64,000 bases of DNA, taken from assembly GCA_037130365.1 (NCBI GenBank), contig JBAXTE010000003.1, positions 15,458 to 79,457 on the forward strand, given 5' to 3'. The notes under the pieces are model-generated. The model saw nothing but the letters and a program-made list of their open reading frames with translations, did no database searches and was not told where the DNA came from. Made by a program: the position numbers and the translations under genes. The first letter of the stretch is position 1. The number at the start of each line of letters is the position of its first letter. The DNA is from Bacteroidota bacterium (lineage in GTDB: Bacteria > Bacteroidota > Bacteroidia > Bacteroidales > WCHB1-69). Below are positions 1 through 64,000 of this stretch, one piece after another.

Positions 1-175
1 CACTTTTTTTAGTTTTACAAAAATAAAGAATTTTTTGCAAATAAATACATTAATTGCCAGTAGCTCAAAATATAATTAACCTCAAAAGATGGTATTTTGT
101 TAGAAAATTTAAAAAATCAGGAATTTTTGATGTCAATTTGATGCAATCAATGGAAATATTATTAAAGAATATGGT

Positions 176-183
176 TATATTTG
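176..183 (+). promoter_or_regulatory. Candidate Bacteroidota -7 box (TAnnTTTG, tatatttg) upstream of the nonulosonic acid operon
   Basis: Exact TAnnTTTG match, but about 180 nt upstream of the ATG at 363, which is far for this promoter type. Confidence 0.2.
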
Positions 184-362
184 CATAAAAATATATTAAT
201 GACGAATAAAAAACAGAGAATTAGTGGAGCTGATGAATTTACGAGTTCATTTATCAAAAATCTTATTTTAATGAATTTCAAATTATTTCAATTTCGCAAA
301 ATCTTCATTTACACTCTTTAATTAATATCAATATCTCATAATCAATTAATAACAGTTCAAAA

Positions 363-1514
363 ATGCATAAATTCCAACCAATTATTAACTTTATCCAACA
401 ACTTTTCAATCAACAAAAAGGCTTTATCTCTCTTCACACACCAACATTTATTGGAAATGAAAAAAAGTATTTAAACGAATGTATCGATACTACTTTTGTT
501 TCAAGTGTGGGAAAATTTGTAGATAATTTTGAACTAAAAATGGCTGAATACACTGGTGCTAAAAAAGCTGTTTCTTGTGTAAATGGAACAAATGCACTTC
601 ATTTGGCATTAAAACTAGTTGGTGTTGAACAAGGAGATGAAGTTATTACACAGCCACTTACATTTATTGCAACGTGTAATGCAATTAGCTATATTGGTGC
701 AAAGCCGGTTTTTGTAGACGTAGATCTTGAAACAATGGGGATGTCGCCAAGTGCACTAAAAGAGTGGCTAAAAGAGTGCGTAGAATTGAACGAATTGTCG
801 CAACCAATAAATAAAATTTCAGGTAAACGTGTTGCGGCTTGTGTTCCAATGCACACTTTTGGACATCCAGTAAAAATTGATGAAATAGTTTCAATTTGCA
901 ATGATTATAATATTCCTGTTATAGAAGATGCTGCTGAAAGCTTGGGTAGTTTCTACAAAGAGAAACATACTGGAACTTATGGAAAAATTGGGGTATTAAG
1001 TTTTAATGGCAATAAAATCCTTACTACGGGTGGAGGTGGTATGTTATTGTTTAACGATGATATTTTAGCTAAGAGAGCTAAACATCTTACAACACAAGCC
1101 AAAGTTCCTCACCCTTGGGAATTTGTTCATGATGAAATTGGATATAATTATCGTATGCCAAATATTAATGCAGCTATAGGACTTGCTCAACTTGAACAGA
1201 TATCACTTTTTGTAAATGCGAAAAGAAAAATTGCGCTAGAATACCAAAAATATTTTAATAACTCTGATGTAAAATATATTATAGAACCCAAAAATTCAGC
1301 TTCAAATTATTGGTTAAATTGTGTTATGTTTGAAAACAAACTAACTCGAGACGAGTTTTTGGAATTTTCTAATAAAAATGGGGTAATGTCAAGGCCAGCT
1401 TGGCAGTTAATGAATAAACTTGAGATGTTCAAAGATTGTCAATGTGGAAAATTGACAAACTCAGAATACATTGCCGATCGATTAGTCAATTTACCAAGTA
1501 GCGTCATATTATGA
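363..1514 (+). CDS. legC: LegC-family (DegT/DnrJ/EryC1) PLP aminotransferase for 4-amino-4,6-dideoxy-hexosamine
   Basis: N-terminus ISLHTPTFIGNEKKYLNECIDTTFVSSVGKFVDNFE and NGTNALHLAL...GDEVITQPLTFIATCNA match the LegC-type pattern. First gene of a NeuD-NeuB-NeuC operon with overlapping stops and starts. Confidence 0.8.
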   Translation: MHKFQPIINFIQQLFNQQKGFISLHTPTFIGNEKKYLNECIDTTFVSSVGKFVDNFELKMAEYTGAKKAVSCVNGTNALHLALKLVGVEQGDEVITQPLTFIATCNAISYIGAKPVFVDVDLETMGMSPSALKEWLKECVELNELSQPINKISGKRVAACVPMHTFGHPVKIDEIVSICNDYNIPVIEDAAESLGSFYKEKHTGTYGKIGVLSFNGNKILTTGGGGMLLFNDDILAKRAKHLTTQAKVPHPWEFVHDEIGYNYRMPNINAAIGLAQLEQISLFVNAKRKIALEYQKYFNNSDVKYIIEPKNSASNYWLNCVMFENKLTRDEFLEFSNKNGVMSRPAWQLMNKLEMFKDCQCGKLTNSEYIADRLVNLPSSVIL

Positions 1515-2146
1515 AAAAAGTTGCACTTATAGGTTATTCTGGTCATGCTTATGTAGTTGCAGATATTCTACTTGATATGGGATATTCAATTGTTGGTTAC
1601 TTCGAAAAACAAGAAGCCAAGAGCAATCCGTATAATATTCAATATTTAGGATTTGATAAAGAAATTGACTTTTCTGAATATTTAAAAAATGATATATATA
1701 TATTCCCAGCAATTGGAGATAATAAAATTAGACAAAAAGTTATTTCCTTTTTTAGAGCTAATTCTTTTCCAATGATTAACGCAATAAGTCCAAGTGCTAA
1801 TATTTCAAGCAATGTTACAATTGGGAGTGGAAGCTTAGTTTGCCAAGGTGCATGTATTAACCCATTTGCAAAAATTGCTGATGGTGTAATTATTAATACT
1901 GGCGCCATTATAGAACATGAATGCGAAGTTGAAAGTTATGCTCACATTGCCCCCGGAGCAGTATTAGCCGGAAATGTTAGAGTTGGTAAAGGGAGCTTTA
2001 TCGGAGCTAATTCATTTGTGAAACAAGGTATTTTTATTGGCAACAATGTGATTATTGGCGCTGGTTCTGTAATTATTAATAATATTTCAGAAAACGAAGT
2101 TTGGGTTGGAAACCCTGCAAAAAAAATAAAAGAAAATGATAAATAA
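1511..2146 (+). CDS. NeuD/PglD-family left-handed beta-helix sugar N-acetyltransferase (LegH-like by context)
   Basis: N-terminal Rossmann-like VALIGYSGHA plus C-terminal hexapeptide repeats (IGSGSLV, IADGVIINTGAIIEH, VGKGSFIGANS, IGNNVIIGAGSV). 4-nt overlap with the upstream gene. Confidence 0.8.
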   Translation: MKKVALIGYSGHAYVVADILLDMGYSIVGYFEKQEAKSNPYNIQYLGFDKEIDFSEYLKNDIYIFPAIGDNKIRQKVISFFRANSFPMINAISPSANISSNVTIGSGSLVCQGACINPFAKIADGVIINTGAIIEHECEVESYAHIAPGAVLAGNVRVGKGSFIGANSFVKQGIFIGNNVIIGAGSVIINNISENEVWVGNPAKKIKENDK

Positions 2147-3140
2147 AACTTTAATAATTGCTGAAGCTGGAGTAAATCATAATGGGTCTATTGATTTAGC
2201 AAAAAAACTCATAGATATTGCCGTTGATGCAGGTGCAGATGTTGTAAAATTTCAAACTTTTAAAGCCGATAAAATTGCAAGTAAGATTGCTCAAAAAGCA
2301 GATTATCAAAAGGAAAATATATCAAATAAAGATGAAACCCAGTATGAGATGATCAAAAAGCTTGAACTAGATTTTGATGCTCATAAAATTCTAATTGATT
2401 ATTGCAAAATTAAGGGAATCATCTTTCTTTCTACCCCTTTTGATTTAGATAGTATTGATTTACTGGTAACTTTAGAAATGGAAACCTTCAAAATTCCTTC
2501 TGGTGAAATTACTAATTTACCCTATTTAATGAAAGTCGCTAAATTAAATAAAAAAGTAATTATGTCAACAGGAATGTCAAGTTTAGGGGATATTGAAAAA
2601 GCACTTGATATTTTAACACATAATGGAACAGATAAAAATAATATTGTACTTTTACATGCTAATACAGAATATCCAACTCCAATTAAAGATGTTAATTTGA
2701 AATCAATGGTTACAATTGGAAATGCATTTAATGTAAAATACGGCTATTCAGACCATACCAATGGTATTGAAGTGGCAATTGCTGCAGTCGCTCTTGGCGC
2801 ATCTGTAATAGAGAAACATTTCACTTTGGATAAAACAATGGAGGGTCCAGACCATAAAGCCAGCCTTGAACCTTTAGAATTAAAAATAATGGTTCAATCA
2901 ATTAGAAATATTGAACTGGCATTAGGAGATGGAATTAAACATGCCTCTGAAAGCGAATCAAAAAACATCAATATTGCGAGAAAAAGTATAGTTGCGGCAA
3001 AAAAAATAGAAATTGGCGAGTTGTTTACTGAGGAGAATCTTACGACAAAACGTCCAGGGAATGGGATGTCCCCAATGAAATGGTTTGAGCTATTGGGAAC
3101 AAAGGCGAGCAAGTCGTATAATGAGGATGAATTAATATGA
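2136..3140 (+). CDS. neuB: N-acetylneuraminate/legionaminate synthase (NeuB/LegI family)
   Basis: IIAEAGVNHNGSIDLAKKLID...GADVVKFQTF start, SDHT motif, and a C-terminal SAF domain (ARKSIVAAKKIEIGELFT..NL..KRPG.G). Confidence 0.9.
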   Translation: MINKTLIIAEAGVNHNGSIDLAKKLIDIAVDAGADVVKFQTFKADKIASKIAQKADYQKENISNKDETQYEMIKKLELDFDAHKILIDYCKIKGIIFLSTPFDLDSIDLLVTLEMETFKIPSGEITNLPYLMKVAKLNKKVIMSTGMSSLGDIEKALDILTHNGTDKNNIVLLHANTEYPTPIKDVNLKSMVTIGNAFNVKYGYSDHTNGIEVAIAAVALGASVIEKHFTLDKTMEGPDHKASLEPLELKIMVQSIRNIELALGDGIKHASESESKNINIARKSIVAAKKIEIGELFTEENLTTKRPGNGMSPMKWFELLGTKASKSYNEDELI

Positions 3141-4291
3141 GAAAGATTTGTATTGTTACTGGGAGTAGAGCAGAATATGGCTTACTTAGTAGGTTGATGA
3201 AACTCATTGATGAAGATAATTCATTAATTCTTCAGATTATTGCTACCAATATGCACTTATCTCCCGAATTTGGGTTAACATATAAAGAAATTGAAGCTGA
3301 CGGCTTTATCATAGACAAGAAAGTGCAGATGCTTTTATCTTCAGACACACCAAATGCTACAGCAAAATCTGTGGGTTTAGCTACAATCGGTTTTGCTGAT
3401 GCTTTCGAAGATTTAAAACCTGATCTATTGCTTGTACTTGGCGACAGATACGAAATATTAGCAGCCGTTACTGCTGCAATGTTTTATAAAATTCCAGTTG
3501 CTCATTTACATGGTGGAGAAATTACCGAAGGTGCTTATGATGATGCAATTCGTCATGCTATTACAAAAATGAGTCATCTTCACTTTTCATCTTCAGAGGA
3601 ATACAGAAGTAGAGTTATTCAGCTTGGCGAAGATCCAGAAAATGTATTTAATGTAGGTTCAATTGGCATTGATAACATCAAACATCTGAAATTATTATCA
3701 CAAAATGATTTAGAAGAAAACCTAAACTTTACATTTGGAGAAAAGTGTGTGTTAGTTACTTTTCATCCTGTTACTTTAGAAAACGATACTGCAGAAGAGC
3801 AAATGCATTGTCTTCTAGAAGCATTATCCTCAATTGAAAAGCTAAAGATAATATTTACACTTCCAAACTCGGATACTGGTGGTCGAATAATTATTAAAAT
3901 GATACATAATTATGTTAGGAATAATAATCAAAAATCAATTTCAGTTTCATCCCTTGGACAACTAAAATACTTCTCATCTCTTCAATATGTTAGCGCTGTT
4001 GTTGGTAATTCATCTAGCGGATTAATAGAGGCTCCATCTTTCAACATTCCCACCTTAAATATTGGAAATCGTCAACAAGGAAGACTAAAATCAAAAACAG
4101 TAATTGATTGCGAACCAACGGTTAAAGATATTCGAGAAAAATTACTAATGATTTTAACTCCAGAGTTTAAAAAAGGATGTCAAGAAAACTCAAATCCATA
4201 TCAGAAAGCAAATACCGCTAAAGAAATTTTCTCAATTATTAAAAAGATTCCGATAAGTAATCTTATTCATAAAAGTTTTAATAATCTATAA
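3137..4291 (+). CDS. neuC: UDP-N-acetylglucosamine 2-epimerase (hydrolysing), NeuC/LegG family
   Basis: MRKICIVTGSRAEYGLL..., LGDRYE, HLHGGE, and GNSSSGLIEAP motifs typical of hydrolysing 2-epimerases. Confidence 0.9.
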   Translation: MRKICIVTGSRAEYGLLSRLMKLIDEDNSLILQIIATNMHLSPEFGLTYKEIEADGFIIDKKVQMLLSSDTPNATAKSVGLATIGFADAFEDLKPDLLLVLGDRYEILAAVTAAMFYKIPVAHLHGGEITEGAYDDAIRHAITKMSHLHFSSSEEYRSRVIQLGEDPENVFNVGSIGIDNIKHLKLLSQNDLEENLNFTFGEKCVLVTFHPVTLENDTAEEQMHCLLEALSSIEKLKIIFTLPNSDTGGRIIIKMIHNYVRNNNQKSISVSSLGQLKYFSSLQYVSAVVGNSSSGLIEAPSFNIPTLNIGNRQQGRLKSKTVIDCEPTVKDIREKLLMILTPEFKKGCQENSNPYQKANTAKEIFSIIKKIPISNLIHKSFNNL

Positions 4292-4292
4292 A

Positions 4293-5333
4293 ATGAAAAA
4301 TTACACACGTCATATTATTTCTTATAATGCAACTCTCATTGATGGATTAAATGCAATTAATAACATTACAAATGCAATTCTTTGTCTATTTGTCCTTGAT
4401 AATGATAAACGATTAGTGGGTACACTTACCGACGGTGATATACGTAGGGCTTTAATCAAAGGGTTAAACCTTAATGATAGAATTGAAATCGTTATGGAGA
4501 AAAACTTTCAATCTATCTTGATAGAAGATATTACCCCAGCTCAGATTAAAAAATTTAGAAATAAAGGAATAAAATTGCTCCCTTGTGTTGACAAAGATGG
4601 CATAATTATTAAAATGTATGATCTTGTTGCTAAAAAATCAATTCTGCCAATAGATGCTGTGCTTATGGCCGGTGGAAAAGGTGAAAGATTACGACCATTG
4701 ACAGAAAAAACTCCAAAACCTTTACTTAATGTTGGAAATAAAACAATTATTGATCATAATGTGAACAGAATGCTTCAATTTGGAATTGAGCATATTCATG
4801 TAACAACCAATTATTTAGCCGAACAAATTGAAACTCATTTTTTAAAAGAAATTGATGGAGTGAAAATTAATTGTATTAAAGAACCCAAATTCTTAGGAAC
4901 CATGGGGTCGGTTAAGTTTATCAAAAATTTTCACCACAACACCGTCTTGGTAATGAATTCTGACCTTTTTACAAATATTGATTTTGAAGACTTCTATGCG
5001 CATCACCTTCAGCATAATGCAGATATATCTGTTGCCGCAATTCCATATTCAGTTTCAGTACCTTATGGCGTTTTGGAGTTGGAAGAATCAAAAATAAAAG
5101 GATTAAGAGAAAAACCAACGTATAACTACTACGCCAATGGAGGAATTTATTTAGTTAATAGGAAGCTTTTTGATCTTATTCCAGAAGATACCTTTTTTGA
5201 TGCAACTGATTTTATTGAAAAACTAATTGCAGAAAATTATAACGTAGTTCGCTTTCCCCTTGTTGGTTATTGGATAGATATTGGAAAACATGAGGATTAT
5301 AAAAAAGCAATGGAACTTGTAAAATACATTTAA
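4293..5333 (+). CDS. CBS-domain nucleotidyltransferase (PtmE-like sugar-1-phosphate nucleotidylyltransferase)
   Basis: N-terminal CBS pair (LVGTLTDGDIRRAL) followed by the NTP-transferase signature MAGGKGERLRPLTEKTPKPLL. Confidence 0.85.
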   Translation: MKNYTRHIISYNATLIDGLNAINNITNAILCLFVLDNDKRLVGTLTDGDIRRALIKGLNLNDRIEIVMEKNFQSILIEDITPAQIKKFRNKGIKLLPCVDKDGIIIKMYDLVAKKSILPIDAVLMAGGKGERLRPLTEKTPKPLLNVGNKTIIDHNVNRMLQFGIEHIHVTTNYLAEQIETHFLKEIDGVKINCIKEPKFLGTMGSVKFIKNFHHNTVLVMNSDLFTNIDFEDFYAHHLQHNADISVAAIPYSVSVPYGVLELEESKIKGLREKPTYNYYANGGIYLVNRKLFDLIPEDTFFDATDFIEKLIAENYNVVRFPLVGYWIDIGKHEDYKKAMELVKYI

Positions 5334-5342
5334 ATATATATT

Positions 5343-6371
5343 ATGAAAGAAATTAAAATAATTGCTGAACTTGCTTGGGGTCATGATGGCGACATTAACC
5401 AAGCTATTAATTTATTGCGTGCTGCAAAAGACGCTGGTGCTGATTTATTTAGTATCCACATTACAGACATTCCAACATATATGGTTAAATATTATGGAAA
5501 TGGTGAAGGAAAAGTTTCTGCAGGTCGTGAGTCGCTCGATGTATATAACTATCTTGAAAAAATAAATATTTCTGAAGAAAATTGGTTATTGTTTTCAAGC
5601 GAGGCTAAAAAAATTGATTTACCGCTTTGCGTGATGCCTAACGATTTTAATTCATTAGCATTCTCCGAAAAGTCAATTAACCCCGAATATTATGTTGTTT
5701 CTGCTGCTTGTTTTGTTGAAGAAGAATTCTTGAGAAGCATCGCAAGAACTGGAAAGAAAACATTCTTCAGAATTGGTGGTGCTTATCTTGGTGAAATTGA
5801 AAAAGCAATTAATATTTTTAAAGAAGAAAAAAATTCTGAAATTGTATTGCTTCATGGATTCCAAAACTACCCTACTAAACTAGAGGAAACAAATCTTGCC
5901 TTTTTAACTACTTTAAAAAACCTTTTTAATCTTGAAGTTGGATTAGCTGATCATATTGACGGTGGAGATGAATTAGCAGCCGTAATTCCTATGATGTCTA
6001 TTGCTTATGGTGCTACATATATTGAAAAACATATTACTCTAGACAGAAATCAAAAAAGTGAGGATTTTGAATCTGCTTTAGATCCTCAACAATTTGCTAA
6101 AATGGTTGGTTTTATTAAATCAGCTCAAGTTGCTGTTGGTGATAATTTTATTTCGGAACTAAGCCCAGCTACCATTCGATACCGTAATGTATCTAGAAAA
6201 AGAATTGTTGCTAGTAAAAATTTAGCAAAAGGCGAAAGAATTCAATTACAAGATTTATCTTTCAAAAGATGTGATATTGGACTAACTCCAGATTGTTTAG
6301 ATAAAATTGTTGGTCGTGTACTTTTAAAAGATATTAATGCAGACGATGCAATTAATTATGAATTATTTTAA
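5343..6371 (+). CDS. Divergent second NeuB-family (N-acetylneuraminate synthase-like) protein
   Basis: IIAELAWGHDGDINQAINLLRAAKDAGADLF, ADH motif, and a C-terminal SAF-like RKRIVASKNLAKGERI. Clearly a paralog of the 2136-3140 product but with insertions. Confidence 0.75.
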   Translation: MKEIKIIAELAWGHDGDINQAINLLRAAKDAGADLFSIHITDIPTYMVKYYGNGEGKVSAGRESLDVYNYLEKINISEENWLLFSSEAKKIDLPLCVMPNDFNSLAFSEKSINPEYYVVSAACFVEEEFLRSIARTGKKTFFRIGGAYLGEIEKAINIFKEEKNSEIVLLHGFQNYPTKLEETNLAFLTTLKNLFNLEVGLADHIDGGDELAAVIPMMSIAYGATYIEKHITLDRNQKSEDFESALDPQQFAKMVGFIKSAQVAVGDNFISELSPATIRYRNVSRKRIVASKNLAKGERIQLQDLSFKRCDIGLTPDCLDKIVGRVLLKDINADDAINYELF

Positions 6372-6374
6372 ATT

Positions 6375-7130
6375 ATGAAAATAGCTTTAGTTTTATCAAT
6401 TCGTGAAAAAGCAACTCGATTGCCTGGGAAAGTACTCAAGGAATTGCACGGACAAACTCTTACCGAGCATCTTATTGATCGACTCAAGATGGCAACAAAT
6501 GCTGATATGATTGTAATTGGAACATCCGACGACCCAAGAGATGCCGTTTTTAAAAATATTGCAACAAATAAAGGCGTAAATGTCTATTTTGGTGATCAAA
6601 ACGATAAACTTCTCAGATATTATCAAATCTGTAATCATTATAATTTAGATGGTGTTGTAATTATTGATGGTGACGACATTCTCTGTTTTCCCGAAATAAT
6701 GACTAGAAATGTTGAGATACTAAAAGAAGGAAATGATGATGTAGTTTTTTGGAAAAATCTACCTCTTGGTGCTGCCTCGTCAGGTCTTACCAAAAATGCT
6801 TTAGAAAAAGTAATTGAATTAAAGGCAGAAAACGACACAGAAGTTTGGGGTGGTTATTTTTTGAATTCAAATAAATTCAAAGTAAATATCATGGAAAATC
6901 CAGACGAAAGATTAAATCACCCTGAAATCAGAATGACACTCGATTATCAAGAAGATTATGACTTTGTTAAATGCATATTTGATGATTTATATCCCAAAAA
7001 CAACAATTTTTCTTCTTATGATGTAATTAATTACATCCTTGAAAATCCTGAATTAATTGAGATGACTCAAGGTGCTCAATTAAAATATGAAGAACATTTA
7101 AAAAAAGCTAAACCTGTTAAATTCAAATAA
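6375..7130 (+). CDS. Cytidylyltransferase (CMP-NulO synthetase / SpsF-like CTP_transf_3 family)
   Basis: N-terminus IALVLSIREKATRLPGKVLKEL is typical of acylneuraminate cytidylyltransferase-like enzymes. Follows the NeuB-like gene. Confidence 0.7.
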   Translation: MKIALVLSIREKATRLPGKVLKELHGQTLTEHLIDRLKMATNADMIVIGTSDDPRDAVFKNIATNKGVNVYFGDQNDKLLRYYQICNHYNLDGVVIIDGDDILCFPEIMTRNVEILKEGNDDVVFWKNLPLGAASSGLTKNALEKVIELKAENDTEVWGGYFLNSNKFKVNIMENPDERLNHPEIRMTLDYQEDYDFVKCIFDDLYPKNNNFSSYDVINYILENPELIEMTQGAQLKYEEHLKKAKPVKFK

Positions 7131-7133
7131 ATT

Positions 7134-8120
7134 ATGACGAAATTTTTAGTATTAGGACTAGGTTCAATGGGAAAAAGAAGAGTGAGATGTCTTAAATCGC
7201 TTGGATACTCTTCAATTACAGGATTTGATTTTCGTGAGGATAGACGGCAAGAAGCAAAGGAAAAATATGGTATTGAGACCTTAGATTCTGTTGATTCCTC
7301 AACAATTTCAGCCTTCGATGTGCTTATTATTTCAACACCTCCCGATCAACATACTCATTATGCAAAATTAGCTATAGATAACTTAAAACCAGCATTTATC
7401 GAAGGAAGTGTGCTTTTAAATGAGGTTAAAGAATTAATTGCATATAACAAAAATCAAGTTTTTTTAGCACCTTCGTGTACACTGAAATTCCATCCAATAA
7501 TAAAGGATATTTCTTCGCTAATTAAAGATAAAAAATATGGTAAAGTAACAAACTTCTCATACCACTCTGGTCAATTTTTGCCTGATTGGCACCCATGGGA
7601 AAATGTGAAAGATTTTTATGTTTCAAAACGTGAAACTGGTGCTGGAAGAGAGATTGTACCCTTTGAATTAACTTGGATTGTAGATGCAATTGGGTGGCCA
7701 AATGATGTGAAAGGTGTTTTTGGTAAGACTTTAGAAGTAGGTGCGGAAATAGATGATACATATGCTTTTTTGCTAGATTATAAAACATTTTTTGGGAGTA
7801 TTATTGTTGATGTAGCTGCAAGATTTGCGACTCGTAATTTGATAATAAACTTAGAAAGAGCTCAATTACTTTGGAATTGGGAAGATGGTGTTTTAAAACT
7901 TTATGAAGCGGATTCAATGAGATGGATATCATTTCATCAACCAGAAAGTTTAGCCGCAGCAGGTTATAATAAAAATATTATTGAAAAAATGTATATTGAC
8001 GAAATCGATGCATTTATTATGGGAATTAAAAACCCAGCTAATTATCCAAATAGTTTAGAGGATGATTTAAAGGTGCTTCAAATTTTAGATAAAATTGAAA
8101 AAAGTTATGGAGGATTTTAA
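7134..8120 (+). CDS. Gfo/Idh/MocA-like NAD(P)-dependent oxidoreductase
   Basis: Rossmann start FLVLGLGSMGKRRV, size, and operon context. Confidence 0.65.
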   Translation: MTKFLVLGLGSMGKRRVRCLKSLGYSSITGFDFREDRRQEAKEKYGIETLDSVDSSTISAFDVLIISTPPDQHTHYAKLAIDNLKPAFIEGSVLLNEVKELIAYNKNQVFLAPSCTLKFHPIIKDISSLIKDKKYGKVTNFSYHSGQFLPDWHPWENVKDFYVSKRETGAGREIVPFELTWIVDAIGWPNDVKGVFGKTLEVGAEIDDTYAFLLDYKTFFGSIIVDVAARFATRNLIINLERAQLLWNWEDGVLKLYEADSMRWISFHQPESLAAAGYNKNIIEKMYIDEIDAFIMGIKNPANYPNSLEDDLKVLQILDKIEKSYGGF

Positions 8121-8121
8121 T

Positions 8122-9414
8122 ATGAATTATAGCGAAAGATTAAACAAAGCAATTCCTGGTGGTGCACATACCTATAGCAGAGGCGATGACCAATATCCAT
8201 CAAATGCTCCCCAAATATTCGAAAAAGGGGAAGGTGCTTATATTTATACACCAGAAGGCGATAAGTTTTTAGATTACGGAATGGCTCTTCGTGCAGTTAC
8301 CTTGGGTTATGGCCAAAAAGATGTTGCAGAAGCTGCTGTTAAACAAATTTACAACGGGAACAATCTCACTAGAGCATCAATAATTGAACTCGAAGCTGCC
8401 GAACTTTTAATTGATTTAATCCCTTCGGTTGATATGGTTAAATTTGCAAAAAATGGCTCTAATGTTACAACTGCAGCAGTAAAAATTGCACGAGCTTATA
8501 CTGGAAGAAAATATATTGTACGTTGTTTTGAGCATCCATTTTTCTCATTCGACGATTGGTTTATTGGCGATACTCCTCTAAAAAAAGGAATTCCTGAAGA
8601 GTTTTATAATCTAACGTTAAACTTTAAATACAACGACATTAGTTCTTTACAATTGCTTTTTGATAAATATCCAAATCAAATTGCCGGCGTTATATTAGAA
8701 CCTGCTGCTTCTGTACATCCAATTGATGGATTTTTGCATAAAGTAAAAGACTTATGCCATAAAAATGGTTCTTTGTTTATTCTTGACGAAATGATTACTG
8801 GATTTAGATGGCATTTGCAAGGTGCTCAAGTTTATTACGATATAGAATCTGACTTATGCACTTTTGGCAAAGGTATGGCAAATGGATTTTCTGTTTGTGC
8901 GTTAGCTGGGAAAAGAGAATTTATGAAAATTGGTGGTATAAAAGAGGAAGGTGCCGAAAGGGTGTTTTTAACTTCTACTACTCACGGTGCTGAAATGTGT
9001 GGACTCGGTGCATTTGTAAAATCAATTCAATTCTATAAAGAAAATAATGTTGTGGATCATTTGTGGAGTTATGGAAACAAACTTATGGATGGAATGAATC
9101 AAATTGCTAAAGATTTGAACCTTCAAGATTGCTTCGAGGCAAACGGAATTGCTTGCTCTCCTGGTTATGCTACCAAAGATCATTTAGGAAATGTTTCTCT
9201 TCCTTTCCGTACTCTGTTTTCTCAAGAAATGATTAAAAATGGCGTGTTAATGCCTTGGATTGCAATTTCTTATGCTCATACCGATAATGAATTACAATTT
9301 ACACTTGATGCGGTCCGAAAATCACTTGAAGTTTATAAATTAGCTATTAATCAAGGAGTTGAAAAATATTTAGTTGGTCCTTCAATTAAACCTGTTTTTA
9401 GACAATTTAATTAA
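8122..9414 (+). CDS. Class-III PLP aminotransferase (glutamate-1-semialdehyde 2,1-aminomutase-like)
   Basis: IPGGAHTYSRG, DEMITGFR, and the FGKGMANG lysine motif. I prefer the ATG at 8122, just after the upstream stop at 8120, over the TTG at 8095 used by the ORF track. Confidence 0.85.
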   Translation: MNYSERLNKAIPGGAHTYSRGDDQYPSNAPQIFEKGEGAYIYTPEGDKFLDYGMALRAVTLGYGQKDVAEAAVKQIYNGNNLTRASIIELEAAELLIDLIPSVDMVKFAKNGSNVTTAAVKIARAYTGRKYIVRCFEHPFFSFDDWFIGDTPLKKGIPEEFYNLTLNFKYNDISSLQLLFDKYPNQIAGVILEPAASVHPIDGFLHKVKDLCHKNGSLFILDEMITGFRWHLQGAQVYYDIESDLCTFGKGMANGFSVCALAGKREFMKIGGIKEEGAERVFLTSTTHGAEMCGLGAFVKSIQFYKENNVVDHLWSYGNKLMDGMNQIAKDLNLQDCFEANGIACSPGYATKDHLGNVSLPFRTLFSQEMIKNGVLMPWIAISYAHTDNELQFTLDAVRKSLEVYKLAINQGVEKYLVGPSIKPVFRQFN

Positions 9415-9484
9415 TGGATACCTAGCAATTTAGTGATACTAGATATTGAATTTTACACGATGCATAGTTGTTAGAAAAAAAAAT

Positions 9485-9667
9485 ATGACTATCCGTTTTT
9501 ATAACTAATTATAATATTTTATGGCGCCGCAGGTGTCAAATGTAATTAACCCCGTGCAAAGCACGGGGTTATAATGAATAGAAAGACTGATTTAGGCGGA
9601 AAAATTGTAGCGAAGCAAAACAATTTTTATGCATAAATCATAATTAGGACTCAAAACGGATAGCCAT
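9485..9667. repeat. About 180-nt structured intergenic element bracketed by a 28-nt imperfect inverted repeat, with two internal perfect hairpins
   Basis: 9485-9512 (atgactatccgtttttataactaattat) is the reverse complement of 9640-9667 at 23 of 28 positions. Internal hairpins lie at 9548-9570 and 9600-9628. Confidence 0.5.
9548..9570 (+). terminator. Perfect 10-bp stem / 3-nt loop hairpin (aaccccgtgc-aaa-gcacggggtt), possible terminator of the upstream operon
   Basis: GC-rich perfect stem 134 nt downstream of the stop at 9414. No U-tract follows, so the assignment is tentative. Confidence 0.3.
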
Positions 9668-9767
9668 AAGAATAATACATATAAAAAATAAATAACTGAA
9701 TTACAGATGTGTGTATGCAAATATTGAAAATTTATCGAACAATAATGGAAAAAATAAAAATAAATTC

Positions 9768-10568
9768 ATGAAAATTGGAATCGTTTCTTTAGAACAAGTA
9801 TGGGAAAACAAAGAGGAAAACAAATCTCTTTGCAAAAAAGAAGTAGAAAAAGCGGTTGAAGCAAACCTAGATTTAATAATTTTCCCCGAAATGACCTTAA
9901 CAGGCTTTTCGATGGATCCGTTGAAAATATCAGAAGAGCTGAAAACCTCCCCATCAATAGAGTTCTTCAAAACCCTTGCTACAAATTATAAAATCGGAAT
10001 TGTATTTGGTGTCTGTTTAATTGAACCTATTGGCAACACAAATTGTGCAATATATATATCAAACATAGGCATTGTTGAAGCCATATATCGAAAAACTCAT
10101 CCGTTTACTTTTGCTCAAGAAGATAAATATTTTTCTCCAGGAAACGAAATCGTAATGTTTCAATTAAATGGTTTTAATATCGGATTGTCCATTTGTTATG
10201 ATTTGAGATTTCCCGAGTTATATCGCTTATATACTGATAGTTGTCAGATGGTAATCAATATTGCAAATTGGCCAGAAAGGCGTGTTGACCATTGGAATAC
10301 ATTGCTTAAGGCTAGAGCTATTGAAAATCAATATATTGTTGTTGGAGTTAATAGAACAGGAATGGATGGTAATCAATTAAAATATAAAGAATCATCTAAT
10401 GTATATTTACCAGATGGCAATAATCCTGAATTACTTTTTGTCAATAATGCTTTAAAAGCGTTTGAATTGGACTCAGATGTAGTAACAAATTATAGAGAAT
10501 CTTTTCCGGTAATTCAAGATAGAAGGAAAGATTTGTATAAAAAACTTGAAGATTATGCTAGAAAATAA
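9768..10568 (+). CDS. Carbon-nitrogen hydrolase (nitrilase superfamily) protein
   Basis: MKIGIVSLEQVW..., FPEMTLTGF (catalytic Glu region) and LSICYDLRFPE (catalytic Cys). ATG at 9768 preferred over the GTG at 9711. Confidence 0.85.
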   Translation: MKIGIVSLEQVWENKEENKSLCKKEVEKAVEANLDLIIFPEMTLTGFSMDPLKISEELKTSPSIEFFKTLATNYKIGIVFGVCLIEPIGNTNCAIYISNIGIVEAIYRKTHPFTFAQEDKYFSPGNEIVMFQLNGFNIGLSICYDLRFPELYRLYTDSCQMVINIANWPERRVDHWNTLLKARAIENQYIVVGVNRTGMDGNQLKYKESSNVYLPDGNNPELLFVNNALKAFELDSDVVTNYRESFPVIQDRRKDLYKKLEDYARK

Positions 10569-11325
10569 AATTATAGTAATAACGGGAGGTGCTGGCTTAT
10601 TAGGAAAAACATTCTGTGAGAGTGTGATTTTAAACGGAGGAACTTGTATCATCGCTGATTTTAATGAGGAAGCTGGAATTCAAGTTCAAAGAAGTATACA
10701 AGAAAAACATCCAAATGCGCAGGTGCATTTCATTAATCTAGATATTAATTCAAAAGACTCCATACAGGCTCTTATTAAAAAACTACATGATGAATTTGGT
10801 CAAATTGATGCAATTGTAAATAATGCATATCCACGCAATAAAAACTATGGTAAACATTATTTTGATGTAGAATATGCTGACTTTTGTGAAAACATTAATA
10901 TTAACCTTGGAGGTTATTTTCTTGTAGGACAACAATTTGCTGAATATTTTGTTAAACAAGGTTTTGGAAATATTATCAATATTTCGTCAATTTATGGAGT
11001 TATCCCTCCAAAATTTGAAGTTTATGATAACACTAAAATGACAATGCCTGTTGAGTATGCGGTTATTAAATCAGGTCTAATTCATTTAACCAAATATATG
11101 GCGAAATACTTTAAAGGAAAAAACATTAGAGTAAATGCAATTTCCCTTGGAGGCATAGAAGATGGCCAGCCTACAGCTTTTCTTGAATCATATAAAAATT
11201 ACTGTTTATCTAAAGGGATGCTTAATCCTGAAGATATTTGCGGAACGCTTCAATTCTTATTGTCCGATCAATCTATGTTTATTAATGGACAAAATGTAAT
11301 TGTAGATGATGGATTTACGCTATAA
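10555..11325 (+). CDS. Short-chain dehydrogenase/reductase (classical SDR)
   Basis: ITGGAGLLGK glycine motif, NNA, and YAVIKSG (YxxxK). ATG at 10555 preferred over the TTG at 10546. Confidence 0.85.
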   Translation: MLENKIIVITGGAGLLGKTFCESVILNGGTCIIADFNEEAGIQVQRSIQEKHPNAQVHFINLDINSKDSIQALIKKLHDEFGQIDAIVNNAYPRNKNYGKHYFDVEYADFCENININLGGYFLVGQQFAEYFVKQGFGNIINISSIYGVIPPKFEVYDNTKMTMPVEYAVIKSGLIHLTKYMAKYFKGKNIRVNAISLGGIEDGQPTAFLESYKNYCLSKGMLNPEDICGTLQFLLSDQSMFINGQNVIVDDGFTL

Positions 11326-11360
11326 TTTTTTTCAACCGTTTTGCTATTAAAAATATATTC

Positions 11361-12056
11361 ATGAAGATTTTTTGTATTGGAGATTCTTTAGCATTGCCAG
11401 GGCATACAAATATGTATGAAGATACTTGGTTTTGCAAACTTAAAATTCACTACCCACAACATGATTTTATTAGTTTTTTTAAAAGGAAAATCACTACCGA
11501 TGTTTTGGTATCGATGGGAGGTGGTGAAAACACAGAACACGCTTTTCCCACTGGTGCGGACTGTTTAGAGTATTATATGCCCAATATAGTTATCGTTCAA
11601 TTAGGAATTGTTGACTGTGCTCCTCGTTTAATAAATGATAAGAGTATTATTTGGAAAATTGTTAGAAGAATGCCTAATGTTATTGTTAATAAATACATTA
11701 ATTACTTAAAAAAAAACACAACTCGAAATCCAAAAAATGTCATTATTTCTGAGTCCATTTTTCAATCAAATTTAATTAACTACTTTGACAGATGTAAAAA
11801 ATGGAATGTTGACAAACTGATTTATATCTCAATAGCTATTCCAAGCCAAGAAATGGTTGATAAAAACTCTACAATTATTGAAAATGTAGTAAAATTCAAC
11901 AATATTATTAAGACATTAGCAAAAAACTATAATTTTATTGATGTAATTGAACCCTTAAAAGGAGATATACTTGAAGATATTTATGAAGATGGCTATCATC
12001 CAAATCCAAAAGGCAACGACCTAGTTTTTCAAGCACTTGTGAGTCATATTTCTTAA
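11361..12056 (+). CDS. SGNH/GDSL-family hydrolase or acyl-esterase
   Basis: Block I IFCIGDSLA near the N-terminus and a C-terminal DGYHPN (DxxH) block. Confidence 0.7.
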   Translation: MKIFCIGDSLALPGHTNMYEDTWFCKLKIHYPQHDFISFFKRKITTDVLVSMGGGENTEHAFPTGADCLEYYMPNIVIVQLGIVDCAPRLINDKSIIWKIVRRMPNVIVNKYINYLKKNTTRNPKNVIISESIFQSNLINYFDRCKKWNVDKLIYISIAIPSQEMVDKNSTIIENVVKFNNIIKTLAKNYNFIDVIEPLKGDILEDIYEDGYHPNPKGNDLVFQALVSHIS

Positions 12057-12081
12057 TTAATAGCTAAAGAATATAAACGAC

Positions 12082-13068
12082 TTAAGAGTTAAATTTTCTA
12101 TCAGAATTAATGAGAGTATTGATATTTAAATCTAATTCTTCGATCGATGTTGGATATAAAATATCCGTCGAATTGAGAAAATCAATATACATTAAAGCTT
12201 TCGTTGATTCAATTTCTACAAGTTTAATCAAAGAAATACAGTTTTTAAAGGTTTTCATAGTGTTTGATGCAATTCCAATCACTAATGAATTGTGATTCAG
12301 CAATAATTCTGCAGGTATTTCTGCAGGTAATTGTTCTATATAATTTAACAACCTAGCGTTATTAGTTTTAAAATTCGGATGTTCTTTCAAGAAAAATCCA
12401 CAGTGACTTTTATTTACACTTACTAAATAATCTGTCAACTCATCAGTATATTTATAATATGCTTCCCCTTCTTCAATTAAAATAATATTTATCGCATCAA
12501 CACCGTATGCACATAGAATTTCTTTTTGATTGGAAGTAAATATATTTTCACTTTCTGGAGTTAAATTTTTATCATATTGACCTATAATATTTTTTGCTTC
12601 AATTCCAATAAAACCATATTCTCCAAAACTCAAAACATCAAACTTTACATTCAATAAACCCCTAAGCATTAGAACGTCCAATAATAATCTTCGGTATTGT
12701 TTTGTAATGATACTTTTTAGAAAAGGGAGTTTTAAATGTTCTTGAAGTTGTGAATTATAATATATTTTATTATTGTTTTTGTTCAGGCAATGGATAAAAA
12801 ATAACCCCCAATAATCATGCGAATTGTGTCCAAAAATAAAACTGCCGTTTGAGTACTTTAATGCCTCATTCGTAATGTAATTCTTATACTCTTTTAATCC
12901 AGCATAACTTTTGTCGTTATTCTCATTGATTTTTACAAAATTAATATTGCAATAATTACAAAACTTTTCAACTGGCTCATTCGAGGAAATAATTGTTAAA
13001 TCTTTCCAAAGCCAACGTTTGGCAGCAAAAGTAATAATTGACATTGAAGGTGCATATAAATATATCAT
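12082..13068 (-). CDS. Hypothetical protein; candidate nonulosonic-acid (sialyl-type) transferase
   Basis: Soluble roughly 329-aa protein immediately downstream of wzx. Contains IEEGEAY and KEHPNF strings reminiscent of the D/E-D/E-G and HP motifs of bacterial sialyltransferases. Start moved to the ATG at 13068, because the longer ORF overlaps the wzx C-terminus. Confidence 0.35.
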   Translation of the reverse strand: MIYLYAPSMSIITFAAKRWLWKDLTIISSNEPVEKFCNYCNINFVKINENNDKSYAGLKEYKNYITNEALKYSNGSFIFGHNSHDYWGLFFIHCLNKNNNKIYYNSQLQEHLKLPFLKSIITKQYRRLLLDVLMLRGLLNVKFDVLSFGEYGFIGIEAKNIIGQYDKNLTPESENIFTSNQKEILCAYGVDAINIILIEEGEAYYKYTDELTDYLVSVNKSHCGFFLKEHPNFKTNNARLLNYIEQLPAEIPAELLLNHNSLVIGIASNTMKTFKNCISLIKLVEIESTKALMYIDFLNSTDILYPTSIEELDLNINTLINSDRKFNS

Positions 13069-13069
13069 A

Positions 13070-14572
13070 TCAGCCTTTTTTGTTTTTATAAGACTTAATG
13101 CGAATATGCAGTTTATCCATAACGAGTTGTTTGATATAAAGAAATTCAGCTGTTTTAAAAATAACAGAAAGTAAAATATAAACAATAACACCAATAAAGA
13201 CTTGTAGTGTTAACACTATTAATAAACTAGAAATAGGCAGAAAGGTTATCAGGTATACAACCAATCCCATTATAGCTGAAGTAATTATTGGTTTAAAAAG
13301 CATCAAAAGATAATCAAAGATTGATACATTAATTAATTTTCCAGTAAAATAGATATCAAGGGTTAAACAAATCATGCTAATAACTACAAAAGAACAAAGG
13401 AAAGGGATTAGTCCCCAAAAAAGGCCAAAAGGCATAGATAACAAACCCAATATTTTCTTTCCTGTAGTTAACCTAAAATAAAGTTTTCCAGCACCTTTCG
13501 CTATTATTGTTTGAGAAAATAGAACTCCGAAAAAATATGCAAAACTCGAAAGTGCAATAATCTGGAATAAAGGTACAGAGGGGAGCCATTTATCGCTATA
13601 TAAAACTACAATAAATGATTTTGCAACAGCAATAAATCCAATAATAACAGGAATAAAGATGTAAGCACCTAATTTAAAAAAATGCATATGTACTCGTCTA
13701 AACTCACTATCATTATCACTCATTTTTGCAAGAACAGCAAAAGAGGTGGTACTCATTACACTAGAAAAAATTTGTTCGGGAAGTTGCTTTGTGCTTTTTG
13801 CTCTAACATAATAACCTAATTGTCCTGCTGAAAATATTTTTCCTATTAATAGGTTGTCAAGGTTATCGATTATTTGTGCAACAATTGTTGTGGCTAGTAC
13901 CTTAGAGCCAAATTGCCATAATTTCATAAAAGAGGATTTGCTAAACCTTCCGCTAGGGCGCCATTTTGAAGAAATCCATAATAATAGATTAGTTACAAAA
14001 GCTTGAGAAATTGCTTGCCCTACAATGCTATAAACGCCATAACTATTAAAAGCCATAATGGCAGATACAATTACTGAAGCAACTAATCCTATTAGATTAC
14101 AAATTGTTTGCTTTTTGAAATTAATTTCCTTAATTAAAATTGCATTTTGAATAATGCCAAACGAATTTATTAAGAAAACTAATGTTATTAATCTCGTTAA
14201 AGGAATTAGTATTGGCTCTTTATAAAATGCCGCAATCAGCGGTGCGGTAAAAAAAAATAAAAGATAAAAGGCAGTACTTACTGCAATATTGAAATAAAAA
14301 ACTGTGGAATAATCATCTAGACTAGCATCTTTGGTTCTAATAATAGCTGTTGAAAGTCCAGAGTTAATAAAAACTACTGCAATTCCTGTAAAAATTGAAA
14401 GCATCCCTGTAAGTCCAAATTCTGAAGGATCGAGCAAACGAGCTAATATTATTGATAATACAAAAGTAATCCCGTAACTTCCAATTTGTGAAATTGTAGA
14501 CCATTTTACAGCCGAAATTGCACTGCTTTTTATTGATTCTGTAGCCAAAGTAAATTGTTTTTGAGTTTGCAA
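13070..14572 (-). CDS. wzx: Wzx-type polysaccharide flippase (MOP superfamily)
   Basis: About 500 aa with a dozen or so hydrophobic helices and a typical N-terminal AISAVKWSTISQIG..ILARLL region. The start is apparently TTG; no in-frame ATG is nearby. Confidence 0.8.
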   Translation of the reverse strand: MQTQKQFTLATESIKSSAISAVKWSTISQIGSYGITFVLSIILARLLDPSEFGLTGMLSIFTGIAVVFINSGLSTAIIRTKDASLDDYSTVFYFNIAVSTAFYLLFFFTAPLIAAFYKEPILIPLTRLITLVFLINSFGIIQNAILIKEINFKKQTICNLIGLVASVIVSAIMAFNSYGVYSIVGQAISQAFVTNLLLWISSKWRPSGRFSKSSFMKLWQFGSKVLATTIVAQIIDNLDNLLIGKIFSAGQLGYYVRAKSTKQLPEQIFSSVMSTTSFAVLAKMSDNDSEFRRVHMHFFKLGAYIFIPVIIGFIAVAKSFIVVLYSDKWLPSVPLFQIIALSSFAYFFGVLFSQTIIAKGAGKLYFRLTTGKKILGLLSMPFGLFWGLIPFLCSFVVISMICLTLDIYFTGKLINVSIFDYLLMLFKPIITSAIMGLVVYLITFLPISSLLIVLTLQVFIGVIVYILLSVIFKTAEFLYIKQLVMDKLHIRIKSYKNKKG

Positions 14573-14764
14573 AATTAATTAAAATACTTGTTAATGACAA
14601 AAAAATAATCAACAAGGAAAACTGTTTGGTATAATTAGTTTTACCGTTTGATATTTAGTTCGATTAAAAGCCTTCAATTAATGACAAATTATAATGTGTT
14701 TTTTTCAAAGTAGTGCATTTTTGAGTATTGTATGGTTTGTTTAGCAAGTTTTGATTAGTTTTTG

Positions 14765-14772
14765 TAACTTTG
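14765..14772 (+). promoter_or_regulatory. Candidate -7 box TAnnTTTG (taactttg)
   Basis: Exact motif 41 nt upstream of the ATG at 14813, in the divergent wzx/epimerase intergenic region. Confidence 0.35.
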
Positions 14773-14812
14773 CCATTATTTTATTTCATGAATTTTAAAA
14801 AATATATTACAA

Positions 14813-15817
14813 ATGGATTTTTTAAATAATAAATCAATAATTGTAACAGGTGGAGCTGGTTTTATAGGAAGCACACTAGTTAAAAGTTTAGTAGCAAAAG
14901 GTGCAAAGGTTAAGGTAATTGACAACCTATGGCGTGGTAAACTTGAGAATTTGATGGTTGATGGCAAATACATTATTGATATTGAAAATGATTTTTTTTT
15001 AGCAGATGTAATGGATTATAGCAAATGCTTGGAATTAATAAAAGATGCCGATTATGTTTATCACCTAGCTGATATTGTTGCAGGTATTAATTATGTTTTT
15101 GGAAACGAGTTATTCATTTATCGCCAAAATGTAATAATAAATTCAAATGTATTATCAGCGTGTGTAATAAATAAAATACCCAATTATATATATGTTGGTA
15201 CTGCATGTAGCTTTCCCAAACATTTACAAATGGTTGACAATATTGCATATTTAAAAGAAGATCAAACATATCCTGCTGAACCAGAATCATCTTATGGTTG
15301 GAGCAAGTTAATGGGTGAATATGAGGCTGAATTAGCCATGAAGAGTGGGAAAATTAATGTGGGATTGCTGCGTTTTCATAACGTTTATGGCCCTTTTGCT
15401 AGCTACGAACCTAATCGATCTCAAGTTATTCCATCATTAATTAGAAAAGCAGTAACATATTCAGGCGATGATTTTGTAGTGTGGGGCTCGGGCGAGCAAT
15501 ATAGAGATTTTATTTATGTAGACGATGTAATAAATGCCTTACTGCTTGTTGCTGAAAAAGGAATGAATAAAGGATTAATTCAAATTGGCACTGGACTACC
15601 AATTTCAATTAAGCAAGTTGCAGAAAAGGTGGTAGAATTATCGGGTAAAAAGATTCAAATTAAATATGATTTATCTGCCCCAGAAGGTGACCGTGGCCGC
15701 GTTTCTGCTGGTACTCGTGCTTCTGATTTATTAAATTGGCATCCCGAAACTTCGTATGACGAAGGTATGAAAAATACATATAATTGGGTGAGTAGCCAAA
15801 TAAATAAAAAAGATTAA
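14813..15817 (+). CDS. NAD-dependent sugar-nucleotide epimerase/dehydratase (extended SDR)
   Basis: VTGGAGFIGS and YGWSK (YxxxK). Confidence 0.85.
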   Translation: MDFLNNKSIIVTGGAGFIGSTLVKSLVAKGAKVKVIDNLWRGKLENLMVDGKYIIDIENDFFLADVMDYSKCLELIKDADYVYHLADIVAGINYVFGNELFIYRQNVIINSNVLSACVINKIPNYIYVGTACSFPKHLQMVDNIAYLKEDQTYPAEPESSYGWSKLMGEYEAELAMKSGKINVGLLRFHNVYGPFASYEPNRSQVIPSLIRKAVTYSGDDFVVWGSGEQYRDFIYVDDVINALLLVAEKGMNKGLIQIGTGLPISIKQVAEKVVELSGKKIQIKYDLSAPEGDRGRVSAGTRASDLLNWHPETSYDEGMKNTYNWVSSQINKKD

Positions 15818-15823
15818 GAGAAA

Positions 15824-16972
15824 ATGGAACAAATTAAACGAAAAGTATATTATATTTTTCTTCAATTTCTTTTTGTTTTTTATTACTCTTTAGCTTTTGT
15901 TTTTAGCAGTTTTGTAAGAAAAACGAAAAGTGATAAAAAGAGAATCGCTGCTGTTTGGTATTGCCCTATTGGATTAACAGGAAGCAATTTAAGACTTGGA
16001 AATTGGAAACCATACTTTGAAAAAGATAATATTGTCTTTGATAATTTTTACACCTATACTTTCGATGAAATGGTTGCATTTGACGATGGATTGTGGAGCT
16101 TTAAATATCTTTTTTACATGAAGTTATTGCGTCGAAGATTTTGGCAATTTATCAAACTAAGAAATTTTGACATTGCATGGATTGATCGTGGCTTTTTACC
16201 AATGTATCCACTCAAAATGGCATTTTTCGAGCGTTGTATAAAACGAATGGGTTTAGAATGTATTATTGATACTTCTGATGGTGGTGATTATCAAAACAAC
16301 AAAGTGCTTGTGCTAGATACAATGGGTCAAGCTGATAAAATTACAGTTGCGTATAAATTTTTATTTGAATTTTATTCTGAGCGTTTTCCTAAAGTATATT
16401 GGATAAATTGGACCATACCTACCGATGGATATATTGTTAAAACTGATTATACTATAAAAGAAAAATTACCCGTTTTGGGTTGGATGGGAAGTCCAGCAAA
16501 TGGAGTACATTTAGAACAATTGTGTGATGTTTTATCCTTAGTTGCGTCTAAAAGAAAATTTATTCTTCGATATATGTGCAGAACGCCTTTAAATTTAGTA
16601 ATTCCAAATGCAATTATTGAACATCTTTCTTTTGAGAATTATTACGAAAATATTCGTAGTTTTGATATTGGACTTTGCCCTTTTTTAACAGTTGATATTA
16701 GATCAAAAGGTAAAATTGCTATGAAAAATCAAGAATATATGATGTGTGCAATTCCTCAAGTATGTTCTCATGTTGCCATTTCAGAACATTTAGTAAATGG
16801 AGAATCTGCCTTAATTGCAGAAAATAAAGATCAATGGGAAAAGTACATTTTAGAAATCATTGACAATATTGATTTAAGAGAAAAACTGGGGACTAATTCA
16901 CACAAAATCTTTAATCAATATTACCTTTATGATATTGAATATGCAAATTTAAAGAAATCATTAATAAATTAA
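15824..16972 (+). CDS. Putative membrane-anchored glycosyltransferase (GT-B-like C-terminal half)
   Basis: One N-terminal TM helix. LGWMGSPANGVHL resembles the start of the C-terminal GT1-type domain. No stronger motif recognised. Confidence 0.45.
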   Translation: MEQIKRKVYYIFLQFLFVFYYSLAFVFSSFVRKTKSDKKRIAAVWYCPIGLTGSNLRLGNWKPYFEKDNIVFDNFYTYTFDEMVAFDDGLWSFKYLFYMKLLRRRFWQFIKLRNFDIAWIDRGFLPMYPLKMAFFERCIKRMGLECIIDTSDGGDYQNNKVLVLDTMGQADKITVAYKFLFEFYSERFPKVYWINWTIPTDGYIVKTDYTIKEKLPVLGWMGSPANGVHLEQLCDVLSLVASKRKFILRYMCRTPLNLVIPNAIIEHLSFENYYENIRSFDIGLCPFLTVDIRSKGKIAMKNQEYMMCAIPQVCSHVAISEHLVNGESALIAENKDQWEKYILEIIDNIDLREKLGTNSHKIFNQYYLYDIEYANLKKSLIN

Positions 16973-16975
16973 ATT

Positions 16976-17602
16976 ATGTATAATAGAATTGTAGTTTTGG
17001 CTCCACATACAGACGATGGAGAACTTGGAGCAGGTGGCTCAATCCATCGGTTTATTAATGAGTGTAAAGAGGTATATTATGTTGCTTTTAGCACTGCAGA
17101 AGAATCAGTTCCAGCAGGTTTTCCTTCAGATATTCTTTCTAAAGAGGTAAAAGAAGCTACGCAAGTTTTAGGAATAAAATCTGAAAATCTAATTATTTTT
17201 GACTATCAGGTTAGAAAACTAAATTATGTTAGGCAAGAAATATTAGAGAGTATGGTTAAAATTAAAAGAGATATCAAACCCGATTTAATATTAATGCCAT
17301 CACTGCACGACATTCATCAAGATCATACAACAATTGCTCAAGAAGGCCTTAGAGCTTTTAAAGATACAAGTATATTAGGCTATGAATTGCTTTGGAATAA
17401 TTTATCTTTTGATACAACTTGTTTTATTAAATTAGATGAATCAAATATTGAAGCTAAATTTAATGCATTGCAAAAATATTCTTCGCAAAGTCAACGAGAT
17501 TATATGTCGCAAGAGTTTATCTATTCTCAAGCAATAACTCGTGGAGTTCAGGCAAGAGCAAAATATGCAGAAGCATTTGAAGTAGTAAGATGGATAATAT
17601 AA
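16976..17602 (+). CDS. PIG-L/LmbE-family N-acetylsugar deacetylase
   Basis: VLAPHTDDGELGAGG and HQDH metal-binding motifs. Confidence 0.85.
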   Translation: MYNRIVVLAPHTDDGELGAGGSIHRFINECKEVYYVAFSTAEESVPAGFPSDILSKEVKEATQVLGIKSENLIIFDYQVRKLNYVRQEILESMVKIKRDIKPDLILMPSLHDIHQDHTTIAQEGLRAFKDTSILGYELLWNNLSFDTTCFIKLDESNIEAKFNALQKYSSQSQRDYMSQEFIYSQAITRGVQARAKYAEAFEVVRWII

Positions 17603-17620
17603 TTATTTAGGAGTAACTAG

Positions 17621-18808
17621 ATGGACAATATTAATATAAAAAAACCAAAAATTTTATTTCTACTTGATAATCCTTTTACAAATGACAGAAGGGTATATCG
17701 TGAAGCAAAAACATTAACCGATAATGGCTATCAATTAACGCTTATTGCCGTTGGAAATAATGACTTGCCAAAAGCAGAAACAGTGGATGGAATTAGAGTA
17801 AATCGAATTCTAAATGATGACATCTTTGATCCTAAAAAATTCAATTGTTTTGATAAATATGCCTCAGAAATAACGAACAACTTTGAATTTGACATTGTGC
17901 ATGCTCATGACCAAACCATGTTGCATTTAGCTTGTAAAATCAAGAAACTCAAACCTCAGATTAAACTCATTTACGATTCACATGAACTTTTTCACGCTTG
18001 GCCTTTAAATATATCTAATTATAATAATCGTTTTATTTGGATCAAATCTTTAATTGTTAGAAAATTATTAACTATTAGGGAACGTTCTAATAGAAAAAAA
18101 ATTGATTACATAATCACTGTTAATAAATCCTTAGCAGATGATTTATCACAATATTTACATGCAAAAAAGGCTGTTACTGTAATTAGAAATATTCCAGAAA
18201 AAACAGAAATCGCTCATAAGAGCAACGTGCTAAGAGTTTTTTTTAATATCCCTGAAGAGACAAAAATATTAGTTTTTATTGGAGCAAATATATATGCAAA
18301 AACACTTAATTTAGAACAAGTAATTGATGAAATTGCAAATTGCGAAAACAAGGCATTGGTTTTTATTTGTGCTTTTAACCAAAATAGCAAACCAGTGATT
18401 GATTATGTAAAATCAAAAAATATTAATAATGTTTATTTTCATCAAATAATTTCCCCAAAAGACATTCCAACCTATCTATCTTCTGCGAATGTTGGGCTTG
18501 TTCCAACTTGGAATAATAAAGATTTATCATATTGGTATGCTTTAGATAATAAGCTTTTTGAATATATACATGCTGGAATACCCGTATTAGCAACTCAGCA
18601 ACCGGAATATGTAAATATAATTGAACCAAACCAATGTGGAATTTGTGTAAATCCAGATATTGAAAATGCGTACATCAATGGATTTGAAAAAATCCTTGAA
18701 AATCACGAACTTTATTCTGAAAAAACAAAGGAAACATCAAAACTGCTTTGCTGGGAAAATGAAGAAAAAGAACTATTAATGCTTTATAATTCGATAGAAA
18801 ATGGCTAA
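17621..18808 (+). CDS. Glycosyltransferase family 4 (GT-B)
   Basis: ILFLLDNPFTNDRRVYREAKTL N-domain and a C-terminal EYIHAGIPVLAT (E-x7-E region). Confidence 0.75.
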   Translation: MDNINIKKPKILFLLDNPFTNDRRVYREAKTLTDNGYQLTLIAVGNNDLPKAETVDGIRVNRILNDDIFDPKKFNCFDKYASEITNNFEFDIVHAHDQTMLHLACKIKKLKPQIKLIYDSHELFHAWPLNISNYNNRFIWIKSLIVRKLLTIRERSNRKKIDYIITVNKSLADDLSQYLHAKKAVTVIRNIPEKTEIAHKSNVLRVFFNIPEETKILVFIGANIYAKTLNLEQVIDEIANCENKALVFICAFNQNSKPVIDYVKSKNINNVYFHQIISPKDIPTYLSSANVGLVPTWNNKDLSYWYALDNKLFEYIHAGIPVLATQQPEYVNIIEPNQCGICVNPDIENAYINGFEKILENHELYSEKTKETSKLLCWENEEKELLMLYNSIENG

Positions 18809-19481
18809 GACATGTGCTATTCACCAACCAAATTTTTTACCTTGGCTAGGATATTTTTATAAAATAGCCAAAAGTGATGTTTTTGTAATCTTGGATACCG
18901 TTGATATTGAAATAGGTACATCAAAAGCAATAACAAATAGAACGAAAATTAAAGCTCAAACAGGAGATATTTGGATCACTATTCCCATAAAAAAAGGGGA
19001 GAGCAAATTAATCAAGGATATTGAAATCGTAAATTCTAATTGGAAAGAAAAAATGCTCAAAACCATATTTCATGAATATAGAAAAGCTATAAATTTTAAT
19101 GAAATGTACCCAATAATTGAGCAAATTATTCAATTTGATAATTATCTGTTGTCAGAATTTAATTCAAATGCAATCAAAAGTATTTCTTCTTATTTGAATT
19201 TTAATACACAAATTCATCTTGCTTCTTCACTACCAGTTTATACCGAAGATAGAAACCTTCGAATTATTGAAATATGCGAGTACTTAGGTTGTAATACTTA
19301 TTTTTCGGGAAAAGGTGGTGCAAAATATCACGATGAGCAATTATTTAATAATCACGAAATTACAATAAATTACACAGATTATATTCAGCCAACTTTTAAC
19401 CAATTACACGGTGAATTTATTTCGGGATTGAGTATAATTGATTATTTATTTGTAAGAAATTCAGCTGATAAAATATGGTAA
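18801..19481 (+). CDS. WbqC-family protein
   Basis: The N-terminus CAIHQPNFLPWLGYFYKI is the characteristic WbqC signature. Confidence 0.85.
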   Translation: MAKTCAIHQPNFLPWLGYFYKIAKSDVFVILDTVDIEIGTSKAITNRTKIKAQTGDIWITIPIKKGESKLIKDIEIVNSNWKEKMLKTIFHEYRKAINFNEMYPIIEQIIQFDNYLLSEFNSNAIKSISSYLNFNTQIHLASSLPVYTEDRNLRIIEICEYLGCNTYFSGKGGAKYHDEQLFNNHEITINYTDYIQPTFNQLHGEFISGLSIIDYLFVRNSADKIW

Positions 19482-20485
19482 GAAAAGTTAACTTTGATGC
19501 CCCTACAAATGCTAATATCTGGAACAATCTCTGTTTACTTAATGGCAATCTATTGCAATCAACATATTATGATAGTGTTCAAGATTTTTACCGACAAGAG
19601 CCAGTTTATATTGAATACTACGAAAAAGGAGAGCTTATTGCAGGTGCGAAACTATATCATTGGTATAGTAAAAAATTAAAAATTATAATTCCAAAAATTT
19701 CAAATTCTTATACTCAATTTGGAGAATTTTTGGTTCATCCAGATTGGATTATTGACGAAATAATTTTAGAAATAAACAATGGAATTAGAGCTTTTTTGAT
19801 TTCGGAAAAAGCAGTTTCCTATAGAGCATCAGGTTTTTATGGAAATCTAAACTTAATTTCTTCTTTTTCAAATAAAGCAAAAAGTAATGTAACTTATAAT
19901 GTTGCATATTTGGATTTAACCCAAAGTGAAGAGGTAATGCTTAAAGAGATGCATGTAAAACATCGGAATGTGCTAAACAAAGCAATTAAATGCCAATTGT
20001 CCTTTTCTGAATCTACTGATGTAAATGTGTTGATTGACATGATTGCAATAACTTATTCGGGACAAAAGAAAGATGCTCCAAATAGTGATTATATTAAAAA
20101 ATTGTTTCATTGTGCTATAAAAAACAACTTTGGGAAATTGTATGTTGTTAAAAATAACGAAGAAATTCTCTCAGTTGCATTTGTTCAATTCTTTGGAGTT
20201 GTTGCCGATTATACATTTGGAGGCAACAAGAAAAACAGCCTAGGTGCGGGTCAATTTTTACAATGGAATATCATTAAAAGCTTAAAAAACATTGGAATCC
20301 AAAAATATTCTCTAGGTCAGGTTGCAAAAGAGCTAGATGCTGAAAATTTGAAGTTTTCAGAAGGAATTTCAAAATATAAAATGAGATTTGGGTGTAATAC
20401 CATCGAGGCAAAATCTGTTTCATACATATTTAAACCAATTAGTTATAAATTATTTTCTCTTATGTTAAAACTGATAGTACACTAA
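19475..20485 (+). CDS. FemAB/GNAT-like (BioF2-like acetyltransferase domain) protein, possible aminoacyl or acyl transferase
   Basis: Size and layout, with KHRNVLNKAIK and YTFGGNKKNSLGAGQFLQW resembling FemAB-type peptidyl/aminoacyl transferases. Overlaps wbqC by 7 nt. Confidence 0.6.
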   Translation: MVRKVNFDAPTNANIWNNLCLLNGNLLQSTYYDSVQDFYRQEPVYIEYYEKGELIAGAKLYHWYSKKLKIIIPKISNSYTQFGEFLVHPDWIIDEIILEINNGIRAFLISEKAVSYRASGFYGNLNLISSFSNKAKSNVTYNVAYLDLTQSEEVMLKEMHVKHRNVLNKAIKCQLSFSESTDVNVLIDMIAITYSGQKKDAPNSDYIKKLFHCAIKNNFGKLYVVKNNEEILSVAFVQFFGVVADYTFGGNKKNSLGAGQFLQWNIIKSLKNIGIQKYSLGQVAKELDAENLKFSEGISKYKMRFGCNTIEAKSVSYIFKPISYKLFSLMLKLIVH

Positions 20486-20581
20486 TGGGTCTTTATGCCC
20501 ATAGTAGCTGACAAAATATTAAAACCATATATGAAACGTACTAATATAGGTATAGAATTAACAGTTTGAATTAAGAGGAGT

Positions 20582-20726
20582 TATTAACCACATAAGTGCA
20601 TCTATGCGAACTATGTGTTTTAAAAAAGAAGATTAACCACATAGGTACATAGGGAACTGAATCACATAGGTACATAAAAAAACTATATGAACTATGTGTC
20701 GTATTTAAACTATGTGAACTATGTGT
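20582..20726. repeat. Two tandem hairpin-module repeats (short copy 20582-20618, full copy 20631-20726) built from CACATAG / CTATGTG heptamers
   Basis: Each unit begins ATTAACCACATA(A/G)G and ends AACTATGTGTT. The full copy closely matches 21164-21260. Confidence 0.8.
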
Positions 20727-20748
20727 TTTTATAAGAAAAGAATATATC

Positions 20749-21156
20749 ATGACAAAAAAAGAAGTAGATGCATTAAGTTATAAGATAATTGGTTGTGCCA
20801 TTGAAGTGCATCGTTTTTTAGGTCCCGGATTGTTAGAATCGGTTTATGAAAAGTGTCTAATGCAAGAACTTGCTATCAATAGCATTAATTTCAAAACGCA
20901 GGTAAAGACAGATATTCATTATAAGGGAATAGAATTGAATACGGAATTACGCTTAGATTTATTAGTTGAAAATACAATTGTTGTGGAATTGAAAGCGGTA
21001 GAGGTTATGCACCCATTGTTTACAGCACAATTACTATCGTATATGAATATTTTGCAAAAACCAAAAGGAATTTTGATTAATTTTAACTGCGAAAATATAT
21101 TTAAGGAAGGTCAAAAGACATTGGTGAATAATCATTATGCAATGCTGGAGGATTAA
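20749..21156 (+). CDS. GxxExxY-family protein (PD-(D/E)XK-like fold)
   Basis: LGPGLLESVYEKCL contains the eponymous GxxExxY. 135 aa is the typical size. Confidence 0.9.
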   Translation: MTKKEVDALSYKIIGCAIEVHRFLGPGLLESVYEKCLMQELAINSINFKTQVKTDIHYKGIELNTELRLDLLVENTIVVELKAVEVMHPLFTAQLLSYMNILQKPKGILINFNCENIFKEGQKTLVNNHYAMLED

Positions 21157-21163
21157 GAATAAG

Positions 21164-21342
21164 ATTAAACACATAGGCAACATAGAGAACTGAACCACAT
21201 AGGTACATAGAAAAACCTATATGTTCTATGTGTTGATTTAAACTATGTGAACTATGTGTTTGAAAAAAGGAGATTAACCACTTAGGTATATAGGGAACTG
21301 AACCACATAGACACATAGAAAAACTACATGAACTATGTGTTT
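21164..21342. repeat. Two further tandem copies (21164-21260 full, 21273-21342 truncated) of the CACATAG/CTATGTG hairpin-module repeat
   Basis: Direct-orientation copies of the unit upstream of the GxxExxY gene, with the same start (ATTAA[A/C]CAC), the same GAACTGAA core and the same AACTATGTGTTTGAAAAAA end. Confidence 0.8.
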
Positions 21343-21356
21343 GAAAAAATAGAAAA

Positions 21357-22679
21357 ATGAAAAAAGTCCTAATTTTAGCTTACGATTTTCCCCCTTATGT
21401 TTCAGTTGGTGGCTTACGACCTTATGCCTGGTATAAATACTTGCATGAATTTGATGTAGAACCTATCGTTATTACTCGGCAATGGAGTAATGAACATGGT
21501 AATCATTTAGATTATATTTCGGCTAGCAAATCGAACAAAACGATAATTGAAACATCAGAAATTGGCACAATAATTAAAACGGCATATTCCCCAAATTTAG
21601 CAAACAGATTAATGCTTAGATATGGCGAATCTAGGTATAGCTTTTTCCGTAAAAGTATTTCCGCATATTATGAACTTACACAATGGTTTTGGAATATTGG
21701 CCCTAAGTCTAAACTATATTATGCTGCACGTGAATATTTAAGACAAAACAAAGTAGATACCATCATTGCTACCGGTGATCCATTTATCTTGTTTAAATAT
21801 GCCTCAAAATTGAGTCATTTATTTAACATTCCTTGGATTGCCGATTATAGAGATCCTTGGACCCAAGACAAAAGTAATAGTAGAAACATTATTTTCAAAA
21901 AACTAAATGAATTTTTTGAAAAAAAATATTTAAAAAATGTATCCCTAGTTACTACGGTATCCGAGTTTTTTACAGCTCAAATTTCTACTTTGGTGAAAAA
22001 AGAATTTATTATTATTCCCAACGGTTACAATCCAGAAGCTGTTAAAAAAATTAATGATGTTAAACCCGTGGATCTTTGTTTAAGAATAGGATTTGCAGGA
22101 ACAATTTATAAGTGGCATCCCATTGAAAGTTTTTTAAATGTTGTTTCCAATTTTTTATCTGAAAATGAAAATGCATTATTTGAAGTAAACTTTTATGGAA
22201 TAAATATACCTGACGAATTACAGGAACTACTTGAGACCCATTTCTCGAAAATTAAAAAGAACATCAATATTTACCCAAAAATATCGAATGATCTTCTTTT
22301 AATGGAATTAGCAAAAAACAATATTCTGTTATTATTTAATGACTATTCCATCATTGGTACAAAAATTTATGATTATATAGGCATCAAAAGGCCTGTTTTA
22401 CTTTGTTATGCAAATGATAAAGATGCTTTAATTCTTAAAGAAAAATACTATTCTGAAAATGAAGTTGAGGGATTTAGTCAACATTTACAAGAAGATTTAA
22501 TAATTGAAACAGAATCTGGGTATATAATACAAGACACAAATCATTTACGATTATTTTTAAATCAATTATATTTAGAATTTGTTCAAAAAGGGTTTGTTAA
22601 ATGTAATACTAAAAACAGTGAACTTTATTCAAGAAAAGAACAAACTAAGAAATTAGCAGAAATTATTACAAACATTTAA
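21357..22679 (+). CDS. Glycosyltransferase-like protein (GT-B / GT4-like), paralog 1
   Basis: The N-terminus ILAYDFPPYVSVGGLRP is typical of GT4-like N-domains. Close paralog of residues 1 to about 440 of the next ORF. Confidence 0.6.
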   Translation: MKKVLILAYDFPPYVSVGGLRPYAWYKYLHEFDVEPIVITRQWSNEHGNHLDYISASKSNKTIIETSEIGTIIKTAYSPNLANRLMLRYGESRYSFFRKSISAYYELTQWFWNIGPKSKLYYAAREYLRQNKVDTIIATGDPFILFKYASKLSHLFNIPWIADYRDPWTQDKSNSRNIIFKKLNEFFEKKYLKNVSLVTTVSEFFTAQISTLVKKEFIIIPNGYNPEAVKKINDVKPVDLCLRIGFAGTIYKWHPIESFLNVVSNFLSENENALFEVNFYGINIPDELQELLETHFSKIKKNINIYPKISNDLLLMELAKNNILLLFNDYSIIGTKIYDYIGIKRPVLLCYANDKDALILKEKYYSENEVEGFSQHLQEDLIIETESGYIIQDTNHLRLFLNQLYLEFVQKGFVKCNTKNSELYSRKEQTKKLAEIITNI

Positions 22680-22683
22680 ATCA

Positions 22684-25386
22684 ATGAAAAAAGCCCTTAT
22701 ATTAGCTTACGATTTCCCTCCTTATGTATCTGTGGGTGGGTTACGACCTTACAATTGGTATAAATATTTACATCTCTATGGAGTTGAACCTACTGTGGTT
22801 ACTCGACAATGGAGCAATGAGAATGGTAATCATTTAGATTATATTTCTAAAAGCGAAATGGATTATACGATTATTGAGAAATCCGAATTAGGTTCAATTA
22901 TTCGCACATCATACGCTCCAAATTTTGCAAATAGATTGATGTTAAAGTATGGAGAATCAAAATTTAGATTATTACGAAAGAGCGTATCGGGATATTTTGA
23001 ATTAATCCAATGGTTGAGCAACTCTGGACCTAAATCGCAACTCTATTTTGCAGCCAAAAATTATTTAAAAGAAAATAAAGTTGATGTAATAATTGCAACT
23101 GGCGACCCCTTTATTCTATTTAAATATGCTTCGAAATTAAGTAAAGAATTCGAAATTCCTTGGATAGCAGATTATAGAGACCCGTGGACCCACAATAAAA
23201 GTAATAGTAAAAATTTATTTTTAAAAATTTGGAATTATTATTTTGAAAAAAAGATAGTGAATACTTCAACAATGGTCATTACTGTCTCCGATTTTGTAAA
23301 AATAAAAATTAAGGATGTAGTTAACACTAAAAGGTTCTCAATATTACCGAATGGATACAACCCTGAAGCAATTGAAGGCGTTAATGAAGAAACACATAAA
23401 AATGACGAACTTAATATAAGTTTTGCAGGCACTAGTTATAAATGGCATCCTTTAGAAAGCTTTCTAGCAGTAATTTCAACTTTTATTTCACAAAACCCAA
23501 CGGCAAAATTGAAGTTGAATTTTTATGGAATTAATAATGCTGAAGATTTTAGAAAAATAATTAATACTCAATTTCCACAAATTAAACGAATTATTAATGT
23601 TTTTCCAAAAACACAAAATAACCTTCTTCTGAAAGAGTTAGCAAAGAGTCAACTAATGTTGCTTTTTAATGATTATTCCATAATAGGCACAAAAATATTT
23701 GATTATATTGGAATTAAAAGAGTGATATTGTTGTGTTATGCTAATGATCGTGATGCATTAAAACTAAAAGAAAAATATTATACGGTGGATGAAGTTCAAG
23801 ATATGAGCAATCATCTTCAGGAAGAGTTAATTAATCAAACAAATTCGGGGTATGTAGTTCAAGATGCAAGTCATTTGTTGAATTTGTTAAACGATCTATA
23901 TCTGGAGTTTAATCAAAACGGATTTATTAAGTGTAATACGATAAATGCAGAACAATATTCGAGAAAGGCACAGACAGGTGAATTGGCAAAAATCATAAAA
24001 GAGTTAGCGGTAGACTTAGCAGGATCGAGCGTGCAACGAAAATCCGAAGAGTTAAGTATTGAGAATGAGAGCTTGATTAATGGCGAAGAGAGCAAGGGAA
24101 GGGGTGAGCGCGAAGTTGGTCAAAAGAGTAACGGAGTGACGAATGACAAATTACAAGGTCTAAGTAGCCAATCCAGTTCTTCATTTCACGACGAATCTTC
24201 TCGAAACGAATCTTTTCACGAAAAATCTATTTGTCACACTGAACCTGTTGATGTGCACGTTTCAAGCTATCAACAATGTACTCGATGTGTTATGGATACT
24301 TCGGATGTGGATATTCGCTTTGACGAAAAAGGAGTGTGCAACCACTGTACAAATTATTTTGAACGGATTGCAAATCGGGTTTATCAGGGTGAAAAGAGTG
24401 ATGATGAACTATTACAAATAATTGCAAAAATTAAAAAATCTGGTAAGGGTAAAGAATACGATTGTGTTATTGGTGTAAGTGGAGGTATTGACAGTAGCTA
24501 CGTCGCGTATAAAGCGAAAAAACGTGGTTTAAGACCATTGTTAGTACATTTGGATAATGGTTGGAATTCTGAAATTTCGGTTAAAAATATCAAGAATTTG
24601 GCTAATATTTTGGGGTTCGATTACCAAAGTTTTGTCCTCGATTGGGAAGAATTTAGGGATATTCAATTGGCATTCCTTCGTGCTTCAATTCCAGAAATGG
24701 AAACGCCTACCGATATTGCTATACCTGGTGCATTACATCAAGTAGCAGCTAAATATGGGATTAAATATATCATCAGTGGTGGTAACTTTGCAACCGAAGG
24801 AATCTTGCCAAAAACATGGCATTATAACGCAAAGGACTTTAAATACTTTAAGCATATTCAAAAAACATTTGGGACTAAAAAAATCAAAAAATTCCCTTTC
24901 TTCGGGTGGAAAGAAGAAGCTTATTACAAGTTGGTAAAAGGCATTAAAATGGTTTACTTATTAAACTATGTACCATATAATAAACAAGAAGCCATGCAAA
25001 TACTTCAAGATGAACTTGGATGGCGCTATTATGGTGGCAAACATTACGAAAGCAAATACACTGGGTTTGTTCAATCATACATAATGCCCGAAAAATTTAA
25101 TATGGATTACCGAAGAGCAACACTTGCTACTCAAATTTGTACAGGCGAAGTCTCAAGAGAATTTGCACTTGAAGAGCTTACTCATAAATCGTATGATGCT
25201 GAGAAATCAAACGAAGAGAAAGAATATGTTTGCAAAAAACTAGGTATTACGACTCAAGAATTTGATAAAATAATGGGTGATTCTGCAAAAATTTATCGGG
25301 ATTACCCTAACGCAGAAAAAAATCTTGAGTTTATTTATAATATTTATAGAAAAACCTTTGGGAAACCAAGCTATAAAGAAGATTAA
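22684..25386 (+). CDS. Fusion protein: GT-B-like glycosyltransferase paralog 2 + low-complexity linker + N-acetyl-sugar amidotransferase (WbpG/PseA-type PP-loop)
   Basis: Residues 1 to about 440 align with the preceding ORF. The linker (nt about 24001-24265) is Ser/Glu/Gly-rich. The C-terminal part has the Zn-ribbon CTRCVMDTSD...CNHC and the PP-loop GVSGGIDSSY, paralogous to ORF 37741-38931. Confidence 0.8.
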   Translation: MKKALILAYDFPPYVSVGGLRPYNWYKYLHLYGVEPTVVTRQWSNENGNHLDYISKSEMDYTIIEKSELGSIIRTSYAPNFANRLMLKYGESKFRLLRKSVSGYFELIQWLSNSGPKSQLYFAAKNYLKENKVDVIIATGDPFILFKYASKLSKEFEIPWIADYRDPWTHNKSNSKNLFLKIWNYYFEKKIVNTSTMVITVSDFVKIKIKDVVNTKRFSILPNGYNPEAIEGVNEETHKNDELNISFAGTSYKWHPLESFLAVISTFISQNPTAKLKLNFYGINNAEDFRKIINTQFPQIKRIINVFPKTQNNLLLKELAKSQLMLLFNDYSIIGTKIFDYIGIKRVILLCYANDRDALKLKEKYYTVDEVQDMSNHLQEELINQTNSGYVVQDASHLLNLLNDLYLEFNQNGFIKCNTINAEQYSRKAQTGELAKIIKELAVDLAGSSVQRKSEELSIENESLINGEESKGRGEREVGQKSNGVTNDKLQGLSSQSSSSFHDESSRNESFHEKSICHTEPVDVHVSSYQQCTRCVMDTSDVDIRFDEKGVCNHCTNYFERIANRVYQGEKSDDELLQIIAKIKKSGKGKEYDCVIGVSGGIDSSYVAYKAKKRGLRPLLVHLDNGWNSEISVKNIKNLANILGFDYQSFVLDWEEFRDIQLAFLRASIPEMETPTDIAIPGALHQVAAKYGIKYIISGGNFATEGILPKTWHYNAKDFKYFKHIQKTFGTKKIKKFPFFGWKEEAYYKLVKGIKMVYLLNYVPYNKQEAMQILQDELGWRYYGGKHYESKYTGFVQSYIMPEKFNMDYRRATLATQICTGEVSREFALEELTHKSYDAEKSNEEKEYVCKKLGITTQEFDKIMGDSAKIYRDYPNAEKNLEFIYNIYRKTFGKPSYKED

Positions 25387-25433
25387 AAATTAAATAGCCA
25401 ATTAATACAAATTTGAAGATTTGAAAATGTGCT

Positions 25434-25476
25434 AATCCCACTAAAGCTGGACACACGCTAAAGCGTGGCAGGCAAG
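25434..25476. repeat. Dispersed short repeat (AATCCCACTAAAGCTGGACA...CGTGGCAGGCAAG), compact copy
   Basis: Reverse-complement similarity to 41733-41808 (ATCCCGCTAAAGCTGGACAAG ... CGTGGCAGGCA). A degenerate relative lies at 45968-45987. Confidence 0.55.
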
Positions 25477-26181
25477 TTGTGGTAATTAAGATAGCCAATG
25501 AGTTTGTAAAGTCTGAAAGCCGAAAGTCAAAAGTGAGATAGCGGAGATAGCAAATTGAGATAGCTGATTTGAAGATGGTTCGATTTGAATCCCGATTTAG
25601 ATTTTGTATGTTTTTTATAACAAAAAATCAACAAAAACTTTATCGGAATGAAGATTGGCGCGAAGCGTGTTTGAGAAGTTGCTTGATGCGGTGATTGAGA
25701 TGGCTAAATAAGTGTATAAAGTCCCGAAAAATAAAAATCTTTGATTTTTTAATTTTTCGTGGATCCTCGAAAAAACACGAAATTGGAAATTTCTTTTTTT
25801 TCGGGATCGAAAGTCCTTAAAGGAAGATAGCCAATTGAAATAGCAATTTTAAAAGTAGCTAAATTTCAATATTTTACTCCCCTTTTAGGGGTTGGGGGCA
25901 AAAAATATTGAAAATTTTATTTTTAAAAACAAATTGAGATAGCCCCGTTTTGCATTCCGCTTTGTCATGCTGATTCGTTAGCTAACGGAGAAGCATCTGT
26001 ATCGACAAAGCTCAAATTAAAGTGATGCTTTGTTGCCTCGCATGGAATAAAGTGAAGCATGTAGATAATCAATTAGAAAACAACTATTTATGCAACAATG
26101 TTTTCAACATTTCACCCTCGTCGAGTCGGGGCAAAAAATATTGAATATTTTCTTTAGACATTGAATAAGAAAAAATAATTT

Positions 26182-26189
26182 TATCTTTG
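26182..26189 (+). promoter_or_regulatory. Candidate -7 box TAnnTTTG (tatctttg)
   Basis: 14 nt upstream of the ATG at 26203, with a TTG 18 nt further upstream. Confidence 0.4.
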
Positions 26190-26202
26190 AAGAAAAAAAC
26201 TA

Positions 26203-28548
26203 ATGTACTCTTTTAACTTCAACAATAAAAAGCATTTATTAGTAAGCTTAATTTTGTTAATTATTGGCACATTCTTTCTCTATTTCAACACCTTTTCAGG
26301 GCATCTTCTTAATTGGGATGATACAACTTATTTGCTTAATAATAGGCTTTTTAGTCAAAATTTTAATTTAAAAAGTCTACAAAATATTTACCAAAGCGAC
26401 CATCATATCTCATTAGTGCTGATGTCGTTTTTTGCTCAAATAAAATGGTTGGGATTTAATCCATACGAATTTCATTTAGTGAATATTTTCATCCACATAT
26501 TGAATGTATTATTAGTTTTTTTCTTGTCAAAAACGCTTTTAAAGAATAATGTTTGGGCTTTAATTATTGCATTATTATTTGCCATTCATCCAATGAGAAG
26601 TGAAACGGTAGGGTGGATTTTTCAACGTAAAGATTTATTTTTTACATTTTTCTTCTTGTTAAGCTCATTAAGTTTCATTTCTTTTTTAAAGACCAAAAAT
26701 ATACTATTATTAGCCTTAGTGTTTATCTTCGGGTATTTGTCTTCGTTGAGTAAAATCCAAGCAATTACTCTCCCTCTAATTATAATTGCATTAGAATTTT
26801 ATATTCGCAAAACAGTATCTGTCAAATCACTAACAACAGCAATGATCCTGTTTGTATTTCAAATTGATGTTCTAATGAGTTTCAACCAAATAGTGTTGCT
26901 ATTGCTTATTCCATCACTAATTAGTATTTATTATAAACAATTGAGTCATCAATTTATATTAACAAGTGAGATTTTAAAAAGAAAATTTAAGAATAAAATC
27001 ATTCAAAAGCACGCATCTCAAATAAACATCGCTAACTTAATAATTCTGAGTTATATTGTCTTTTTTGTGTTTTTTAAACTCATCAACAATCTTGATTCTG
27101 ATTATTTGAAAAATGTAATATTTTCGATTATTCCATTAGTTGTTTTTTATATCTTCATTGCTCATCAACACATAACTTATAAATGGAAGAATCACCTATT
27201 AATATTGATTGCGATGGTGATTTTATCCGGAATCGTACTGTTTTTAATCGTAAAAGTTGATACTTCAATGACTAAAAATTCGACATATCCACTCATTAAG
27301 CGAATCGAGTTTGGGATTTATAGCTTTAATTACTACATACTTAAGTTTTTCTTTCCGTTTAATTTAAGTGCAATGCACCCATACCCAGATAATGCCCAAA
27401 AACCATTATCGCTATTATTTCAAATATCTCCATATTTGTTTATAACCATTTCATCAGTGGTCGGATATTTTATCGCAAAAATGAAAAATAAAGCTCTTCG
27501 CAATAATCTTATTTTCGGTATTGTGTTTTTTGTAATAAACATTTCATTGGTCCTTCATATTATTCCAATAGAGGGAAGAGTAATTGTAGCCGATAGATAC
27601 ACATATCTTGCTTATTTTGGATTATTTTTCGCCATTGTTCCGCTTATATTTTCAATTTACAACAAGTGGCGAAACAATAAATTTGCGAGCTATTTTATAA
27701 AGTCTTTTGCAATATTAATATTTATCATTTTCAGTTTTCAAACATTTTCGAGAAACAAAGTGTGGCAAAACGATGAAGTTTTTTGGACCGATGTGATAAA
27801 AAAAGACAAATCAAACCACTATGCAAATTACAGCCTAGCTCTATTTTACTACGAACAACAAGATTACGAAAGAGCCATTGGGTTCTACGATAAAGCGATT
27901 CAGAAGTTTGATAATGATTTTGAGTATTACACCAACCGAGGTGCCTGTTATGTAAAGTTAAAAGAAACCACAAAAGCCATTGACGATTTTGCTCGAGCCA
28001 TTGATTTGAATCCAAAAAATGCTTATGCATATAACAATAGAGGCTCCCTTTTTCTACAAATAGGAGATATTAGAAATGCCTTCATCGATTTTCAAATTGC
28101 AACTCAAATCGATTCTAATTATGCGGATGCTAAAGCCAATTTCGAAAAAACTAAGATGTTGCAAACAGCTATTTCAAGCACATCATCCTCAATCGATTAC
28201 AGTCCAGAAAAGTCTCAATTATTTAATGATATTGGCGTCAAAAAAGCGATGAATGGGGATATCGAAAATGCACTTCCAGATTTCAACAAAGCGGTTCTCC
28301 TCGATTCTTTAAATGTTAATGCATACAAAAACAGAGGAAATGCTTATGCCTCGCTTAAAAAATTTGATGAAGCCATGTTTGATTACAACAAAGTACTCAA
28401 ATTTAATCCTAACGATGCAGGGATCTTTATGAATATTGGGAATATTAAACATCAACAAAATGATAAATCTGCTTGCGAATATTGGCAAAAAGCAAAAAAG
28501 TTAGGGCTTAAGGATGCTCAGCAAATGCTAAATAAGTTTTGTAAATAG
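26203..28548 (+). CDS. Polytopic GT-C-like membrane protein with C-terminal TPR repeats (TMTC/PMT_2-like)
   Basis: N-terminal roughly 520 aa has many TM helices, with NWDDTTYLLNN in the first loop (a DD motif as in GT-C enzymes). C-terminal roughly 260 aa has repeated A..Y.N.G...........A..DF..A tetratricopeptide units. Confidence 0.75.
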   Translation: MYSFNFNNKKHLLVSLILLIIGTFFLYFNTFSGHLLNWDDTTYLLNNRLFSQNFNLKSLQNIYQSDHHISLVLMSFFAQIKWLGFNPYEFHLVNIFIHILNVLLVFFLSKTLLKNNVWALIIALLFAIHPMRSETVGWIFQRKDLFFTFFFLLSSLSFISFLKTKNILLLALVFIFGYLSSLSKIQAITLPLIIIALEFYIRKTVSVKSLTTAMILFVFQIDVLMSFNQIVLLLLIPSLISIYYKQLSHQFILTSEILKRKFKNKIIQKHASQINIANLIILSYIVFFVFFKLINNLDSDYLKNVIFSIIPLVVFYIFIAHQHITYKWKNHLLILIAMVILSGIVLFLIVKVDTSMTKNSTYPLIKRIEFGIYSFNYYILKFFFPFNLSAMHPYPDNAQKPLSLLFQISPYLFITISSVVGYFIAKMKNKALRNNLIFGIVFFVINISLVLHIIPIEGRVIVADRYTYLAYFGLFFAIVPLIFSIYNKWRNNKFASYFIKSFAILIFIIFSFQTFSRNKVWQNDEVFWTDVIKKDKSNHYANYSLALFYYEQQDYERAIGFYDKAIQKFDNDFEYYTNRGACYVKLKETTKAIDDFARAIDLNPKNAYAYNNRGSLFLQIGDIRNAFIDFQIATQIDSNYADAKANFEKTKMLQTAISSTSSSIDYSPEKSQLFNDIGVKKAMNGDIENALPDFNKAVLLDSLNVNAYKNRGNAYASLKKFDEAMFDYNKVLKFNPNDAGIFMNIGNIKHQQNDKSACEYWQKAKKLGLKDAQQMLNKFCK

Positions 28549-28644
28549 ACAAAATTCGAAATGATTTAAATATCATCCATTAAAAACATGAATCACCATA
28601 AAATATACTTGAGGAAGTAATAGGGTGCAATTGTTTATTTTTAA

Positions 28645-28652
28645 TACATTTG
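28645..28652 (+). promoter_or_regulatory. Candidate -7 box TAnnTTTG (tacatttg)
   Basis: 36 nt upstream of the ATG at 28688. Confidence 0.4.
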
Positions 28653-28687
28653 CAATAATAATTTCTGCAATAATCAATATTTAATTA

Positions 28688-30553
28688 ATGAAACGGATTT
28701 TAGGAATATCTGCTTTTTTTCACGATTCTTCTGCTGTTTTGCTAGAAGATGGAAAAATTATTGCAGCTGTTCAAGAAGAACGGTTTACACGCGAAAAACA
28801 CACTGAGAAATTTCCTATAAACTCCATTAAATATTGTTTGGAAGCTGGAAATATTGAACTCGATGAACTTGACGCAATTGTCTTTTACGAAAAACCGTTT
28901 CTGAAGTTTGAAAGATTGATTGAAACATATTATACTTTCGCACCAAAAGGAATTTTGTCATTTTTAAAGGCAATGCCTTCGTGGTTAAACGAAAAACTGT
29001 TTTTAAAAAAAACAATTAAAGATGAACTTAGCAAAATTGGGTTTTATGATCGCAAAAGGACGAAACTTCTTTTTTCTGAGCATCATTTATCCCATGCAGC
29101 AAGTGCATTTTTTTCGTCACCATTTAATGAGTCAGCAATACTTACGATTGATGGCGTTGGAGAATGGACTACTGCTAGCATTGCAATGGGGAGTAATAAT
29201 TCCATCAAAATATTAAAAGAGCTTCACTTTCCTCATTCTGTTGGACTTTTATACAGTGCTTTTACCTATTTTCTTGGGTTTAGTGTTAATTCTGGTGAGT
29301 ATAAACTGATGGGATTAGCTCCTTATGGCAATCCTAATCATTGCGAAACATTGAGATTTATTGATATAATTAAAAAATCATTGGTTGATATTAAAGAGGA
29401 TGGCTCAATTAGAATAAATCAAAAATATTTTACGTATGCTACTGGATTAAAAATGGTTAGATTAAATAAATGGGAACATTTATTTGGTATTAAATGCAGA
29501 AAAGCTGAAGATGAAATACTTCAAAGCCATTCAAATTTAGCATTTGCCATACAGAAAGTTACCGAAGAAATCGTGTTAAAAATGGCACAAACGGCTAAGT
29601 CTCTTACAAATTCAACTAATCTATGCTTGGCGGGTGGAGTTGCACTTAATTGTGTAGCTAACGGCGTTTTACTCAGATCTAATATTTTCAAAAATATTTT
29701 TATTCAGCCAGCTTCAGGAGATGCTGGAGGAGCTTTAGGTGCTGCATTGTCAGTGAATTTTATGTATTATGAAAATCCAAGAATATCCGATGAGCAAAAT
29801 GATATTATGCAAGGAGCATTTCTAGGTCCCGATTTTTCAAATAGAGATATCGAAAAGCTAAATCGGAAAACATTAGCAGAGTTTCAACATTTTAAAGATT
29901 TTGATGTACTATCAAAAAATGTTGCTGATTTAATTTCAATAGGAAATATCGTGGGCTGGTTTCAGGGTAGAATGGAATTCGGACCACGTGCGTTGGGTAA
30001 CAGAAGCATATTGGGTGATGCGCGAAATAATGAAATGCAAAAGAAACTAAACCTTAAAATTAAAAACAGAGAGGGTTTTCGTCCGTTTGCACCTTCAGTT
30101 CTTAGTGAAGATGCTCACATTTTTTTCGATTTGAAGGAAAAATCTCCATATATGCTTTTTGTGGCAAATATTAATAACGAAATCAAGCATGAAGTCTCCA
30201 AAGATTACGAAGATTTTGATTTTTGGAAAAAGCTTTATGTTCAACGGAGTGATGTTCCTGCAATTACTCATGTGGATTTTTCTGCGCGAGTTCAAACGGT
30301 ACATAAAGAAACTAACCCCAAATATCATCAACTGATTTCTGATTTTAAAAATCTCACGGGATGTCCGCTTATTGTAAATACAAGTTTTAATGTAAGAGGC
30401 GAACCTATTGTTTGTTCTCCCGAAGATGCCTATATCTGCTTTATGAGTACTGATATGGATTATTTGGTCATAAATGATTACCTCTATTGCAAGACGGAGC
30501 AGCCTAATTGGGAACGTAAAGATAAATGGAAAATTAAATTTAAACTAGACTAA
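28688..30553 (+). CDS. NodU/CmcH-family carbamoyltransferase
   Basis: ILGISAFFHDSSAVLL, EERFTREKH, HHLSHAASAF, GGVALNCVANG, and C-terminal VNTSFNVRGEPIVCSPEDA. Confidence 0.9.
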   Translation: MKRILGISAFFHDSSAVLLEDGKIIAAVQEERFTREKHTEKFPINSIKYCLEAGNIELDELDAIVFYEKPFLKFERLIETYYTFAPKGILSFLKAMPSWLNEKLFLKKTIKDELSKIGFYDRKRTKLLFSEHHLSHAASAFFSSPFNESAILTIDGVGEWTTASIAMGSNNSIKILKELHFPHSVGLLYSAFTYFLGFSVNSGEYKLMGLAPYGNPNHCETLRFIDIIKKSLVDIKEDGSIRINQKYFTYATGLKMVRLNKWEHLFGIKCRKAEDEILQSHSNLAFAIQKVTEEIVLKMAQTAKSLTNSTNLCLAGGVALNCVANGVLLRSNIFKNIFIQPASGDAGGALGAALSVNFMYYENPRISDEQNDIMQGAFLGPDFSNRDIEKLNRKTLAEFQHFKDFDVLSKNVADLISIGNIVGWFQGRMEFGPRALGNRSILGDARNNEMQKKLNLKIKNREGFRPFAPSVLSEDAHIFFDLKEKSPYMLFVANINNEIKHEVSKDYEDFDFWKKLYVQRSDVPAITHVDFSARVQTVHKETNPKYHQLISDFKNLTGCPLIVNTSFNVRGEPIVCSPEDAYICFMSTDMDYLVINDYLYCKTEQPNWERKDKWKIKFKLD

Positions 30554-30585
30554 TCAATAAAATAAAATTTGCTAAACGTAAGATT

Positions 30586-30735
30586 ATGGAAACATTTAAA
30601 GATCTTTGGCTATTTATGAAAGAACGGAAGAAATTCTGGCTAGCTCCCATTATTATCGTTTTACTTTTAGTAGGATTATTACTCGTATTTGGAGGAAGCA
30701 GTTCTGTTGCTCCATTTGTTTATACACTTTTTTAA
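30586..30735 (+). CDS. DUF5989-family small membrane protein (SxtK-like), 49 aa; not in the supplied ORF track
   Basis: My own translation is METFKDLWLFMKERKKFWLAPIIIVLLLVGLLLVFGGSSSVAPFVYTLF. It matches the family pattern (KERKKFWL.PII..LLL.G.L......S.VAPF.YTLF) and the canonical position after a carbamoyltransferase. Confidence 0.8.
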   Translation: METFKDLWLFMKERKKFWLAPIIIVLLLVGLLLVFGGSSSVAPFVYTLF

Positions 30736-30744
30736 ATAAAAAAC

Positions 30745-31113
30745 ATGAGTTCAAATCAGAATAATCCTGCCATTACAGTGCTAACCATTATTGTGGGATT
30801 AATTACTGTTTACATATTTACTGATATTCGTGTATTGATATATATTGCCACAGGTATTGGAATCATCAGTTTGATTTCGTCTTTTGTTCGGGAGAAAATT
30901 CATATAATTTGGTTTTTTATTATTAAAATCTTAGCTCAAATTTTTCCAAAAATCATATTATTTATAATCTTTTATGTTGTATTAACCCCTGTGGCAATAC
31001 TTTCAAAGCTATTTACAAAAAATGATATTTTGAAGCTTTCGAAAAATTACAACTCATATTTTAATCAAAGAAGTGGTTCTTTTTCTAAAATTGATTTTGA
31101 AAAAATTTGGTAA
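30745..31113 (+). CDS. SxtJ-family small membrane protein
   Basis: 122 aa with 3-4 TM helices. Position directly after the carbamoyltransferase + DUF5989 pair matches the known SxtI/SxtK/SxtJ-type neighbourhood. Confidence 0.55.
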   Translation: MSSNQNNPAITVLTIIVGLITVYIFTDIRVLIYIATGIGIISLISSFVREKIHIIWFFIIKILAQIFPKIILFIIFYVVLTPVAILSKLFTKNDILKLSKNYNSYFNQRSGSFSKIDFEKIW

Positions 31114-31124
31114 GCAGTGCCTGC

Positions 31125-31230
31125 AAGAAAACGCCAACTTTTTCGTTATTCTTGCAACGAATTTAGGTTATTTACTCATGTAAACGCCCCAAATCCGTTG
31201 CTGCGAAAGCCTTAAATTTGACGTTTTCTT
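31125..31230. repeat. About 105-nt long imperfect nested hairpin downstream of the SxtJ-like gene
   Basis: The outer arm 31125-31141 pairs with 31214-31230 at 15 of 17 positions. The inner arm 31154-31167 pairs imperfectly with 31187-31201. Confidence 0.45.
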
Positions 31231-31271
31231 ATCAATCACTGAGTTTTATATCAAGCATTAGTAATATTTAG

Positions 31272-33032
31272 ATGTATGAAATTATGAATTTTATTGTGAA
31301 TAAAAAATCTAAAACAATTATTTTAGCTTTTGCTTTAGGAATGATTGTTCTCTTCTTTTTTTATTACCTAAACAGCCTTAATTTTTATGGAAACTTTTCA
31401 ATTCAAGTATGGCAGAAAGATAAAAACATCTCAGAAAACACGAAGTTAAGAGGTGTTAGTTTTTTTAATAGAGAATATAATTTAGGCTACCAGCAAGGAA
31501 AATGGATAAATAATGACGGATGTTATAAAGAAATACAGATTACATTCACACAACCAATTATAAGCGACTCAAACAGAATAACAGTCCTTTTTACTAAAGA
31601 TGACATACATTACTCAAAAGAAATTCGACTTTCTGAAATAAAAGGCAACAGAGCTTCGATTACAAAGGTTATCATCGATGAACCCTTTTATAAAACCAGT
31701 TTAAAGTATTTTGACTTTTTAATCAAGAAGTATTCTATTAGAGGAAACAGATTAATTATCTTTTTGTCATTTGGGATTTTTGTTTTAATAGTTTTTTTTC
31801 GTCGATATAAGCATAATGGAATGATTGAAAAAGCACTATGGGGATTTCTTCTTATTAGCTTTCTTTTGGCATTCGTTCCGCTTATCGTTCTAAACAAAAC
31901 GCTTACATATACTGGTTTTTGGTTGCTATTTTTTGTTTTTTCTTCAATACTAATTTTACTCATTTTTCTCTCGAAAAAAGTCAAGTATCTAAACAAAAAT
32001 ATGATTTTGCTCTTTGCAAGTTTCTTTACAATAATCCTATGTATTGAATTATTGCTTAGATTGTTTGGCGTTAATAAATCATATTCGGAAAAGAAGGAAG
32101 GTTTTGTTCGTTTCATCTCAGAACAATCTCAATTAAATGAGTATTTTTATAATAGGAAGCCCAATCATTCATTTTTACTAAATATGTCTGGTGAATTTTC
32201 ATATCCTAGAACTACAAATTCTATTGGGTTAAGTGATATAGAAACTACTTCTAAAAAGGCAGAGAATGATTATTTAATAATGGCACTTGGAGATTCATTT
32301 ACCGAGGGCGATGGCGCTGATTCAGATTCCACTTGGATGAAATTCTTGGAACGGAAAATCGGGAAAAAGGATACTGTAAATTATAGATTTATAAATGCAG
32401 GTATTTGTGGAAGCGATCCAGTGTATGAGTATAAGCTTTTTGTAGACAAATTAATTGCTTATAAACCAAATCTTGTAATATGTGCTTATGGGTATGATTT
32501 GCAAGAGGTTATTCTTAGAGGTGGTTTCGAAAGATTTAATACTGATAATAACAAAACTCCTATTATATCCCCAAGTCTTGAGTTTCTGTATTCCATATCA
32601 TACATAAGTCGCTTGGTAATAAATGAAATACATGATTTAGATTATCAATTAATTAATTCTAAACAGTTTGAATCAGAACGACAAAATGCAATTCGTACTA
32701 TTAATAACGTAATCTTGATGTTTAAAGAACTATCATTAAAAAATGATTTTAAGCTATTATTCGTTTTTTACCCGTTAAAACATGAAGTTGAGGGTAATAA
32801 ATATGATTATTGGAATGAAGTTATTCGTTTTGCAACAAAAAACGAGATTGACGTTTTTCCTTTGTTACATTATTTTAGCGATATAGAAAAAGTAGATTCT
32901 GCAAATGTGAAGGAATACTATTGGAAAACCGATGGCCACTATAATGCGAAAGGCTATCAAGCTTTTGGCAACGGAGTTTATTGGAAATTGACGAATATGG
33001 GGTTGTTGCAAGAAAATACAATTGCAAAATAA
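31272..33032 (+). CDS. Membrane protein with N-terminal extracytoplasmic domain, TM bundle and C-terminal SGNH/GDSL hydrolase domain
   Basis: IMALGDSFTEGDGA (block I), FINAGICGSDP (block II), and C-terminal YYWKTDGHYNAKGY (DxxH block). Several TM helices lie at residues about 150-270. Confidence 0.75.
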   Translation: MYEIMNFIVNKKSKTIILAFALGMIVLFFFYYLNSLNFYGNFSIQVWQKDKNISENTKLRGVSFFNREYNLGYQQGKWINNDGCYKEIQITFTQPIISDSNRITVLFTKDDIHYSKEIRLSEIKGNRASITKVIIDEPFYKTSLKYFDFLIKKYSIRGNRLIIFLSFGIFVLIVFFRRYKHNGMIEKALWGFLLISFLLAFVPLIVLNKTLTYTGFWLLFFVFSSILILLIFLSKKVKYLNKNMILLFASFFTIILCIELLLRLFGVNKSYSEKKEGFVRFISEQSQLNEYFYNRKPNHSFLLNMSGEFSYPRTTNSIGLSDIETTSKKAENDYLIMALGDSFTEGDGADSDSTWMKFLERKIGKKDTVNYRFINAGICGSDPVYEYKLFVDKLIAYKPNLVICAYGYDLQEVILRGGFERFNTDNNKTPIISPSLEFLYSISYISRLVINEIHDLDYQLINSKQFESERQNAIRTINNVILMFKELSLKNDFKLLFVFYPLKHEVEGNKYDYWNEVIRFATKNEIDVFPLLHYFSDIEKVDSANVKEYYWKTDGHYNAKGYQAFGNGVYWKLTNMGLLQENTIAK

Positions 33033-33049
33033 GGGCTCCAAGTAACAGT

Positions 33050-34147
33050 TTATTGATAAAACTCTATGATTGTATTACAAACTTTTTCAATCTGTTCGTC
33101 CGTAATTTCGGCATACATAGGCAACGATAGGATTTTAGATTGATTTGCATATGAAATTGGGAAATCTTTAGGTGCATAATTAAATTTCTTATAACATTCC
33201 GCAAAAGGCAAAGCGGTTTTATAGTGCATGCTTGTTTGAATCTCTTTTTGTTGAAGAAATTGTTGTAATTCGTCTCTGCGATTTGCTTGAATCACATATA
33301 AATGAAAAACAGAAGTTGTATTTGGTCGAAGTTTTGGCGTGACGATTTCCTCACAATTTGAAAGTAGTAAATTATACTTCATAGCAGCGTCAAATCGCAT
33401 TTTATTCCACTCACTTATATATTTTAACTTAACCGACAAAATTGCAGCTTGGATGCCATCAAGTCTACTATTAATGCCTTCTATTTGGTGAATATTTTTT
33501 TGAAGAGATCCATGATTACAATACATTCGAATTTGATTTGCTAAATCATTATCATTTGTTACAATTGCACCGCCGTCACCATAAGCTCCTAAATTTTTTC
33601 CAGGGTAAAAGCTATACGTAGCTATATCTCCAAATGTGCCTGTGTAATTATCTCCAAATTTAGAAAAATGAGATTGAGCACAATCTTCAACCAGGAAAAG
33701 GTTATGTTTTTTGCAGATTTTTTGTATGGTATCAATTTCAACAGCTTGTCCGTACAAATGCACCGGAATTATAGCTTTAGTATTTGAGGTAATCTTAGAT
33801 TCAATTTGCTTAACATCAATTCCGTAGAAATCATCATGATCCACGAAGATCGGAGTGGCTCCACAATGAGATATTGCTTCAGATGTTGCAATAAATGTAT
33901 TTGCTGCTGTAATTACTTCATCTCCCTGTTTTATTCCCAATATTTTTAAACTAATACTCAGAGCATCAGTTCCATTGCCCACTCCGATGCAATTTTTAAT
34001 ATTTAGTTTTTTTGCAAATAAGGATTCAAATTCACTCACAAAACTACCTTGTACAAATGCATTTTGTTGAATTACTTTAGTGATGATATTGTCTATTTCG
34101 ATTTGAATTTGTTCGTATTGCTTTGATAAATCAATAAATGGAATCAT
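33050..34147 (-). CDS. DegT/DnrJ/EryC1 PLP sugar aminotransferase (WbpE-like by context)
   Basis: MIPFIDLSKQYEQI, GNGTDALSISL, GDEVITAANTFIATSEA, and FYPGKNLGAYGDGGAI (catalytic Lys). Confidence 0.9.
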   Translation of the reverse strand: MIPFIDLSKQYEQIQIEIDNIITKVIQQNAFVQGSFVSEFESLFAKKLNIKNCIGVGNGTDALSISLKILGIKQGDEVITAANTFIATSEAISHCGATPIFVDHDDFYGIDVKQIESKITSNTKAIIPVHLYGQAVEIDTIQKICKKHNLFLVEDCAQSHFSKFGDNYTGTFGDIATYSFYPGKNLGAYGDGGAIVTNDNDLANQIRMYCNHGSLQKNIHQIEGINSRLDGIQAAILSVKLKYISEWNKMRFDAAMKYNLLLSNCEEIVTPKLRPNTTSVFHLYVIQANRRDELQQFLQQKEIQTSMHYKTALPFAECYKKFNYAPKDFPISYANQSKILSLPMYAEITDEQIEKVCNTIIEFYQ

Positions 34148-34180
34148 TTGTTTTTTTTGTCAAATTTCCGATTTTTTTGA

Positions 34181-34188
34181 TACATTTG
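34181..34188 (+). promoter_or_regulatory. Candidate -7 box TAnnTTTG (tacatttg)
   Basis: 48 nt upstream of the ATG at 34236, in a divergent intergenic region. Confidence 0.35.
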
Positions 34189-34235
34189 CTAATATTTCAA
34201 ACTATTTATAAAACAAGAACTTCATTTTTACAATT

Positions 34236-35237
34236 ATGATGAATATTGGATTAGTTGGATACGGATATTGGGGACCAAATATTGCCCGAAACATTATTTA
34301 TAACAGCGGTTTTAAATTAGCTTGTATTTGCGATCACGATCAAAATCGTTTGGAGCTTGCACATAAACATTATCCATTTATACCCAAACTTTCGAATATT
34401 GATGACCTAATTTCAAACCCTGAAATTGATTGTATTGTAATAGCAACAAACCCTACTTCTCATTACACTATTGCACTAAATGCGTTAAAGAATCATAAAC
34501 ATGTTTTGGTCGAAAAACCACTTTCTACTTCTTTATCTGAAATAAATTCGCTTGAACAAATTGCAAATGAGCAAGACCTAACTTTAATGGTAGATCATAC
34601 ATTTCTTTACAATGGAGTCGTTCAAGAGATGAAGTCACTTATTGATAATCACGAAATTGGCAATATAAAGTATATTGATACCACACGAATTAATTTGGGA
34701 ATCTTTCAAAACGATGTGAATGTATTATGGGACTTAGCTACTCACGATTTATCTATCGTAAATTATCTCCTACAGAAAATGCCAAAAAGTATAATTGCCA
34801 CAGGAAAATGTCATATTAAAGCTGGAATTCAAAATATTGCATACTTAAACCTGATGTACGACGACGACACAATAGTTCACGTTCACAGTTCGTGGATGTC
34901 GCCAGTTAAAATTCGACTAATGTTGATTGGGGGTGATAAAAAAATGATGGTTTATAATGATATTGAACCTACCGAAAAACTAAAAGTTTACGACACCGGT
35001 TTGAGCTTTGACAGCAATGATAAAGATCAAATTTTAGTTGATTATAGAGTTGGAGATGTAAATATTCCAAAATATAGTACGAAAGAGCCGTTAGCATCGA
35101 TGATTCAGGATTTTGAAAAATCAATTGTTCAAAAGACTAAGCCTATTTCGGGGATAGAATCTGCAAAACAAATTGTGAAAATTCTATCGGCTGCTCAAAC
35201 ATCATTGGATATGAATGGTAAAGAAATTTTGATCTAA
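34236..35237 (+). CDS. Gfo/Idh/MocA sugar-nucleotide dehydrogenase (WbpB-like by context)
   Basis: IGLVGYGYWGPNIARN and VEKPL motifs. Divergent from the DegT aminotransferase. Confidence 0.8.
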   Translation: MMNIGLVGYGYWGPNIARNIIYNSGFKLACICDHDQNRLELAHKHYPFIPKLSNIDDLISNPEIDCIVIATNPTSHYTIALNALKNHKHVLVEKPLSTSLSEINSLEQIANEQDLTLMVDHTFLYNGVVQEMKSLIDNHEIGNIKYIDTTRINLGIFQNDVNVLWDLATHDLSIVNYLLQKMPKSIIATGKCHIKAGIQNIAYLNLMYDDDTIVHVHSSWMSPVKIRLMLIGGDKKMMVYNDIEPTEKLKVYDTGLSFDSNDKDQILVDYRVGDVNIPKYSTKEPLASMIQDFEKSIVQKTKPISGIESAKQIVKILSAAQTSLDMNGKEILI

Positions 35238-36001
35238 TGAATTTATCAACACAGTCTTGGTCTATTATTATTTTTGCGTTTAACGAAGAAAATTCGATTC
35301 AAAAAGTGATTGAAGAGAGTCTAAAGGTATTAGAGAAAATTGCCCCTTTCCAAAATGAATTAATTATTGTAGATGATGGTAGTACAGATCATACTGTTAA
35401 AATAATTGAAGATTCTATTCGCTCTGCAAAAAATGCAAAACTTGTTGTTCATCATAAGAATAAAGGAATTGGTGAAGCACTTATGACTGGCTATAAATTG
35501 GCGAAATTTGAAAATATCTGTGCAATTCCTGCCGATGGACAATTTGATATTAAGGAGCTTCTCCCCTATTCGAATATTGCAGAGCACACAGTTATTTCAT
35601 TTTACAGAGTGGTGAAAACTCGTTATTCAATTTATAGAAAGGTGTTGAGTTTTGGCAACAAAATTTTTAATCGATATTTTTTGAGTATATATATCAAAGA
35701 CGTAAACTGGGTGAAAATTTACAAAAAGCTTTTTTTTGATGAAATAAACCCTGTCTTAACAAGTTCTCTTGTCGAAAGTGAAATTTGCGCTAAAATGGTT
35801 CAAAATAACTATAAAATAATTGAAATAGAATCTAAATACAATGCCCGCCAAGGTGGAATTTCCAAAGGATCTTCACCAAAAACAATAATGAGAGCTGTTT
35901 TGGAATTATTTAAACTTTTTATTGTTATCAGATTTAATTACAAAAAGCATAACAAAAAACAACAATTGAATTCTAAGGAAAGTGTTGCAGATTCCAATTA
36001 A
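35237..36001 (+). CDS. Glycosyltransferase family 2 (polyprenyl-phosphate sugar synthase-like)
   Basis: IIIFAFNEENSI...ELIIVDDGSTDHT and a later PADGQ motif. Confidence 0.8.
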   Translation: MNLSTQSWSIIIFAFNEENSIQKVIEESLKVLEKIAPFQNELIIVDDGSTDHTVKIIEDSIRSAKNAKLVVHHKNKGIGEALMTGYKLAKFENICAIPADGQFDIKELLPYSNIAEHTVISFYRVVKTRYSIYRKVLSFGNKIFNRYFLSIYIKDVNWVKIYKKLFFDEINPVLTSSLVESEICAKMVQNNYKIIEIESKYNARQGGISKGSSPKTIMRAVLELFKLFIVIRFNYKKHNKKQQLNSKESVADSN

Positions 36002-36015
36002 TTTTCCACACTTTT

Positions 36016-36034
36016 ATCAATTTTCAAAATTGAT
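36016..36034. terminator. Palindromic hairpin (atcaatttt-c-aaaattgat) in a 36-nt gap between convergent genes; candidate bidirectional terminator
   Basis: Perfect 9-nt arms, flanked by T-rich sequence on the + side and A-rich sequence on the other. Confidence 0.35.
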
Positions 36035-36037
36035 CAA

Positions 36038-37687
36038 TTAAGAATAATCTGGGTTTTTGGTATTCCGTTTCGTCAACAAAAAGTTCCCAATTACTAAAGC
36101 ATCTAAGCCACTTCTGTAAAAACTAGCAATTGCATCTGAAGGCGATGCCACAATGGGCTCATTATTCGTATTAAAACTAGTATTCACGGAAACTGGATGT
36201 CCGGTGAGTTTTTTTAATTCGATTAAAAATTCATAGTAAATTGGGTTATTGTTTTTGGAAACGGTTTGAATTCTAGCAGTTCCGTCAGCATGAACAACTC
36301 CTGGAATAACAGCTTTCATCTCTTCCTTTACATCAAAAGTGATGTTCATAAAGGGAGAAATCGGAGCCTTGCCTATAAAATAGTTACTTGATTCTTCTTC
36401 TACCACCGATGGGCAAAAAGGACGGTACGATTCGCGGTACTTAATTTTTGCATTAATTACGTTTTTTACATCTGGCATCGCAGGATTTGCCAAAATACTT
36501 CTGGCACCCAATGCACGAGGACCAAACTCCATTCTCCCTTGAAACCAACCAATAATCTTATTTTGGGATACCAGTTCGGCTGCTGTTTTAGACGGATTCT
36601 TAATTTCTAAGTAATCCACGCCAATATCATCGAGTGTTTTTTTTATCTCTTCATTTGTGAATTCCATACCCAATAAAGCAGATGTTATAGGCTCAATTTT
36701 AAATCCGTTTTTAGAAGCTACGTACATAGCAGCACCCATGGAAATTCCTGCATCGCTAGAAGCAGGTTGAACATAAATATCGTCAATAAAATCAAGATTC
36801 ATCACTTTTTGATTTACCAAACAGTTTAGCGCAACACCTCCGGCAAAACAAATTTTTCGGATTCCTGTTTCTCGATAAAAATAATGAACCATTTCTATAA
36901 TAGTATTTTCTAGTTGAGCTTGAGTTGAAGCAGCAACATCTTTAAATCGTTGATCAAATGGTTCGTGTTTAAGTCGTTTGGAGCCAAATTCTTGCAAGAG
37001 TAAATCGCTAAAAGCCATTTCTTGACGTGTTGGCTGCGACTCACCCTTAGGAATGCTTTTCATGTATTTTTCATTTAACAACAACTCTCCATTGTCAAAA
37101 TTCAAAATATGAGACATATCGTACTTGTTTCTATTGCCATAAGCAGATAAACCCATTAACTTATACTCATCACTATCTCTACGAAATCCACAAAACTGAG
37201 TAAAAAGTGAGTAGTATATTCCAAGGCTATTCGGACGATAATATCTTTTAAACAGTTCCATCGAATTGCCTTTTCCTACTGACAGTTGTGTAGAAACACT
37301 ATCACCTGAGGCGTCAATGGATATTACCATCGCTTGATTAAATCCAGATGCATAAAAAGCACTTGATGAATGAGAATCATGATGATGAACAAATTCTAGT
37401 TTCGGGCAAAAGCCAAAAGTGTATAAAAAATAATTAGTCAACTTTTGGGCATATTCATCTCCCCAAGTTGAACCGTGAGATGCCACAATATCAATGTCTC
37501 TGATGGAAATATTTGCTTGTTTTAAACATTCCTCTATTGCAAGTTCGGGTAATTGACCGGGCGAAAATTTAATTCTATTTAGTCGCTCTTCCTCAATTGC
37601 AAACAGTACTTTTCCGTCTTTCATCAGTGTAGCCGAAATATCTTGATACCCGATACGAACACCTCCATTAACTCCTAATATATACAT
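36038..37687 (-). CDS. NodU/CmcH-family carbamoyltransferase (second copy)
   Basis: YILGVNGG, EEERLNRIK, HHHDSHSSSAF, GGVALNCLVN, and VNTSFNTNNEPIVASPSDA. Confidence 0.9.
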   Translation of the reverse strand: MYILGVNGGVRIGYQDISATLMKDGKVLFAIEEERLNRIKFSPGQLPELAIEECLKQANISIRDIDIVASHGSTWGDEYAQKLTNYFLYTFGFCPKLEFVHHHDSHSSSAFYASGFNQAMVISIDASGDSVSTQLSVGKGNSMELFKRYYRPNSLGIYYSLFTQFCGFRRDSDEYKLMGLSAYGNRNKYDMSHILNFDNGELLLNEKYMKSIPKGESQPTRQEMAFSDLLLQEFGSKRLKHEPFDQRFKDVAASTQAQLENTIIEMVHYFYRETGIRKICFAGGVALNCLVNQKVMNLDFIDDIYVQPASSDAGISMGAAMYVASKNGFKIEPITSALLGMEFTNEEIKKTLDDIGVDYLEIKNPSKTAAELVSQNKIIGWFQGRMEFGPRALGARSILANPAMPDVKNVINAKIKYRESYRPFCPSVVEEESSNYFIGKAPISPFMNITFDVKEEMKAVIPGVVHADGTARIQTVSKNNNPIYYEFLIELKKLTGHPVSVNTSFNTNNEPIVASPSDAIASFYRSGLDALVIGNFLLTKRNTKNPDYS

Positions 37688-37740
37688 TTTATATCTCTTT
37701 AATCTTACACATCTTATTGTTTATCAATATCTTAATGTTA

Positions 37741-38931
37741 TTATCCGCAGTTAAAATATTTATCATACGTTATTTTTGGCAGCAAATTTAAACGGGATAA
37801 AAACTTTATTGGATATTTCATGGCTCTAATATAAAAATAGCCAGTTTTATAATCTTTAAATGTTTTTGGTGGCAATGCTAAATACGAGTCAAATTCTGCA
37901 CGACTAATGCCTAAGCGCTTAATACAAAGGTCGATAATTTTTGGATCTTCGATAGAATATAAGCCATGGGCACGATTTAAGGCTTTTTCTCGATCGAGTT
38001 GACCAGAGCGAACCAAGGCAGAATCACTATTCATATTCATATCAATATTAAACTTAACACGATGAACATATTTAATTAAACTGTGATATAAATCATCAAA
38101 ATAATGTGCCCCTGGATAAACCCAGTCAAGTTCTTTTATGATTATTTCTTCGGCATCTTTTCTAATATAGTCATGATAGTACATCGGAGTAATTGTCTTA
38201 ATTCCCTTAATCACGGTATAATAAAAAAGCTCCTTTAAACCTAAATTAAACCCTGGATCATTAGCTGTCCAAGGGCGAAGTGGAATAGAGCTAAATTGAT
38301 TATGAACATTTCTTAAATAATCACCATCAAAAAACGACCAGGACAATGGTTTTACTCCTTCGGTTCTAAACGATTGACCAATTAATATGAACTTAATATT
38401 TTCCTTATGGGCAACTCCAAATAATGATGATGCTATTCCGATATCTGTTCCCATATTTAATTCAGGAACGGATGCTTTTAAAAAATCAATTTTTAAAGCT
38501 TTTGCTTCTCTCCAATCCGAAGTAATTGTTCGTAAATCAACACCCAGCGTTTTTACCGCTTTAATCATGTTTTCGCCAGCAACTGGATTATCAAATCCAT
38601 CATTAAAATGAACTGCTAAAGGACGAAGTCCCCATTTTTTTACTACTAAATATAGCAAATAGCAACTATCTCTACCCCCACTTACTCCAACTACACAATC
38701 GTATTTTTTGTTTTTGCCTTTACGTTTCATTTTACGAACAAACTCATCCTTCATTGCCGCACCTTTGTAGCCATTTGGAAAAGATTTTTCTAATTTATCA
38801 TGAAGGTGGCAAAAGTTACAAACATCATCCGAGTCAAATTCTATACCCGGAACAGTGCTATCCTGAACGCATCTAGAACATTGCTTATATGTTATTGATC
38901 TTGAAATTCCGTTTACTATCACAAAGCTCAT
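37741..38931 (-). CDS. N-acetyl-sugar amidotransferase (WbpG/PseA-type PP-loop ATP pyrophosphatase with Zn-ribbon)
   Basis: CSRCVQDSTVPGIEFDSDDVCNFCH, and the PP-loop VVGVSGGRDSCY. Confidence 0.85.
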   Translation of the reverse strand: MSFVIVNGISRSITYKQCSRCVQDSTVPGIEFDSDDVCNFCHLHDKLEKSFPNGYKGAAMKDEFVRKMKRKGKNKKYDCVVGVSGGRDSCYLLYLVVKKWGLRPLAVHFNDGFDNPVAGENMIKAVKTLGVDLRTITSDWREAKALKIDFLKASVPELNMGTDIGIASSLFGVAHKENIKFILIGQSFRTEGVKPLSWSFFDGDYLRNVHNQFSSIPLRPWTANDPGFNLGLKELFYYTVIKGIKTITPMYYHDYIRKDAEEIIIKELDWVYPGAHYFDDLYHSLIKYVHRVKFNIDMNMNSDSALVRSGQLDREKALNRAHGLYSIEDPKIIDLCIKRLGISRAEFDSYLALPPKTFKDYKTGYFYIRAMKYPIKFLSRLNLLPKITYDKYFNCG

Positions 38932-39241
38932 AATCTCTGAATTAATTCAACAATGAGTTAGCAAAGATATGAAACTTTGACTTAGTATTTGTGATATTTT
39001 AGAGTCGCTGAATGTCAATTCTTTTCCTTAATATTTATTTGAGATTTTATAAGTTCAATGGTTATATTCATTAACGACAGGTCGAGTGTCTCGATATAAT
39101 CAACGAGCACTTTATCACTCATCGGAAATAGATTATCTAGGACAAGTTCTTGCTCGTTTAATGTAAAATGATTTAATATTAAGTTTAGCTTTTGATTTCT
39201 GATTTTTATAATTGGGGTTCACAACTTGTTTTTATCTAATT

Positions 39242-40066
39242 TTAATGTTTTGCAGTATTAAATCGTTCACTAATTTGAGTTCCTTTTTCTTCGTTTTCGG
39301 GAACTTCTGTTTCGAACATCACAATGTCGCCTGCAAATTCATTCATCAATCCCTGAGCAATAACCACATTTTTGTTGACTGCTAATGAGCAACCTACCAT
39401 CTTTTTGCCTTCGTATGGACCGCCAACAATGTAACCGACACTTGTTGTGCTGCAAAAAATGATGTTGTATAATTCTGCAATTTCCGAAAGAGGTTTAATC
39501 CATTTGTCATTATAGGGATCTTGTTCTTCTGTTATAGAATAATCAACAGTCCAAGATGATGGAGACAAAATAATTTGTGCACCCATTTTCGCTAAAGTAT
39601 GGGCAATTGACAGACTGTTATAATAGTTATCAGCACAAATATTTACGCCAATCTTCCCAAATGGAGTATCAACAACATTCAACGTTGTTCCGACATCGTA
39701 ATAATCGTGTTCAACAACCAACAGATTTATTTTGCTGTACTTAATTATAATATTTCCTTCATTATTAATCAGTAGAGCGGTGTTAAATCTCCTATTCTCT
39801 CGTTTTTCGGTTAGACCAACACAAATAAAGATATTATTGGTTCGGGCCATTTCACAGAATATATCGCTATATTTCCCAGGAATTGGTTCGCACTCAACCT
39901 TAGCACTGGGATGTGTCCATGCAAAATCGATGGTTTCTGGTAATAGAACAACGTCGCAATTGGCTTCTGCAGCAAGATTTACTAATTTTTCAGCACGTTC
40001 AATATTCCGTTCTGGTTCTCCTCCTTCAACTAATAATTGTGCTAATGCAATTTTAATGGACTTCAT
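39242..40066 (-). CDS. Carbon-nitrogen hydrolase (nitrilase superfamily), second copy
   Basis: IALAQLLVEGGEP, LPETIDFAW (Glu), and VNICADNYY (Cys) catalytic regions. Confidence 0.85.
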   Translation of the reverse strand: MKSIKIALAQLLVEGGEPERNIERAEKLVNLAAEANCDVVLLPETIDFAWTHPSAKVECEPIPGKYSDIFCEMARTNNIFICVGLTEKRENRRFNTALLINNEGNIIIKYSKINLLVVEHDYYDVGTTLNVVDTPFGKIGVNICADNYYNSLSIAHTLAKMGAQIILSPSSWTVDYSITEEQDPYNDKWIKPLSEIAELYNIIFCSTTSVGYIVGGPYEGKKMVGCSLAVNKNVVIAQGLMNEFAGDIVMFETEVPENEEKGTQISERFNTAKH

Positions 40067-40134
40067 AAAAATCGAATTTTTTGTAAAAATAGAAAGAAAA
40101 CTTCAATTGAATATACAAAGTGCAAATTTACATG

Positions 40135-40359
40135 CTAGTTCTTATTTGTATGTTGAATAATTGTTGTATCCGTTTGCGAAATCATCGCATCAAAAACGCC
40201 CATTTGTTTAAGTTTCCATTCTACGCCTTTGGCAAAAAGGTTATACCCCTTGGCGTTATGATGACCATCTAATTTCCAATAATATTTGTCAAAATTATGT
40301 TCATTTATTCCCTCATATTTAATAAAATAATCTAATAAATTTAAAGAATGTATTGTTGT
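40135..40359 (-). pseudogene. C-terminal remnant of a third membrane-SGNH paralog
   Basis: My minus-strand translation gives ...NLLDYFIKYEGINEHNFDKYYWKLDGHHNAKGYNLFAKGVEWKLKQMG.... It aligns with the C-termini of ORFs 31272-33032 and 40528-41679. It has an in-frame stop immediately upstream and no N-terminal part. Confidence 0.6.
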
Positions 40360-40527
40360 CTAATTCGATTTTAGTATTGGTATAAGATGCTTTTTCTATT
40401 AGAAGGTTTTTGCAATGCAGACTATATTTTATCATAAAATATTTCGTTCAGAAACTCTATTTTTTTGTAAATCTATGAATTAATTTTTATTTTTACTTCA
40501 TATTTAATTATTATTTATTGAATTCTA

Positions 40528-41679
40528 ATGAAAATTAAAGTCTTTTATCGTTCACTTTTGTTAATTTGTTCATTCATTTTTGGCTATTATTTTGTACTAA
40601 AAAACCAAGGTGTTCAAATTCAATCAAAGTATATGGGATTTGTATTAATTGGATTTTCGTATTCACTTTTTTTGACTATTATTCAAAGAATTAAGACTCA
40701 ACAACTTCGATTAAAGTTAACCATTTCTTCACTCCCGATTGTTTTAGGGCTTGTCTTTTTAGAGTTTTATGACTTAAAATATTATACGAACCATGAGTAT
40801 CAGATGAATCTTTATGTGCCACCGATAAATTTATATCATGTATATAGCCCAAATTCGATAACACAATGGACAAATGAAGAATATGGACATTATAGAAAAA
40901 TAAATTCTCAAGGATTGTGTGATGAAGAACAAACGATTAAAACTGATTCTCTAACCAATACAATTATTGGATTAGGCGATTCTTTTACAGAAGGATTAGG
41001 TGCTCATTCCGACTCCACTTGGTTAAAGTTTTTAGAAAGAAAAATATTATCCCAATCTCAAACAAAGTACCAATTTATTAATGCAGGTATTTCTGGAAGT
41101 GACCCAGTTTATGAATATATTTTATTACGTGATAAGCTACTAAAGTTCAAACCAAATACTGTTATTTTAGCCTTAGGATACGAGATTAATGAGATGATTA
41201 TTCGGGGAGGATTTGAACGTTTTCAAAATGATGGGACTATTAAATATCGAGATAAACCATTTTGGTATCCTTTATATAAAATATCTGGTGTTTTCAGATT
41301 ATTTGTTCGAATCTGCTTTGCAAACGAAATGCTTTTACCTGGAAATCAAGTAAAAATCGAAGAAAAAAAGGCAATTAATGAAATACAGTCGATTATACTT
41401 CTTTTTAAACAATTGGGAGAAAAAATGAATTTCAAATTAGTTTTAACAATATATCCTTTGTATAAAGAAACTATAAATAAAAAATATGATTATTGGACAG
41501 AAACGATAAAATTTGCTCAAAAAAACCAAATAATCACCGTTGACTTACTAAAGTTTTATATCGATTCCGTTCACATGAATAAAACAAATATTTCAAATTA
41601 CTATTGGCCTATAGATGGACACTATAATGCTAAAGGATATGAGAAAATGGCTGAAGGAATTTATCAATCAATAAAATAA
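40528..41679 (+). CDS. Membrane-anchored SGNH/GDSL hydrolase (paralog of the C-terminal part of 31272-33032)
   Basis: IIGLGDSFTEGLGAHSDSTWLKFLERK, FINAGISGSDPVYEY, and YYWPIDGHYNAKGY. Confidence 0.75.
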   Translation: MKIKVFYRSLLLICSFIFGYYFVLKNQGVQIQSKYMGFVLIGFSYSLFLTIIQRIKTQQLRLKLTISSLPIVLGLVFLEFYDLKYYTNHEYQMNLYVPPINLYHVYSPNSITQWTNEEYGHYRKINSQGLCDEEQTIKTDSLTNTIIGLGDSFTEGLGAHSDSTWLKFLERKILSQSQTKYQFINAGISGSDPVYEYILLRDKLLKFKPNTVILALGYEINEMIIRGGFERFQNDGTIKYRDKPFWYPLYKISGVFRLFVRICFANEMLLPGNQVKIEEKKAINEIQSIILLFKQLGEKMNFKLVLTIYPLYKETINKKYDYWTETIKFAQKNQIITVDLLKFYIDSVHMNKTNISNYYWPIDGHYNAKGYEKMAEGIYQSIK

Positions 41680-41732
41680 TTATTCCTTCTAATACCAAAT
41701 CTTGGTATAAAATAGCCCTGGTGGGTGAGTAA

Positions 41733-41808
41733 TGCCTGCCACGACTTGGCGTGGCCGAACTCAAAGATATTTTATATGCTAGATTGGCTTGTCCAGCTTT
41801 AGCGGGAT
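41733..41808. repeat. Dispersed short repeat, expanded copy in inverted orientation relative to 25434-25476
   Basis: The reverse complement reads ATCCCGCTAAAGCTGGACAAG...(about 40 nt)...CACGCCAAGTCGTGGCAGGCA. Confidence 0.55.
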
Positions 41809-42202
41809 CTAATGCCGCTCGTAGATATAAATAGTTCATTTAAAGTTTGAAAAATGGACTATATTATATCTAAAAGCGGTATTACAAATGGAGTCACGGC
41901 TAATTTCATGTAATCAAAACGTTAATAGCAGTTTAAACGAAATAATTAATGCTGATTTGTACAGGAAAACAGAACACTGGGTATCAAATCACAATTTGCA
42001 AAAAAACACTTTCTGAAAAGGACAAAATTTGATTTCTCTCTAAATCGCAAAAAAAACTTAATTGCAGTTTAACACCTTTTATTTGGAGAATAATTTTAAA
42101 AGAGACTGACTTTTTCTGAATTTTGTTATGTTTTTAATCAGACCTTTAAAATTTAATCAACAAAATTTTGCATCTAGCATTAAAAATTCAGATTAATAAA
42201 TG

Positions 42203-42210
42203 TAAGTTTG
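42203..42210 (+). promoter_or_regulatory. Candidate -7 box TAnnTTTG (taagtttg)
   Basis: 19 nt upstream of the ATG at 42229, after a roughly 550-nt non-coding stretch. Confidence 0.4.
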
Positions 42211-42228
42211 TAGAGTAAAAAAACTTAT

Positions 42229-42828
42229 ATGATTATAGTTGGTGCAGGTTCTTCAGGTAAAGAAACCTTAGGTATGATGATACTACAATCGATTCCATTT
42301 GATGAAATTGTTTTTTTTGATGATAATTATAAAGGCTCAAACCTAATATTTGGCAAATATCAAGTTATTACGGATGTTAACAAAATGGAGTCTTACATAA
42401 ATGAATATGCGGATTTCTGTATAGCAGTTGGTAACCCACGGATTAGAGAAAAGCTATATTCAAAAATGATTTTATGGGGTGGAAAAGCAAAAAACATCAT
42501 TTCTCCAAGCTCGTATTGCATTAGTACAATAAGTGAAAACGGAACAATTATCCAACCAGGTGTTTCAATTTCTTATGATTTTCAAAGCGGGAAATCATGC
42601 ATTATTCACTCAAACAGCGTTATTGGACACAAAGTAATAATTGGAGATTTTGTTAACATAAGCCCACTGGTTTCGATTGTAGGTCCCTTAAGTATTGGAG
42701 ATTATTCTTACGTTGGGGCGGGCTCAGTAATATTGCCAAATATTAAAATTGGTAAAAACGTCTATATCTCTGCAGGTTCTGTAATTGAAAAAGATGTAGC
42801 AGATTTTGAAACAATACATAGAAAATGA
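42229..42828 (+). CDS. NeuD/PglD-family left-handed beta-helix sugar acyltransferase (paralog A)
   Basis: MIIVGAGSSGKE Rossmann-like N-domain plus hexapeptide repeats (IGHKVIIGDFVNISP, IGDYSYVGAGSVI, IGKNVYISAGSVI). Confidence 0.8.
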   Translation: MIIVGAGSSGKETLGMMILQSIPFDEIVFFDDNYKGSNLIFGKYQVITDVNKMESYINEYADFCIAVGNPRIREKLYSKMILWGGKAKNIISPSSYCISTISENGTIIQPGVSISYDFQSGKSCIIHSNSVIGHKVIIGDFVNISPLVSIVGPLSIGDYSYVGAGSVILPNIKIGKNVYISAGSVIEKDVADFETIHRK

Positions 42829-43052
42829 GGCATAGAACAAAACTTATTTTGTCACAAAACAACTTAATTTTTTCGTTCTGTTAAGTTTAATTTATTATTT
42901 CAATTAAAAAAAATCAACGACATTCGCTTCGGGAAAAATGTTTGAGTAATCTGACAAACTTGCTTTAATATATTTGGATTAAGCTATTGGTTTAGTTTCA
43001 ACTCTATAACCGCAAATTAACCTATTTGAATAATACAACAAATAAAAAAGTA

Positions 43053-43060
43053 TATCTTTG
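43053..43060 (+). promoter_or_regulatory. Candidate -7 box TAnnTTTG (tatctttg)
   Basis: 17 nt upstream of the ATG at 43077. Confidence 0.4.
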
Positions 43061-43076
43061 TGTACTTAATGTTAAT

Positions 43077-44066
43077 ATGAAAATGAAAATTTTACTCACA
43101 GGTGGTTTAGGTTTTATTGGTTTTCATACTGCTAAATTATTGGAAGAGAGCACAAATCATCATCTTCTTATTGTTGATGCATATAGAGAATATATCAAAC
43201 ACGACGTAAAATTCAATCCCTATATTCGCCGAGGTTCTATGATTCAAAAGTCGAATATTATCCAAGGGAATTGCAGTAATTTTTCATTTATTAAACAGAT
43301 TATTCAGGATTTTCAGCCCGAAATCATTATACATTTTGCCTCTTTACCCATTGTTTGGAAAGCTGAAAACTGGCCTGAATTAGCACATCAAGATATTGAA
43401 GAGAGTTTTAAATCAGTACTTGCAGGTTGTGAAGAAACATCACAGGTCCCCAAAAAAATCATTTATATCTCCTCATCTATGGTTTATGGTCATTTTATGC
43501 GCGACCAATTTCAAAATCTGATACCTGCAATTGAAAATCAAGCCATTACTCCGATAGATGTGTACGGTAGATGCAAAATGTTTTGCGAAAACATGCTTAC
43601 CGATTTTGCAAAAAAAACAAATTCAAATTATATTATTATTAGACCCTCAGCTGTTTATGGTCCAGAAGATTATAACAAAAGAGTGGTTGAGGCATTTTTA
43701 AAAAACGCGATTCAACATAAAGAAATTATAATTAGTGGAAATGGCGAATTAACGCTTGATTTCACCTATGTTGATGACCTAGCCAAAAGCATTTCACAAT
43801 GTATAGAAACGGATATTAGAAACGAAACATTTAATATAACTTTCGGACATGGATACACCATTAATGAATTGGCAAATATTGTTAAGCAATTGATTCCGAG
43901 TGCTAATATTAAGCATGGATTATTAGCTCCAAATCGACCAAATAGAACCTATTTAAACATCGAAAAGGCAAAAACTTTATTGGGTATAAATCCTCAAACA
44001 TCCTTAGAACAAGGCGTCGAAAAATATTATAAATACCTCATAGACCATCGTATTTATGAACAATGA
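43077..44066 (+). CDS. NAD-dependent sugar-nucleotide epimerase/dehydratase (extended SDR)
   Basis: ILLTGGLGFIGFH and YGRCK (YxxxK). ATG at 43077 preferred over the TTG at 43026. Confidence 0.8.
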   Translation: MKMKILLTGGLGFIGFHTAKLLEESTNHHLLIVDAYREYIKHDVKFNPYIRRGSMIQKSNIIQGNCSNFSFIKQIIQDFQPEIIIHFASLPIVWKAENWPELAHQDIEESFKSVLAGCEETSQVPKKIIYISSSMVYGHFMRDQFQNLIPAIENQAITPIDVYGRCKMFCENMLTDFAKKTNSNYIIIRPSAVYGPEDYNKRVVEAFLKNAIQHKEIIISGNGELTLDFTYVDDLAKSISQCIETDIRNETFNITFGHGYTINELANIVKQLIPSANIKHGLLAPNRPNRTYLNIEKAKTLLGINPQTSLEQGVEKYYKYLIDHRIYEQ

Positions 44067-45147
44067 AATAAAAATCCCATTTATTGATATCAGTAGGTTT
44101 AATAAGGAATTTAACACCGACATTAATCAAATTTGCTCCGACGTATACTCCTCGGGTCAACTGATGAATGGCGAACAGACCAGAAATTGTGAAGAAAAAC
44201 TTTCGGCAATTTATTCTTATCCAGAAACCGTAATGACTGGGAGTTGTACCGATGCCCTTTATTTTGCAATGAAAGCGCTTAATATTGGAGTTGGCGATGA
44301 GGTAATCGTGACAGTTTTATCGTTTATTGGCACGCTAAGCCCAATTCTTCGTGCAGGTGCCGTTCCAGTTTTTGTTGATATTAATCCAAGTGATGGATTG
44401 ATGGATATTGATCAGATTGAGTCAAAAATTGGCCCTCGTACAAAAGCAATAATTGCGGTACACCTTTATGGCAAGGTGCTGAATATGTGTAAATTGAACA
44501 AACTTGCAGAAAAGCACAATCTGCTGGTGATTGAAGATGCTGCACAGTCGATAGGTATAGTTGCAGAATATGGAAATTCAATAAAACCGGATGCAATTTG
44601 CTTAAGTTTTGATCCCACAAAGGTGATTCATGCATTTGGTAGTGCAGGTGCCGTAATATGCAGAGACCAACTTCTGGCAAAAAAAATCAGACAAATTCGG
44701 TATCATGGTAAATCGGGTAATGATTTCGAAATACTTGGGTATAATTCTCGGATAAATGAAGTGCAGGCAGCATTAGTACTCTTTCAAATGGATAAATTTG
44801 AAAAAATAATTCAAGCGCGAAAAGCTATTGCAGAAATGTATGTTGCAGAATTATCTAACGTCTCAGAAATAGTTTTACCAGCAGTAAATACTCCCTCAAA
44901 TTTTCATAAATTCGTAATTCATCATCCCAATCGGAATGAGTTAAAGAAATTTTTGGAGATAAATGGAGTACAAACCATGATTCATTACGAAAAATGTTTG
45001 AATGAATATTCAATTTATAAAACGGATGAAGTGTTTACAAATGCAAAAAGAATAAATAATAGCTGTTTAAGTTTACCCATCTATTATGGATTAAATTCTA
45101 ATGATTTACACATTATAATTAATCTGTTAAAAAGTTTTAATCACTGA
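44056..45147 (+). CDS. DegT/DnrJ/EryC1 PLP sugar aminotransferase
   Basis: IPFIDISRFNKEF, GSCTDALYFA, GDEVIVTVLSFIGT, and SFDPTKVIHAFGSAGAV (Lys). Confidence 0.85.
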   Translation: MNNEIKIPFIDISRFNKEFNTDINQICSDVYSSGQLMNGEQTRNCEEKLSAIYSYPETVMTGSCTDALYFAMKALNIGVGDEVIVTVLSFIGTLSPILRAGAVPVFVDINPSDGLMDIDQIESKIGPRTKAIIAVHLYGKVLNMCKLNKLAEKHNLLVIEDAAQSIGIVAEYGNSIKPDAICLSFDPTKVIHAFGSAGAVICRDQLLAKKIRQIRYHGKSGNDFEILGYNSRINEVQAALVLFQMDKFEKIIQARKAIAEMYVAELSNVSEIVLPAVNTPSNFHKFVIHHPNRNELKKFLEINGVQTMIHYEKCLNEYSIYKTDEVFTNAKRINNSCLSLPIYYGLNSNDLHIIINLLKSFNH

Positions 45148-45282
45148 CATTTGGTTTTTTTTTTAGTTCTGTATGATTTTGTTATTTATGAAATCAATTT
45201 GCTTTCTAAATTCGATTTTTGATAGTTTATATTTTTTACTGGATTGTGAAATTAAATTTTAATGCCAACAAAAATTATTAAC

Positions 45283-45290
45283 TACCTTTG
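45283..45290 (+). promoter_or_regulatory. Candidate -7 box TAnnTTTG (tacctttg)
   Basis: 24 nt upstream of the ATG at 45314. Confidence 0.4.
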
Positions 45291-45313
45291 TTTCATTCTT
45301 AATTTAGATTCTT

Positions 45314-45904
45314 ATGATTATTATTGGAGCAGGAAATTTAGGCAAACACATTCTAGATCAGTTGTTACAAGACAAATACACTGATGAAATTTTGTTTTTT
45401 GATGAACAAATATCCGATGATTTTATCTATGGAACATTTCGAATTATTCATGATTGGAAGACCTTTGATGAATTGATTAAAATGGATCAAAAATTCATTA
45501 TTGCAATTGGTAATTCTCGAAAAAGAGAAAAAATGTTTCTTAAGATTAAAACAGGGAACTACAGGTCGGTAATATCTACACATGCAAATTTTATTTCTAC
45601 TTTTTGCACAATTCATACTGGTACGATTATTCAACCAGGTTGTTGCATTTCTCATAATGTAATCATAGGTAATTCAGTAATTCTACATGCAAACACGTTG
45701 GTTGGTCACGACGTTACTATAGGAAATTTTGCAACAATTGGATCAAATGTAAACATACTTAAAGGAGTTAATATTGGAGAATACTCTACAATAAGCCCAA
45801 ATGTATTGATTTATCCAAATATTAAAATTGGTCGTAACGTTTTTATAGCACCCGGGGCAATTGTGAAAACAGATATTGAGGATTATAAAACTCTTTGTGA
45901 CTAG
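45314..45904 (+). CDS. NeuD/PglD-family left-handed beta-helix sugar acyltransferase (paralog B)
   Basis: MIIIGAGNLGKH plus hexapeptide repeats. Collinear similarity with the 42229-42828 product. Confidence 0.8.
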   Translation: MIIIGAGNLGKHILDQLLQDKYTDEILFFDEQISDDFIYGTFRIIHDWKTFDELIKMDQKFIIAIGNSRKREKMFLKIKTGNYRSVISTHANFISTFCTIHTGTIIQPGCCISHNVIIGNSVILHANTLVGHDVTIGNFATIGSNVNILKGVNIGEYSTISPNVLIYPNIKIGRNVFIAPGAIVKTDIEDYKTLCD

Positions 45905-46005
45905 AAATAATGCCTAATTAGTGTCTGCGAAAGAAACAAAGAAGTATACATTTTAGCTTCGCTGAGCTCTCTGCCAGCTGGCGGATCAGTTCTTGAAAGT
46001 ACTAA

Positions 46006-47118
46006 CTATTCTTTTTTAAACACCCCACCAAAATTCGTCATCCTTTGATAATTTTTAAAATTTTTGTAGGTTTCATTTTCCAGTTTTAACAATTCCTCAT
46101 CCGAAAGTTCATCAATAAAACAAGTTGGATCTTCGCCCATAATATCTCCATTGTGGTAATAAGCCATAACTCTACAGCCACCACAAGTGAAATTAAATTT
46201 GCATGAACCACATTTTCCTTTAAGCTCCGAGCGATTTACCACCGTTTTAAAGAGATTAGATTCAAACAAAATTTCACGCAAATCTTGCGTGTAAACATTT
46301 CCGCCCGATACATGGTCTAATAAAAGTGGACAAGGAGCGACTTCACCTTCCGCATTTATTCCATAAAATGAGCCCACCCAACAGCCTATAGAAGGGTTTG
46401 TTGGAACAATATTCGTATTATGATCTTGCCCTGAGTGTTTTAAATAATCGGTTTCATTTAGAAATAGAGGAACATAACTTACATATCCTCTAAAATATTT
46501 TAAAAGCGATGGATGAATTTTGTCTCTCATCGTCTCTTTGTCAATCATCAAATTTTTACAATCTGAATTTCTTGGCGAAAAAGGGATTCTATTGTATGGT
46601 AATTTTAATGAGTTTATATTAGAAATGGTAGCCTCAAAGCTATCAGAATTGAATTTCCCAACGGTAACACAAAGATTAATTGTGATGTTGTTTTTCTCCA
46701 ATAATTCGATTAATTCAAGGGTTTTCGAAATGTCAAAATCTCGAGTTTCAATGTTTTTATCATCAAAAGAATTCACCCCCAAAGAAATTAAAATATTATC
46801 TCCTAATGTGACTCTTAACTTATCAATAATTTCTTGATTCATCATTTTACCATTCGTAACAATCGATATTCTAAAGCCTATATCATTTGCTTCTTTAAGC
46901 AAAGTAAATGCATCTTTTCTCAGAAGAAACTCACCTCCCGAAAAATCTATCATTCTAGTCCCCAATTCCCAAGCTGGTTTAAAAATACGGTTTACAATAC
47001 TGAAAGTCGGAATATCTGTATACTTCTGTTTTACATTAGACTTAGTAGAGCAATATTGGCAATTTAAATTACAGTTGCGAGTAGCTTCAAAATATAGAGT
47101 GTGAAAAAGTGGTTGCAT
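46006..47118 (-). CDS. Radical SAM enzyme with C-terminal SPASM domain
   Basis: The CX3CX2C cluster is in ATRNCNLNCQYCS. The SPASM cysteines are CWVGSFYGINAEGEVAPC, CGSCKFNFTCGGC and DPTC. Start set at the ATG at 47118 (M21 of the track ORF), which has a minus-strand TAnnTTTG box 10 nt upstream. Confidence 0.85.
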   Translation of the reverse strand: MQPLFHTLYFEATRNCNLNCQYCSTKSNVKQKYTDIPTFSIVNRIFKPAWELGTRMIDFSGGEFLLRKDAFTLLKEANDIGFRISIVTNGKMMNQEIIDKLRVTLGDNILISLGVNSFDDKNIETRDFDISKTLELIELLEKNNITINLCVTVGKFNSDSFEATISNINSLKLPYNRIPFSPRNSDCKNLMIDKETMRDKIHPSLLKYFRGYVSYVPLFLNETDYLKHSGQDHNTNIVPTNPSIGCWVGSFYGINAEGEVAPCPLLLDHVSGGNVYTQDLREILFESNLFKTVVNRSELKGKCGSCKFNFTCGGCRVMAYYHNGDIMGEDPTCFIDELSDEELLKLENETYKNFKNYQRMTNFGGVFKKE

Positions 47119-47128
47119 CTTTTTTAAA

Positions 47129-47136
47129 CAAAGGTA
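47129..47136 (-). promoter_or_regulatory. Candidate -7 box TAnnTTTG (tacctttg on the minus strand) for the SPASM radical SAM gene
   Basis: Plus-strand caaaggta at 47129-47136, 10 nt upstream of the minus-strand ATG at 47118. Confidence 0.4.
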
Positions 47137-47167
47137 GAAAAAAGAAAGAAATCTTGCATTAATAATG

Positions 47168-47175
47168 TATATTTG
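47168..47175 (+). promoter_or_regulatory. Candidate -7 box TAnnTTTG (tatatttg) for the FAS-like operon
   Basis: 31 nt upstream of the ATG at 47206, back to back with the minus-strand box at 47129-47136. Confidence 0.4.
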
Positions 47176-47205
47176 CAACAGTCATTTCAAGATAATTTCG
47201 CATAA

Positions 47206-48009
47206 ATGAATTACAAAAATAACTTTTGGGCTTTTATTCTTGGTGGAACAGGTAGCTTTGGTTTAGCCACTGCAAAACTTTTAGCATCTAAAGGATTTAA
47301 TTTAATACTTGTTTATCGCGAAACAAAGGGAAATATTCAAAACCTTAATTCTGAGTTTGAGATATTGAAACAACAGTGTGATGTAATTCAGTTCAATTTA
47401 AACGCAAACGAACCCGAAAATCAAAATATTATCGTTGAAACATTACTTAAATATCCTGAAATAAAAAACAAAATATCTTTTTTGCTTCACGCCATTGCTG
47501 ATGGGAATCTCAGACCGTTATTTGCAAATAATGAGGATTCAATTGAAGAGCTAAACATAGAAGACTTTCACCATACAATTAAATCTATGGGAACAAGCTT
47601 GTATCTATGGACACAACTTTTATTTAAAAATGATTTTTTTGCAGAAAATTCTTCTGTTCTAGGGCTAACTAGTGAAGGTTCTACTCGGTTTTACAATAAT
47701 TATGCAGCGGTGGCATCTGCAAAGTCAGTAATGGAATCTAATATGCGATATATTGCAGTTGAATTAGCAAAATATGGTATTAGAGCAAATCTTTTAAATG
47801 TGGGCATTACTGATACCCCAGCGCTTAAGTCTTTTCCCGATTATAAATTATTTATTGATAGGGCAAAAGAGAGAAATCCAGCAAAGCGTCTCACAACTCC
47901 AGAGGATGTTGCAAAGGTAATTGCATTTATGGCTTCAGGTGATTCTCAATGGATAAATGGGACGATTATTACTGTTGATGGTGGAGAACAATTAATAAGT
48001 CTTTATTAA
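47206..48009 (+). CDS. FabL-like enoyl-[acyl-carrier-protein] reductase (SDR with Y-x6-K)
   Basis: LGGTGSFGLA glycine motif and YNNYAAVASAK (a Y-x6-K catalytic dyad as in FabI/FabL, not YxxxK). The C-terminal half (RYIAVELAKYGIRANLLNVG..TDTPALKSFP...NGTIITVDGGEQL) closely follows the FabL pattern as I recall it. Confidence 0.7.
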   Translation: MNYKNNFWAFILGGTGSFGLATAKLLASKGFNLILVYRETKGNIQNLNSEFEILKQQCDVIQFNLNANEPENQNIIVETLLKYPEIKNKISFLLHAIADGNLRPLFANNEDSIEELNIEDFHHTIKSMGTSLYLWTQLLFKNDFFAENSSVLGLTSEGSTRFYNNYAAVASAKSVMESNMRYIAVELAKYGIRANLLNVGITDTPALKSFPDYKLFIDRAKERNPAKRLTTPEDVAKVIAFMASGDSQWINGTIITVDGGEQLISLY

Positions 48010-48449
48010 TGGAAATATCCGATAAAATTATTCAAGCTTTGCCGTATGGTAATACTTTTCGTTTTGTAGATTCAATTGAACGAGTTGATGAGGATACCAT
48101 TATCGGCAACTATACTTATAAAGAAGATTTGCCATTTTACCATTCGCATTTTCAAGGAAATCCAATAGTCCCAGGTGTTATCATTATTGAGACTATGGGC
48201 CAAATCGGAATGGTTTGTCACCTAATTTATCTATCAAATGATTATTCATTATCCACTCTGCCATTACTTTCAAATTTGGAGGCAGAGTTTTATTGTAACG
48301 CAAATTACAATGAACCTATTAAAGTAATTGGACGAAAAATTTATTTTAGGCGAAACATTCTAAAATCATCGATTGAAATGAGAAAGCTAGACGATACTCT
48401 CATCGCCACACTAACTGCATATATATCCAAAATGCCAAAATGCCAATGA
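48009..48449 (+). CDS. FabZ/FabA-like 3-hydroxyacyl-ACP dehydratase (hot-dog fold)
   Basis: The motif YHSHFQGNPIVPGVIIIETMGQ matches the FabZ active-site region (HF...P..PGV...E...Q). Confidence 0.85.
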   Translation: MEISDKIIQALPYGNTFRFVDSIERVDEDTIIGNYTYKEDLPFYHSHFQGNPIVPGVIIIETMGQIGMVCHLIYLSNDYSLSTLPLLSNLEAEFYCNANYNEPIKVIGRKIYFRRNILKSSIEMRKLDDTLIATLTAYISKMPKCQ

Positions 48450-49723
48450 ATAAACGAGTAGTAATCACAGGGATAGGAGTTGTAGCTCCGGGAAGTGTTG
48501 GTGTTGTTGAATTTAATAACCAATTAATAAATGCAATATCGGGTATAAAAAATATTCCTGATATGAAAAACTTTAATTTTAATTGTCAGGTTGGTGGTAT
48601 TTGTGAAATTGATAGTGAAGCAATAAAAAAACAATTTCCTCAATTTCAAATACCAATCATTAGTCGAAGTACATTATTGCTAGCTCTTTCATGCAAAGAG
48701 GCACTTTTAGACTCAGGTTTAATCACTTTAAATCATGATTATTCCCAGTATTTGAATTATGACCTAATAATTGGATCAACTATAAGTTCAGCTGATATTT
48801 GGGGGGAATATATTATACCTATGGTTGATAAACAAAAGCATCTCCGATTGGGTAGTAGTGCATTCGAACAAATAATTAATTCAAGTCCTACAGCAATGAT
48901 TGCAGAGATTTATGGATTAACTGGCAGAACAATATCTACTTCATTGGCATGTGCAAGTAGTACTGAAGCGATAATTGAAGCTGCAAATAAAATTAAATAT
49001 GAAAATAAGGAAATCGTAATTGCTGGTGGAGTTGAACCGTATTCTAAATATTATTGGGGTACTATGGACGCAATGAAAATAATTAATCCAAACCATAATA
49101 ATCAACCAGATAAAGCTATTAGACCTATGAGTGAAAGTGCAAATGGATTTGTGCCTTCTGAAGGTAGCGGAATAATTATTCTTGAAGAATATAATCATGC
49201 AAAAAAGCGAAATGCAAAAATTTATGGTGAAATAATAGGAAGCCATATTAATTGCGGAGGAGGAAGAAATGGGGGAAGCATGACGGCTTCTAATAAAGAT
49301 ATGCTTAGAAAATGTATTTTTGAAACTATCCAAAACTCAAATATTAGCGCAAGTGAGATTGATTTAATATCTGGCCATTTAACTGCTACAAAAGCTGATT
49401 CTGCCGAAGTTAATGCATGGAATATTGGGCTTAATTTTCCGAAAAAATTTCCGTATATCAATTCAACGAAATCATTAATTGGTCACACATTAGGTGCTTG
49501 TGGAGTAATTGAAGTGATAGCTATAATTTTGCAAATGAAAGGGAAGTACATTCATGCATCCATAAATTGTGAGGATATTCATCCTTTAATTTCGGAAAAA
49601 ATATCTCAAAAATGTGTGCCTCAAAAAACAATTCACAATATTGATATACAGTATGCTATAAAGGCAAATTTTGGATTTGGAGATGTAAATGCCAGCTTAA
49701 TAATAAAAAACTTAAATGAATAA
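48440..49723 (+). CDS. Beta-ketoacyl-ACP synthase (FabF/FabB-like KS) 1
   Basis: RVVITGIGVV. Active-site Cys in LACASS, His in SGHLTATKAD and STKSLIGHTLGACG. C-terminal FGFGDVNASLI. Confidence 0.9.
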   Translation: MPMNKRVVITGIGVVAPGSVGVVEFNNQLINAISGIKNIPDMKNFNFNCQVGGICEIDSEAIKKQFPQFQIPIISRSTLLLALSCKEALLDSGLITLNHDYSQYLNYDLIIGSTISSADIWGEYIIPMVDKQKHLRLGSSAFEQIINSSPTAMIAEIYGLTGRTISTSLACASSTEAIIEAANKIKYENKEIVIAGGVEPYSKYYWGTMDAMKIINPNHNNQPDKAIRPMSESANGFVPSEGSGIIILEEYNHAKKRNAKIYGEIIGSHINCGGGRNGGSMTASNKDMLRKCIFETIQNSNISASEIDLISGHLTATKADSAEVNAWNIGLNFPKKFPYINSTKSLIGHTLGACGVIEVIAIILQMKGKYIHASINCEDIHPLISEKISQKCVPQKTIHNIDIQYAIKANFGFGDVNASLIIKNLNE

Positions 49724-50993
49724 TAGGGTTGTTATTACGGGAATCGGAGTCATCTCTCCTAATGGAATTGGTAAAAATTCCTTTGTAAACTCTATAAGGG
49801 GGGGGGTATCAGGAATAAGAAATATTCCTGATATGGAAAAACATAATTTACTATGTCATATCGGAGGTGTTCCCGAAATAAACTGGAATGATTATAATTC
49901 ATTTTTTGCAGAAAATGAATTGCTAGATGCCGATATTTCAATAAAGTATGGAGTCCTTTCAGGCATAGAAGCATGGAGGGATGCTGGATTAGAAATTAAT
50001 GACACCAAAAACATTGACACTCTTACTGACTGCGGGGCTATCATTGGAACTACTTTTGGTGGAATAGAGGTTTTTATTAGAAAAATATTACCCCTTGTTG
50101 ACACTGGAAACTTTAGAAAATTAGGAAGTCAAATTATGGAGCATTTTATGCCAAGTGGAACATCAGCGGCACTTTCTAAAATATTAGCATTATCAAATAT
50201 TAATTCATCAAATTCTTCAGCTTGCTCTACAGGACTAGAAGCAATATATTTTTCATATCAACACATCAAAAACAATAAAGCGAAACTTATGATGACTGGT
50301 GGTACTGATCTATATTCGTCATATTGCTGGGCAGGTTTCGACTCTATGAGAGTTTTAAATCGATCATCTAACAATAACCCATCTATTGGGAGCAGACCAA
50401 TGAGTGCCACTGCAAGTGGATTTGTGCCAGCAGCTGGCTCAAGTGTGTTAATACTTGAAGAATTAGAACATGCCATTGAACGAAACGCACCGATATATGC
50501 AGAAATTGTTGGAGCAAGTGTTAATTCTGGTGGCCAACGAAACGGTGGATCTATGACCTTCCCAAACCCTAAGCGTGTAATTGATTGCATTCAGGATTCA
50601 ATTCACCAAGCCAATATTAAAGGAGATGATATTAACCTAATTTGTGGACATTTAACTGGGACCAAGGCCGATTCAATTGAAATTAATAATTGGGTTGCAG
50701 CTTTGAATCTTAGTAATAACATTCCATATATTAATTCTTTAAAGTCGATGACAGGTCATTTAATCGGGGCTGCTGGTGCATTAGAAACTGCAGCTGCTGT
50801 TTTACAACTCCATCACGATTTTGTCCATCCATCTATTAATAGTGAAGATCTTCACCCTGAAATTGCCAAGCTTATTCCTCGCGAAAAAATCCCGCTTAAA
50901 ATTATTGAAAATGCTGGACTAAAATATATCGCAAAAGCAAGCTTTGGATTTGGTGATGTGAATTCCTGTATAATTTTGAAAAAATATGAGTAA
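49716..50993 (+). CDS. Beta-ketoacyl-ACP synthase (FabF/FabB-like KS) 2
   Basis: RVVITGIGVI. Cys retained in SACSTG, His in CGHLTGTKAD and LKSMTGHLIGAAG. It is therefore not a Cys-less chain-length-factor type. Confidence 0.9.
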   Translation: MNNRVVITGIGVISPNGIGKNSFVNSIRGGVSGIRNIPDMEKHNLLCHIGGVPEINWNDYNSFFAENELLDADISIKYGVLSGIEAWRDAGLEINDTKNIDTLTDCGAIIGTTFGGIEVFIRKILPLVDTGNFRKLGSQIMEHFMPSGTSAALSKILALSNINSSNSSACSTGLEAIYFSYQHIKNNKAKLMMTGGTDLYSSYCWAGFDSMRVLNRSSNNNPSIGSRPMSATASGFVPAAGSSVLILEELEHAIERNAPIYAEIVGASVNSGGQRNGGSMTFPNPKRVIDCIQDSIHQANIKGDDINLICGHLTGTKADSIEINNWVAALNLSNNIPYINSLKSMTGHLIGAAGALETAAAVLQLHHDFVHPSINSEDLHPEIAKLIPREKIPLKIIENAGLKYIAKASFGFGDVNSCIILKKYE

Positions 50994-51021
50994 TTTTGCT
51001 CTATCATAAATACCAAAAATT

Positions 51022-51264
51022 ATGGACGAAAATAAGAATAAAGTTATCGAGATTCTTAAAAAGTATACTTTTAATGAATCTGTTTGGGATAACTATACTG
51101 AAAACTCAAAAATCATTGTTGATTTAAAAATCAATTCTGCCCGAATTGTTGATATAATTCTAGATGTTGAGGATGAATATGGGATCGTTATTGACGATTA
51201 TTTGCTCGAAAAACTAATTACGATTAAAGATATATTGGATATTATTGAACAAAAAAGAAAATAA
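51022..51264 (+). CDS. Acyl carrier protein (phosphopantetheine-binding)
   Basis: 80 aa and acidic. DLKINSARIVDIILDVEDEYG corresponds to the DLG.DS....E helix-II region, with the Ser as the attachment site. Confidence 0.7.
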   Translation: MDENKNKVIEILKKYTFNESVWDNYTENSKIIVDLKINSARIVDIILDVEDEYGIVIDDYLLEKLITIKDILDIIEQKRK

Positions 51265-51341
51265 CGAATATTTTAAAATCGTTGTTTTACTGCATTTAAA
51301 CTACATTTTTTGTTGTCTTTTGTCTGCTAATATTAATTCGA

Positions 51342-52304
51342 ATGGGAACACCTATTTTAAGTATCGGAATCATCTCTTATAATCAAGCTGAATTTATCGA
51401 AAAAGCGATTAATTCGGTTATGGCACAGCAAACCCAATATCCTTTTGAGTTGATTATTTGTGACGATGCATCAGAAGACAATACCGACGACATTGTCAAT
51501 GGATTATTGCGAGGGGTTAGCTTTTCCACACAATATGTCAGAAACAAAACTAGAAAAGGGCCACTTTTAAACGGTAAAAACTTCATAAAACATGCTTCTG
51601 GAAAGTATCTTTGCTGGATGGATGCCGATGATTATTGGTGCTATGAAAATAAAATTCAAAAACAAATTGACTTTTTAGAATCCAATTTAGATTATAATGG
51701 TTGCTTTCATGATGCCAAAATAATCTCGGATATTGAGATAAACGAAGATCTTTCTGAGCAATTGAAGGAACAAACACATGGTAGATGGAAAAGTTATTCG
51801 CAGTTTAATACGTATCAATCCGACTTTTATCCTTGGGATGTATTACAGCGCAAAATTATTCCAACGGCTTCATTAATGATTCGGAATAGGGATTTAAACC
51901 ATTTCCTCGAAAAGCATTTAGATGTAAATTTATCTGTTAGTTGGGCATTACATTTAGAGCTAATAAAAAATAGTAAGTTTAAGTATTTCAACGAATTATG
52001 GTCGGTTTATTTTGATCATGCCAAAGGCTTTTCAAAGAGTATCGACCTAGTTACTTTTAAACTAAATAATATTCAAATTTTATTCAAATTATTAGATGAT
52101 GCGTATTATAGTGCCTTAAAAAAAGATGTTTATCGAGCCATTGCTAACGAGTACTACTTTTTACTTCATAGCGCTGAAGCACAAAAACGAAGTACTAAAG
52201 AGTATCGAGATTATTGCAAGGCCTATACAAAATGGGCTGATAAGGCTACCAAAGAAGATGTTGAAAGATTTAAAACCACTCATAAACTTAAAAACCAACA
52301 GTAA
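51342..52304 (+). CDS. Glycosyltransferase family 2
   Basis: LSIGIISYNQAEFIEKAINSV...ELIICDDASEDNT and a later DADD motif. Confidence 0.85.
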   Translation: MGTPILSIGIISYNQAEFIEKAINSVMAQQTQYPFELIICDDASEDNTDDIVNGLLRGVSFSTQYVRNKTRKGPLLNGKNFIKHASGKYLCWMDADDYWCYENKIQKQIDFLESNLDYNGCFHDAKIISDIEINEDLSEQLKEQTHGRWKSYSQFNTYQSDFYPWDVLQRKIIPTASLMIRNRDLNHFLEKHLDVNLSVSWALHLELIKNSKFKYFNELWSVYFDHAKGFSKSIDLVTFKLNNIQILFKLLDDAYYSALKKDVYRAIANEYYFLLHSAEAQKRSTKEYRDYCKAYTKWADKATKEDVERFKTTHKLKNQQ

Positions 52305-54092
52305 ATGTGTGGAATCCTCGGGAAAGTAAGTTTTAATGCACCGATTGATCAAGATGAGTTTGTTGCTCAGCGAGATACAATGACTTCTAGAGGCCCGAAT
52401 CAAGAAGGGTTGTATTTTAATTCCGCCAAAAAAATTGCTCTTGGATATCGCCGATTAAGTATCAATGATTTAAGCGAATTAGGCAATCAGCCTATTTCTA
52501 ACGAGGACTCAACAATCTTTTTAATATGTAATGGCGAAATATATAATTCACCCAAGTTAAAGGAAGAACTTATTAAATTAGGTCACCATTTTAAAAGTCG
52601 CTCAGATGCAGAAGTTATCATTCATGGATACGAAGAGTGGGGAACAGAAATTCTAAAAAGAGTTGAAGGCATGTTTGCTTTTGGAATATGGGATTCAAAA
52701 AAAGATGAACTAATCGTTGCCAGAGACAGATTTGGCATAAAACCACTTTATTTCGAAAGTAATGATGAAAGTTTCACCTTTGCATCTTCACTTAACGCTA
52801 TTATTACGGCAAAAAATCATCACAAAAAGTTAGATTTTTCATCCATTTGCGATTATCTAACGTATCGTTATGTACCTTCGCCAAAAAGTATTTATCAAGG
52901 AATCTGCAAACTCGAGCCCGCTCAATTTTTGGTATTAACTGCTCAAAAAAAGGTTCAAATTCAATATTATTGGGCAATAGAGTACAAACCTATAAAAATG
53001 TCACCCGCTGAGGTTCAGAAACAATTTGAGCATTTATTACGACAATCGGTACGCAAACATTTAATGAGCGACGTGCCCGTAGGTTCCTTTTTGAGCAGTG
53101 GCTACGATTCATCTACGTTGGCTTTATTGATGACCGAAGAAAATTATCAGCCTCAAACATTTAGTTTAGGGTTTTCTAATTGGGAAGAAAGTGAACATTT
53201 GATTGCGCAAAAAACGGCCGATATATTAAAACTCAATAATCATTCGTTGATCATTGATTTTAAGGATTTTATACCCGAAAACTTTATCGATGCATACGAT
53301 GAACCTATTGCTGATATTTCTACAATACCCACTTTTTGCATCAGTAATTTTGCGTCAAAGAAAGTTAAAACAGTTTTTTCGGGCGAAGGAGCAGACGAAC
53401 TTTTAGGCGGGTATGATTGGCATCGTAAAATAATGCAAAAGTACAATCAACGATCAATTTCTGATAGGTTATTTAGAGATTTTAATCCTACAGCAATCGA
53501 AATTTATAAGGAGTATATGGCGATGGGCAAATTTGACCGTGATGAATTACTAAAACTCTTTTCCCCAGAGCACCATTATCAAATTCCCGAAAATCCGTAT
53601 TGGTTTTTTGAGCAAAGTTTTAGAAAAGATTTGCCTTTATTAAAGGCGATTCAATATATGGATATCAGGGGCTTTATGGGGGAGTTAGTACTTAGTAAAA
53701 TTGACCGCTCAAGTATGGCACATTCCCTAGAAGTTAGAGTCCCATACTTAGACTATGACTTATTTGATTTTTTGTTTAATCTTGAGCCAGATGCTTATTT
53801 CTCGTTAGTGGAACAAAAAAAACTTCTTGTAAACCTTCTCAAACCCAAACTGCCACATGTTGTAAATCGCAAAAAACAAGGATTTGTAGGACCTAACGAA
53901 TATTACAATCGAGTAGAATTATATAAGGATATTCTTAAAAACTCTAAATTAGAAGATCTCGGTATTCTAAATAAGAAGTATTTATTACAATTATTTTCCA
54001 ACAATGATATGTGGAGAATTTGGAAATTAGTACTTTTGGAGTTATGGCTACAACATAATTTTGGCTCAAACAGTTCGTTAAAATCAAACTAA
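52305..54092 (+). CDS. asnB: Asparagine synthase (glutamine-hydrolysing) family amidotransferase
   Basis: N-terminal nucleophile MCGI, GNQP, the RGPD-like RGPNQEG, and a PP-loop-like FLSSGYDSS in the synthetase domain. Confidence 0.85.
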   Translation: MCGILGKVSFNAPIDQDEFVAQRDTMTSRGPNQEGLYFNSAKKIALGYRRLSINDLSELGNQPISNEDSTIFLICNGEIYNSPKLKEELIKLGHHFKSRSDAEVIIHGYEEWGTEILKRVEGMFAFGIWDSKKDELIVARDRFGIKPLYFESNDESFTFASSLNAIITAKNHHKKLDFSSICDYLTYRYVPSPKSIYQGICKLEPAQFLVLTAQKKVQIQYYWAIEYKPIKMSPAEVQKQFEHLLRQSVRKHLMSDVPVGSFLSSGYDSSTLALLMTEENYQPQTFSLGFSNWEESEHLIAQKTADILKLNNHSLIIDFKDFIPENFIDAYDEPIADISTIPTFCISNFASKKVKTVFSGEGADELLGGYDWHRKIMQKYNQRSISDRLFRDFNPTAIEIYKEYMAMGKFDRDELLKLFSPEHHYQIPENPYWFFEQSFRKDLPLLKAIQYMDIRGFMGELVLSKIDRSSMAHSLEVRVPYLDYDLFDFLFNLEPDAYFSLVEQKKLLVNLLKPKLPHVVNRKKQGFVGPNEYYNRVELYKDILKNSKLEDLGILNKKYLLQLFSNNDMWRIWKLVLLELWLQHNFGSNSSLKSN

Positions 54093-54138
54093 CTATGCTC
54101 AAGAAGAAACTTTGTACATCTTTATTAAGACTTGGAAT

Positions 54139-55530
54139 ATGATGAGGGCAATTCAAAAAACCATCAATAAGTTAATATTTAAATGTCGGCTTAAAGAATA
54201 CAATAAAACTAGAAATAATGGCAATGTGATCTTTTGCTATGCCCCTTCAAAAGCATTGAGATTTTCGCTTAACGGACATGCTTTTGTTTGTTGTTTTAAT
54301 AGATTAAATTCACTTGGAAGATATCCGATCAATTCAATATCAGATATTTGGAATAATTCAATTAAAGAAGATTTACATAAATCAATAAATTATAAACAAA
54401 ACAATACTCTTGGTTGCCATTATTGCTACGATACAATAATGAGTAAGAGTTTTCATCTTACGGGTGCTAGAAATTATGACAATTATAATAATGAAGTAAC
54501 AAGTAATTATCCTTTATTAATTGATTTTGAACTTAGCAATACGTGTAATCTAAAATGCATCATGTGTAATGGAGAAAACTCAAGTAGCATTCGAAGTCAG
54601 ATTGAAAACAAAGACAACTACCCCAATTATTACGATGATTACTTTTTAGAACAATTAACCGAATTTATCCCATATTTAAAAGAAACCAGATTTTCTGGAG
54701 GAGAACCATTTTTAATTGATTTATATTATGATTTATGGGATAAGATACACAGCATAAACCCTTTATGCAAAATAATAATTCAAACAAATGGTACTATTAT
54801 TAATGAAAAGATACTAGAACTCTATTCGAAATACAACTTTCATTTATCATTTTCTATCGATTCTGTGAATAAAACCACATACGAGTCCATTCGAATTGGT
54901 GCTTCATTTGAAAAAGTAATGAGCAATTTCGAAATCATACATAAGTTATCACAAAAATTAAATCGTGAAATCGGTGTAAGCATTTGTATATTAAAAAACA
55001 ATATTCGTGAATTTAGAGATTATGTAAATTACTTTAATAATTTGAACACAAAAATCACGATTCATAAAGTATTAACTCCAATTAATCATAGTATATATTC
55101 ACTATCAATTTCTGAATTAGAATCCATAAAAAAAGATTTTATCAGTTACAAGTTCACTTCTAAAAATTCTATTGAAGAGTGGAATAACAAACTTTTCAGT
55201 AGTGTAGTATTTTTTATTGAATCGGTTTTAAAGCTAAAAAAAGCAAATGATTCAAATAAGGAAATTCAAACCAGTAAAAACAGTAGAGCGGCATTTATAT
55301 CAATAATACAAAGGGTAATAAATGATAATGTTAGTGCCATTCCTAAAGAAATACTTATTGAAAAAATCGAGGAGTTAATTTTAAATATTGATAAAATTCA
55401 AAATTCAAAAGAAGTCTATGATAACATTATACATCTTCCGGATGAATACATAATATCAGAACTAAACATAAACGATATTGATCGGATTATAAGTCGAATT
55501 ACTGCAAATAAAAATCATAAGAATGATTGA
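54139..55530 (+). CDS. Radical SAM protein with N-terminal twitch/SPASM-like Cys motif (paralog 1)
   Basis: N-terminal CYAPSKALRFSLNGHAFVCC...IWNNSIKEDL...GCHYC, followed by the core SNTCNLKCIMCNG (CX3CX2C). ATG at 54139 preferred over the TTG at 54112. Confidence 0.8.
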   Translation: MMRAIQKTINKLIFKCRLKEYNKTRNNGNVIFCYAPSKALRFSLNGHAFVCCFNRLNSLGRYPINSISDIWNNSIKEDLHKSINYKQNNTLGCHYCYDTIMSKSFHLTGARNYDNYNNEVTSNYPLLIDFELSNTCNLKCIMCNGENSSSIRSQIENKDNYPNYYDDYFLEQLTEFIPYLKETRFSGGEPFLIDLYYDLWDKIHSINPLCKIIIQTNGTIINEKILELYSKYNFHLSFSIDSVNKTTYESIRIGASFEKVMSNFEIIHKLSQKLNREIGVSICILKNNIREFRDYVNYFNNLNTKITIHKVLTPINHSIYSLSISELESIKKDFISYKFTSKNSIEEWNNKLFSSVVFFIESVLKLKKANDSNKEIQTSKNSRAAFISIIQRVINDNVSAIPKEILIEKIEELILNIDKIQNSKEVYDNIIHLPDEYIISELNINDIDRIISRITANKNHKND

Positions 55531-56902
55531 AAAATTTCACAAAAATAGATTGATTACAAAATACAAAAAGATAAGAGAGCAGCCCGATGCTCCTATTTGT
55601 TTGGCCCCTTTTAATTCGCTTTTTTTTGCCCCTTACGGAAGAATTATGTCTTGTTGGTATAATAAAAGAGAGCCCTTAGGCAATTATCCAGAAAATTCGA
55701 TTCAAGAAATTTGGTTTGGAGAAAAACTTGAAAACTTAAGAAAACATTTGCTTAAATACGATTTCTCACAAGGATGTGAAGTTTGTTATGCACATTTAAA
55801 AAAGAAAAACTTTTATTCTGTAGATGCAAATAGATACGATTATTTAGCCCAAGGTGATGGCAATCATCCTTCCTCTTTTGAGTTTCAGATTAGCCACCAA
55901 TGCAACTTTGAGTGCATTATGTGCAATGGTGAACTATCTTCGGGTGTAAGGCAAAATAGGGAAATGATGGATATGTACAAAAATCCTTACGACGAAAATT
56001 TTGTGATTCAACTATTGCCATATTTGCCATATCTTAAGGATGCTGCTTTTTCGGGTGGGGAACCTTTTTTAAATAAAATATATTTTGATATTTGGGAACA
56101 TTTAGCACAATTAAATCCAGAGGTAAAAATATCATTAACCACAAACGGGAGTATATTAAATGCTAAGGTAAAAGAGTATTTGAACAAATTGAAGTTTAAT
56201 ATTTCAATCTCTATCGACTCTCTGAATGAGGAGAATTATTCCTTAATTCGAAAAAATGGTGACTTGCAAAAGATGTTGGATAATTTTCAATATTTTTTAT
56301 CATACACCCGAGAAATAGGCACTTCTATGTCTATTAAAACCTGTCCGATGAAGCAAAATATTTTTGAAATACCTCTCATTTTAGAATTTGCCAACACACA
56401 AAATGTCCCAGTTTTTTTTAACACTGTAATTTATCCTCCTAATTGCACTTTAATCAACCAAAAATCAGAGAAATTGAAGGAGCAAATTATATTTCTTAAG
56501 TCTTATACATTCGATAATTCAGAAAATAAATGTGGTAATTTTAATCGATATTTTGCTTTAATACAACAAATTGAAGGGTGGTACGAGGATTCAATAATTC
56601 GCGAGAAGAACTATAAAAATTCAGTATTGAATTATGAGTACTTTATGAAAGTAGTAATTAAGAATGTTGCTCTATTTGTCAACGAGAATTCCGATTTCCC
56701 CGCAAAAGTAAAGAACCTTAAAATTATGTATTATAAAGACTTTTTAACTGAGGTTTTTGACTTAATTGTTGAAGAGCAAACAAAACTGTCAGCAGTTAAA
56801 TACCTATCCGAAATACCAATTTTTAGATTGTTATCAGAAATTGAATTTCGAGATCCACAACGATTAGCAGACCGACTTATTTATTCAAATTATAATGATT
56901 AG
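55523..56902 (+). CDS. Radical SAM protein with N-terminal twitch/SPASM-like Cys motif (paralog 2)
   Basis: CLAPFNSLFFAPYGRIMSC...IWFGEKLENLRKHL...GCEVC, then SHQCNFECIMCNG. Collinear with the preceding ORF (FSGGEPFL, TNG.I.N, SIDS motifs shared). 8-nt overlap. Confidence 0.8.
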   Translation: MIEKFHKNRLITKYKKIREQPDAPICLAPFNSLFFAPYGRIMSCWYNKREPLGNYPENSIQEIWFGEKLENLRKHLLKYDFSQGCEVCYAHLKKKNFYSVDANRYDYLAQGDGNHPSSFEFQISHQCNFECIMCNGELSSGVRQNREMMDMYKNPYDENFVIQLLPYLPYLKDAAFSGGEPFLNKIYFDIWEHLAQLNPEVKISLTTNGSILNAKVKEYLNKLKFNISISIDSLNEENYSLIRKNGDLQKMLDNFQYFLSYTREIGTSMSIKTCPMKQNIFEIPLILEFANTQNVPVFFNTVIYPPNCTLINQKSEKLKEQIIFLKSYTFDNSENKCGNFNRYFALIQQIEGWYEDSIIREKNYKNSVLNYEYFMKVVIKNVALFVNENSDFPAKVKNLKIMYYKDFLTEVFDLIVEEQTKLSAVKYLSEIPIFRLLSEIEFRDPQRLADRLIYSNYND

Positions 56903-56940
56903 ATAGATTTTTTTACTTAAGATATTAATAATCAAAAATT

Positions 56941-58311
56941 ATGAGATTTTGTGTACTCAATATTCCAAATGATAAAAAAATTATTCGCAAATACTCATGC
57001 TCTTACTATGCCAACGGCTTTTTATATCCACCAATCGAATTATTAAGAGTTGCAACAATTATAAAAGAAAGAGTCTCCATAAATAACGAGATTTTATTTT
57101 TAGATGCAATTGCAGAGAACTTAAACGAAAAAAGATGCATTAAACAAATTATTGAATTTGCTCCTGATTATCTTATAACATTAATATCAGTTGACTTTAG
57201 TAATTCTGAAAAAAGCTTCATTGCCAATTTAAAAAAAATATTTGAGGTAAAAGTTATAGCGATTGGATATTTGCCAGATTTGTATCCTCAATGTTTTCCT
57301 GTATTTGATGTGATTTTAGGTTCTGATTTTGAAAGCAGATTTTTTAAGGTTTTAGATAAAGAAAAAAATGATGATTTTTTAAACAAGCTAAAAATTGCAA
57401 CTGAACCCAATGTGTTTAATGCTGATATTATTAAAGGATGTGACTATTCTTTTTTGAATTCAAAAAATTATTATGAATTTTTAGCCAATGGAAAAACTGC
57501 ATTTACCTATTTTTCATTTGGTTGCCCCTATAAATGCTCTTATTGTATCAGAACCTATAATTTGGACTCGGTGTTTTTTAGAAATACTAAAAGCATTTTG
57601 GATGAACTTAGTTTCTTTGACTCCAAAGGATATTCGAATGTACGAATAATGGACGATAACTGCACATTAAGTAAGTCATTATTAAACGAGATAAAAGATT
57701 ATTGTGAACAAAATATGCTCCATTTTAATTTTTATGGACTCACCCGAATTGATTTAATAGATGATGAAATTGTCGAAATTTTAAAGAAATTAAATTTTAA
57801 ACGAATTTTTATTGGGATTGAATCTTTTGATATTCATAGAATAAATGAATATCGAAAGGGTAAATATATTGATTTAAAAATTGTTAAGGATAAAATTAAT
57901 AAATTAGTTAAATCCGGGATTGAAGTAGGAGTATTTTTGCTGTTTAATCCTTTAAATGAGGATTGGACATCTGTAAAAAAATCTCTCAAAATTTTAAAAT
58001 CATTACCAATTCAACATGCTGGAATTTCGTATCTAGTCCCTTATCCTGGAACATCATATTATGAGGATAATTATGAGAACATTCGAATGGAGTTTAGTCC
58101 AGATTATTCAATAAAGTATAAAGTTAAAAATCACTCATTAAATATTCTAACTCAGTATTACTTCTATATTATGTTTTATTTATTTAATAGGAAAAGGGTT
58201 CTTAAGTCTTTTGGGCATTTATTATTCTATCCAAAACAAATAATCACGATTATAGTCAATTTGTTTTTTCGTTTTTTTAAAGGGAAAAGAGAGAGAATAG
58301 ATTTTTCATAG
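56941..58311 (+). CDS. B12-binding-domain-type radical SAM protein with hydrophobic C-terminal tail
   Basis: The N-terminal YPPIELLRVATIIKE...FLDAIAE...PDYLITLIS pattern resembles cobalamin-binding domains. The core is FSFGCPYKCSYC (CX3CX2C). The C-terminus YYFYIMFYLF...IITIIVNLFF is hydrophobic. Confidence 0.65.
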   Translation: MRFCVLNIPNDKKIIRKYSCSYYANGFLYPPIELLRVATIIKERVSINNEILFLDAIAENLNEKRCIKQIIEFAPDYLITLISVDFSNSEKSFIANLKKIFEVKVIAIGYLPDLYPQCFPVFDVILGSDFESRFFKVLDKEKNDDFLNKLKIATEPNVFNADIIKGCDYSFLNSKNYYEFLANGKTAFTYFSFGCPYKCSYCIRTYNLDSVFFRNTKSILDELSFFDSKGYSNVRIMDDNCTLSKSLLNEIKDYCEQNMLHFNFYGLTRIDLIDDEIVEILKKLNFKRIFIGIESFDIHRINEYRKGKYIDLKIVKDKINKLVKSGIEVGVFLLFNPLNEDWTSVKKSLKILKSLPIQHAGISYLVPYPGTSYYEDNYENIRMEFSPDYSIKYKVKNHSLNILTQYYFYIMFYLFNRKRVLKSFGHLLFYPKQIITIIVNLFFRFFKGKRERIDFS

Positions 58312-58315
58312 AACA

Positions 58316-59785
58316 TTATTTTTTCATATAAATTTTAATACCATAGTATTGTTCATATGAGTTTACCCAAAGTTGATCTTCATTATTAGGACTTAGTTTT
58401 ACATTGTCTGTTATTGAATAGGGTAAGTCGTAGATGGTTTCTAAAAATACTGAATCTTGCTTTTTATCTTTTGCTTCTTGTATGCTTGTGTACCTTTTAT
58501 TCATTTTATTATCATATGATTGAATTCTTCCACTGCTCCAATCCAAAATTAGGTTCATTGGCGTTGAATGTAAAAAAAACAAGAAAGAGATTGCTAGTGG
58601 AATGTAAATATTAAATGCTTTACTTGGGATGATCACATTTGTATTCAGGTATTTAGGGTGGATTTGAATAGTTTCTATAAATAATAGACCTGAGATATTT
58701 ATAATCAGATAAAATAATTGAGCAGTGTTTTGCATTCTTGTAGGGAAATTATTTAAGGTTATAGTATCATGAAACGGCAGAATATAAGTAACATTCGTAA
58801 GACAAATAGTTAATAATGAAATGGGTAATAGAACTAATGGACCCAATAAAAGAATTTTTAGACTTATTTTTTTATGAATTAATATGCTTATTAAGAAGGG
58901 TAAGAGAAACAAATATGGAGCTAACTTTATCCACTGAATCAATAAAAACAAAGAGTAATTAAACGATATGCCAATTGATTTAAGTATAATGCCGAAATCA
59001 AATAATTTATTAAAATTCATTTCTCTATCTAACCCTACTCCAGGGGATGAAATTGAAAAAATTGAGAACGAAAAACAAAAGATAAAAAGAATGATGCTGT
59101 CCATTCTTAGATGAGATTTCTTAAGCAAAAATATCGAATAAATTAAGAAAATAAATATTGTAATGTTTGTGAAAACTAAATTCATTTCATTCATCCCGAT
59201 AGAGATAATTTCCAATATGATTATTAATATTAGATAAAATAAATTGTTTTTTTGATTTGTAATAACCATTAGTCTAAAGATGGATCCAATCATTAGTAGG
59301 ATAATGGATGCGGAAAATCCATATACGATTCCACCTGGACAAAGAAACATAAAATACTTTAAATCAGGAATTATTGCTGAATAACATGCCGTAAACAATA
59401 TACTTAATTCAAAGGTCAATAGCTTGTCCGTTTTTTGAATAAGTTTAAAAATACTCGAAAAAAAGTAATAGGCAGAGCTGATAAAAAAAAACAAGAAAAA
59501 AAGTGCGGAAACAAATTGGTATTCGGGCTTAGACCATACTGGAGGAATGAAGCCATGAAGTAAATTGGTCATGTATCTACCGTCATAAATGATATATTGA
59601 TCCACAGCTGCATTAATAATTCCTGCATGTATAGATTTATTTGCTTTAAATAAATCCTCGCCGTTTGGATGAGCATAAAAGGATGTATATGCTAATAACA
59701 AAATATACAAAATAGGGATAACTAAAATTGCCAAATGTCCGTTTTTGTATAAAAAAATTGCAATGTGATTTCTTGTGTTTTTCAT
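58316..59785 (-). CDS. Polytopic membrane protein (about 12 TM), putative GT-C-type glycosyltransferase or polymerase; paralog of 60752-62803
   Basis: Shares HPNGEDL / FPNVEDL, YDGRYMTNLLHGF / FDGRYFTNFLHGL, and the C-terminal soluble tail W.SG....Y...MN.RY..I..AK with the 683-aa protein. Confidence 0.45.
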   Translation of the reverse strand: MKNTRNHIAIFLYKNGHLAILVIPILYILLLAYTSFYAHPNGEDLFKANKSIHAGIINAAVDQYIIYDGRYMTNLLHGFIPPVWSKPEYQFVSALFFLFFFISSAYYFFSSIFKLIQKTDKLLTFELSILFTACYSAIIPDLKYFMFLCPGGIVYGFSASIILLMIGSIFRLMVITNQKNNLFYLILIIILEIISIGMNEMNLVFTNITIFIFLIYSIFLLKKSHLRMDSIILFIFCFSFSIFSISSPGVGLDREMNFNKLFDFGIILKSIGISFNYSLFLLIQWIKLAPYLFLLPFLISILIHKKISLKILLLGPLVLLPISLLTICLTNVTYILPFHDTITLNNFPTRMQNTAQLFYLIINISGLLFIETIQIHPKYLNTNVIIPSKAFNIYIPLAISFLFFLHSTPMNLILDWSSGRIQSYDNKMNKRYTSIQEAKDKKQDSVFLETIYDLPYSITDNVKLSPNNEDQLWVNSYEQYYGIKIYMKK

Positions 59786-60201
59786 TAATCTGTTGTTATC
59801 ATAAAATTGGAATATGTTGAGTCTGTTGATATTAAACTAAAGTATCTACGAATATTGGTTTTTTTATCGCAAATTACAACTCCATAGTGAATCTGTCCGT
59901 TTTCGTAACCTATTCCTGAAAAATAATAAAATCCATACTTAAAAGCTTCTCCAATTTCCTTAATTGAATACGATTGTTTGGGCTCTAAATATTGTGACCC
60001 ATTAAAAAAAGCATGGATTTGCTCAACCTTTTCATGATTTGGTTTTATGGTGTCATTGTTCATTGAGTCAGATGTTTGTTTCAAATAAAACCGAATTTCA
60101 TAGTTCTTAATTGCAATATGACTAGCCCAAAAAAACAGGACAATTGATAATACTAATAATAGGTATTTTGTTTTAATAATAATTCCATTCCTTAGTTCCA
60201 T
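59785..60201 (-). CDS. Small membrane-anchored hypothetical protein
   Basis: Single N-terminal TM (YLLLVLSIVLFFWASHIAI). Its stop overlaps the start of the downstream gene. Confidence 0.5.
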   Translation of the reverse strand: MELRNGIIIKTKYLLLVLSIVLFFWASHIAIKNYEIRFYLKQTSDSMNNDTIKPNHEKVEQIHAFFNGSQYLEPKQSYSIKEIGEAFKYGFYYFSGIGYENGQIHYGVVICDKKTNIRRYFSLISTDSTYSNFMITTD

Positions 60202-60240
60202 GATGTAAATTATATGTATTTATACTTATTTCATTATTAA

Positions 60241-60765
60241 TCAGATGAATATACTAGTTGGACGAATAATTGGGCTTATTTTTTTAAAAAATTCACCAAT
60301 TCCAAAAATTCTACGAATTAATACATTTTCGTCATTGATAATTATTTCGAATGTTATTACAATGTTGTGTGAACAGGATAGTAAAATTGAAAAATTTTCA
60401 GTATTTGACAAATTGTTTATTGAATAAAAAGAGGTAGGGAAAAGCTTAATAGTGTTGAAAATAAAAAATAAAAAATTATTCAATTCAATTTTATTAGGAG
60501 TTTTCGATGTAAAGAAAAGATTTGTGCATGATGAATCAACTTCATTTTTCTTAAATTCTTCAATTATGTTATAATACAACAAAGTAGTATCATCAATAAT
60601 GGATAAATCATCAGGGTTGTTACACGTTAATATTTTAGACATTAAGGAGTTTATATGGTTAAATGAAGTTGATACTTTTTTCACATATAATGAAAGGCAA
60701 ATTAAACAACAAGTTGCTAAAACAGTATAGATAATTGTGAAAATACAAAATTTATTTCTTGACAT
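60241..60765 (-). CDS. Small membrane-anchored hypothetical protein
   Basis: Single N-terminal TM (FCIFTIIYTVLATCCLICLSL). Its start overlaps the stop of the upstream 683-aa ORF. Confidence 0.5.
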   Translation of the reverse strand: MSRNKFCIFTIIYTVLATCCLICLSLYVKKVSTSFNHINSLMSKILTCNNPDDLSIIDDTTLLYYNIIEEFKKNEVDSSCTNLFFTSKTPNKIELNNFLFFIFNTIKLFPTSFYSINNLSNTENFSILLSCSHNIVITFEIIINDENVLIRRIFGIGEFFKKISPIIRPTSIFI

Positions 60766-62803
60766 ATTTCAAAATTGAATTTATTTTACAGATTGTATCA
60801 TTTTTGATTTTTATTTCATCAACATTAAAATAATTTTCATATGCAATATTCCAAAACTCCTCAAATCTATTCGGCTCAATGTCTGGTTTGGTATATATTG
60901 TAGTGGGTTTGTGTTTAATGCTTTCGAGTTCAACAGAACTCCAAATTGTGTTTTGTTTAGCTTTTAATATTGCTGAATACCTATTGTTCATTTCAGTTTT
61001 ATACCCGTCAAATTCACCAGATGACCATTCTGTTATTATTGTTTTGAAGTTGTTTTTATAAAAAGCGAGATGACACAGAACTAATAAAGATGATAACGTT
61101 ATTGCTATTGCTCTATGATTTTTAGTAATAATCCTTATGTTTTTGACTTTTTTTATAATGAATATTGGTAATAAAATAAATATTGCTACCTGAAAAATCC
61201 AATTCATAAAATTATAAATCCGCTCAGGGTAGTATTCAACACCCATTGGAATAAAAAAAGAAAACGGTAAAAGAAAAATCAACAGGAAGCAACATAAAAA
61301 AAGAGATATGATACTTCGATTTGAAAATCTCAGAAATGGATTAATGTCTTTGTGAAATATACTTGTAAAGATTATGAAGAGTGGAATAGTGAAAATATTA
61401 CTGAACAACCAGTCGTAAGTTGTTTTTAGTGTATAAATTGACCCTGAATTAATAACATCAATATAATAATTCAAATTTCTTGAAACACCTGAATTAATAC
61501 GATATTGAATACCCGGTGAGCTGATGAATATATAAATGCAACATAAAGAAATAAAAACAAAGGGAATAATATCAATTATACTCGATTTATGGTATCTCCA
61601 TGTGTAAATTATAAAATAGAATAATGCTATAGAATTTATAATAATCATCATTTCATTTATTCCATAACTGAATATTAGAAATGCAAAAGCTGAAATAAAA
61701 TAAAGGAATTTGTAACCATATTTTTTTTCATTTATCATTAATTTCAAAAAGCTTGTCCAAATTAACAAAAAATTCCATGCCCAAAGATAAACGAAACTAC
61801 TGGCCATCCAATAAATATCATGAACGATTGAAGGTGTAATCGCAAAATGTATAGTGATAAATAATGAAGGAAAAATAATAATAGACCAACTTTTCTTTGT
61901 AAAAAAAGAAAATGAAAAAACAAAAAAAATATGTGATAAATATGTTAGAATAATTGAAAAAATTAAAACAAATTTGTAGGATTCTAATCCCCAATAGACT
62001 ATTGGGGATAAACCGTGAAGAAAGTTTGTAAAATATCTGCCATCAAAAGTAGCTAAAGTCTGAACAGTGCCATTAATTATAGTTGTCTTCATTGCAACAA
62101 CGACTAAGGATAAGTCCTCTACATTAGGAAAGCTGAAAAAGGTAGGTAATATTATACAAAATAGCCCAAAAACTAAAATAACAACAAGCGCATATTTGTT
62201 AAAAATTGCCAGAATATGTAATCTAATTATTAGATATGCCAGACTTAGGACTAACGCAATCAGAAAAAATATTTTGAAATGTTCAATATTTGTTTTCAAT
62301 ACAGAAAATATTTTATTAACAAGATTGTTCTGTCCGATATTATTTCCAACAATAATTATGGACGTATCAGACAGGTTAGATTTAAGTGAATAGTTTTCTG
62401 TTGAATTTAGATTTTTAACATTAATTTGTAGCGGATGATTTTCAATAATGTTAACATTTGACTTTACTATAATTTCTTTATAATAGCCGCTGTTAATTTT
62501 CCAAGCATTTGAATTTGAATCAAATGGGATTAATACTTCTTTACATAAAGGCTCAATTCCAATAACAAAAAAATTGTTTTTTTTTTCTTTGTCTATGGTA
62601 TTAATAGTTATACAAATTGGCTCATAAATCGTTATCCTAGATAAATAGAGGAAAGTCAATAATGATGTGATTAAAAAAAATGTGGCAGAAAAGAAATAAA
62701 TTTGCTTTTTAGAGCACTTTTGTCTCGACAAAATATAATTGGCAATTCCCTTATTTGCCAAATATTCAATTATTGTTTTTTGAAAAGCAGTTAATTTATG
62801 CAT
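60752..62803 (-). CDS. Polytopic membrane protein with extra N-terminal extracytoplasmic domain; putative GT-C-type glycosyltransferase or polymerase
   Basis: See the paralog at 58316-59785. The N-terminal roughly 190 aa (TM + domain with WKINSGYYKEI) resembles the N-terminus of the SGNH protein at 31272. Confidence 0.45.
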   Translation of the reverse strand: MHKLTAFQKTIIEYLANKGIANYILSRQKCSKKQIYFFSATFFLITSLLTFLYLSRITIYEPICITINTIDKEKKNNFFVIGIEPLCKEVLIPFDSNSNAWKINSGYYKEIIVKSNVNIIENHPLQINVKNLNSTENYSLKSNLSDTSIIIVGNNIGQNNLVNKIFSVLKTNIEHFKIFFLIALVLSLAYLIIRLHILAIFNKYALVVILVFGLFCIILPTFFSFPNVEDLSLVVVAMKTTIINGTVQTLATFDGRYFTNFLHGLSPIVYWGLESYKFVLIFSIILTYLSHIFFVFSFSFFTKKSWSIIIFPSLFITIHFAITPSIVHDIYWMASSFVYLWAWNFLLIWTSFLKLMINEKKYGYKFLYFISAFAFLIFSYGINEMMIIINSIALFYFIIYTWRYHKSSIIDIIPFVFISLCCIYIFISSPGIQYRINSGVSRNLNYYIDVINSGSIYTLKTTYDWLFSNIFTIPLFIIFTSIFHKDINPFLRFSNRSIISLFLCCFLLIFLLPFSFFIPMGVEYYPERIYNFMNWIFQVAIFILLPIFIIKKVKNIRIITKNHRAIAITLSSLLVLCHLAFYKNNFKTIITEWSSGEFDGYKTEMNNRYSAILKAKQNTIWSSVELESIKHKPTTIYTKPDIEPNRFEEFWNIAYENYFNVDEIKIKNDTICKINSILKYVKK

Positions 62804-62827
62804 CTTTAAAAAAATCTATATTAAGAT

Positions 62828-64000
62828 TTAACATCTATCAATTTGTAATAATATTTCTTGAATTTGCTTGTATATTATGTCGGGATGTAATTTTTTCATA
62901 CAAAGATTATCTTGACAGGGCGAAAAACGATGATTAAAAACATTAACACAAGGGCTACATGCCAGATTAGCATATATAATATGAGTATTAGTACTGATAG
63001 GTGCAAATAATATTGGAGTTTCTGGTCCAAAAAGCACAATGTTATGAATATCCGTTAACGAAGCAAAATGTCCAGGACCACTGTCGTTTGTAATTAAAAT
63101 ATTCGACATAGAATACAATGTAAGTAATTCTTTAAGACTTAATTCTCCAGCTAAACTAATGATATTATTTGATTTATAAGGCTTCATCAATTCATTAATT
63201 TTTGGAATATCGCTATGTAAACCAGTCAATATTATGAGCGTTTCTGGAATTTCATTAATAATATTTCTAATAAGAATTTCGAAATTTTGTGATGGCCATT
63301 TTCTATTTGGTATTAAATCACTAGCATTTGGATTCAATATTATTAAATATTTGTATGGTGTTGAGTTCAAATTTTGAATTTTTTTAGAAATAAAATTTTT
63401 ATCTTCGGTTGTTGCTTCAAATTTCGGAATTGAATTTTTAGAATGCAAATACTCAATTTTAGGTAAGGGTTGTGTTAGTGATTCAAAGATTGAAGTTTCC
63501 AATAACAAATTATAAGCATAAGCCATGTGTATATATGGATTGTATTGAATTCTATGAGTAAACAAATCGCCACGATATGAATATTCACTATTGAAACGAT
63601 GATAACCGATACGTTTTTTAGCACCAGATAAATAGCATATAATGGCAGACGCTCGGGAAAAAAACTCCATATCGATTACTGTGTCGATTTTAAGGAATCT
63701 GATTTTAGATAATATTTTAATCAAACGATATGCTGTAGAAAAAAAATTCTTGTTTTCTAATTCAATAATATTCTCTTTGGAAATTAAATTAAGAATATCA
63801 AGAATTGGGCGATTTTCTTTTAAAACAAAAATAAATACATTATCAGAACCATACTGTTTAAGAGCTTTTAAAAAAGTATTGGCAGCTATTACCGAAGCTC
63901 CTTGCTCTATTAATTTTACAAAAAGAATCCTTTGCGTTTTTGCTATTGGGGATTTTCGGTTAAATGAAAAAAAAGCAAAACATCGTCTGAATAAGGTTAA
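62828..64000 (-). CDS. Glycosyltransferase family 9 (heptosyltransferase-like), 5' end beyond the window
   Basis: C-terminal ITNDSGPGHFASL and GPETP motifs. The minus-strand frame stays open upstream of the track's TTG start through to position 64000 (...RILFVKLIEQGASVIAANTFLKAL...). Confidence 0.8.
   Translation of the reverse strand, partial: LTLFRRCFAFFSFNRKSPIAKTQRILFVKLIEQGASVIAANTFLKALKQYGSDNVFIFVLKENRPILDILNLISKENIIELENKNFFSTAYRLIKILSKIRFLKIDTVIDMEFFSRASAIICYLSGAKKRIGYHRFNSEYSYRGDLFTHRIQYNPYIHMAYAYNLLLETSIFESLTQPLPKIEYLHSKNSIPKFEATTEDKNFISKKIQNLNSTPYKYLIILNPNASDLIPNRKWPSQNFEILIRNIINEIPETLIILTGLHSDIPKINELMKPYKSNNIISLAGELSLKELLTLYSMSNILITNDSGPGHFASLTDIHNIVLFGPETPILFAPISTNTHIIYANLACSPCVNVFNHRFSPCQDNLCMKKLHPDIIYKQIQEILLQIDRC

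Follow-up and report, generated by a model that had tools for sequence, protein, structure and literature searches.

The genes for an SDR, a dehydratase (DH), two ketosynthases (KS1 and KS2) and an acyl carrier protein (ACP) in the 64 kb stretch of DNA analysed here (the window) probably encode a glycan-dedicated, incomplete type II FAS or polyketide-like synthase. This synthase would assemble an unusual acyl group on a dedicated ACP, the likeliest destination being the N-acyl position of a 4-amino-4,6-dideoxy-type sugar in an LPS- or O-antigen-like polymer. The cassette is paired with a SPASM radical SAM (rSAM) gene; this pairing is real, and it is the part of the system that has no earlier description.

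Locus setting

The whole window is a glycan locus of the LPS/O-antigen type, and all ORFs scanned (those of at least 138 aa, with Pfam and NCBIfam) fit this assignment. They include nonulosonate genes, a Wzx flippase, glycosyltransferases, carbamoyltransferases, WbuX and an LPS heptosyltransferase. The host is an uncultured Bacteroidota, which carries the cassette inside a very large cell-surface sugar locus. The cassette forms the middle part of a conserved module at ~42.2 to 58.3 kb of the window, which comprises a 4,6-dehydratase-like enzyme, a DegT aminotransferase, two PglD-like enzymes, the SPASM rSAM enzyme, SDR-DH-KS1-KS2-ACP, a GT2 glycosyltransferase, an AsnB-like enzyme and three further rSAM enzymes. 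The original prediction was right in its coordinates and motifs at each one checked, whereas its description of the cassette as self-contained does not hold, as a ketoreductase (KR), an acyltransferase (AT) and a PPTase are missing and the genes are embedded in this larger amino-sugar, GT2, AsnB and rSAM module. Across the window, the ORFs of 138 aa or more include no FabG-, FabD- or FabH-type gene, bearing out the predicted lack of KR, AT and KSIII. The sole other SDR in the window (10546-11325) is a PtmA-type enzyme of the nonulosonate pathway.

The SDR-DH-KS1-KS2-ACP cassette

The SDR (47206-48009, + strand) is a putative enoyl-ACP reductase (ER) of the FabL/FabI type. Its best NCBIfam match is FabL (134 bits against a cut-off of 328) and its best PDB match is B. 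subtilis FabL (3oic). The motif YNNYAAVASAK contains a Y-x6-K dyad that aligns column for column with Y151/K158 of B. subtilis FabL and Y156/K163 of E. coli FabI, whereas FabG and NodG have Y-x3-K at the aligned position. The dyad is kept in the SDR orthologues. Together with the best matches to FabL and FabI, this alignment upholds the predicted enoyl-reductase type. The adjacent hot-dog protein (48009-48449, + strand) was correctly predicted to be a FabZ-type DH, as it has a Pfam FabA domain and retains the catalytic His and Glu of FabZ in the alignment. It is found in all seven compared loci.

KS1 (48440-49723, + strand) and KS2 (49716-50993, + strand) are FabF-like and share 42% identity. 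KS1 belongs to a separate paralogue clade (bootstrap support 100/100) and is accessory in the family, while KS2 is of the type present in every locus. KS1 shows 57-61% identity to KS1 of the loci L013, L019, L020 and L021 and is missing from single-KS loci; KS2 shows 51-60% identity to the KS of all related loci. In the alignment, both retain Cys163, His303, His340 and Lys335 of FabF and the FGFG motif, so that the Cys-His-His triad is intact in each. All sequences of the two clades keep both His; the nucleophilic Cys is conserved in 24 of 25 for KS1 and in 23 of 23 for KS2. As predicted, the two proteins are therefore not a KS/CLF heterodimer. A KS phylogeny, proposed earlier as a check, places KS1 and KS2 within a clade of 100% bootstrap support outside FabF, FabB and NodE, to which they show 23-33% identity. 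Clustering within the housekeeping FabF/FabB enzymes, named earlier as a refuting outcome, is thus not what is seen, and the cassette is very probably not the primary FAS.

The ACP (51022-51264, + strand) is a dedicated carrier protein with sub-threshold ACP matches. The phosphopantetheine Ser of its DLKINS motif is invariant and aligns with Ser36 of E. coli AcpP. The earlier reading of INS as a non-canonical motif stands in that this is a real carrier with INS; the motif is, however, a trait of the clade and common to the ACPs of complete secondary FAS-II sets. The predicted gene overlaps are seen in the sequence and amount to 1 nt for SDR/DH (TAATG), 10 nt for DH/KS1 (4 nt, ATGA, if the alternative NCBI start is taken) and 8 nt for KS1/KS2.

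The SPASM radical SAM partner

The SPASM rSAM gene (46006-47118, - strand) is the conserved partner of the cassette. Its product matches Radical_SAM with 71 bits and SPASM with 28.4 bits, both above the cut-off, and has a full SPASM domain with CX3CX2C and auxiliary-cluster cysteines. The mechanical ORF list runs on to a TTG at 47178; an ATG start was chosen because the homologues have 370-376 aa. No NCBIfam family reaches its cut-off for this enzyme. All named homologues among the top 120 of 552 stem from Bacteroidota MAGs. The AF2 model has a pLDDT of 90.5, and the nearest solved folds are PqqE, SuiB, anSME, SkfB, CteB, MoaA and BlsE.

The link to the cassette was originally drawn from the shared intergenic region, and conserved synteny now backs it beyond this region: DH and KS genes adjoin the SPASM gene in 29 of 35 informative loci, i.e., metagenome loci with enough flanking sequence. 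The divergent intergenic region between the SPASM gene and the SDR gene (47119-47205, 87 nt, assigned to no strand) contains two Bacteroidota-type TAnnTTTG elements, one towards each gene (47168-47175 on the + strand and 47129-47136 on the - strand). Over the whole window, the motif is no more frequent than expected (109 found, 115 expected), so that the pair is at most suggestive.

Amino-sugar and tailoring neighbours

On the side of the SPASM gene that faces away from the cassette lies a set of sugar-modifying genes on the + strand. The first PglD-like LbH sugar N-acyltransferase (42229-42828; PglD_N and Hexapep, NeuD/PglB/VioB family with 146 bits) is 52-55% identical to its PglD-like counterparts in L013, L019, L020 and L021, the two-KS loci having the most similar copy. 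It is followed by an NDP-sugar 4,6-dehydratase/epimerase-family enzyme (43077-44066; Pfam Epimerase and GDP_Man_Dehyd), whose best NCBIfam match, below cut-off, is dTDP-glucose 4,6-dehydratase, and by a DegT-family sugar aminotransferase (44056-45147; DegT_DnrJ_EryC1, 291 bits) of the PseC or 4-amino-4,6-dideoxy type. The best NCBIfam matches of the latter are PseC and dTDP-4-amino-4,6-dideoxygalactose transaminase, and its family occurs in six of the seven compared loci. A second PglD-like LbH enzyme (45314-45904; PglD_N and Hexapep) is convergent with the SPASM gene and is a candidate acyl-ACP:amino-sugar N-acyltransferase. It shows 56-64% identity to the gene at the same position in L026 and L027, and its PDB relatives are LpxA, PerB, PglD, VioB and LpxD.

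Downstream of the ACP, also on the + strand, a soluble GT2 glycosyltransferase (51342-52304; Glycos_transf_2, 83 bits) keeps a conserved position, always after the ACP and sometimes with a PPTase between them. It abuts an AsnB-like glutamine amidotransferase (52305-54092; Asn_synthase and GATase_7) found in all seven compared loci. Two rSAM enzymes with an N-terminal twitch follow. One (54139-55530) has an N-terminal twitch/SPASM-like domain and matches NF033640 (N_Twi_rSAM) with 141.6 bits against a cut-off of 170; the other (55523-56902) matches this model with 149 bits and Pfam SPASM at residues 26-88, and its N-terminal part matches the twitch domain of BtrN. This family has one to four copies per related locus. 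The last rSAM enzyme (56941-58311) is class-B-like (B12-binding type), with a Radical_SAM match and weak BchE, HpnR and HpnJ matches. It shows 26% identity to L027_19932, a member of a B12-rSAM family that all six other compared loci have.

Related loci

The module recurs, in three layouts, in dozens of metagenome loci of Bacteroidota. The PglD-like, SPASM, DH, KS, AsnB and N-twitch rSAM families occur together in all seven compared loci, and DegT, ACP and GT2 together in six of them. Two of its genes, those for the FabL-like SDR and the additional KS1, are accessory and tend to alternate from locus to locus. The SDR is absent from about half of them (present in 16 of the 35 informative loci), and KS1 from most SDR-bearing ones. 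Of the predicted ER-DH-KS-KS-ACP set, the domain assignments thus hold, while neither the ER nor the second KS is an obligatory component. The window copy is a mosaic in which both common layouts, SDR with one KS and KS1 with KS2, are combined: its second PglD, SPASM, SDR and DH show 56-75% identity to single-KS loci, and its KS1 and first PglD 52-61% identity to two-KS loci. A compact locus (L028) has the order Wzm/Wzt, dehydratase, DegT, PglD, SPASM (- strand), SDR, DH, KS, ACP and PPTase.

Among 26 large loci, a PglD-like gene is found in 21, a DegT gene in 16 and a FabD-, FabG- or FabH-like gene in none. Two loci (L072 and L084) keep SPASM, PglD, DegT and dehydratase with no FAS genes nearby, and two others (L048 and L069) keep only SPASM | ACP-PPTase-GT2; therefore, the functional unit is not strictly a FAS cassette plus an amino-sugar trio. 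No cultured carrier of the cassette was found.

Comparison with known systems

Partial FAS-II sets for glycoconjugate acylation are already known, namely acpXL-fabZXL-fabF2XL-fabF1XL-adhA2XL-lpxXL, NodFE and Flavobacterium wfpC-G. The novelty is smaller than originally implied, since an ACP, a FabZ, two FabF and an oxidoreductase without KR or AT have been published for LPS (PMC11901934). The acpXL cluster encodes a dedicated ACP, a FabZ-type DH, two FabF-type KS and an oxidoreductase, has no KR, AT or KSIII of its own, and serves LPS biosynthesis, completed by an acyltransferase (PMC11901934). Likened by gene content, it matches the cassette in all these respects. Its oxidoreductase is, however, annotated merely as a dehydrogenase, as opposed to a FabL-type SDR, and its transferase is the lipid A acyltransferase LpxXL, as opposed to a PglD-like enzyme. 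It is alphaproteobacterial and has no rSAM genes, whereas the cassette is from Bacteroidota and has them.

In F. psychrophilum, wfpC-G encode an ACP with two KS, a KR and a PglD homologue; this homologue is predicted to move 3,5-dihydroxyhexanoyl from the ACP to UDP-Qui2NAc4N (PMC6519341). The wfp function itself is only predicted, from the known glycan structure (PMC6519341). Both systems are found in Bacteroidota and in an O-antigen locus, with a dedicated ACP, two KS, a reductase, PglD and a DegT-made 4-amino sugar. The two wfp KS, of 333 and 350 aa, are of the FabH type and the wfp reductase is a KR of the FabG type, whereas the cassette has FabF-like KS and a FabL-type reductase; DH, ER and rSAM, all present in the window module, are missing from wfpC-wfpG.

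NodF and NodE, an ACP and a FabF/B-like KS specialised for the N-acyl chain of Nod factors, draw the remaining activities from the housekeeping FAS, and their product is N-linked to an amino sugar. NodE, NodF and NodG are located on pSymA. NodE shows 23-28% identity to KS1 and KS2 and falls outside their clade, and NodF has the canonical DSL as opposed to INS. The rhizobial system uses NodA as transferase and has no DH, ER or rSAM.

The complete secondary FAS-II sets of Leptospiraceae and other MAGs consist of FabD, FabL-like ER, KR, DH, KS, ACP and PPTase. Their KS show 44-48% identity to KS1 and KS2 and fall in the same clade, their ACP carries DL(K/E)INS, and the ER and DH types match. Unlike the cassette, they have their own FabD, KR and PPTase, a single KS, and neither a SPASM gene nor a glycan context. 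The anammox ladderane cluster brings together amxACP, amxFabZ, two FabF homologues and rSAM (PMC13459092; bioRxiv 10.64898/2026.05.19.726425), one FabF having a dead triad and a CLF-like role (bioRxiv 10.64898/2026.05.19.726425). The co-localisation of ACP, FabZ, two FabF-like KS and rSAM genes is thus shared, whereas both KS of the cassette are intact, the rSAM classes and the phylum differ, and the context is a glycan locus as opposed to a membrane lipid.

Proposed pathway and alternatives

In the proposed pathway, the Ser of DLKINS would be phosphopantetheinylated by a housekeeping PPTase (related loci have their own), and malonate would then be loaded by the housekeeping FabD. The KS2-type enzyme would prime and elongate, with KS1, if present, adding or specialising another condensation. 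As a KR is missing from every locus of the family, β-keto reduction would be borrowed from the housekeeping FabG; judging by their motifs, the FabZ-like DH would dehydrate and the FabL-like SDR, where encoded, would reduce the enoyl. The SPASM enzyme, genetically locked to the cassette, may use radical chemistry to modify either the chain on the ACP or the sugar once acylated. Synteny and the Flavobacterium wfp precedent suggest that a PglD-like LbH enzyme transfers the acyl group to the amino sugar that the neighbouring dehydratase and DegT would produce. Counting against this step, the characterised PglD-family enzymes use, to our knowledge, acyl-CoA and not acyl-ACP as donor. The sugar would be installed by GT2, with further tailoring by the AsnB-like amidotransferase and the other rSAM enzymes. 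O-acylation by a GDSL/SGNH-like protein, which many loci encode, would be an alternative route. The copy in the window (40528-41679, + strand; Pfam Lipase_GDSL_2) is a variable module member and possibly an O-acyl transferase or esterase; it has homologues in L020 and L021, and L013, L021, L026 and L027 have a separate GDSL-like family.

The product could instead be a long or unusual fatty acid serving as a lipid anchor, with lipid A or a glycolipid as its target, like the AcpXL VLCFA or a capsule anchor, and not a short sugar N-acyl group. The ACP, FabZ, two FabF and oxidoreductase do mirror acpXL-fabZXL-fabF2XL-fabF1XL-adhA2XL, the LPS heptosyltransferase gene lies within the same window, and the nearest KS relatives belong to complete secondary FAS-II sets with a PlsC-type acyltransferase (L017). 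However, the window and the related glycan loci yielded neither an LpxXL/LpxL-type nor a PlsC-type acyltransferase, the regular neighbours there being DegT and PglD-like amino-sugar enzymes, and a lipid anchor is considered rather unlikely. It is also unlikely that SPASM and the FAS-like genes form a small-molecule, carrier-protein-centred natural product pathway, with the ACP or an ACP-bound intermediate as rSAM substrate and the glycan genes as mere neighbours. Such a pathway would accommodate the minimal islands of L048 and L069, which sit amid housekeeping genes, and the nearest solved SPASM folds, which are protein- or peptide-modifying enzymes. It would also suit the SPASM homologues of ~40% identity, some of which adjoin acyl-CoA carboxylase and methylmalonyl-CoA mutase and others an AMP-binding enzyme with FabG-like genes. 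Yet even the minimal islands include GT2, the module lies inside glycan loci wherever the flank suffices, the PglD-like and DegT genes recur in the large loci at the frequencies given above, and neither a precursor-peptide gene nor an RRE domain is apparent.

Aryl-polyene hallmark genes are a second ACP, an ApeQ-type ketoreductase and an ammonia-lyase for the aryl starter, none of which was seen in the Pfam/NCBIfam scans. APE and type II PKS systems employ a CLF, whereas both KS triads are intact here, also in contrast to the dead subunit of the anammox pair; the ladderane B12-rSAM model reaches 23.8 bits against a cut-off of 360, and taxon and genomic context differ. A pigment or lipid cluster of the aryl-polyene/flexirubin or ladderane type is thus very improbable, despite weak ApeI-like matches of the DH, a weak FlxB match of one related SDR, and the ladderane-like combination of ACP, FabZ, two FabF and rSAM. 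FabF, FabZ, FabL and ACP are the best family matches, as would be the case for a primary FAS-II, but the scores are far under the equivalog cut-offs (FabF 237 and 264 against 494, FabZ 43.5 against 113, FabL as above). This housekeeping role is extremely unlikely given the KS clade apart from FabF and FabB, and the placement within a glycan locus in a window without FabD, FabG, FabH or acc genes. Moreover, the layout differs among close relatives, which is not expected of an essential operon.

Gene organisation and transcription signals

The original prediction described a self-contained cassette of enoyl reductase, dehydratase, two ketosynthases and carrier protein, paired with a divergent SPASM radical-SAM (rSAM) gene. 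All genes it named are present in the ORF map. The SPASM gene (46006-47118) lies on the minus strand, and the plus strand carries an SDR (47206-48009), a hot-dog protein (DH, 48009-48449), the ketosynthases KS1 (48440-49723) and KS2 (49716-50993), and an ACP of 80 aa (51022-51264). The quoted motifs are all found and are kept in the orthologues, and the domain families were confirmed with Pfam and NCBIfam. In the mechanical ORF call the SPASM gene starts at a TTG at 47178, but the ATG start was adopted, since the homologues comprise 370 to 376 aa. The gap between the SPASM gene and the cassette is 87 nt. Within the cassette, SDR and DH overlap by 1 nt (TAATG), DH and KS1 by 10 or 4 nt, and KS1 and KS2 by 8 nt.

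From 47206 to about 55577, no terminator-like site occurs on the plus strand, which would fit a single long operon; the underlying scan of the window for sigma-70 promoters and terminators performed at or below shuffle expectation and is uninformative. The Bacteroidota -7 promoter element TAnnTTTG is found in intergenic gaps 10 to 180 nt, mostly 15 to 60 nt, 5' of many starts. Examples are positions 176, 14765, 26182, 28645, 31213, 34181, 42203, 42969, 45283 and 47168 on the plus strand, and 38962, 40123 and 47129 on the minus strand. The element is not enriched across the whole window, and these sites are therefore putative promoters only.

Ketosynthases KS1 and KS2

Both ketosynthases display the features of elongating KAS I/II enzymes, as the Cys-His-His triad, Lys335 and the FGFG gate are invariant in the KS alignment. 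The nucleophilic Cys is kept in 24 of 25 members of the KS1 clade and in 23 of 23 members of the KS2 clade, and both His residues in all of them. An intact triad in both proteins argues against a KS/CLF heterodimer, in agreement with the original prediction.

KS1 and KS2 share 28-31% identity with FabF and FabB of E. coli, and their scores against the FabF equivalog TIGR03150 (237.4 and 263.7 bits, respectively) reach about half of the cut-off of 493.75 bits. A neighbour-joining tree of 144 KS sequences and a bootstrapped subset agree in their topology. One clade (100/100) unites KS1 and KS2 with the sole KS encoded in other related loci and with those of secondary FAS-II sets (loci L017 and L018); it falls outside E. 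coli FabF and FabB, Firmicute-type FabF and NodE. NodE is 23-28% identical to KS1 and KS2 and is not their orthologue. Within the clade, KS1 (100/100) and KS2 (99/100) constitute distinct paralogue groups. The alternative that the pair belongs to housekeeping FabF/FabB is thus contradicted by both the separate clade and the low FabF scores.

Orthologues of KS1 at 56-61% identity were confined to MAGs of Bacteroidales and other Bacteroidota, and broader relatives at 42-47% span many phyla. A scan of genome contigs with KS2 peptides returned only distant FabF-like genes of 25-34% identity, which served solely as outgroups, and no cultured carrier. An estimate of chain length from the position of FabF Ile108, which is Phe in KS2 of the window, was discarded because this residue varies across the clade.

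Reductase, dehydratase and carrier protein

The Y-x6-K dyad of the SDR aligns with Y151/K158 of FabL and Y156/K163 of FabI, and the Y-x3-K of FabG and NodG is absent. This points to an enzyme of the enoyl-reductase type, in line with the original prediction. FabL is its best match, albeit with 134 bits against a cut-off of 328 bits for the equivalog NF005975. The DH combines a hot-dog fold with the catalytic His (HFxxxPxxPGV) and Glu and is of the predicted FabZ type. FabZ models score it at 43-47 bits, below their cut-offs of 113-155, so it is not an equivalog.

In the ACP, the Ser that opens helix II and serves as the phosphopantetheine site is invariant in comparison with E. coli AcpP. ACP models give sub-threshold matches only, and there is no Pfam hit. 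In several loci (L020, L028, L029) the ACP gene is followed by a dedicated PPTase gene, which supports a genuine carrier protein.

A conserved ORF of 190-240 aa is located between KS2 and ACP in some of the loci with two KS genes, for instance in L015 (12548-13120) and L021 (12524-13246). These ORFs have no Pfam or NCBIfam family match, and they are not PPTases. Read by eye, their Cys-containing translations look like flavodoxins or NAD(P)H-dependent FMN reductases, and they could act as electron donors for the rSAM enzymes.

The predicted lack of KR, FabD and FabH holds for the entire window in Pfam and NCBIfam scans of ORFs of at least 138 aa, and a PPTase was found in it neither by these scans nor by tblastn. 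Among 26 large related loci, none contains a FabD- or FabH-like gene or a FabG-like KR.

The surrounding glycan locus

According to Pfam and NCBIfam scans, all 64 kb of the window are devoted to glycan biosynthesis. The window contains three DegT and three PglD-like genes, a Wzx flippase, several glycosyltransferases, two carbamoyltransferases, WbuX and an LPS heptosyltransferase. Directly upstream of the cassette are genes for a 4,6-dehydratase family protein, a DegT aminotransferase and a PglD-like N-acyltransferase. On its other side, the cassette is followed by a GT2 glycosyltransferase, an AsnB-like amidotransferase, two N-terminal-twitch rSAM enzymes and a class-B-like rSAM enzyme. ACP, two KS, a PglD homologue and a sugar aminotransferase hence occur together in an O-antigen-type locus, the combination expected of a Wfp-like system.

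The best NCBIfam matches of the GT2 are TuaG, PglI and EpsE. Its assignment as a polyprenyl-phosphate glycosyltransferase of the ArnC/GtrB type was rejected, as no C-terminal hydrophobic segments were seen when the translation was read by eye. The ORF at 56941-58311 scores 23.8 bits against TIGR04072, the B12/rSAM lipid protein of ladderane clusters, far below the cut-off of 360.

Conservation and architecture in related loci

The window itself stems from a contig of a Bacteroidota MAG. The neighbourhoods of nine distinct related loci were read, followed by 80 further metagenome loci collected with a SPASM profile. PglD-like, SPASM, DH, KS, AsnB-like and N-twitch rSAM genes are present in all seven loci that were compared, and DegT, ACP, GT2 and B12-type rSAM genes in six of the seven. 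Pairing was counted for SPASM homologues of at least 49% identity whose upstream flank measured 3.5 kb or more (n = 35). DH and KS adjoin the SPASM gene in 29 of these 35 loci, and at least one FAS-like gene does so in 31. The clearest physical interleaving of the cassette with amino-sugar genes is found in the compact locus L028, with the order Wzm/Wzt, dehydratase, DegT, PglD, SPASM (minus strand), SDR, DH, KS, ACP and PPTase.

The arrangement SPASM / SDR-DH-KS-ACP occurs in 13 loci, SPASM / DH-KS1-KS2-ACP without SDR in nine, and a variant with one KS and no SDR in five. Apart from the window, SDR, KS1 and KS2 are united only in L033 and in L019; in L019 the SDR is encoded on the other strand. 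The FabL-like SDR and KS1 are thus nearly mutually exclusive (13 loci with SDR only, nine with KS1 only, five with neither), which suggests two alternative acyl products and, for the window, a recombinant locus. PglD#2 (45314-45904), SPASM, SDR and DH of the window are most similar to their counterparts in single-KS loci (56-75% identity), whereas KS1 and PglD#1 (42229-42828) most resemble those of two-KS loci (52-61%). This split marks the window cassette as a mosaic. While the observation behind the original prediction stands, its interpretation is only partly retained: the cassette is best regarded as a mosaic representative of an uncharacterised module for glycan acylation that is widespread in Bacteroidota.

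Some related modules carry insertions of a mobile or defence type. In L019, SLFN/AlbA_2 and Fic-like genes (16027-17885) separate the ACP from the KS genes, and in L026 a DDE transposase (13125-14567) lies between GDSL and DegT genes. Such loci appear to be recombination-prone.

The SPASM radical-SAM enzyme

The Radical_SAM and SPASM domains of the 46006-47118 gene product both exceed the Pfam cut-offs, and the CX3CX2C motif and the full set of SPASM cysteines are invariant across 47 homologues. None of the 62 matches to curated SPASM subfamilies (AhbD, NirJ, PqqE, sactisynthases and others) reaches its cut-off; the best one is AhbD with 132.9 bits against a cut-off of 500. The search yielded 552 homologues, and the named proteins among the best 120 all derive from Bacteroidota MAGs. 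A confident AlphaFold model (pLDDT 90.5) confirms the SPASM fold, with the generic SPASM enzymes PqqE, SuiB, anSME, SkfB, CteB, MoaA and BlsE as the nearest solved folds in Foldseek (TM about 0.5-0.6). The modelled fold does not tell whether the substrate is a peptide, a sugar or an acyl group.

Genetic evidence on the substrate points both ways, to a carrier protein and to an amino sugar. Minimal SPASM / ACP-PPTase-GT2 islands in L048 and L069 tie the enzyme to the carrier protein, while L072 and L084, with the arrangement SPASM-PglD-DegT-dehydratase and no FAS genes nearby, tie it to the amino sugar. Direct action of the SPASM enzyme on the ACP or on the ACP-bound acyl chain, after which the modified chain would be amide-linked to an O-antigen sugar, is considered rather unlikely on balance. 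If it did act there, the radical-derived feature might be, for example, a C-C cross-link, a ring, an unusual desaturation or a decarboxylation. Such activity would represent a new class of rSAM chemistry on acyl-ACP substrates and a tractable system for studying radical chemistry on carrier proteins. Together with the twitch- and B12-type enzymes, it would also imply unexplored, heavily radical-tailored surface glycans in anaerobic Bacteroidota.

The four-gene island of L048 (5881-9116) and that of L069 are situated amid housekeeping genes, namely a SurA-like gene and RNase HII; KS, DH, DegT and PglD genes are absent for about 6-8 kb on each side in L048 and from the upstream side in L069. In L072 (7974-11814) and L084 the SPASM-PglD-DegT-dehydratase unit lies at the locus edge, and the 8 kb upstream of it contain no FAS-like genes; in L072 it is preceded by a gene for a glycogen synthase/phosphorylase fusion.

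SPASM homologues of about 40% identity (21 loci, L089-L109) lack all of the cassette's partner genes and therefore form a separate subfamily. This sister subfamily occurs mostly in high-GC organisms. Anecdotally, L102 adjoins acyl-CoA carboxylase subunits and methylmalonyl-CoA mutase, and L108 an AMP-binding enzyme of 964 aa together with two FabG-like genes.

Comparison with known systems

The closest known system in gene content is acpXL-fabZXL-fabF2XL-fabF1XL-adhA2XL-lpxXL (PMC11901934). Its hallmark of ACP, FabZ and two FabF without KR or AT is shared by the cassette, but neither an LpxXL-type lipid A acyltransferase nor an adhA2XL-type dehydrogenase was found in scans of the window. By logic and phylum, wfpC-G of F. 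psychrophilum is closest and provides a precedent in a Bacteroidota O-antigen locus for the predicted transfer from ACP to a PglD homologue (PMC6519341). The wfpC-G genes include FabH-type KS and a KR, whereas the KS here are of the FabF type and the KR is absent. The anammox ladderane cluster likewise joins ACP, FabZ, two FabF and rSAM genes. One FabF of the anammox pair has a mutated triad and is catalytically dead, in contrast to the intact KS of the window.

By sequence, uncharacterised secondary FAS-II sets are closest, and their KS, ACP, DH and ER fall into the same clades as those of the window. Complete sets were found in L017 (6344-12679) and L018 (6947-12387), from a Leptospiraceae MAG and another MAG, and comprise FabD, FabL-like ER, (FabA-like), KR, DH, KS, ACP, (PlsC-like) and PPTase. 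The L018 set adjoins a complete operon for biotin synthesis (BioB/F/D/A and a BPL/LplA-family gene).

The SPASM partner is absent from the acpXL, wfpC-G, secondary FAS-II and anammox systems. Partial FAS-II sets dedicated to glycoconjugate acylation are already known, and the points of interest here are the conserved rSAM partnership and the acyl product. Literature searches returned no published description of the module, although their coverage is incomplete and absence is not proof. Three departures from known cases can be named: FabF-type KS of an uncharacterised clade, the lack of a ketoreductase, and the locked-in SPASM gene with further rSAM genes.

Proposed pathway

The data show intact catalytic motifs, a dedicated ACP, synteny with genes for amino-sugar N-acylation, and family-wide absence of KR and AT. 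In the proposed pathway, malonate would be loaded by the housekeeping FabD and keto reduction borrowed from the housekeeping FabG. Such borrowing has a precedent in NodFE; for the comparison, NodE, NodF and NodG were located on pSymA with tblastn and by inspecting ORFs. The cassette DH would dehydrate the chain and the FabL-like SDR would reduce the enoyl, with radical modification by the SPASM enzyme. The PglD-like enzyme would then move the acyl group onto the amino sugar made by DegT, and the GT2 would transfer the sugar, with amidation and other tailoring taking place afterwards.

Acyl decorations of surface glycans influence antigenicity, membrane properties and recognition by phages and the immune system. 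Few ACP-dependent examples are known, most of them only predicted, and the module is common in uncultured anaerobic Bacteroidota of digesters, sludge and sediments. The layouts with ER and one KS or with two KS and no ER, plus the mosaic of the window, offer ready-made comparisons of what each part contributes.

Further features of the window

A nonulosonic-acid pathway of the Leg/Pse type with two NeuB homologues occupies positions 363-11325. It comprises genes for a DegT, a PglD-like protein, a hydrolysing 2-epimerase, a CBS-nucleotidyltransferase, a CMP-transferase, a GFO/IDH/MocA oxidoreductase, a class-III aminotransferase, a CN-hydrolase and a PtmA-type SDR. The presence of NeuB in two copies points to two distinct nonulosonates or to one that is modified.

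Two carbamoyltransferases of the NodU/CmcH type are encoded at 28688-30553 (plus) and 36038-37687 (minus), and the glycan may be carbamoylated. In L029, a carbamoyltransferase adjoins the GT2-AsnB genes. A WbuX-type N-acetyl-sugar amidotransferase (37741-38931, minus), which exceeds the cut-off with 216 bits, and two carbon-nitrogen hydrolases (39242-40066, minus; 9711-10568, plus) make acetimidoyl or amide chemistry on sugars likely.

Several multi-pass membrane proteins without family match are encoded at 58316-62803 (minus). A 683-aa membrane protein in this region is GtrC-like (DUF6056/GT_STM0557_N) and could transfer or polymerise the modified glycan in the periplasm.

Follow-up and report, generated by a model that had tools for sequence, protein, structure and literature searches.

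The butirosin pathway, which includes a DegT-family aminotransferase, also contains BtrN, the 2-deoxy-scyllo-inosamine dehydrogenase that is the defining twitch enzyme. BtrN (PDB 4m7s/4m7t) acts on a carbohydrate-type substrate and does not need a peptide, and its twitch domain lies C-terminal of the radical SAM core. The opposite order, an N-terminal twitch followed by the CX3CX2C core, is catalogued in NCBIfam as NF033640 ('N_Twi_rSAM', hereafter N-Twi), a subfamily model of twitch domain-containing radical SAM proteins that has no assigned function; the literature that was searched yielded no functional or biochemical study of the family. AprD4 (PDB 6fd2), a radical SAM 1,2-diol dehydratase from the apramycin pathway, acts on an amino sugar and has a B12-like domain that does not bind cobalamin (PMC12931638). 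In Flavobacterium psychrophilum, the wfpC-G genes adjoin dehydratase and aminotransferase genes in a Bacteroidota O-antigen locus and serve to make a 3,5-dihydroxyhexanoyl group in FAS-II-like fashion and to attach it to UDP-Qui2NAc4N, wfpC-F being the precedent for the FAS-II-like set described below (PMC6519341).

The window analysed here, 64 kb of DNA from an uncultured Bacteroidota bacterium, is as a whole a very large surface-glycan locus of the O-antigen or capsule type. It holds nonulosonic-acid genes, a Wzx flippase, GT2, GT4 and GT9 glycosyltransferases and DegT aminotransferases, as well as carbamoyltransferases, WbuX, SGNH proteins and a GT-C-like protein. Three consecutive radical SAM genes, designated rSAM1, rSAM2 and rSAM3, stand at the end of a plus-strand operon of ten tightly packed genes (47206-58311). 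Their surroundings are as follows.

36038-40066, minus strand: cassette of CN-hydrolase, WbuX amidotransferase and NodU-like carbamoyltransferase; in other genomes the rSAM3 ortholog comes directly after it
43026-45904, plus strand: NDP-sugar 4,6-dehydratase/epimerase-like protein, DegT aminotransferase and PglD/NeuD-type N-acyltransferase
46006-47178, minus strand: fourth radical SAM gene, core then C-terminal SPASM (AhbD/NirJ-like), syntenic with the FAS-like set
47206-51264, plus strand: FAS-II-like set of an SDR (FabL-like), a FabZ-like dehydratase, two FabF-like ketosynthases (KS) and an acyl carrier protein (ACP)
51342-52304, plus strand: GT2 glycosyltransferase, member of a conserved GT2-AsnB-N-Twi block
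52305-54092, plus strand: AsnB-type glutamine amidotransferase (TIGR01536, 423 bits; cut-off 267), a recurrent N-Twi partner
58316-62803, minus strand: convergent membrane genes encoding a 489-aa polytopic protein, 138-aa and 174-aa single-anchor proteins and a 683-aa DUF6056/GT_STM0557_N (GT-C-like) protein

The gene types of wfpC-G, namely two ketosynthases, an ACP, an SDR reductase and a PglD-type acyltransferase, are found here as well. Beyond them, the window has the FabZ-like dehydratase, the radical SAM gene with a C-terminal SPASM domain, the GT2 and AsnB genes and a pair of N-Twi genes; the word 'radical' does not occur in the description of wfpC-G, so radical SAM genes go unmentioned there (PMC6519341). 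The N-Twi pair comprises the following features.

54139-55530, plus strand: rSAM1, N-terminal-twitch radical SAM protein of 463 aa, exact match to NCBI MEI6346655.1
54235-54426, plus strand: rSAM1 twitch domain, aa 33-96, with Cys 33, 51, 93 and 96
54544-54567, plus strand: rSAM1 CX3CX2C motif, CNLKCIMC, aa 136-143
55090-55527, plus strand: rSAM1 C-terminal helical extension, aa ~318-463, without known domain
55523-56902, plus strand: rSAM2, N-terminal-twitch radical SAM protein of 459 aa (MEI6346656.1)
55598-55786, plus strand: rSAM2 twitch domain, aa 26-88, with Cys 26, 44, 85 and 88
55901-55924, plus strand: rSAM2 CX3CX2C motif, CNFECIMC, aa 127-134
56465-56899, plus strand: rSAM2 C-terminal six-helix domain, aa ~315-459, kept family-wide, without Pfam or PDB match

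A preliminary description of this DNA had reported three consecutive radical SAM reading frames, and all three were confirmed, with boundaries (463, 459 and 456 aa) that are identical in the NCBI and Logan gene calls for the same contig. The HMM searches that it had proposed recovered Radical_SAM in all three proteins and SPASM in rSAM1 and rSAM2, but gave no B12-binding match in rSAM3. The start of rSAM2 overlaps the stop of rSAM1 by 8 nt (ATGATTGA). As had been claimed, the two are paralogs (36% identity over 302 aa, BLAST E 3e-67); the alignment ends around residue 319/310, leaving the C-terminal ~150 aa unaligned. Furthermore, the Cys motif does lie N-terminal of the core: in both proteins the Pfam SPASM segment precedes Radical_SAM (aa 131-296 in rSAM1), at aa 33-96 in rSAM1 (E 1.5e-3, under the gathering score) and at aa 26-88 in rSAM2 (E 1.6e-8, over it). 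This motif had been read as the first half of a SPASM/twitch domain, but it proved to be a complete four-ligand twitch, with C33-x17-C51, DIW69 and C93-x2-C96 ahead of CNLKCIMC at 136 in rSAM1, and C26-x17-C44, EIW62 and C85-x2-C88 ahead of CNFECIMC at 127 in rSAM2. All seven Cys residues of twitch and core are kept in 170-171 of 171 full-length homologs, a conservation far beyond chance. The C-terminal extension, noted before as lacking a recognisable motif, indeed had no match in Pfam or PDB sequence searches; in the AF2 model of rSAM2 (pLDDT 92.7) it is helical and confidently modelled. When an N-Twi model was compared with the PDB by Foldseek, only the radical SAM core was matched (TM about 0.35).

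The domain order, which had been described as the reverse of the usual one, is already modelled by NF033640, and by their sequences rSAM1 and rSAM2 can be placed as further members of that family. They cover positions 4-369 of the 398 in the model, at E 3.9e-41 and 141 bits for rSAM1 and E 1.5e-43 and 149 bits for rSAM2. Both scores are below the cut-off of 170, and PGAP therefore assigns only the label 'radical SAM protein', as seen for MEI6346655.1. The cut-off is also missed by nine of ten tested relatives (145-167 bits), while P0053, 37% identical to rSAM2, exceeds it and is named accordingly by NCBI. The clade of ~470-aa proteins to which the pair belongs has a C-terminal helical domain longer than NF033640 covers. 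BtrN resembles the two proteins in having one auxiliary-cluster domain, with four Cys residues; its twitch residues 168-253 align with aa 25-103 of rSAM2, and the N-Twi spacing C-x17-C-x40-C-x2-C fits the aligned region. BtrN differs in the position of the twitch and in its length of 250-270 aa without an extra helical domain, and its overall sequence similarity is marginal (E 1.7e-5).

The N-Twi family is large (about 1,690 clusters at 50% identity), and its members are found in polysaccharide loci, mostly several to a locus in a set order, together with Wzm/Wzt transporters, glycosyltransferases, AsnB, sulfotransferases, SGNH proteins and B12-type radical SAM genes. Within operons, N-Twi genes most often adjoin each other (88 adjacencies among 169 genes). 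In six loci (L003, L004, L007, L008, L009 and L013) an rSAM1-type gene precedes an rSAM2-type gene, stop and start overlapping or abutting. Paralog clades also follow one another in a constant sequence, such as '10,14,15', which recurs in at least 11 loci, and P0207, P0208, P0213 and P0214 each carry two complete N-Twi modules in one polypeptide. In addition, N-Twi modules are fused to CBM_4_9 plus SGNH, to a sulfotransferase or to UbiA. These fusions suggest that the substrate is a carbohydrate or is lipid-linked and, with the glycan locus itself, support the earlier preference for such substrates. A universal partner gene was not found among the 80 loci: AsnB occurs in ~25% (19-20 loci), DegT in ~14% and ACP/KS in ~5-11%, so the paralogs may differ in substrate. 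The GT2-AsnB-N-Twi block recurs with the upstream DegT/PglD-like/FAS-like set in L003, L036, L040, L069 and L079.

The third gene of the trio encodes a protein of a different fold.

56941-58311, plus strand: rSAM3, class-B-fold (AprD4/TsrM-like) radical SAM protein of 456 aa (MEI6346657.1)
56941-57360, plus strand: rSAM3 N-terminal Rossmann-like (B12-binding-like) domain, aa 1-140, alternating strand and helix in the model
57523-57546, plus strand: rSAM3 CX3CX2C motif, CPYKCSYC, aa 195-202
58144-58278, plus strand: rSAM3 C-terminal aromatic/basic helices, aa 402-446, not a transmembrane segment

Its AF2 model (pLDDT 91.9) has AprD4 as the best structural match (6fd2; Foldseek E 2.5e-18, TM 0.68 over 410 columns), and AprD4 is also the best sequence match (E 4e-5). 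Both proteins combine an N-terminal Rossmann-like domain with a radical SAM core at comparable total length. However, identity is just 17%, rSAM3 reached 39.7 bits with the AprD4 family model NF033070, whose cut-off is 500, a search of its surroundings identified no AprD3-like partner, and AprD4 belongs to an aminoglycoside cluster. The earlier assignment of rSAM3 as a B12-type enzyme thus stands for the class B fold but not for the cofactor domain: Radical_SAM is its sole Pfam match, B12-binding is absent from it and from every homolog of at least 33% identity, and it appears from the model to be B12-type in fold only. The hydrophobic membrane tail ascribed to it was not borne out, as the maximal 19-residue Kyte-Doolittle mean is 1.36 and the tail is modelled as three folded helices; a transmembrane-grade segment is not predicted in any of the three proteins.

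The best explanation as a whole, to which we give about an even chance, is that the N-Twi pair and rSAM3 tailor the surface glycan in the cytoplasm. The pair would be ancient, translationally coupled and soluble, each protein with two [4Fe-4S] clusters, a SAM-cleaving one on CX3CX2C and a fully Cys-ligated auxiliary one on the N-terminal twitch. In a nucleotide-activated or polyprenyl-phosphate-linked glycan intermediate, either a sugar residue itself or its N-acyl or amide substituent would lose hydrogen to the 5'-deoxyadenosyl radical. With no open coordination site, the auxiliary cluster would then serve to conduct electrons, as that of BtrN or anSME does. By analogy with C-terminal-twitch enzymes, and from the fully ligated auxiliary site, we infer that the sugar is in the end either dehydrogenated to a keto sugar or epimerised. 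The two proteins might act as a heterodimer or in two consecutive steps, with the C-terminal helical domain binding the substrate.

The position of the pair directly after the FAS-like/ACP set, in one tight operon with the SDR, dehydratase and two ketosynthases, suggests another substrate, namely the acyl chain made by these genes, which would be lipid-like rather than carbohydrate. The chain could be modified on its dedicated ACP or after N-acylation of the amino sugar, by desaturation, hydroxyl oxidation, cyclisation or C-C coupling. O-antigen N-acyl chains from such gene sets are documented (PMC6519341), and ACP-GT2-AsnB-N-Twi synteny is kept in L036, L040, L069 and L079. UbiA, CMAS-like methyltransferase and PhyH genes moreover co-occur with some clades, as in Chitinophagales loci, a hint that those particular clades may work on lipids and not on sugars. 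Nevertheless, we regard the acyl chain as an unlikely substrate of this pair: an ACP is near N-Twi genes in just 3-5 of the 80 loci and a KS in nine, the rSAM1-type/rSAM2-type pair occurs without FAS-like genes in L004, L007, L008, L009 and L013, and the fusion partners are CBM, sulfotransferase and SGNH rather than ACP or acyltransferase. The radical SAM gene that is strictly syntenic with the FAS-like set is another one, at 46006-47178. Less probable still is a role as RiPP or protein maturases, acting on a peptide that is encoded elsewhere or too divergent to be recognised, or on a neighbouring enzyme in the manner of anSME. Characterised SPASM/twitch enzymes mostly act on peptides or proteins, many peptide maturases are among the secondary NCBIfam matches (E 1e-7 to 1e-14), one cluster member is a 'sulfatase maturation enzyme AslB' according to JGI, and sulfotransferase-like neighbours exist. 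Those secondary matches, however, are far under their cut-offs and cover the core only, and the neighbours are sulfotransferases of the PAPS type rather than sulfatases. An RRE/PqqD-like domain is absent, the C-terminal domain matches nothing, protease, leader peptidase and peptide-export genes are lacking, and the transporters are of the Wzm/Wzt or Wzx types. In agreement with the preliminary description, which had found no precursor in the gaps, the flanking gaps of 46, 38, 77 and 101 nt are too short for a precursor gene, and the lone small gene nearby (51022-51264) encodes the ACP. The finding that was to count against that description, a conserved small peptide gene beside homologs elsewhere, was not made at 169 homologs in 80 loci, where none of 513 small ORFs near N-Twi genes was conserved in more than two loci.

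For rSAM3, cobalamin-dependent (class B) C-methylation of a glycan sugar carbon, instead of cobalamin-free AprD4-like chemistry, is a tentative possibility that deserves weight. The fold also resembles TsrM, MgmA, CysS and TokK (TM 0.60-0.67), distant full-length homologs (24-29% identity) have Pfam B12-binding (PF02310), and canonical B12-binding radical SAM genes are plentiful in related loci. Against this stand the missing B12-binding match in rSAM3 and its closer homologs and the top match in both sequence and structure, AprD4, which is cobalamin-free (PMC12931638).

Within the preferred reading of glycan tailoring, rSAM3 would be a separate AprD4-like class-B-fold enzyme that belongs functionally to the CN-hydrolase/WbuX/carbamoyltransferase cassette, which may amidate and carbamoylate a sugar. 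Since rSAM3 orthologs normally close an operon of these genes, the three radical SAM genes are two separate modules and not one evolutionary unit, and rSAM3 has probably been relocated beside the N-Twi pair in this genome. The operon is kept in L085-L088 with the rSAM3 ortholog last, and identity is 64-80% between its first three genes and those at 40066-36038 of the window, where the cassette sits 19 kb from rSAM3.

The three consecutive reading frames, rSAM1, rSAM2 and rSAM3, have the boundaries assigned to them in the preliminary description, and their products carry no more specific name than 'radical SAM protein':

54139-55530, plus strand: rSAM1, 463 aa (MEI6346655)
55523-56902, plus strand: rSAM2, 459 aa (MEI6346656)
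56941-58311, plus strand: rSAM3, 456 aa (MEI6346657)

The window has a G+C content of ~30%, and the identical sequence lies within a 165,978-bp contig from an uncultured Bacteroidota MAG. Judged by their sequences, all three proteins are members of the radical SAM superfamily: PF04055 matched rSAM1, rSAM2 and rSAM3 with 68.1, 46.8 and 54.3 bits, respectively, all above the Pfam gathering score of 29.5, and the CX3CX2C motif is found at residues 136, 127 and 195. A GGE motif was seen in rSAM1 and rSAM2. The stop codon of rSAM1 and the start codon of rSAM2 overlap within ATGATTGA, and the two proteins are indeed paralogs, as had been supposed, with 36% identity over 302 aa (BLAST, E 3e-67). This alignment stops near residue 319 of rSAM1 and 310 of rSAM2, which indicates that the last ~150 residues have diverged past BLAST detection.

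Besides PF04055, HMM searches with rSAM1 and rSAM2 returned SPASM and NF033640 matches. NF033640 ('N_Twi_rSAM, twitch domain-containing radical SAM protein', hereafter N-Twi) was the top NCBIfam match for both, with 141.4 bits (E 3.9e-41) for rSAM1 and 149.4 bits (E 1.5e-43) for rSAM2, and it was ahead of the next NCBIfam family by >80 bits. Both scores are below the curated cut-off of 170 bits for this whole-protein HMM, and ten relatives scored 145-186 bits, the homolog P0053 alone being above the cut-off. These scores place a clade of ~470-aa proteins at the edge of the curated family, and rSAM1 and rSAM2 are best described, from their HMM scores, as a sister or edge clade of NF033640. As the layout of this family requires, the twitch is N-terminal to the radical SAM core: the Pfam SPASM model matches aa 33-96 of rSAM1 and aa 26-88 of rSAM2, and Radical_SAM begins later, at aa 131 and 123, respectively. 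The reversed order is therefore not new, contrary to the initial impression, since NF033640 already catalogues it. SPASM and twitch domains have been described as C-terminal (PMC9477430), and in the searchable open literature we found no paper treating the N-terminal-twitch family; the phrase 'N-terminal twitch' was absent from the papers retrieved on twitch domains and radical SAM. rSAM1 and rSAM2 add two members, scoring a little under the cut-off, to a family that has been catalogued but is biochemically unexplored. A search of 1.84 billion proteins with a profile built from the family alignment gave 1,690 representative clusters (50% identity) at E <= 1e-30, and at least 467 N-Twi relatives were confirmed when one genome per GTDB species was scanned. 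Among the matches listed, most belonged to Bacteroidota MAGs (Bacteroidales, Chitinophagales, Flavobacteriales and Saprospiraceae), and further carriers were Bdellovibrionota, Alpha- and Gammaproteobacteria and one Kuenenia MAG.

The N-terminal Cys motif had been read as the first half of a SPASM/twitch domain lying ahead of the core. Its position was confirmed, but the domain proved to be a complete twitch. In a phmmer search against the PDB, residues 25-103 of rSAM2 aligned with the twitch of BtrN (residues 168-253). In both proteins the Cys spacing is C-x17-C-x40/41-C-x2-C, followed ~40 residues downstream by CX3CX2C. The twitch and core Cys were invariant or nearly so in a 40-sequence alignment, and all seven were kept in 170-171 of the 171 full-length N-Twi members from 80 genomic loci. 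Such conservation argues for a twitch site in which four Cys serve as ligands and every coordination position is taken. An auxiliary [4Fe-4S] cluster on the twitch of rSAM1 and rSAM2 is accordingly a prediction, drawn from this conservation and from the confident AlphaFold2 model of rSAM2 (pLDDT 92.7, pTM 0.91). The model shows, in this order, the twitch (a beta-hairpin and helices), the core and a six-helix C-terminal domain. Its Foldseek matches in the PDB (SkfB, viperin, BlsE, SuiB and MoaA; TM 0.31-0.36) cover the generic radical SAM core alone and are uninformative on the layout of N-twitch, core and helical domain. The C-terminal 150 aa of rSAM1 and rSAM2, in which no motif had been recognised by eye, gave no sequence match in Pfam or the PDB. 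N-Twi proteins contain two Fe-S-binding motifs each, and rSAM1 and rSAM2 have no transmembrane-grade hydrophobic segment.

To describe the neighbourhoods of the N-Twi genes, genes were called and clustered in 84 homolog loci (denoted by L numbers), and partners were counted out of 80 loci. Fused forms caused single-linkage clustering to join the UbiA-type prenyltransferase, a 399-aa protein and a DXD glycosyltransferase, and these partners were re-typed by reference sequences.

Partners of N-Twi genes (loci out of 80)
UbiA-type prenyltransferase: 23/80
399-aa protein without known identity: 22/80
SGNH proteins: 21/80
AsnB-type amidotransferase: 19/80
O-antigen ABC transporter: Wzt 16/80, Wzm 12/80
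B12-binding radical SAM genes: 16/80
PhyH dioxygenases: 16/80
CMAS-like methyltransferases: 16/80
DXD glycosyltransferase: 16/80
DegT aminotransferases: 11/80

The N-Twi family is almost confined to glycan loci. Sulfotransferases adjoin some N-Twi genes; a function as anSME-type sulfatase maturase was rejected, as these neighbours are sulfotransferases and not sulfatases.

The most frequent same-strand adjacent neighbour of an N-Twi gene was another N-Twi gene (88 adjacencies, 169 genes), and 44 of 78 loci contained two to six full-length copies inside 21 kb. Distinct paralog clades recur in fixed order, the triple '10+,14+,15-' being present in at least 11 loci. The paralogs are therefore specialised orthologous groups of long standing, not the result of recent tandem duplication. 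Furthermore, in six loci an rSAM1-type gene stands directly before an rSAM2-type gene, the stop of one overlapping or abutting the start of the other.

Conserved rSAM1-type/rSAM2-type pairs
L007: 47% identity to rSAM1, 68% to rSAM2
L008: 40% to rSAM1, 44% to rSAM2
L009: 42% to rSAM1, 42% to rSAM2
L013: 40% to rSAM1, 39% to rSAM2
L004: 38% to rSAM1, 42% to rSAM2
L003: adjacent gene calls of 453 and 472 aa, the latter 49% identical to rSAM2

In four homologs (P0207, P0208, P0213 and P0214) two complete N-Twi modules are joined in one chain; an attempt to map the halves of these double enzymes onto the rSAM1 and rSAM2 types was dropped, as no clean correspondence emerged. Other fusions combine a sulfotransferase or UbiA with N-Twi, or N-Twi with CBM_4_9 and SGNH. 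FAS-like genes are missing from several loci with the conserved pair; taken with the fused double enzymes, this points to a unit that is heteromeric or works in two steps.

Some loci are particularly rich in radical SAM genes. In L004 (JGI 3300025308, 300-18787), five canonical B12-binding radical SAM genes, four N-Twi genes and sulfotransferases occupy 19 kb, and dense concentrations were likewise seen in L010, L013 and L085. A Chitinophagales-type cassette with fixed gene order was present in L035, L038, L041, L049, L057, L059 (8393-17952), L064, L065, L070 and L077. It consists of a CMAS-like methyltransferase, UbiA, sometimes AsnB, the 399-aa protein, the DXD glycosyltransferase and three N-Twi genes of distinct clades, with PhyH dioxygenase arrays and SGNH proteins on either side. 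The DXD glycosyltransferase and the 399-aa protein are fused in six loci, and one locus carries a triple fusion including UbiA. The product of this cassette may be a prenylated glycolipid or glycan. The UbiA partners match generic prenyltransferase models only (E 1e-7 to 1e-11), and a DprE-like route of polyprenyl-phospho-ribose epimerisation via UbiA was therefore set aside as speculation.

Surface-glycan functions are encoded along all 64 kb of the window. The nonulosonic-acid genes comprise two NeuB paralogs, a NeuC-type 2-epimerase, a CBS-nucleotidyltransferase, a CMP-transferase, DegT and a PglD-like gene. Further genes encode a Wzx flippase, GT2, GT4 and GT9 glycosyltransferases, PIG-L, WbqC, two carbamoyltransferases, two WbuX-type amidotransferase domains, two CN-hydrolases, SGNH proteins and a GT-C-like DUF6056 protein. 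The genes rSAM1-rSAM2-rSAM3 form the end of a tightly packed plus-strand operon in the order FabL-like SDR, FabZ-like dehydratase, two FabF-like ketosynthases, acyl carrier protein (ACP), GT2, AsnB, rSAM1, rSAM2 and rSAM3. Ahead of this operon lie a dehydratase/epimerase, DegT, a PglD-type acyltransferase and a divergent classical radical SAM/SPASM gene. The operon block was found again in L003, L036, L040, L069 and L079 at 50-77% protein identity, and its first part corresponds to a gene set of Flavobacterium psychrophilum with a proposed role in the synthesis and attachment of the 3,5-dihydroxyhexanoyl group of the O-polysaccharide (PMC6519341).

The association of rSAM3 with the pair was of a different kind. 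Two features bear on its usual context:

36038-40066, minus strand: conserved cassette of CN-hydrolase, WbuX amidotransferase and NodU-like carbamoyltransferase (loci L085-L088)
58316-62803, minus strand: membrane-protein block converging on rSAM3

Orthologs of rSAM3 (42-50% identity) are the fourth gene of an operon, behind a CN-hydrolase, a WbuX-type N-acetyl-sugar amidotransferase and a NodU-like carbamoyltransferase, with stop and start overlapping at three of the four loci. The three genes that precede the ortholog in this operon are also encoded in the window, at 64-80% identity, but on the minus strand and 19 kb from rSAM3. Among the fetched N-Twi loci, an rSAM3-type gene directly 3' of the pair was present only in L007, the closest relative. 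The trio, which had been treated as one unit, is therefore better regarded as two modules placed side by side. As a minor point, the CN-hydrolase and PP-loop pair resembles a split glutamine-dependent NadE-type amidotransferase.

rSAM3 had been described as a B12-type enzyme with a membrane tail. Its only Pfam match is Radical_SAM, and its NCBIfam matches are weak class-B ones (BchE, HpnR, HpnJ, AprD4 and others), all far under the cut-offs. The AlphaFold2 model (pLDDT 91.9) has a Rossmann-like N-terminal domain, and its full-length Foldseek matches were AprD4, TsrM, MgmA, CysS, OxsB and TokK (TM 0.55-0.68), with AprD4 at the top (E 2.5e-18, TM 0.68, 410 columns). As modelled, rSAM3 is thus of class-B fold, with a Rossmann-type B12-domain fold joined to the radical SAM core. 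This part of the earlier assignment stood, whereas PF02310, the Pfam B12-binding model, matched neither rSAM3 nor its homologs of >=33% identity. AprD4 is a radical SAM 1,2-diol dehydratase acting on paromamine that is stated not to bind cobalamin (PMC12931638), and its resemblance to rSAM3 is structural only, rSAM3 scoring 39.7 bits against the AprD4 family NF033070 (cut-off 500). The membrane tail was not substantiated: the Kyte-Doolittle 19-residue mean peaks at 1.36, under the 1.6 of a transmembrane-grade segment, and in the model the tail, which is conserved across the rSAM3 family, folds into three packed helices (pLDDT, averaged over blocks of 10 residues, is 89-91 as far as aa 440 and 71 in aa 441-450). 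A peripheral membrane association of the tail is possible.

We propose that each N-Twi enzyme would reductively cleave SAM at the CX3CX2C cluster, and that the radical so formed would attack an intermediate linked to a nucleotide or to polyprenyl phosphate, taking a hydrogen from its sugar or from a substituent of that sugar. In BtrN (twitch) and anSME (SPASM), the auxiliary cluster donates an electron to the substrate radical or accepts one from it. By comparison, the fully ligated twitch cluster of N-Twi enzymes would do the same, and the outcome might be of the dehydrogenation or epimerisation type. AsnB could amidate a carboxylate on that sugar or on its acyl group. For rSAM3, the substrate would be the sugar that its usual operon partners amidate and carbamoylate, and the reaction an AprD4-like dehydration or a methylation. 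A role in glycan tailoring we consider highly probable; the specific dehydrogenase/epimerase chemistry, suggested by analogy, is put forward tentatively, and in the proposal overall, which is the best explanation that we can offer, our confidence is evenly divided.

One alternative concerns the substrate, which could, less probably, be an acyl-ACP or a lipid. The fatty-acid-type genes upstream in the operon would suit such a substrate, and the persistence of the pair in loci devoid of them speaks against it. A hidden peptide or protein substrate would be in keeping with a SPASM-type domain. However, no precursor peptide had been noticed at first, and none came to light here: the four gaps inspected then are 38-101 nt long, and the sole small gene in the operon encodes the ACP. 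Among 513 small ORFs (20-110 aa, <=2.5 kb from an N-Twi gene and outside larger genes) in 80 loci, similar ORFs clustered across two loci at most, and the few such clusters are probably spurious; a conserved peptide gene beside the homologs was thus not found. In addition, the C-terminal domain of rSAM1 and rSAM2 gave no PqqD/RRE match. A RiPP role is therefore unlikely, and the preference for a carbohydrate or lipid substrate was upheld in its main thrust by the glycan-pathway context, the fusions and the lack of peptide genes. For rSAM3, the rival is true B12-dependent methylation, for which it can be said that more distant full-length homologs do carry PF02310; the close homologs and the likeness to AprD4 point the other way.

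A wider reading, which we regard as improbable though worth stating, is that N-Twi constitutes a dedicated family for radical tailoring of glycans. Ordered sets of two to seven paralogs, often in the company of class-B radical SAM enzymes, would work in the cytoplasm as heteromers or assembly lines on polyprenyl-phosphate-linked sugars or finished polysaccharide, yielding epimerised, keto/deoxy or cross-linked residues, with the permuted twitch and the helical domain serving to recognise substrate and partner. If true, such enzymes would install residues beyond the reach of ordinary NAD-dependent sugar enzymes and would do for polysaccharides what radical maturation does for RiPPs; they would be widespread in Bacteroidota, whose surface glycans shape phage sensitivity, immune recognition and niche adaptation. 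To our knowledge, radical chemistry on sugars beyond antibiotic pathways is barely explored. The size of the family, its glycan loci, its ordered sets and fusions and the lack of a peptide partner make it a testable target for new carbohydrate radical reactions. For the window itself, the gain is one of annotation, in that the three genes form two modules and the 'B12' and 'membrane' labels of rSAM3 are to be dropped or softened; the greater weight would lie with the N-Twi family as a whole if its role in glycan radical tailoring were proven.

Several further features of the window were recorded:

363-8120, plus strand: full nonulosonic-acid set, legionaminic or pseudaminic type
22684-25386, plus strand: fusion of a GT4-type N-terminal region and a PP-loop domain (WbuX-like, ThiI/NAD-synthase-like), 900 aa
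46006-47178, minus strand: fourth radical SAM gene, in the classical order (core, then SPASM at the C-terminus); AhbD/NirJ-like, all matches below cut-off

The NeuB paralogs are located at 2136-3140 and 5343-6371, and a cluster mate of the first is annotated as N,N'-diacetyllegionaminate synthase. The 22684-25386 fusion is a second amidotransferase copy in the locus. Two non-coding gaps (25387-26202, 816 nt; 41680-42228, 549 nt) are unusually long for such a tightly packed locus; Rfam and tRNA scans of the window, these gaps included, found no RNA gene, and the terminator scan gave no informative terminator. Promoter-like sites numbered fewer than in shuffled sequence; the sigma-70 consensus is unsuitable for Bacteroidota. 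The gene at 46006-47178 is divergent from the FAS-like operon and strictly syntenic with the PglD-like acyltransferase and SDR/DH/KS genes in L003, L014, L036, L040 and L069; its product may modify an acyl-ACP or an acylated sugar. The block at 58316-62803 encodes a 489-aa polytopic protein with no family match, single-anchor proteins of 138 and 174 aa with no matches, and a 683-aa DUF6056/GT_STM0557_N protein. In L086, similar pairs of 174-aa and ~665-aa proteins flank the rSAM3 cassette twice, which suggests a periplasmic GT-C-type step of glycan modification.
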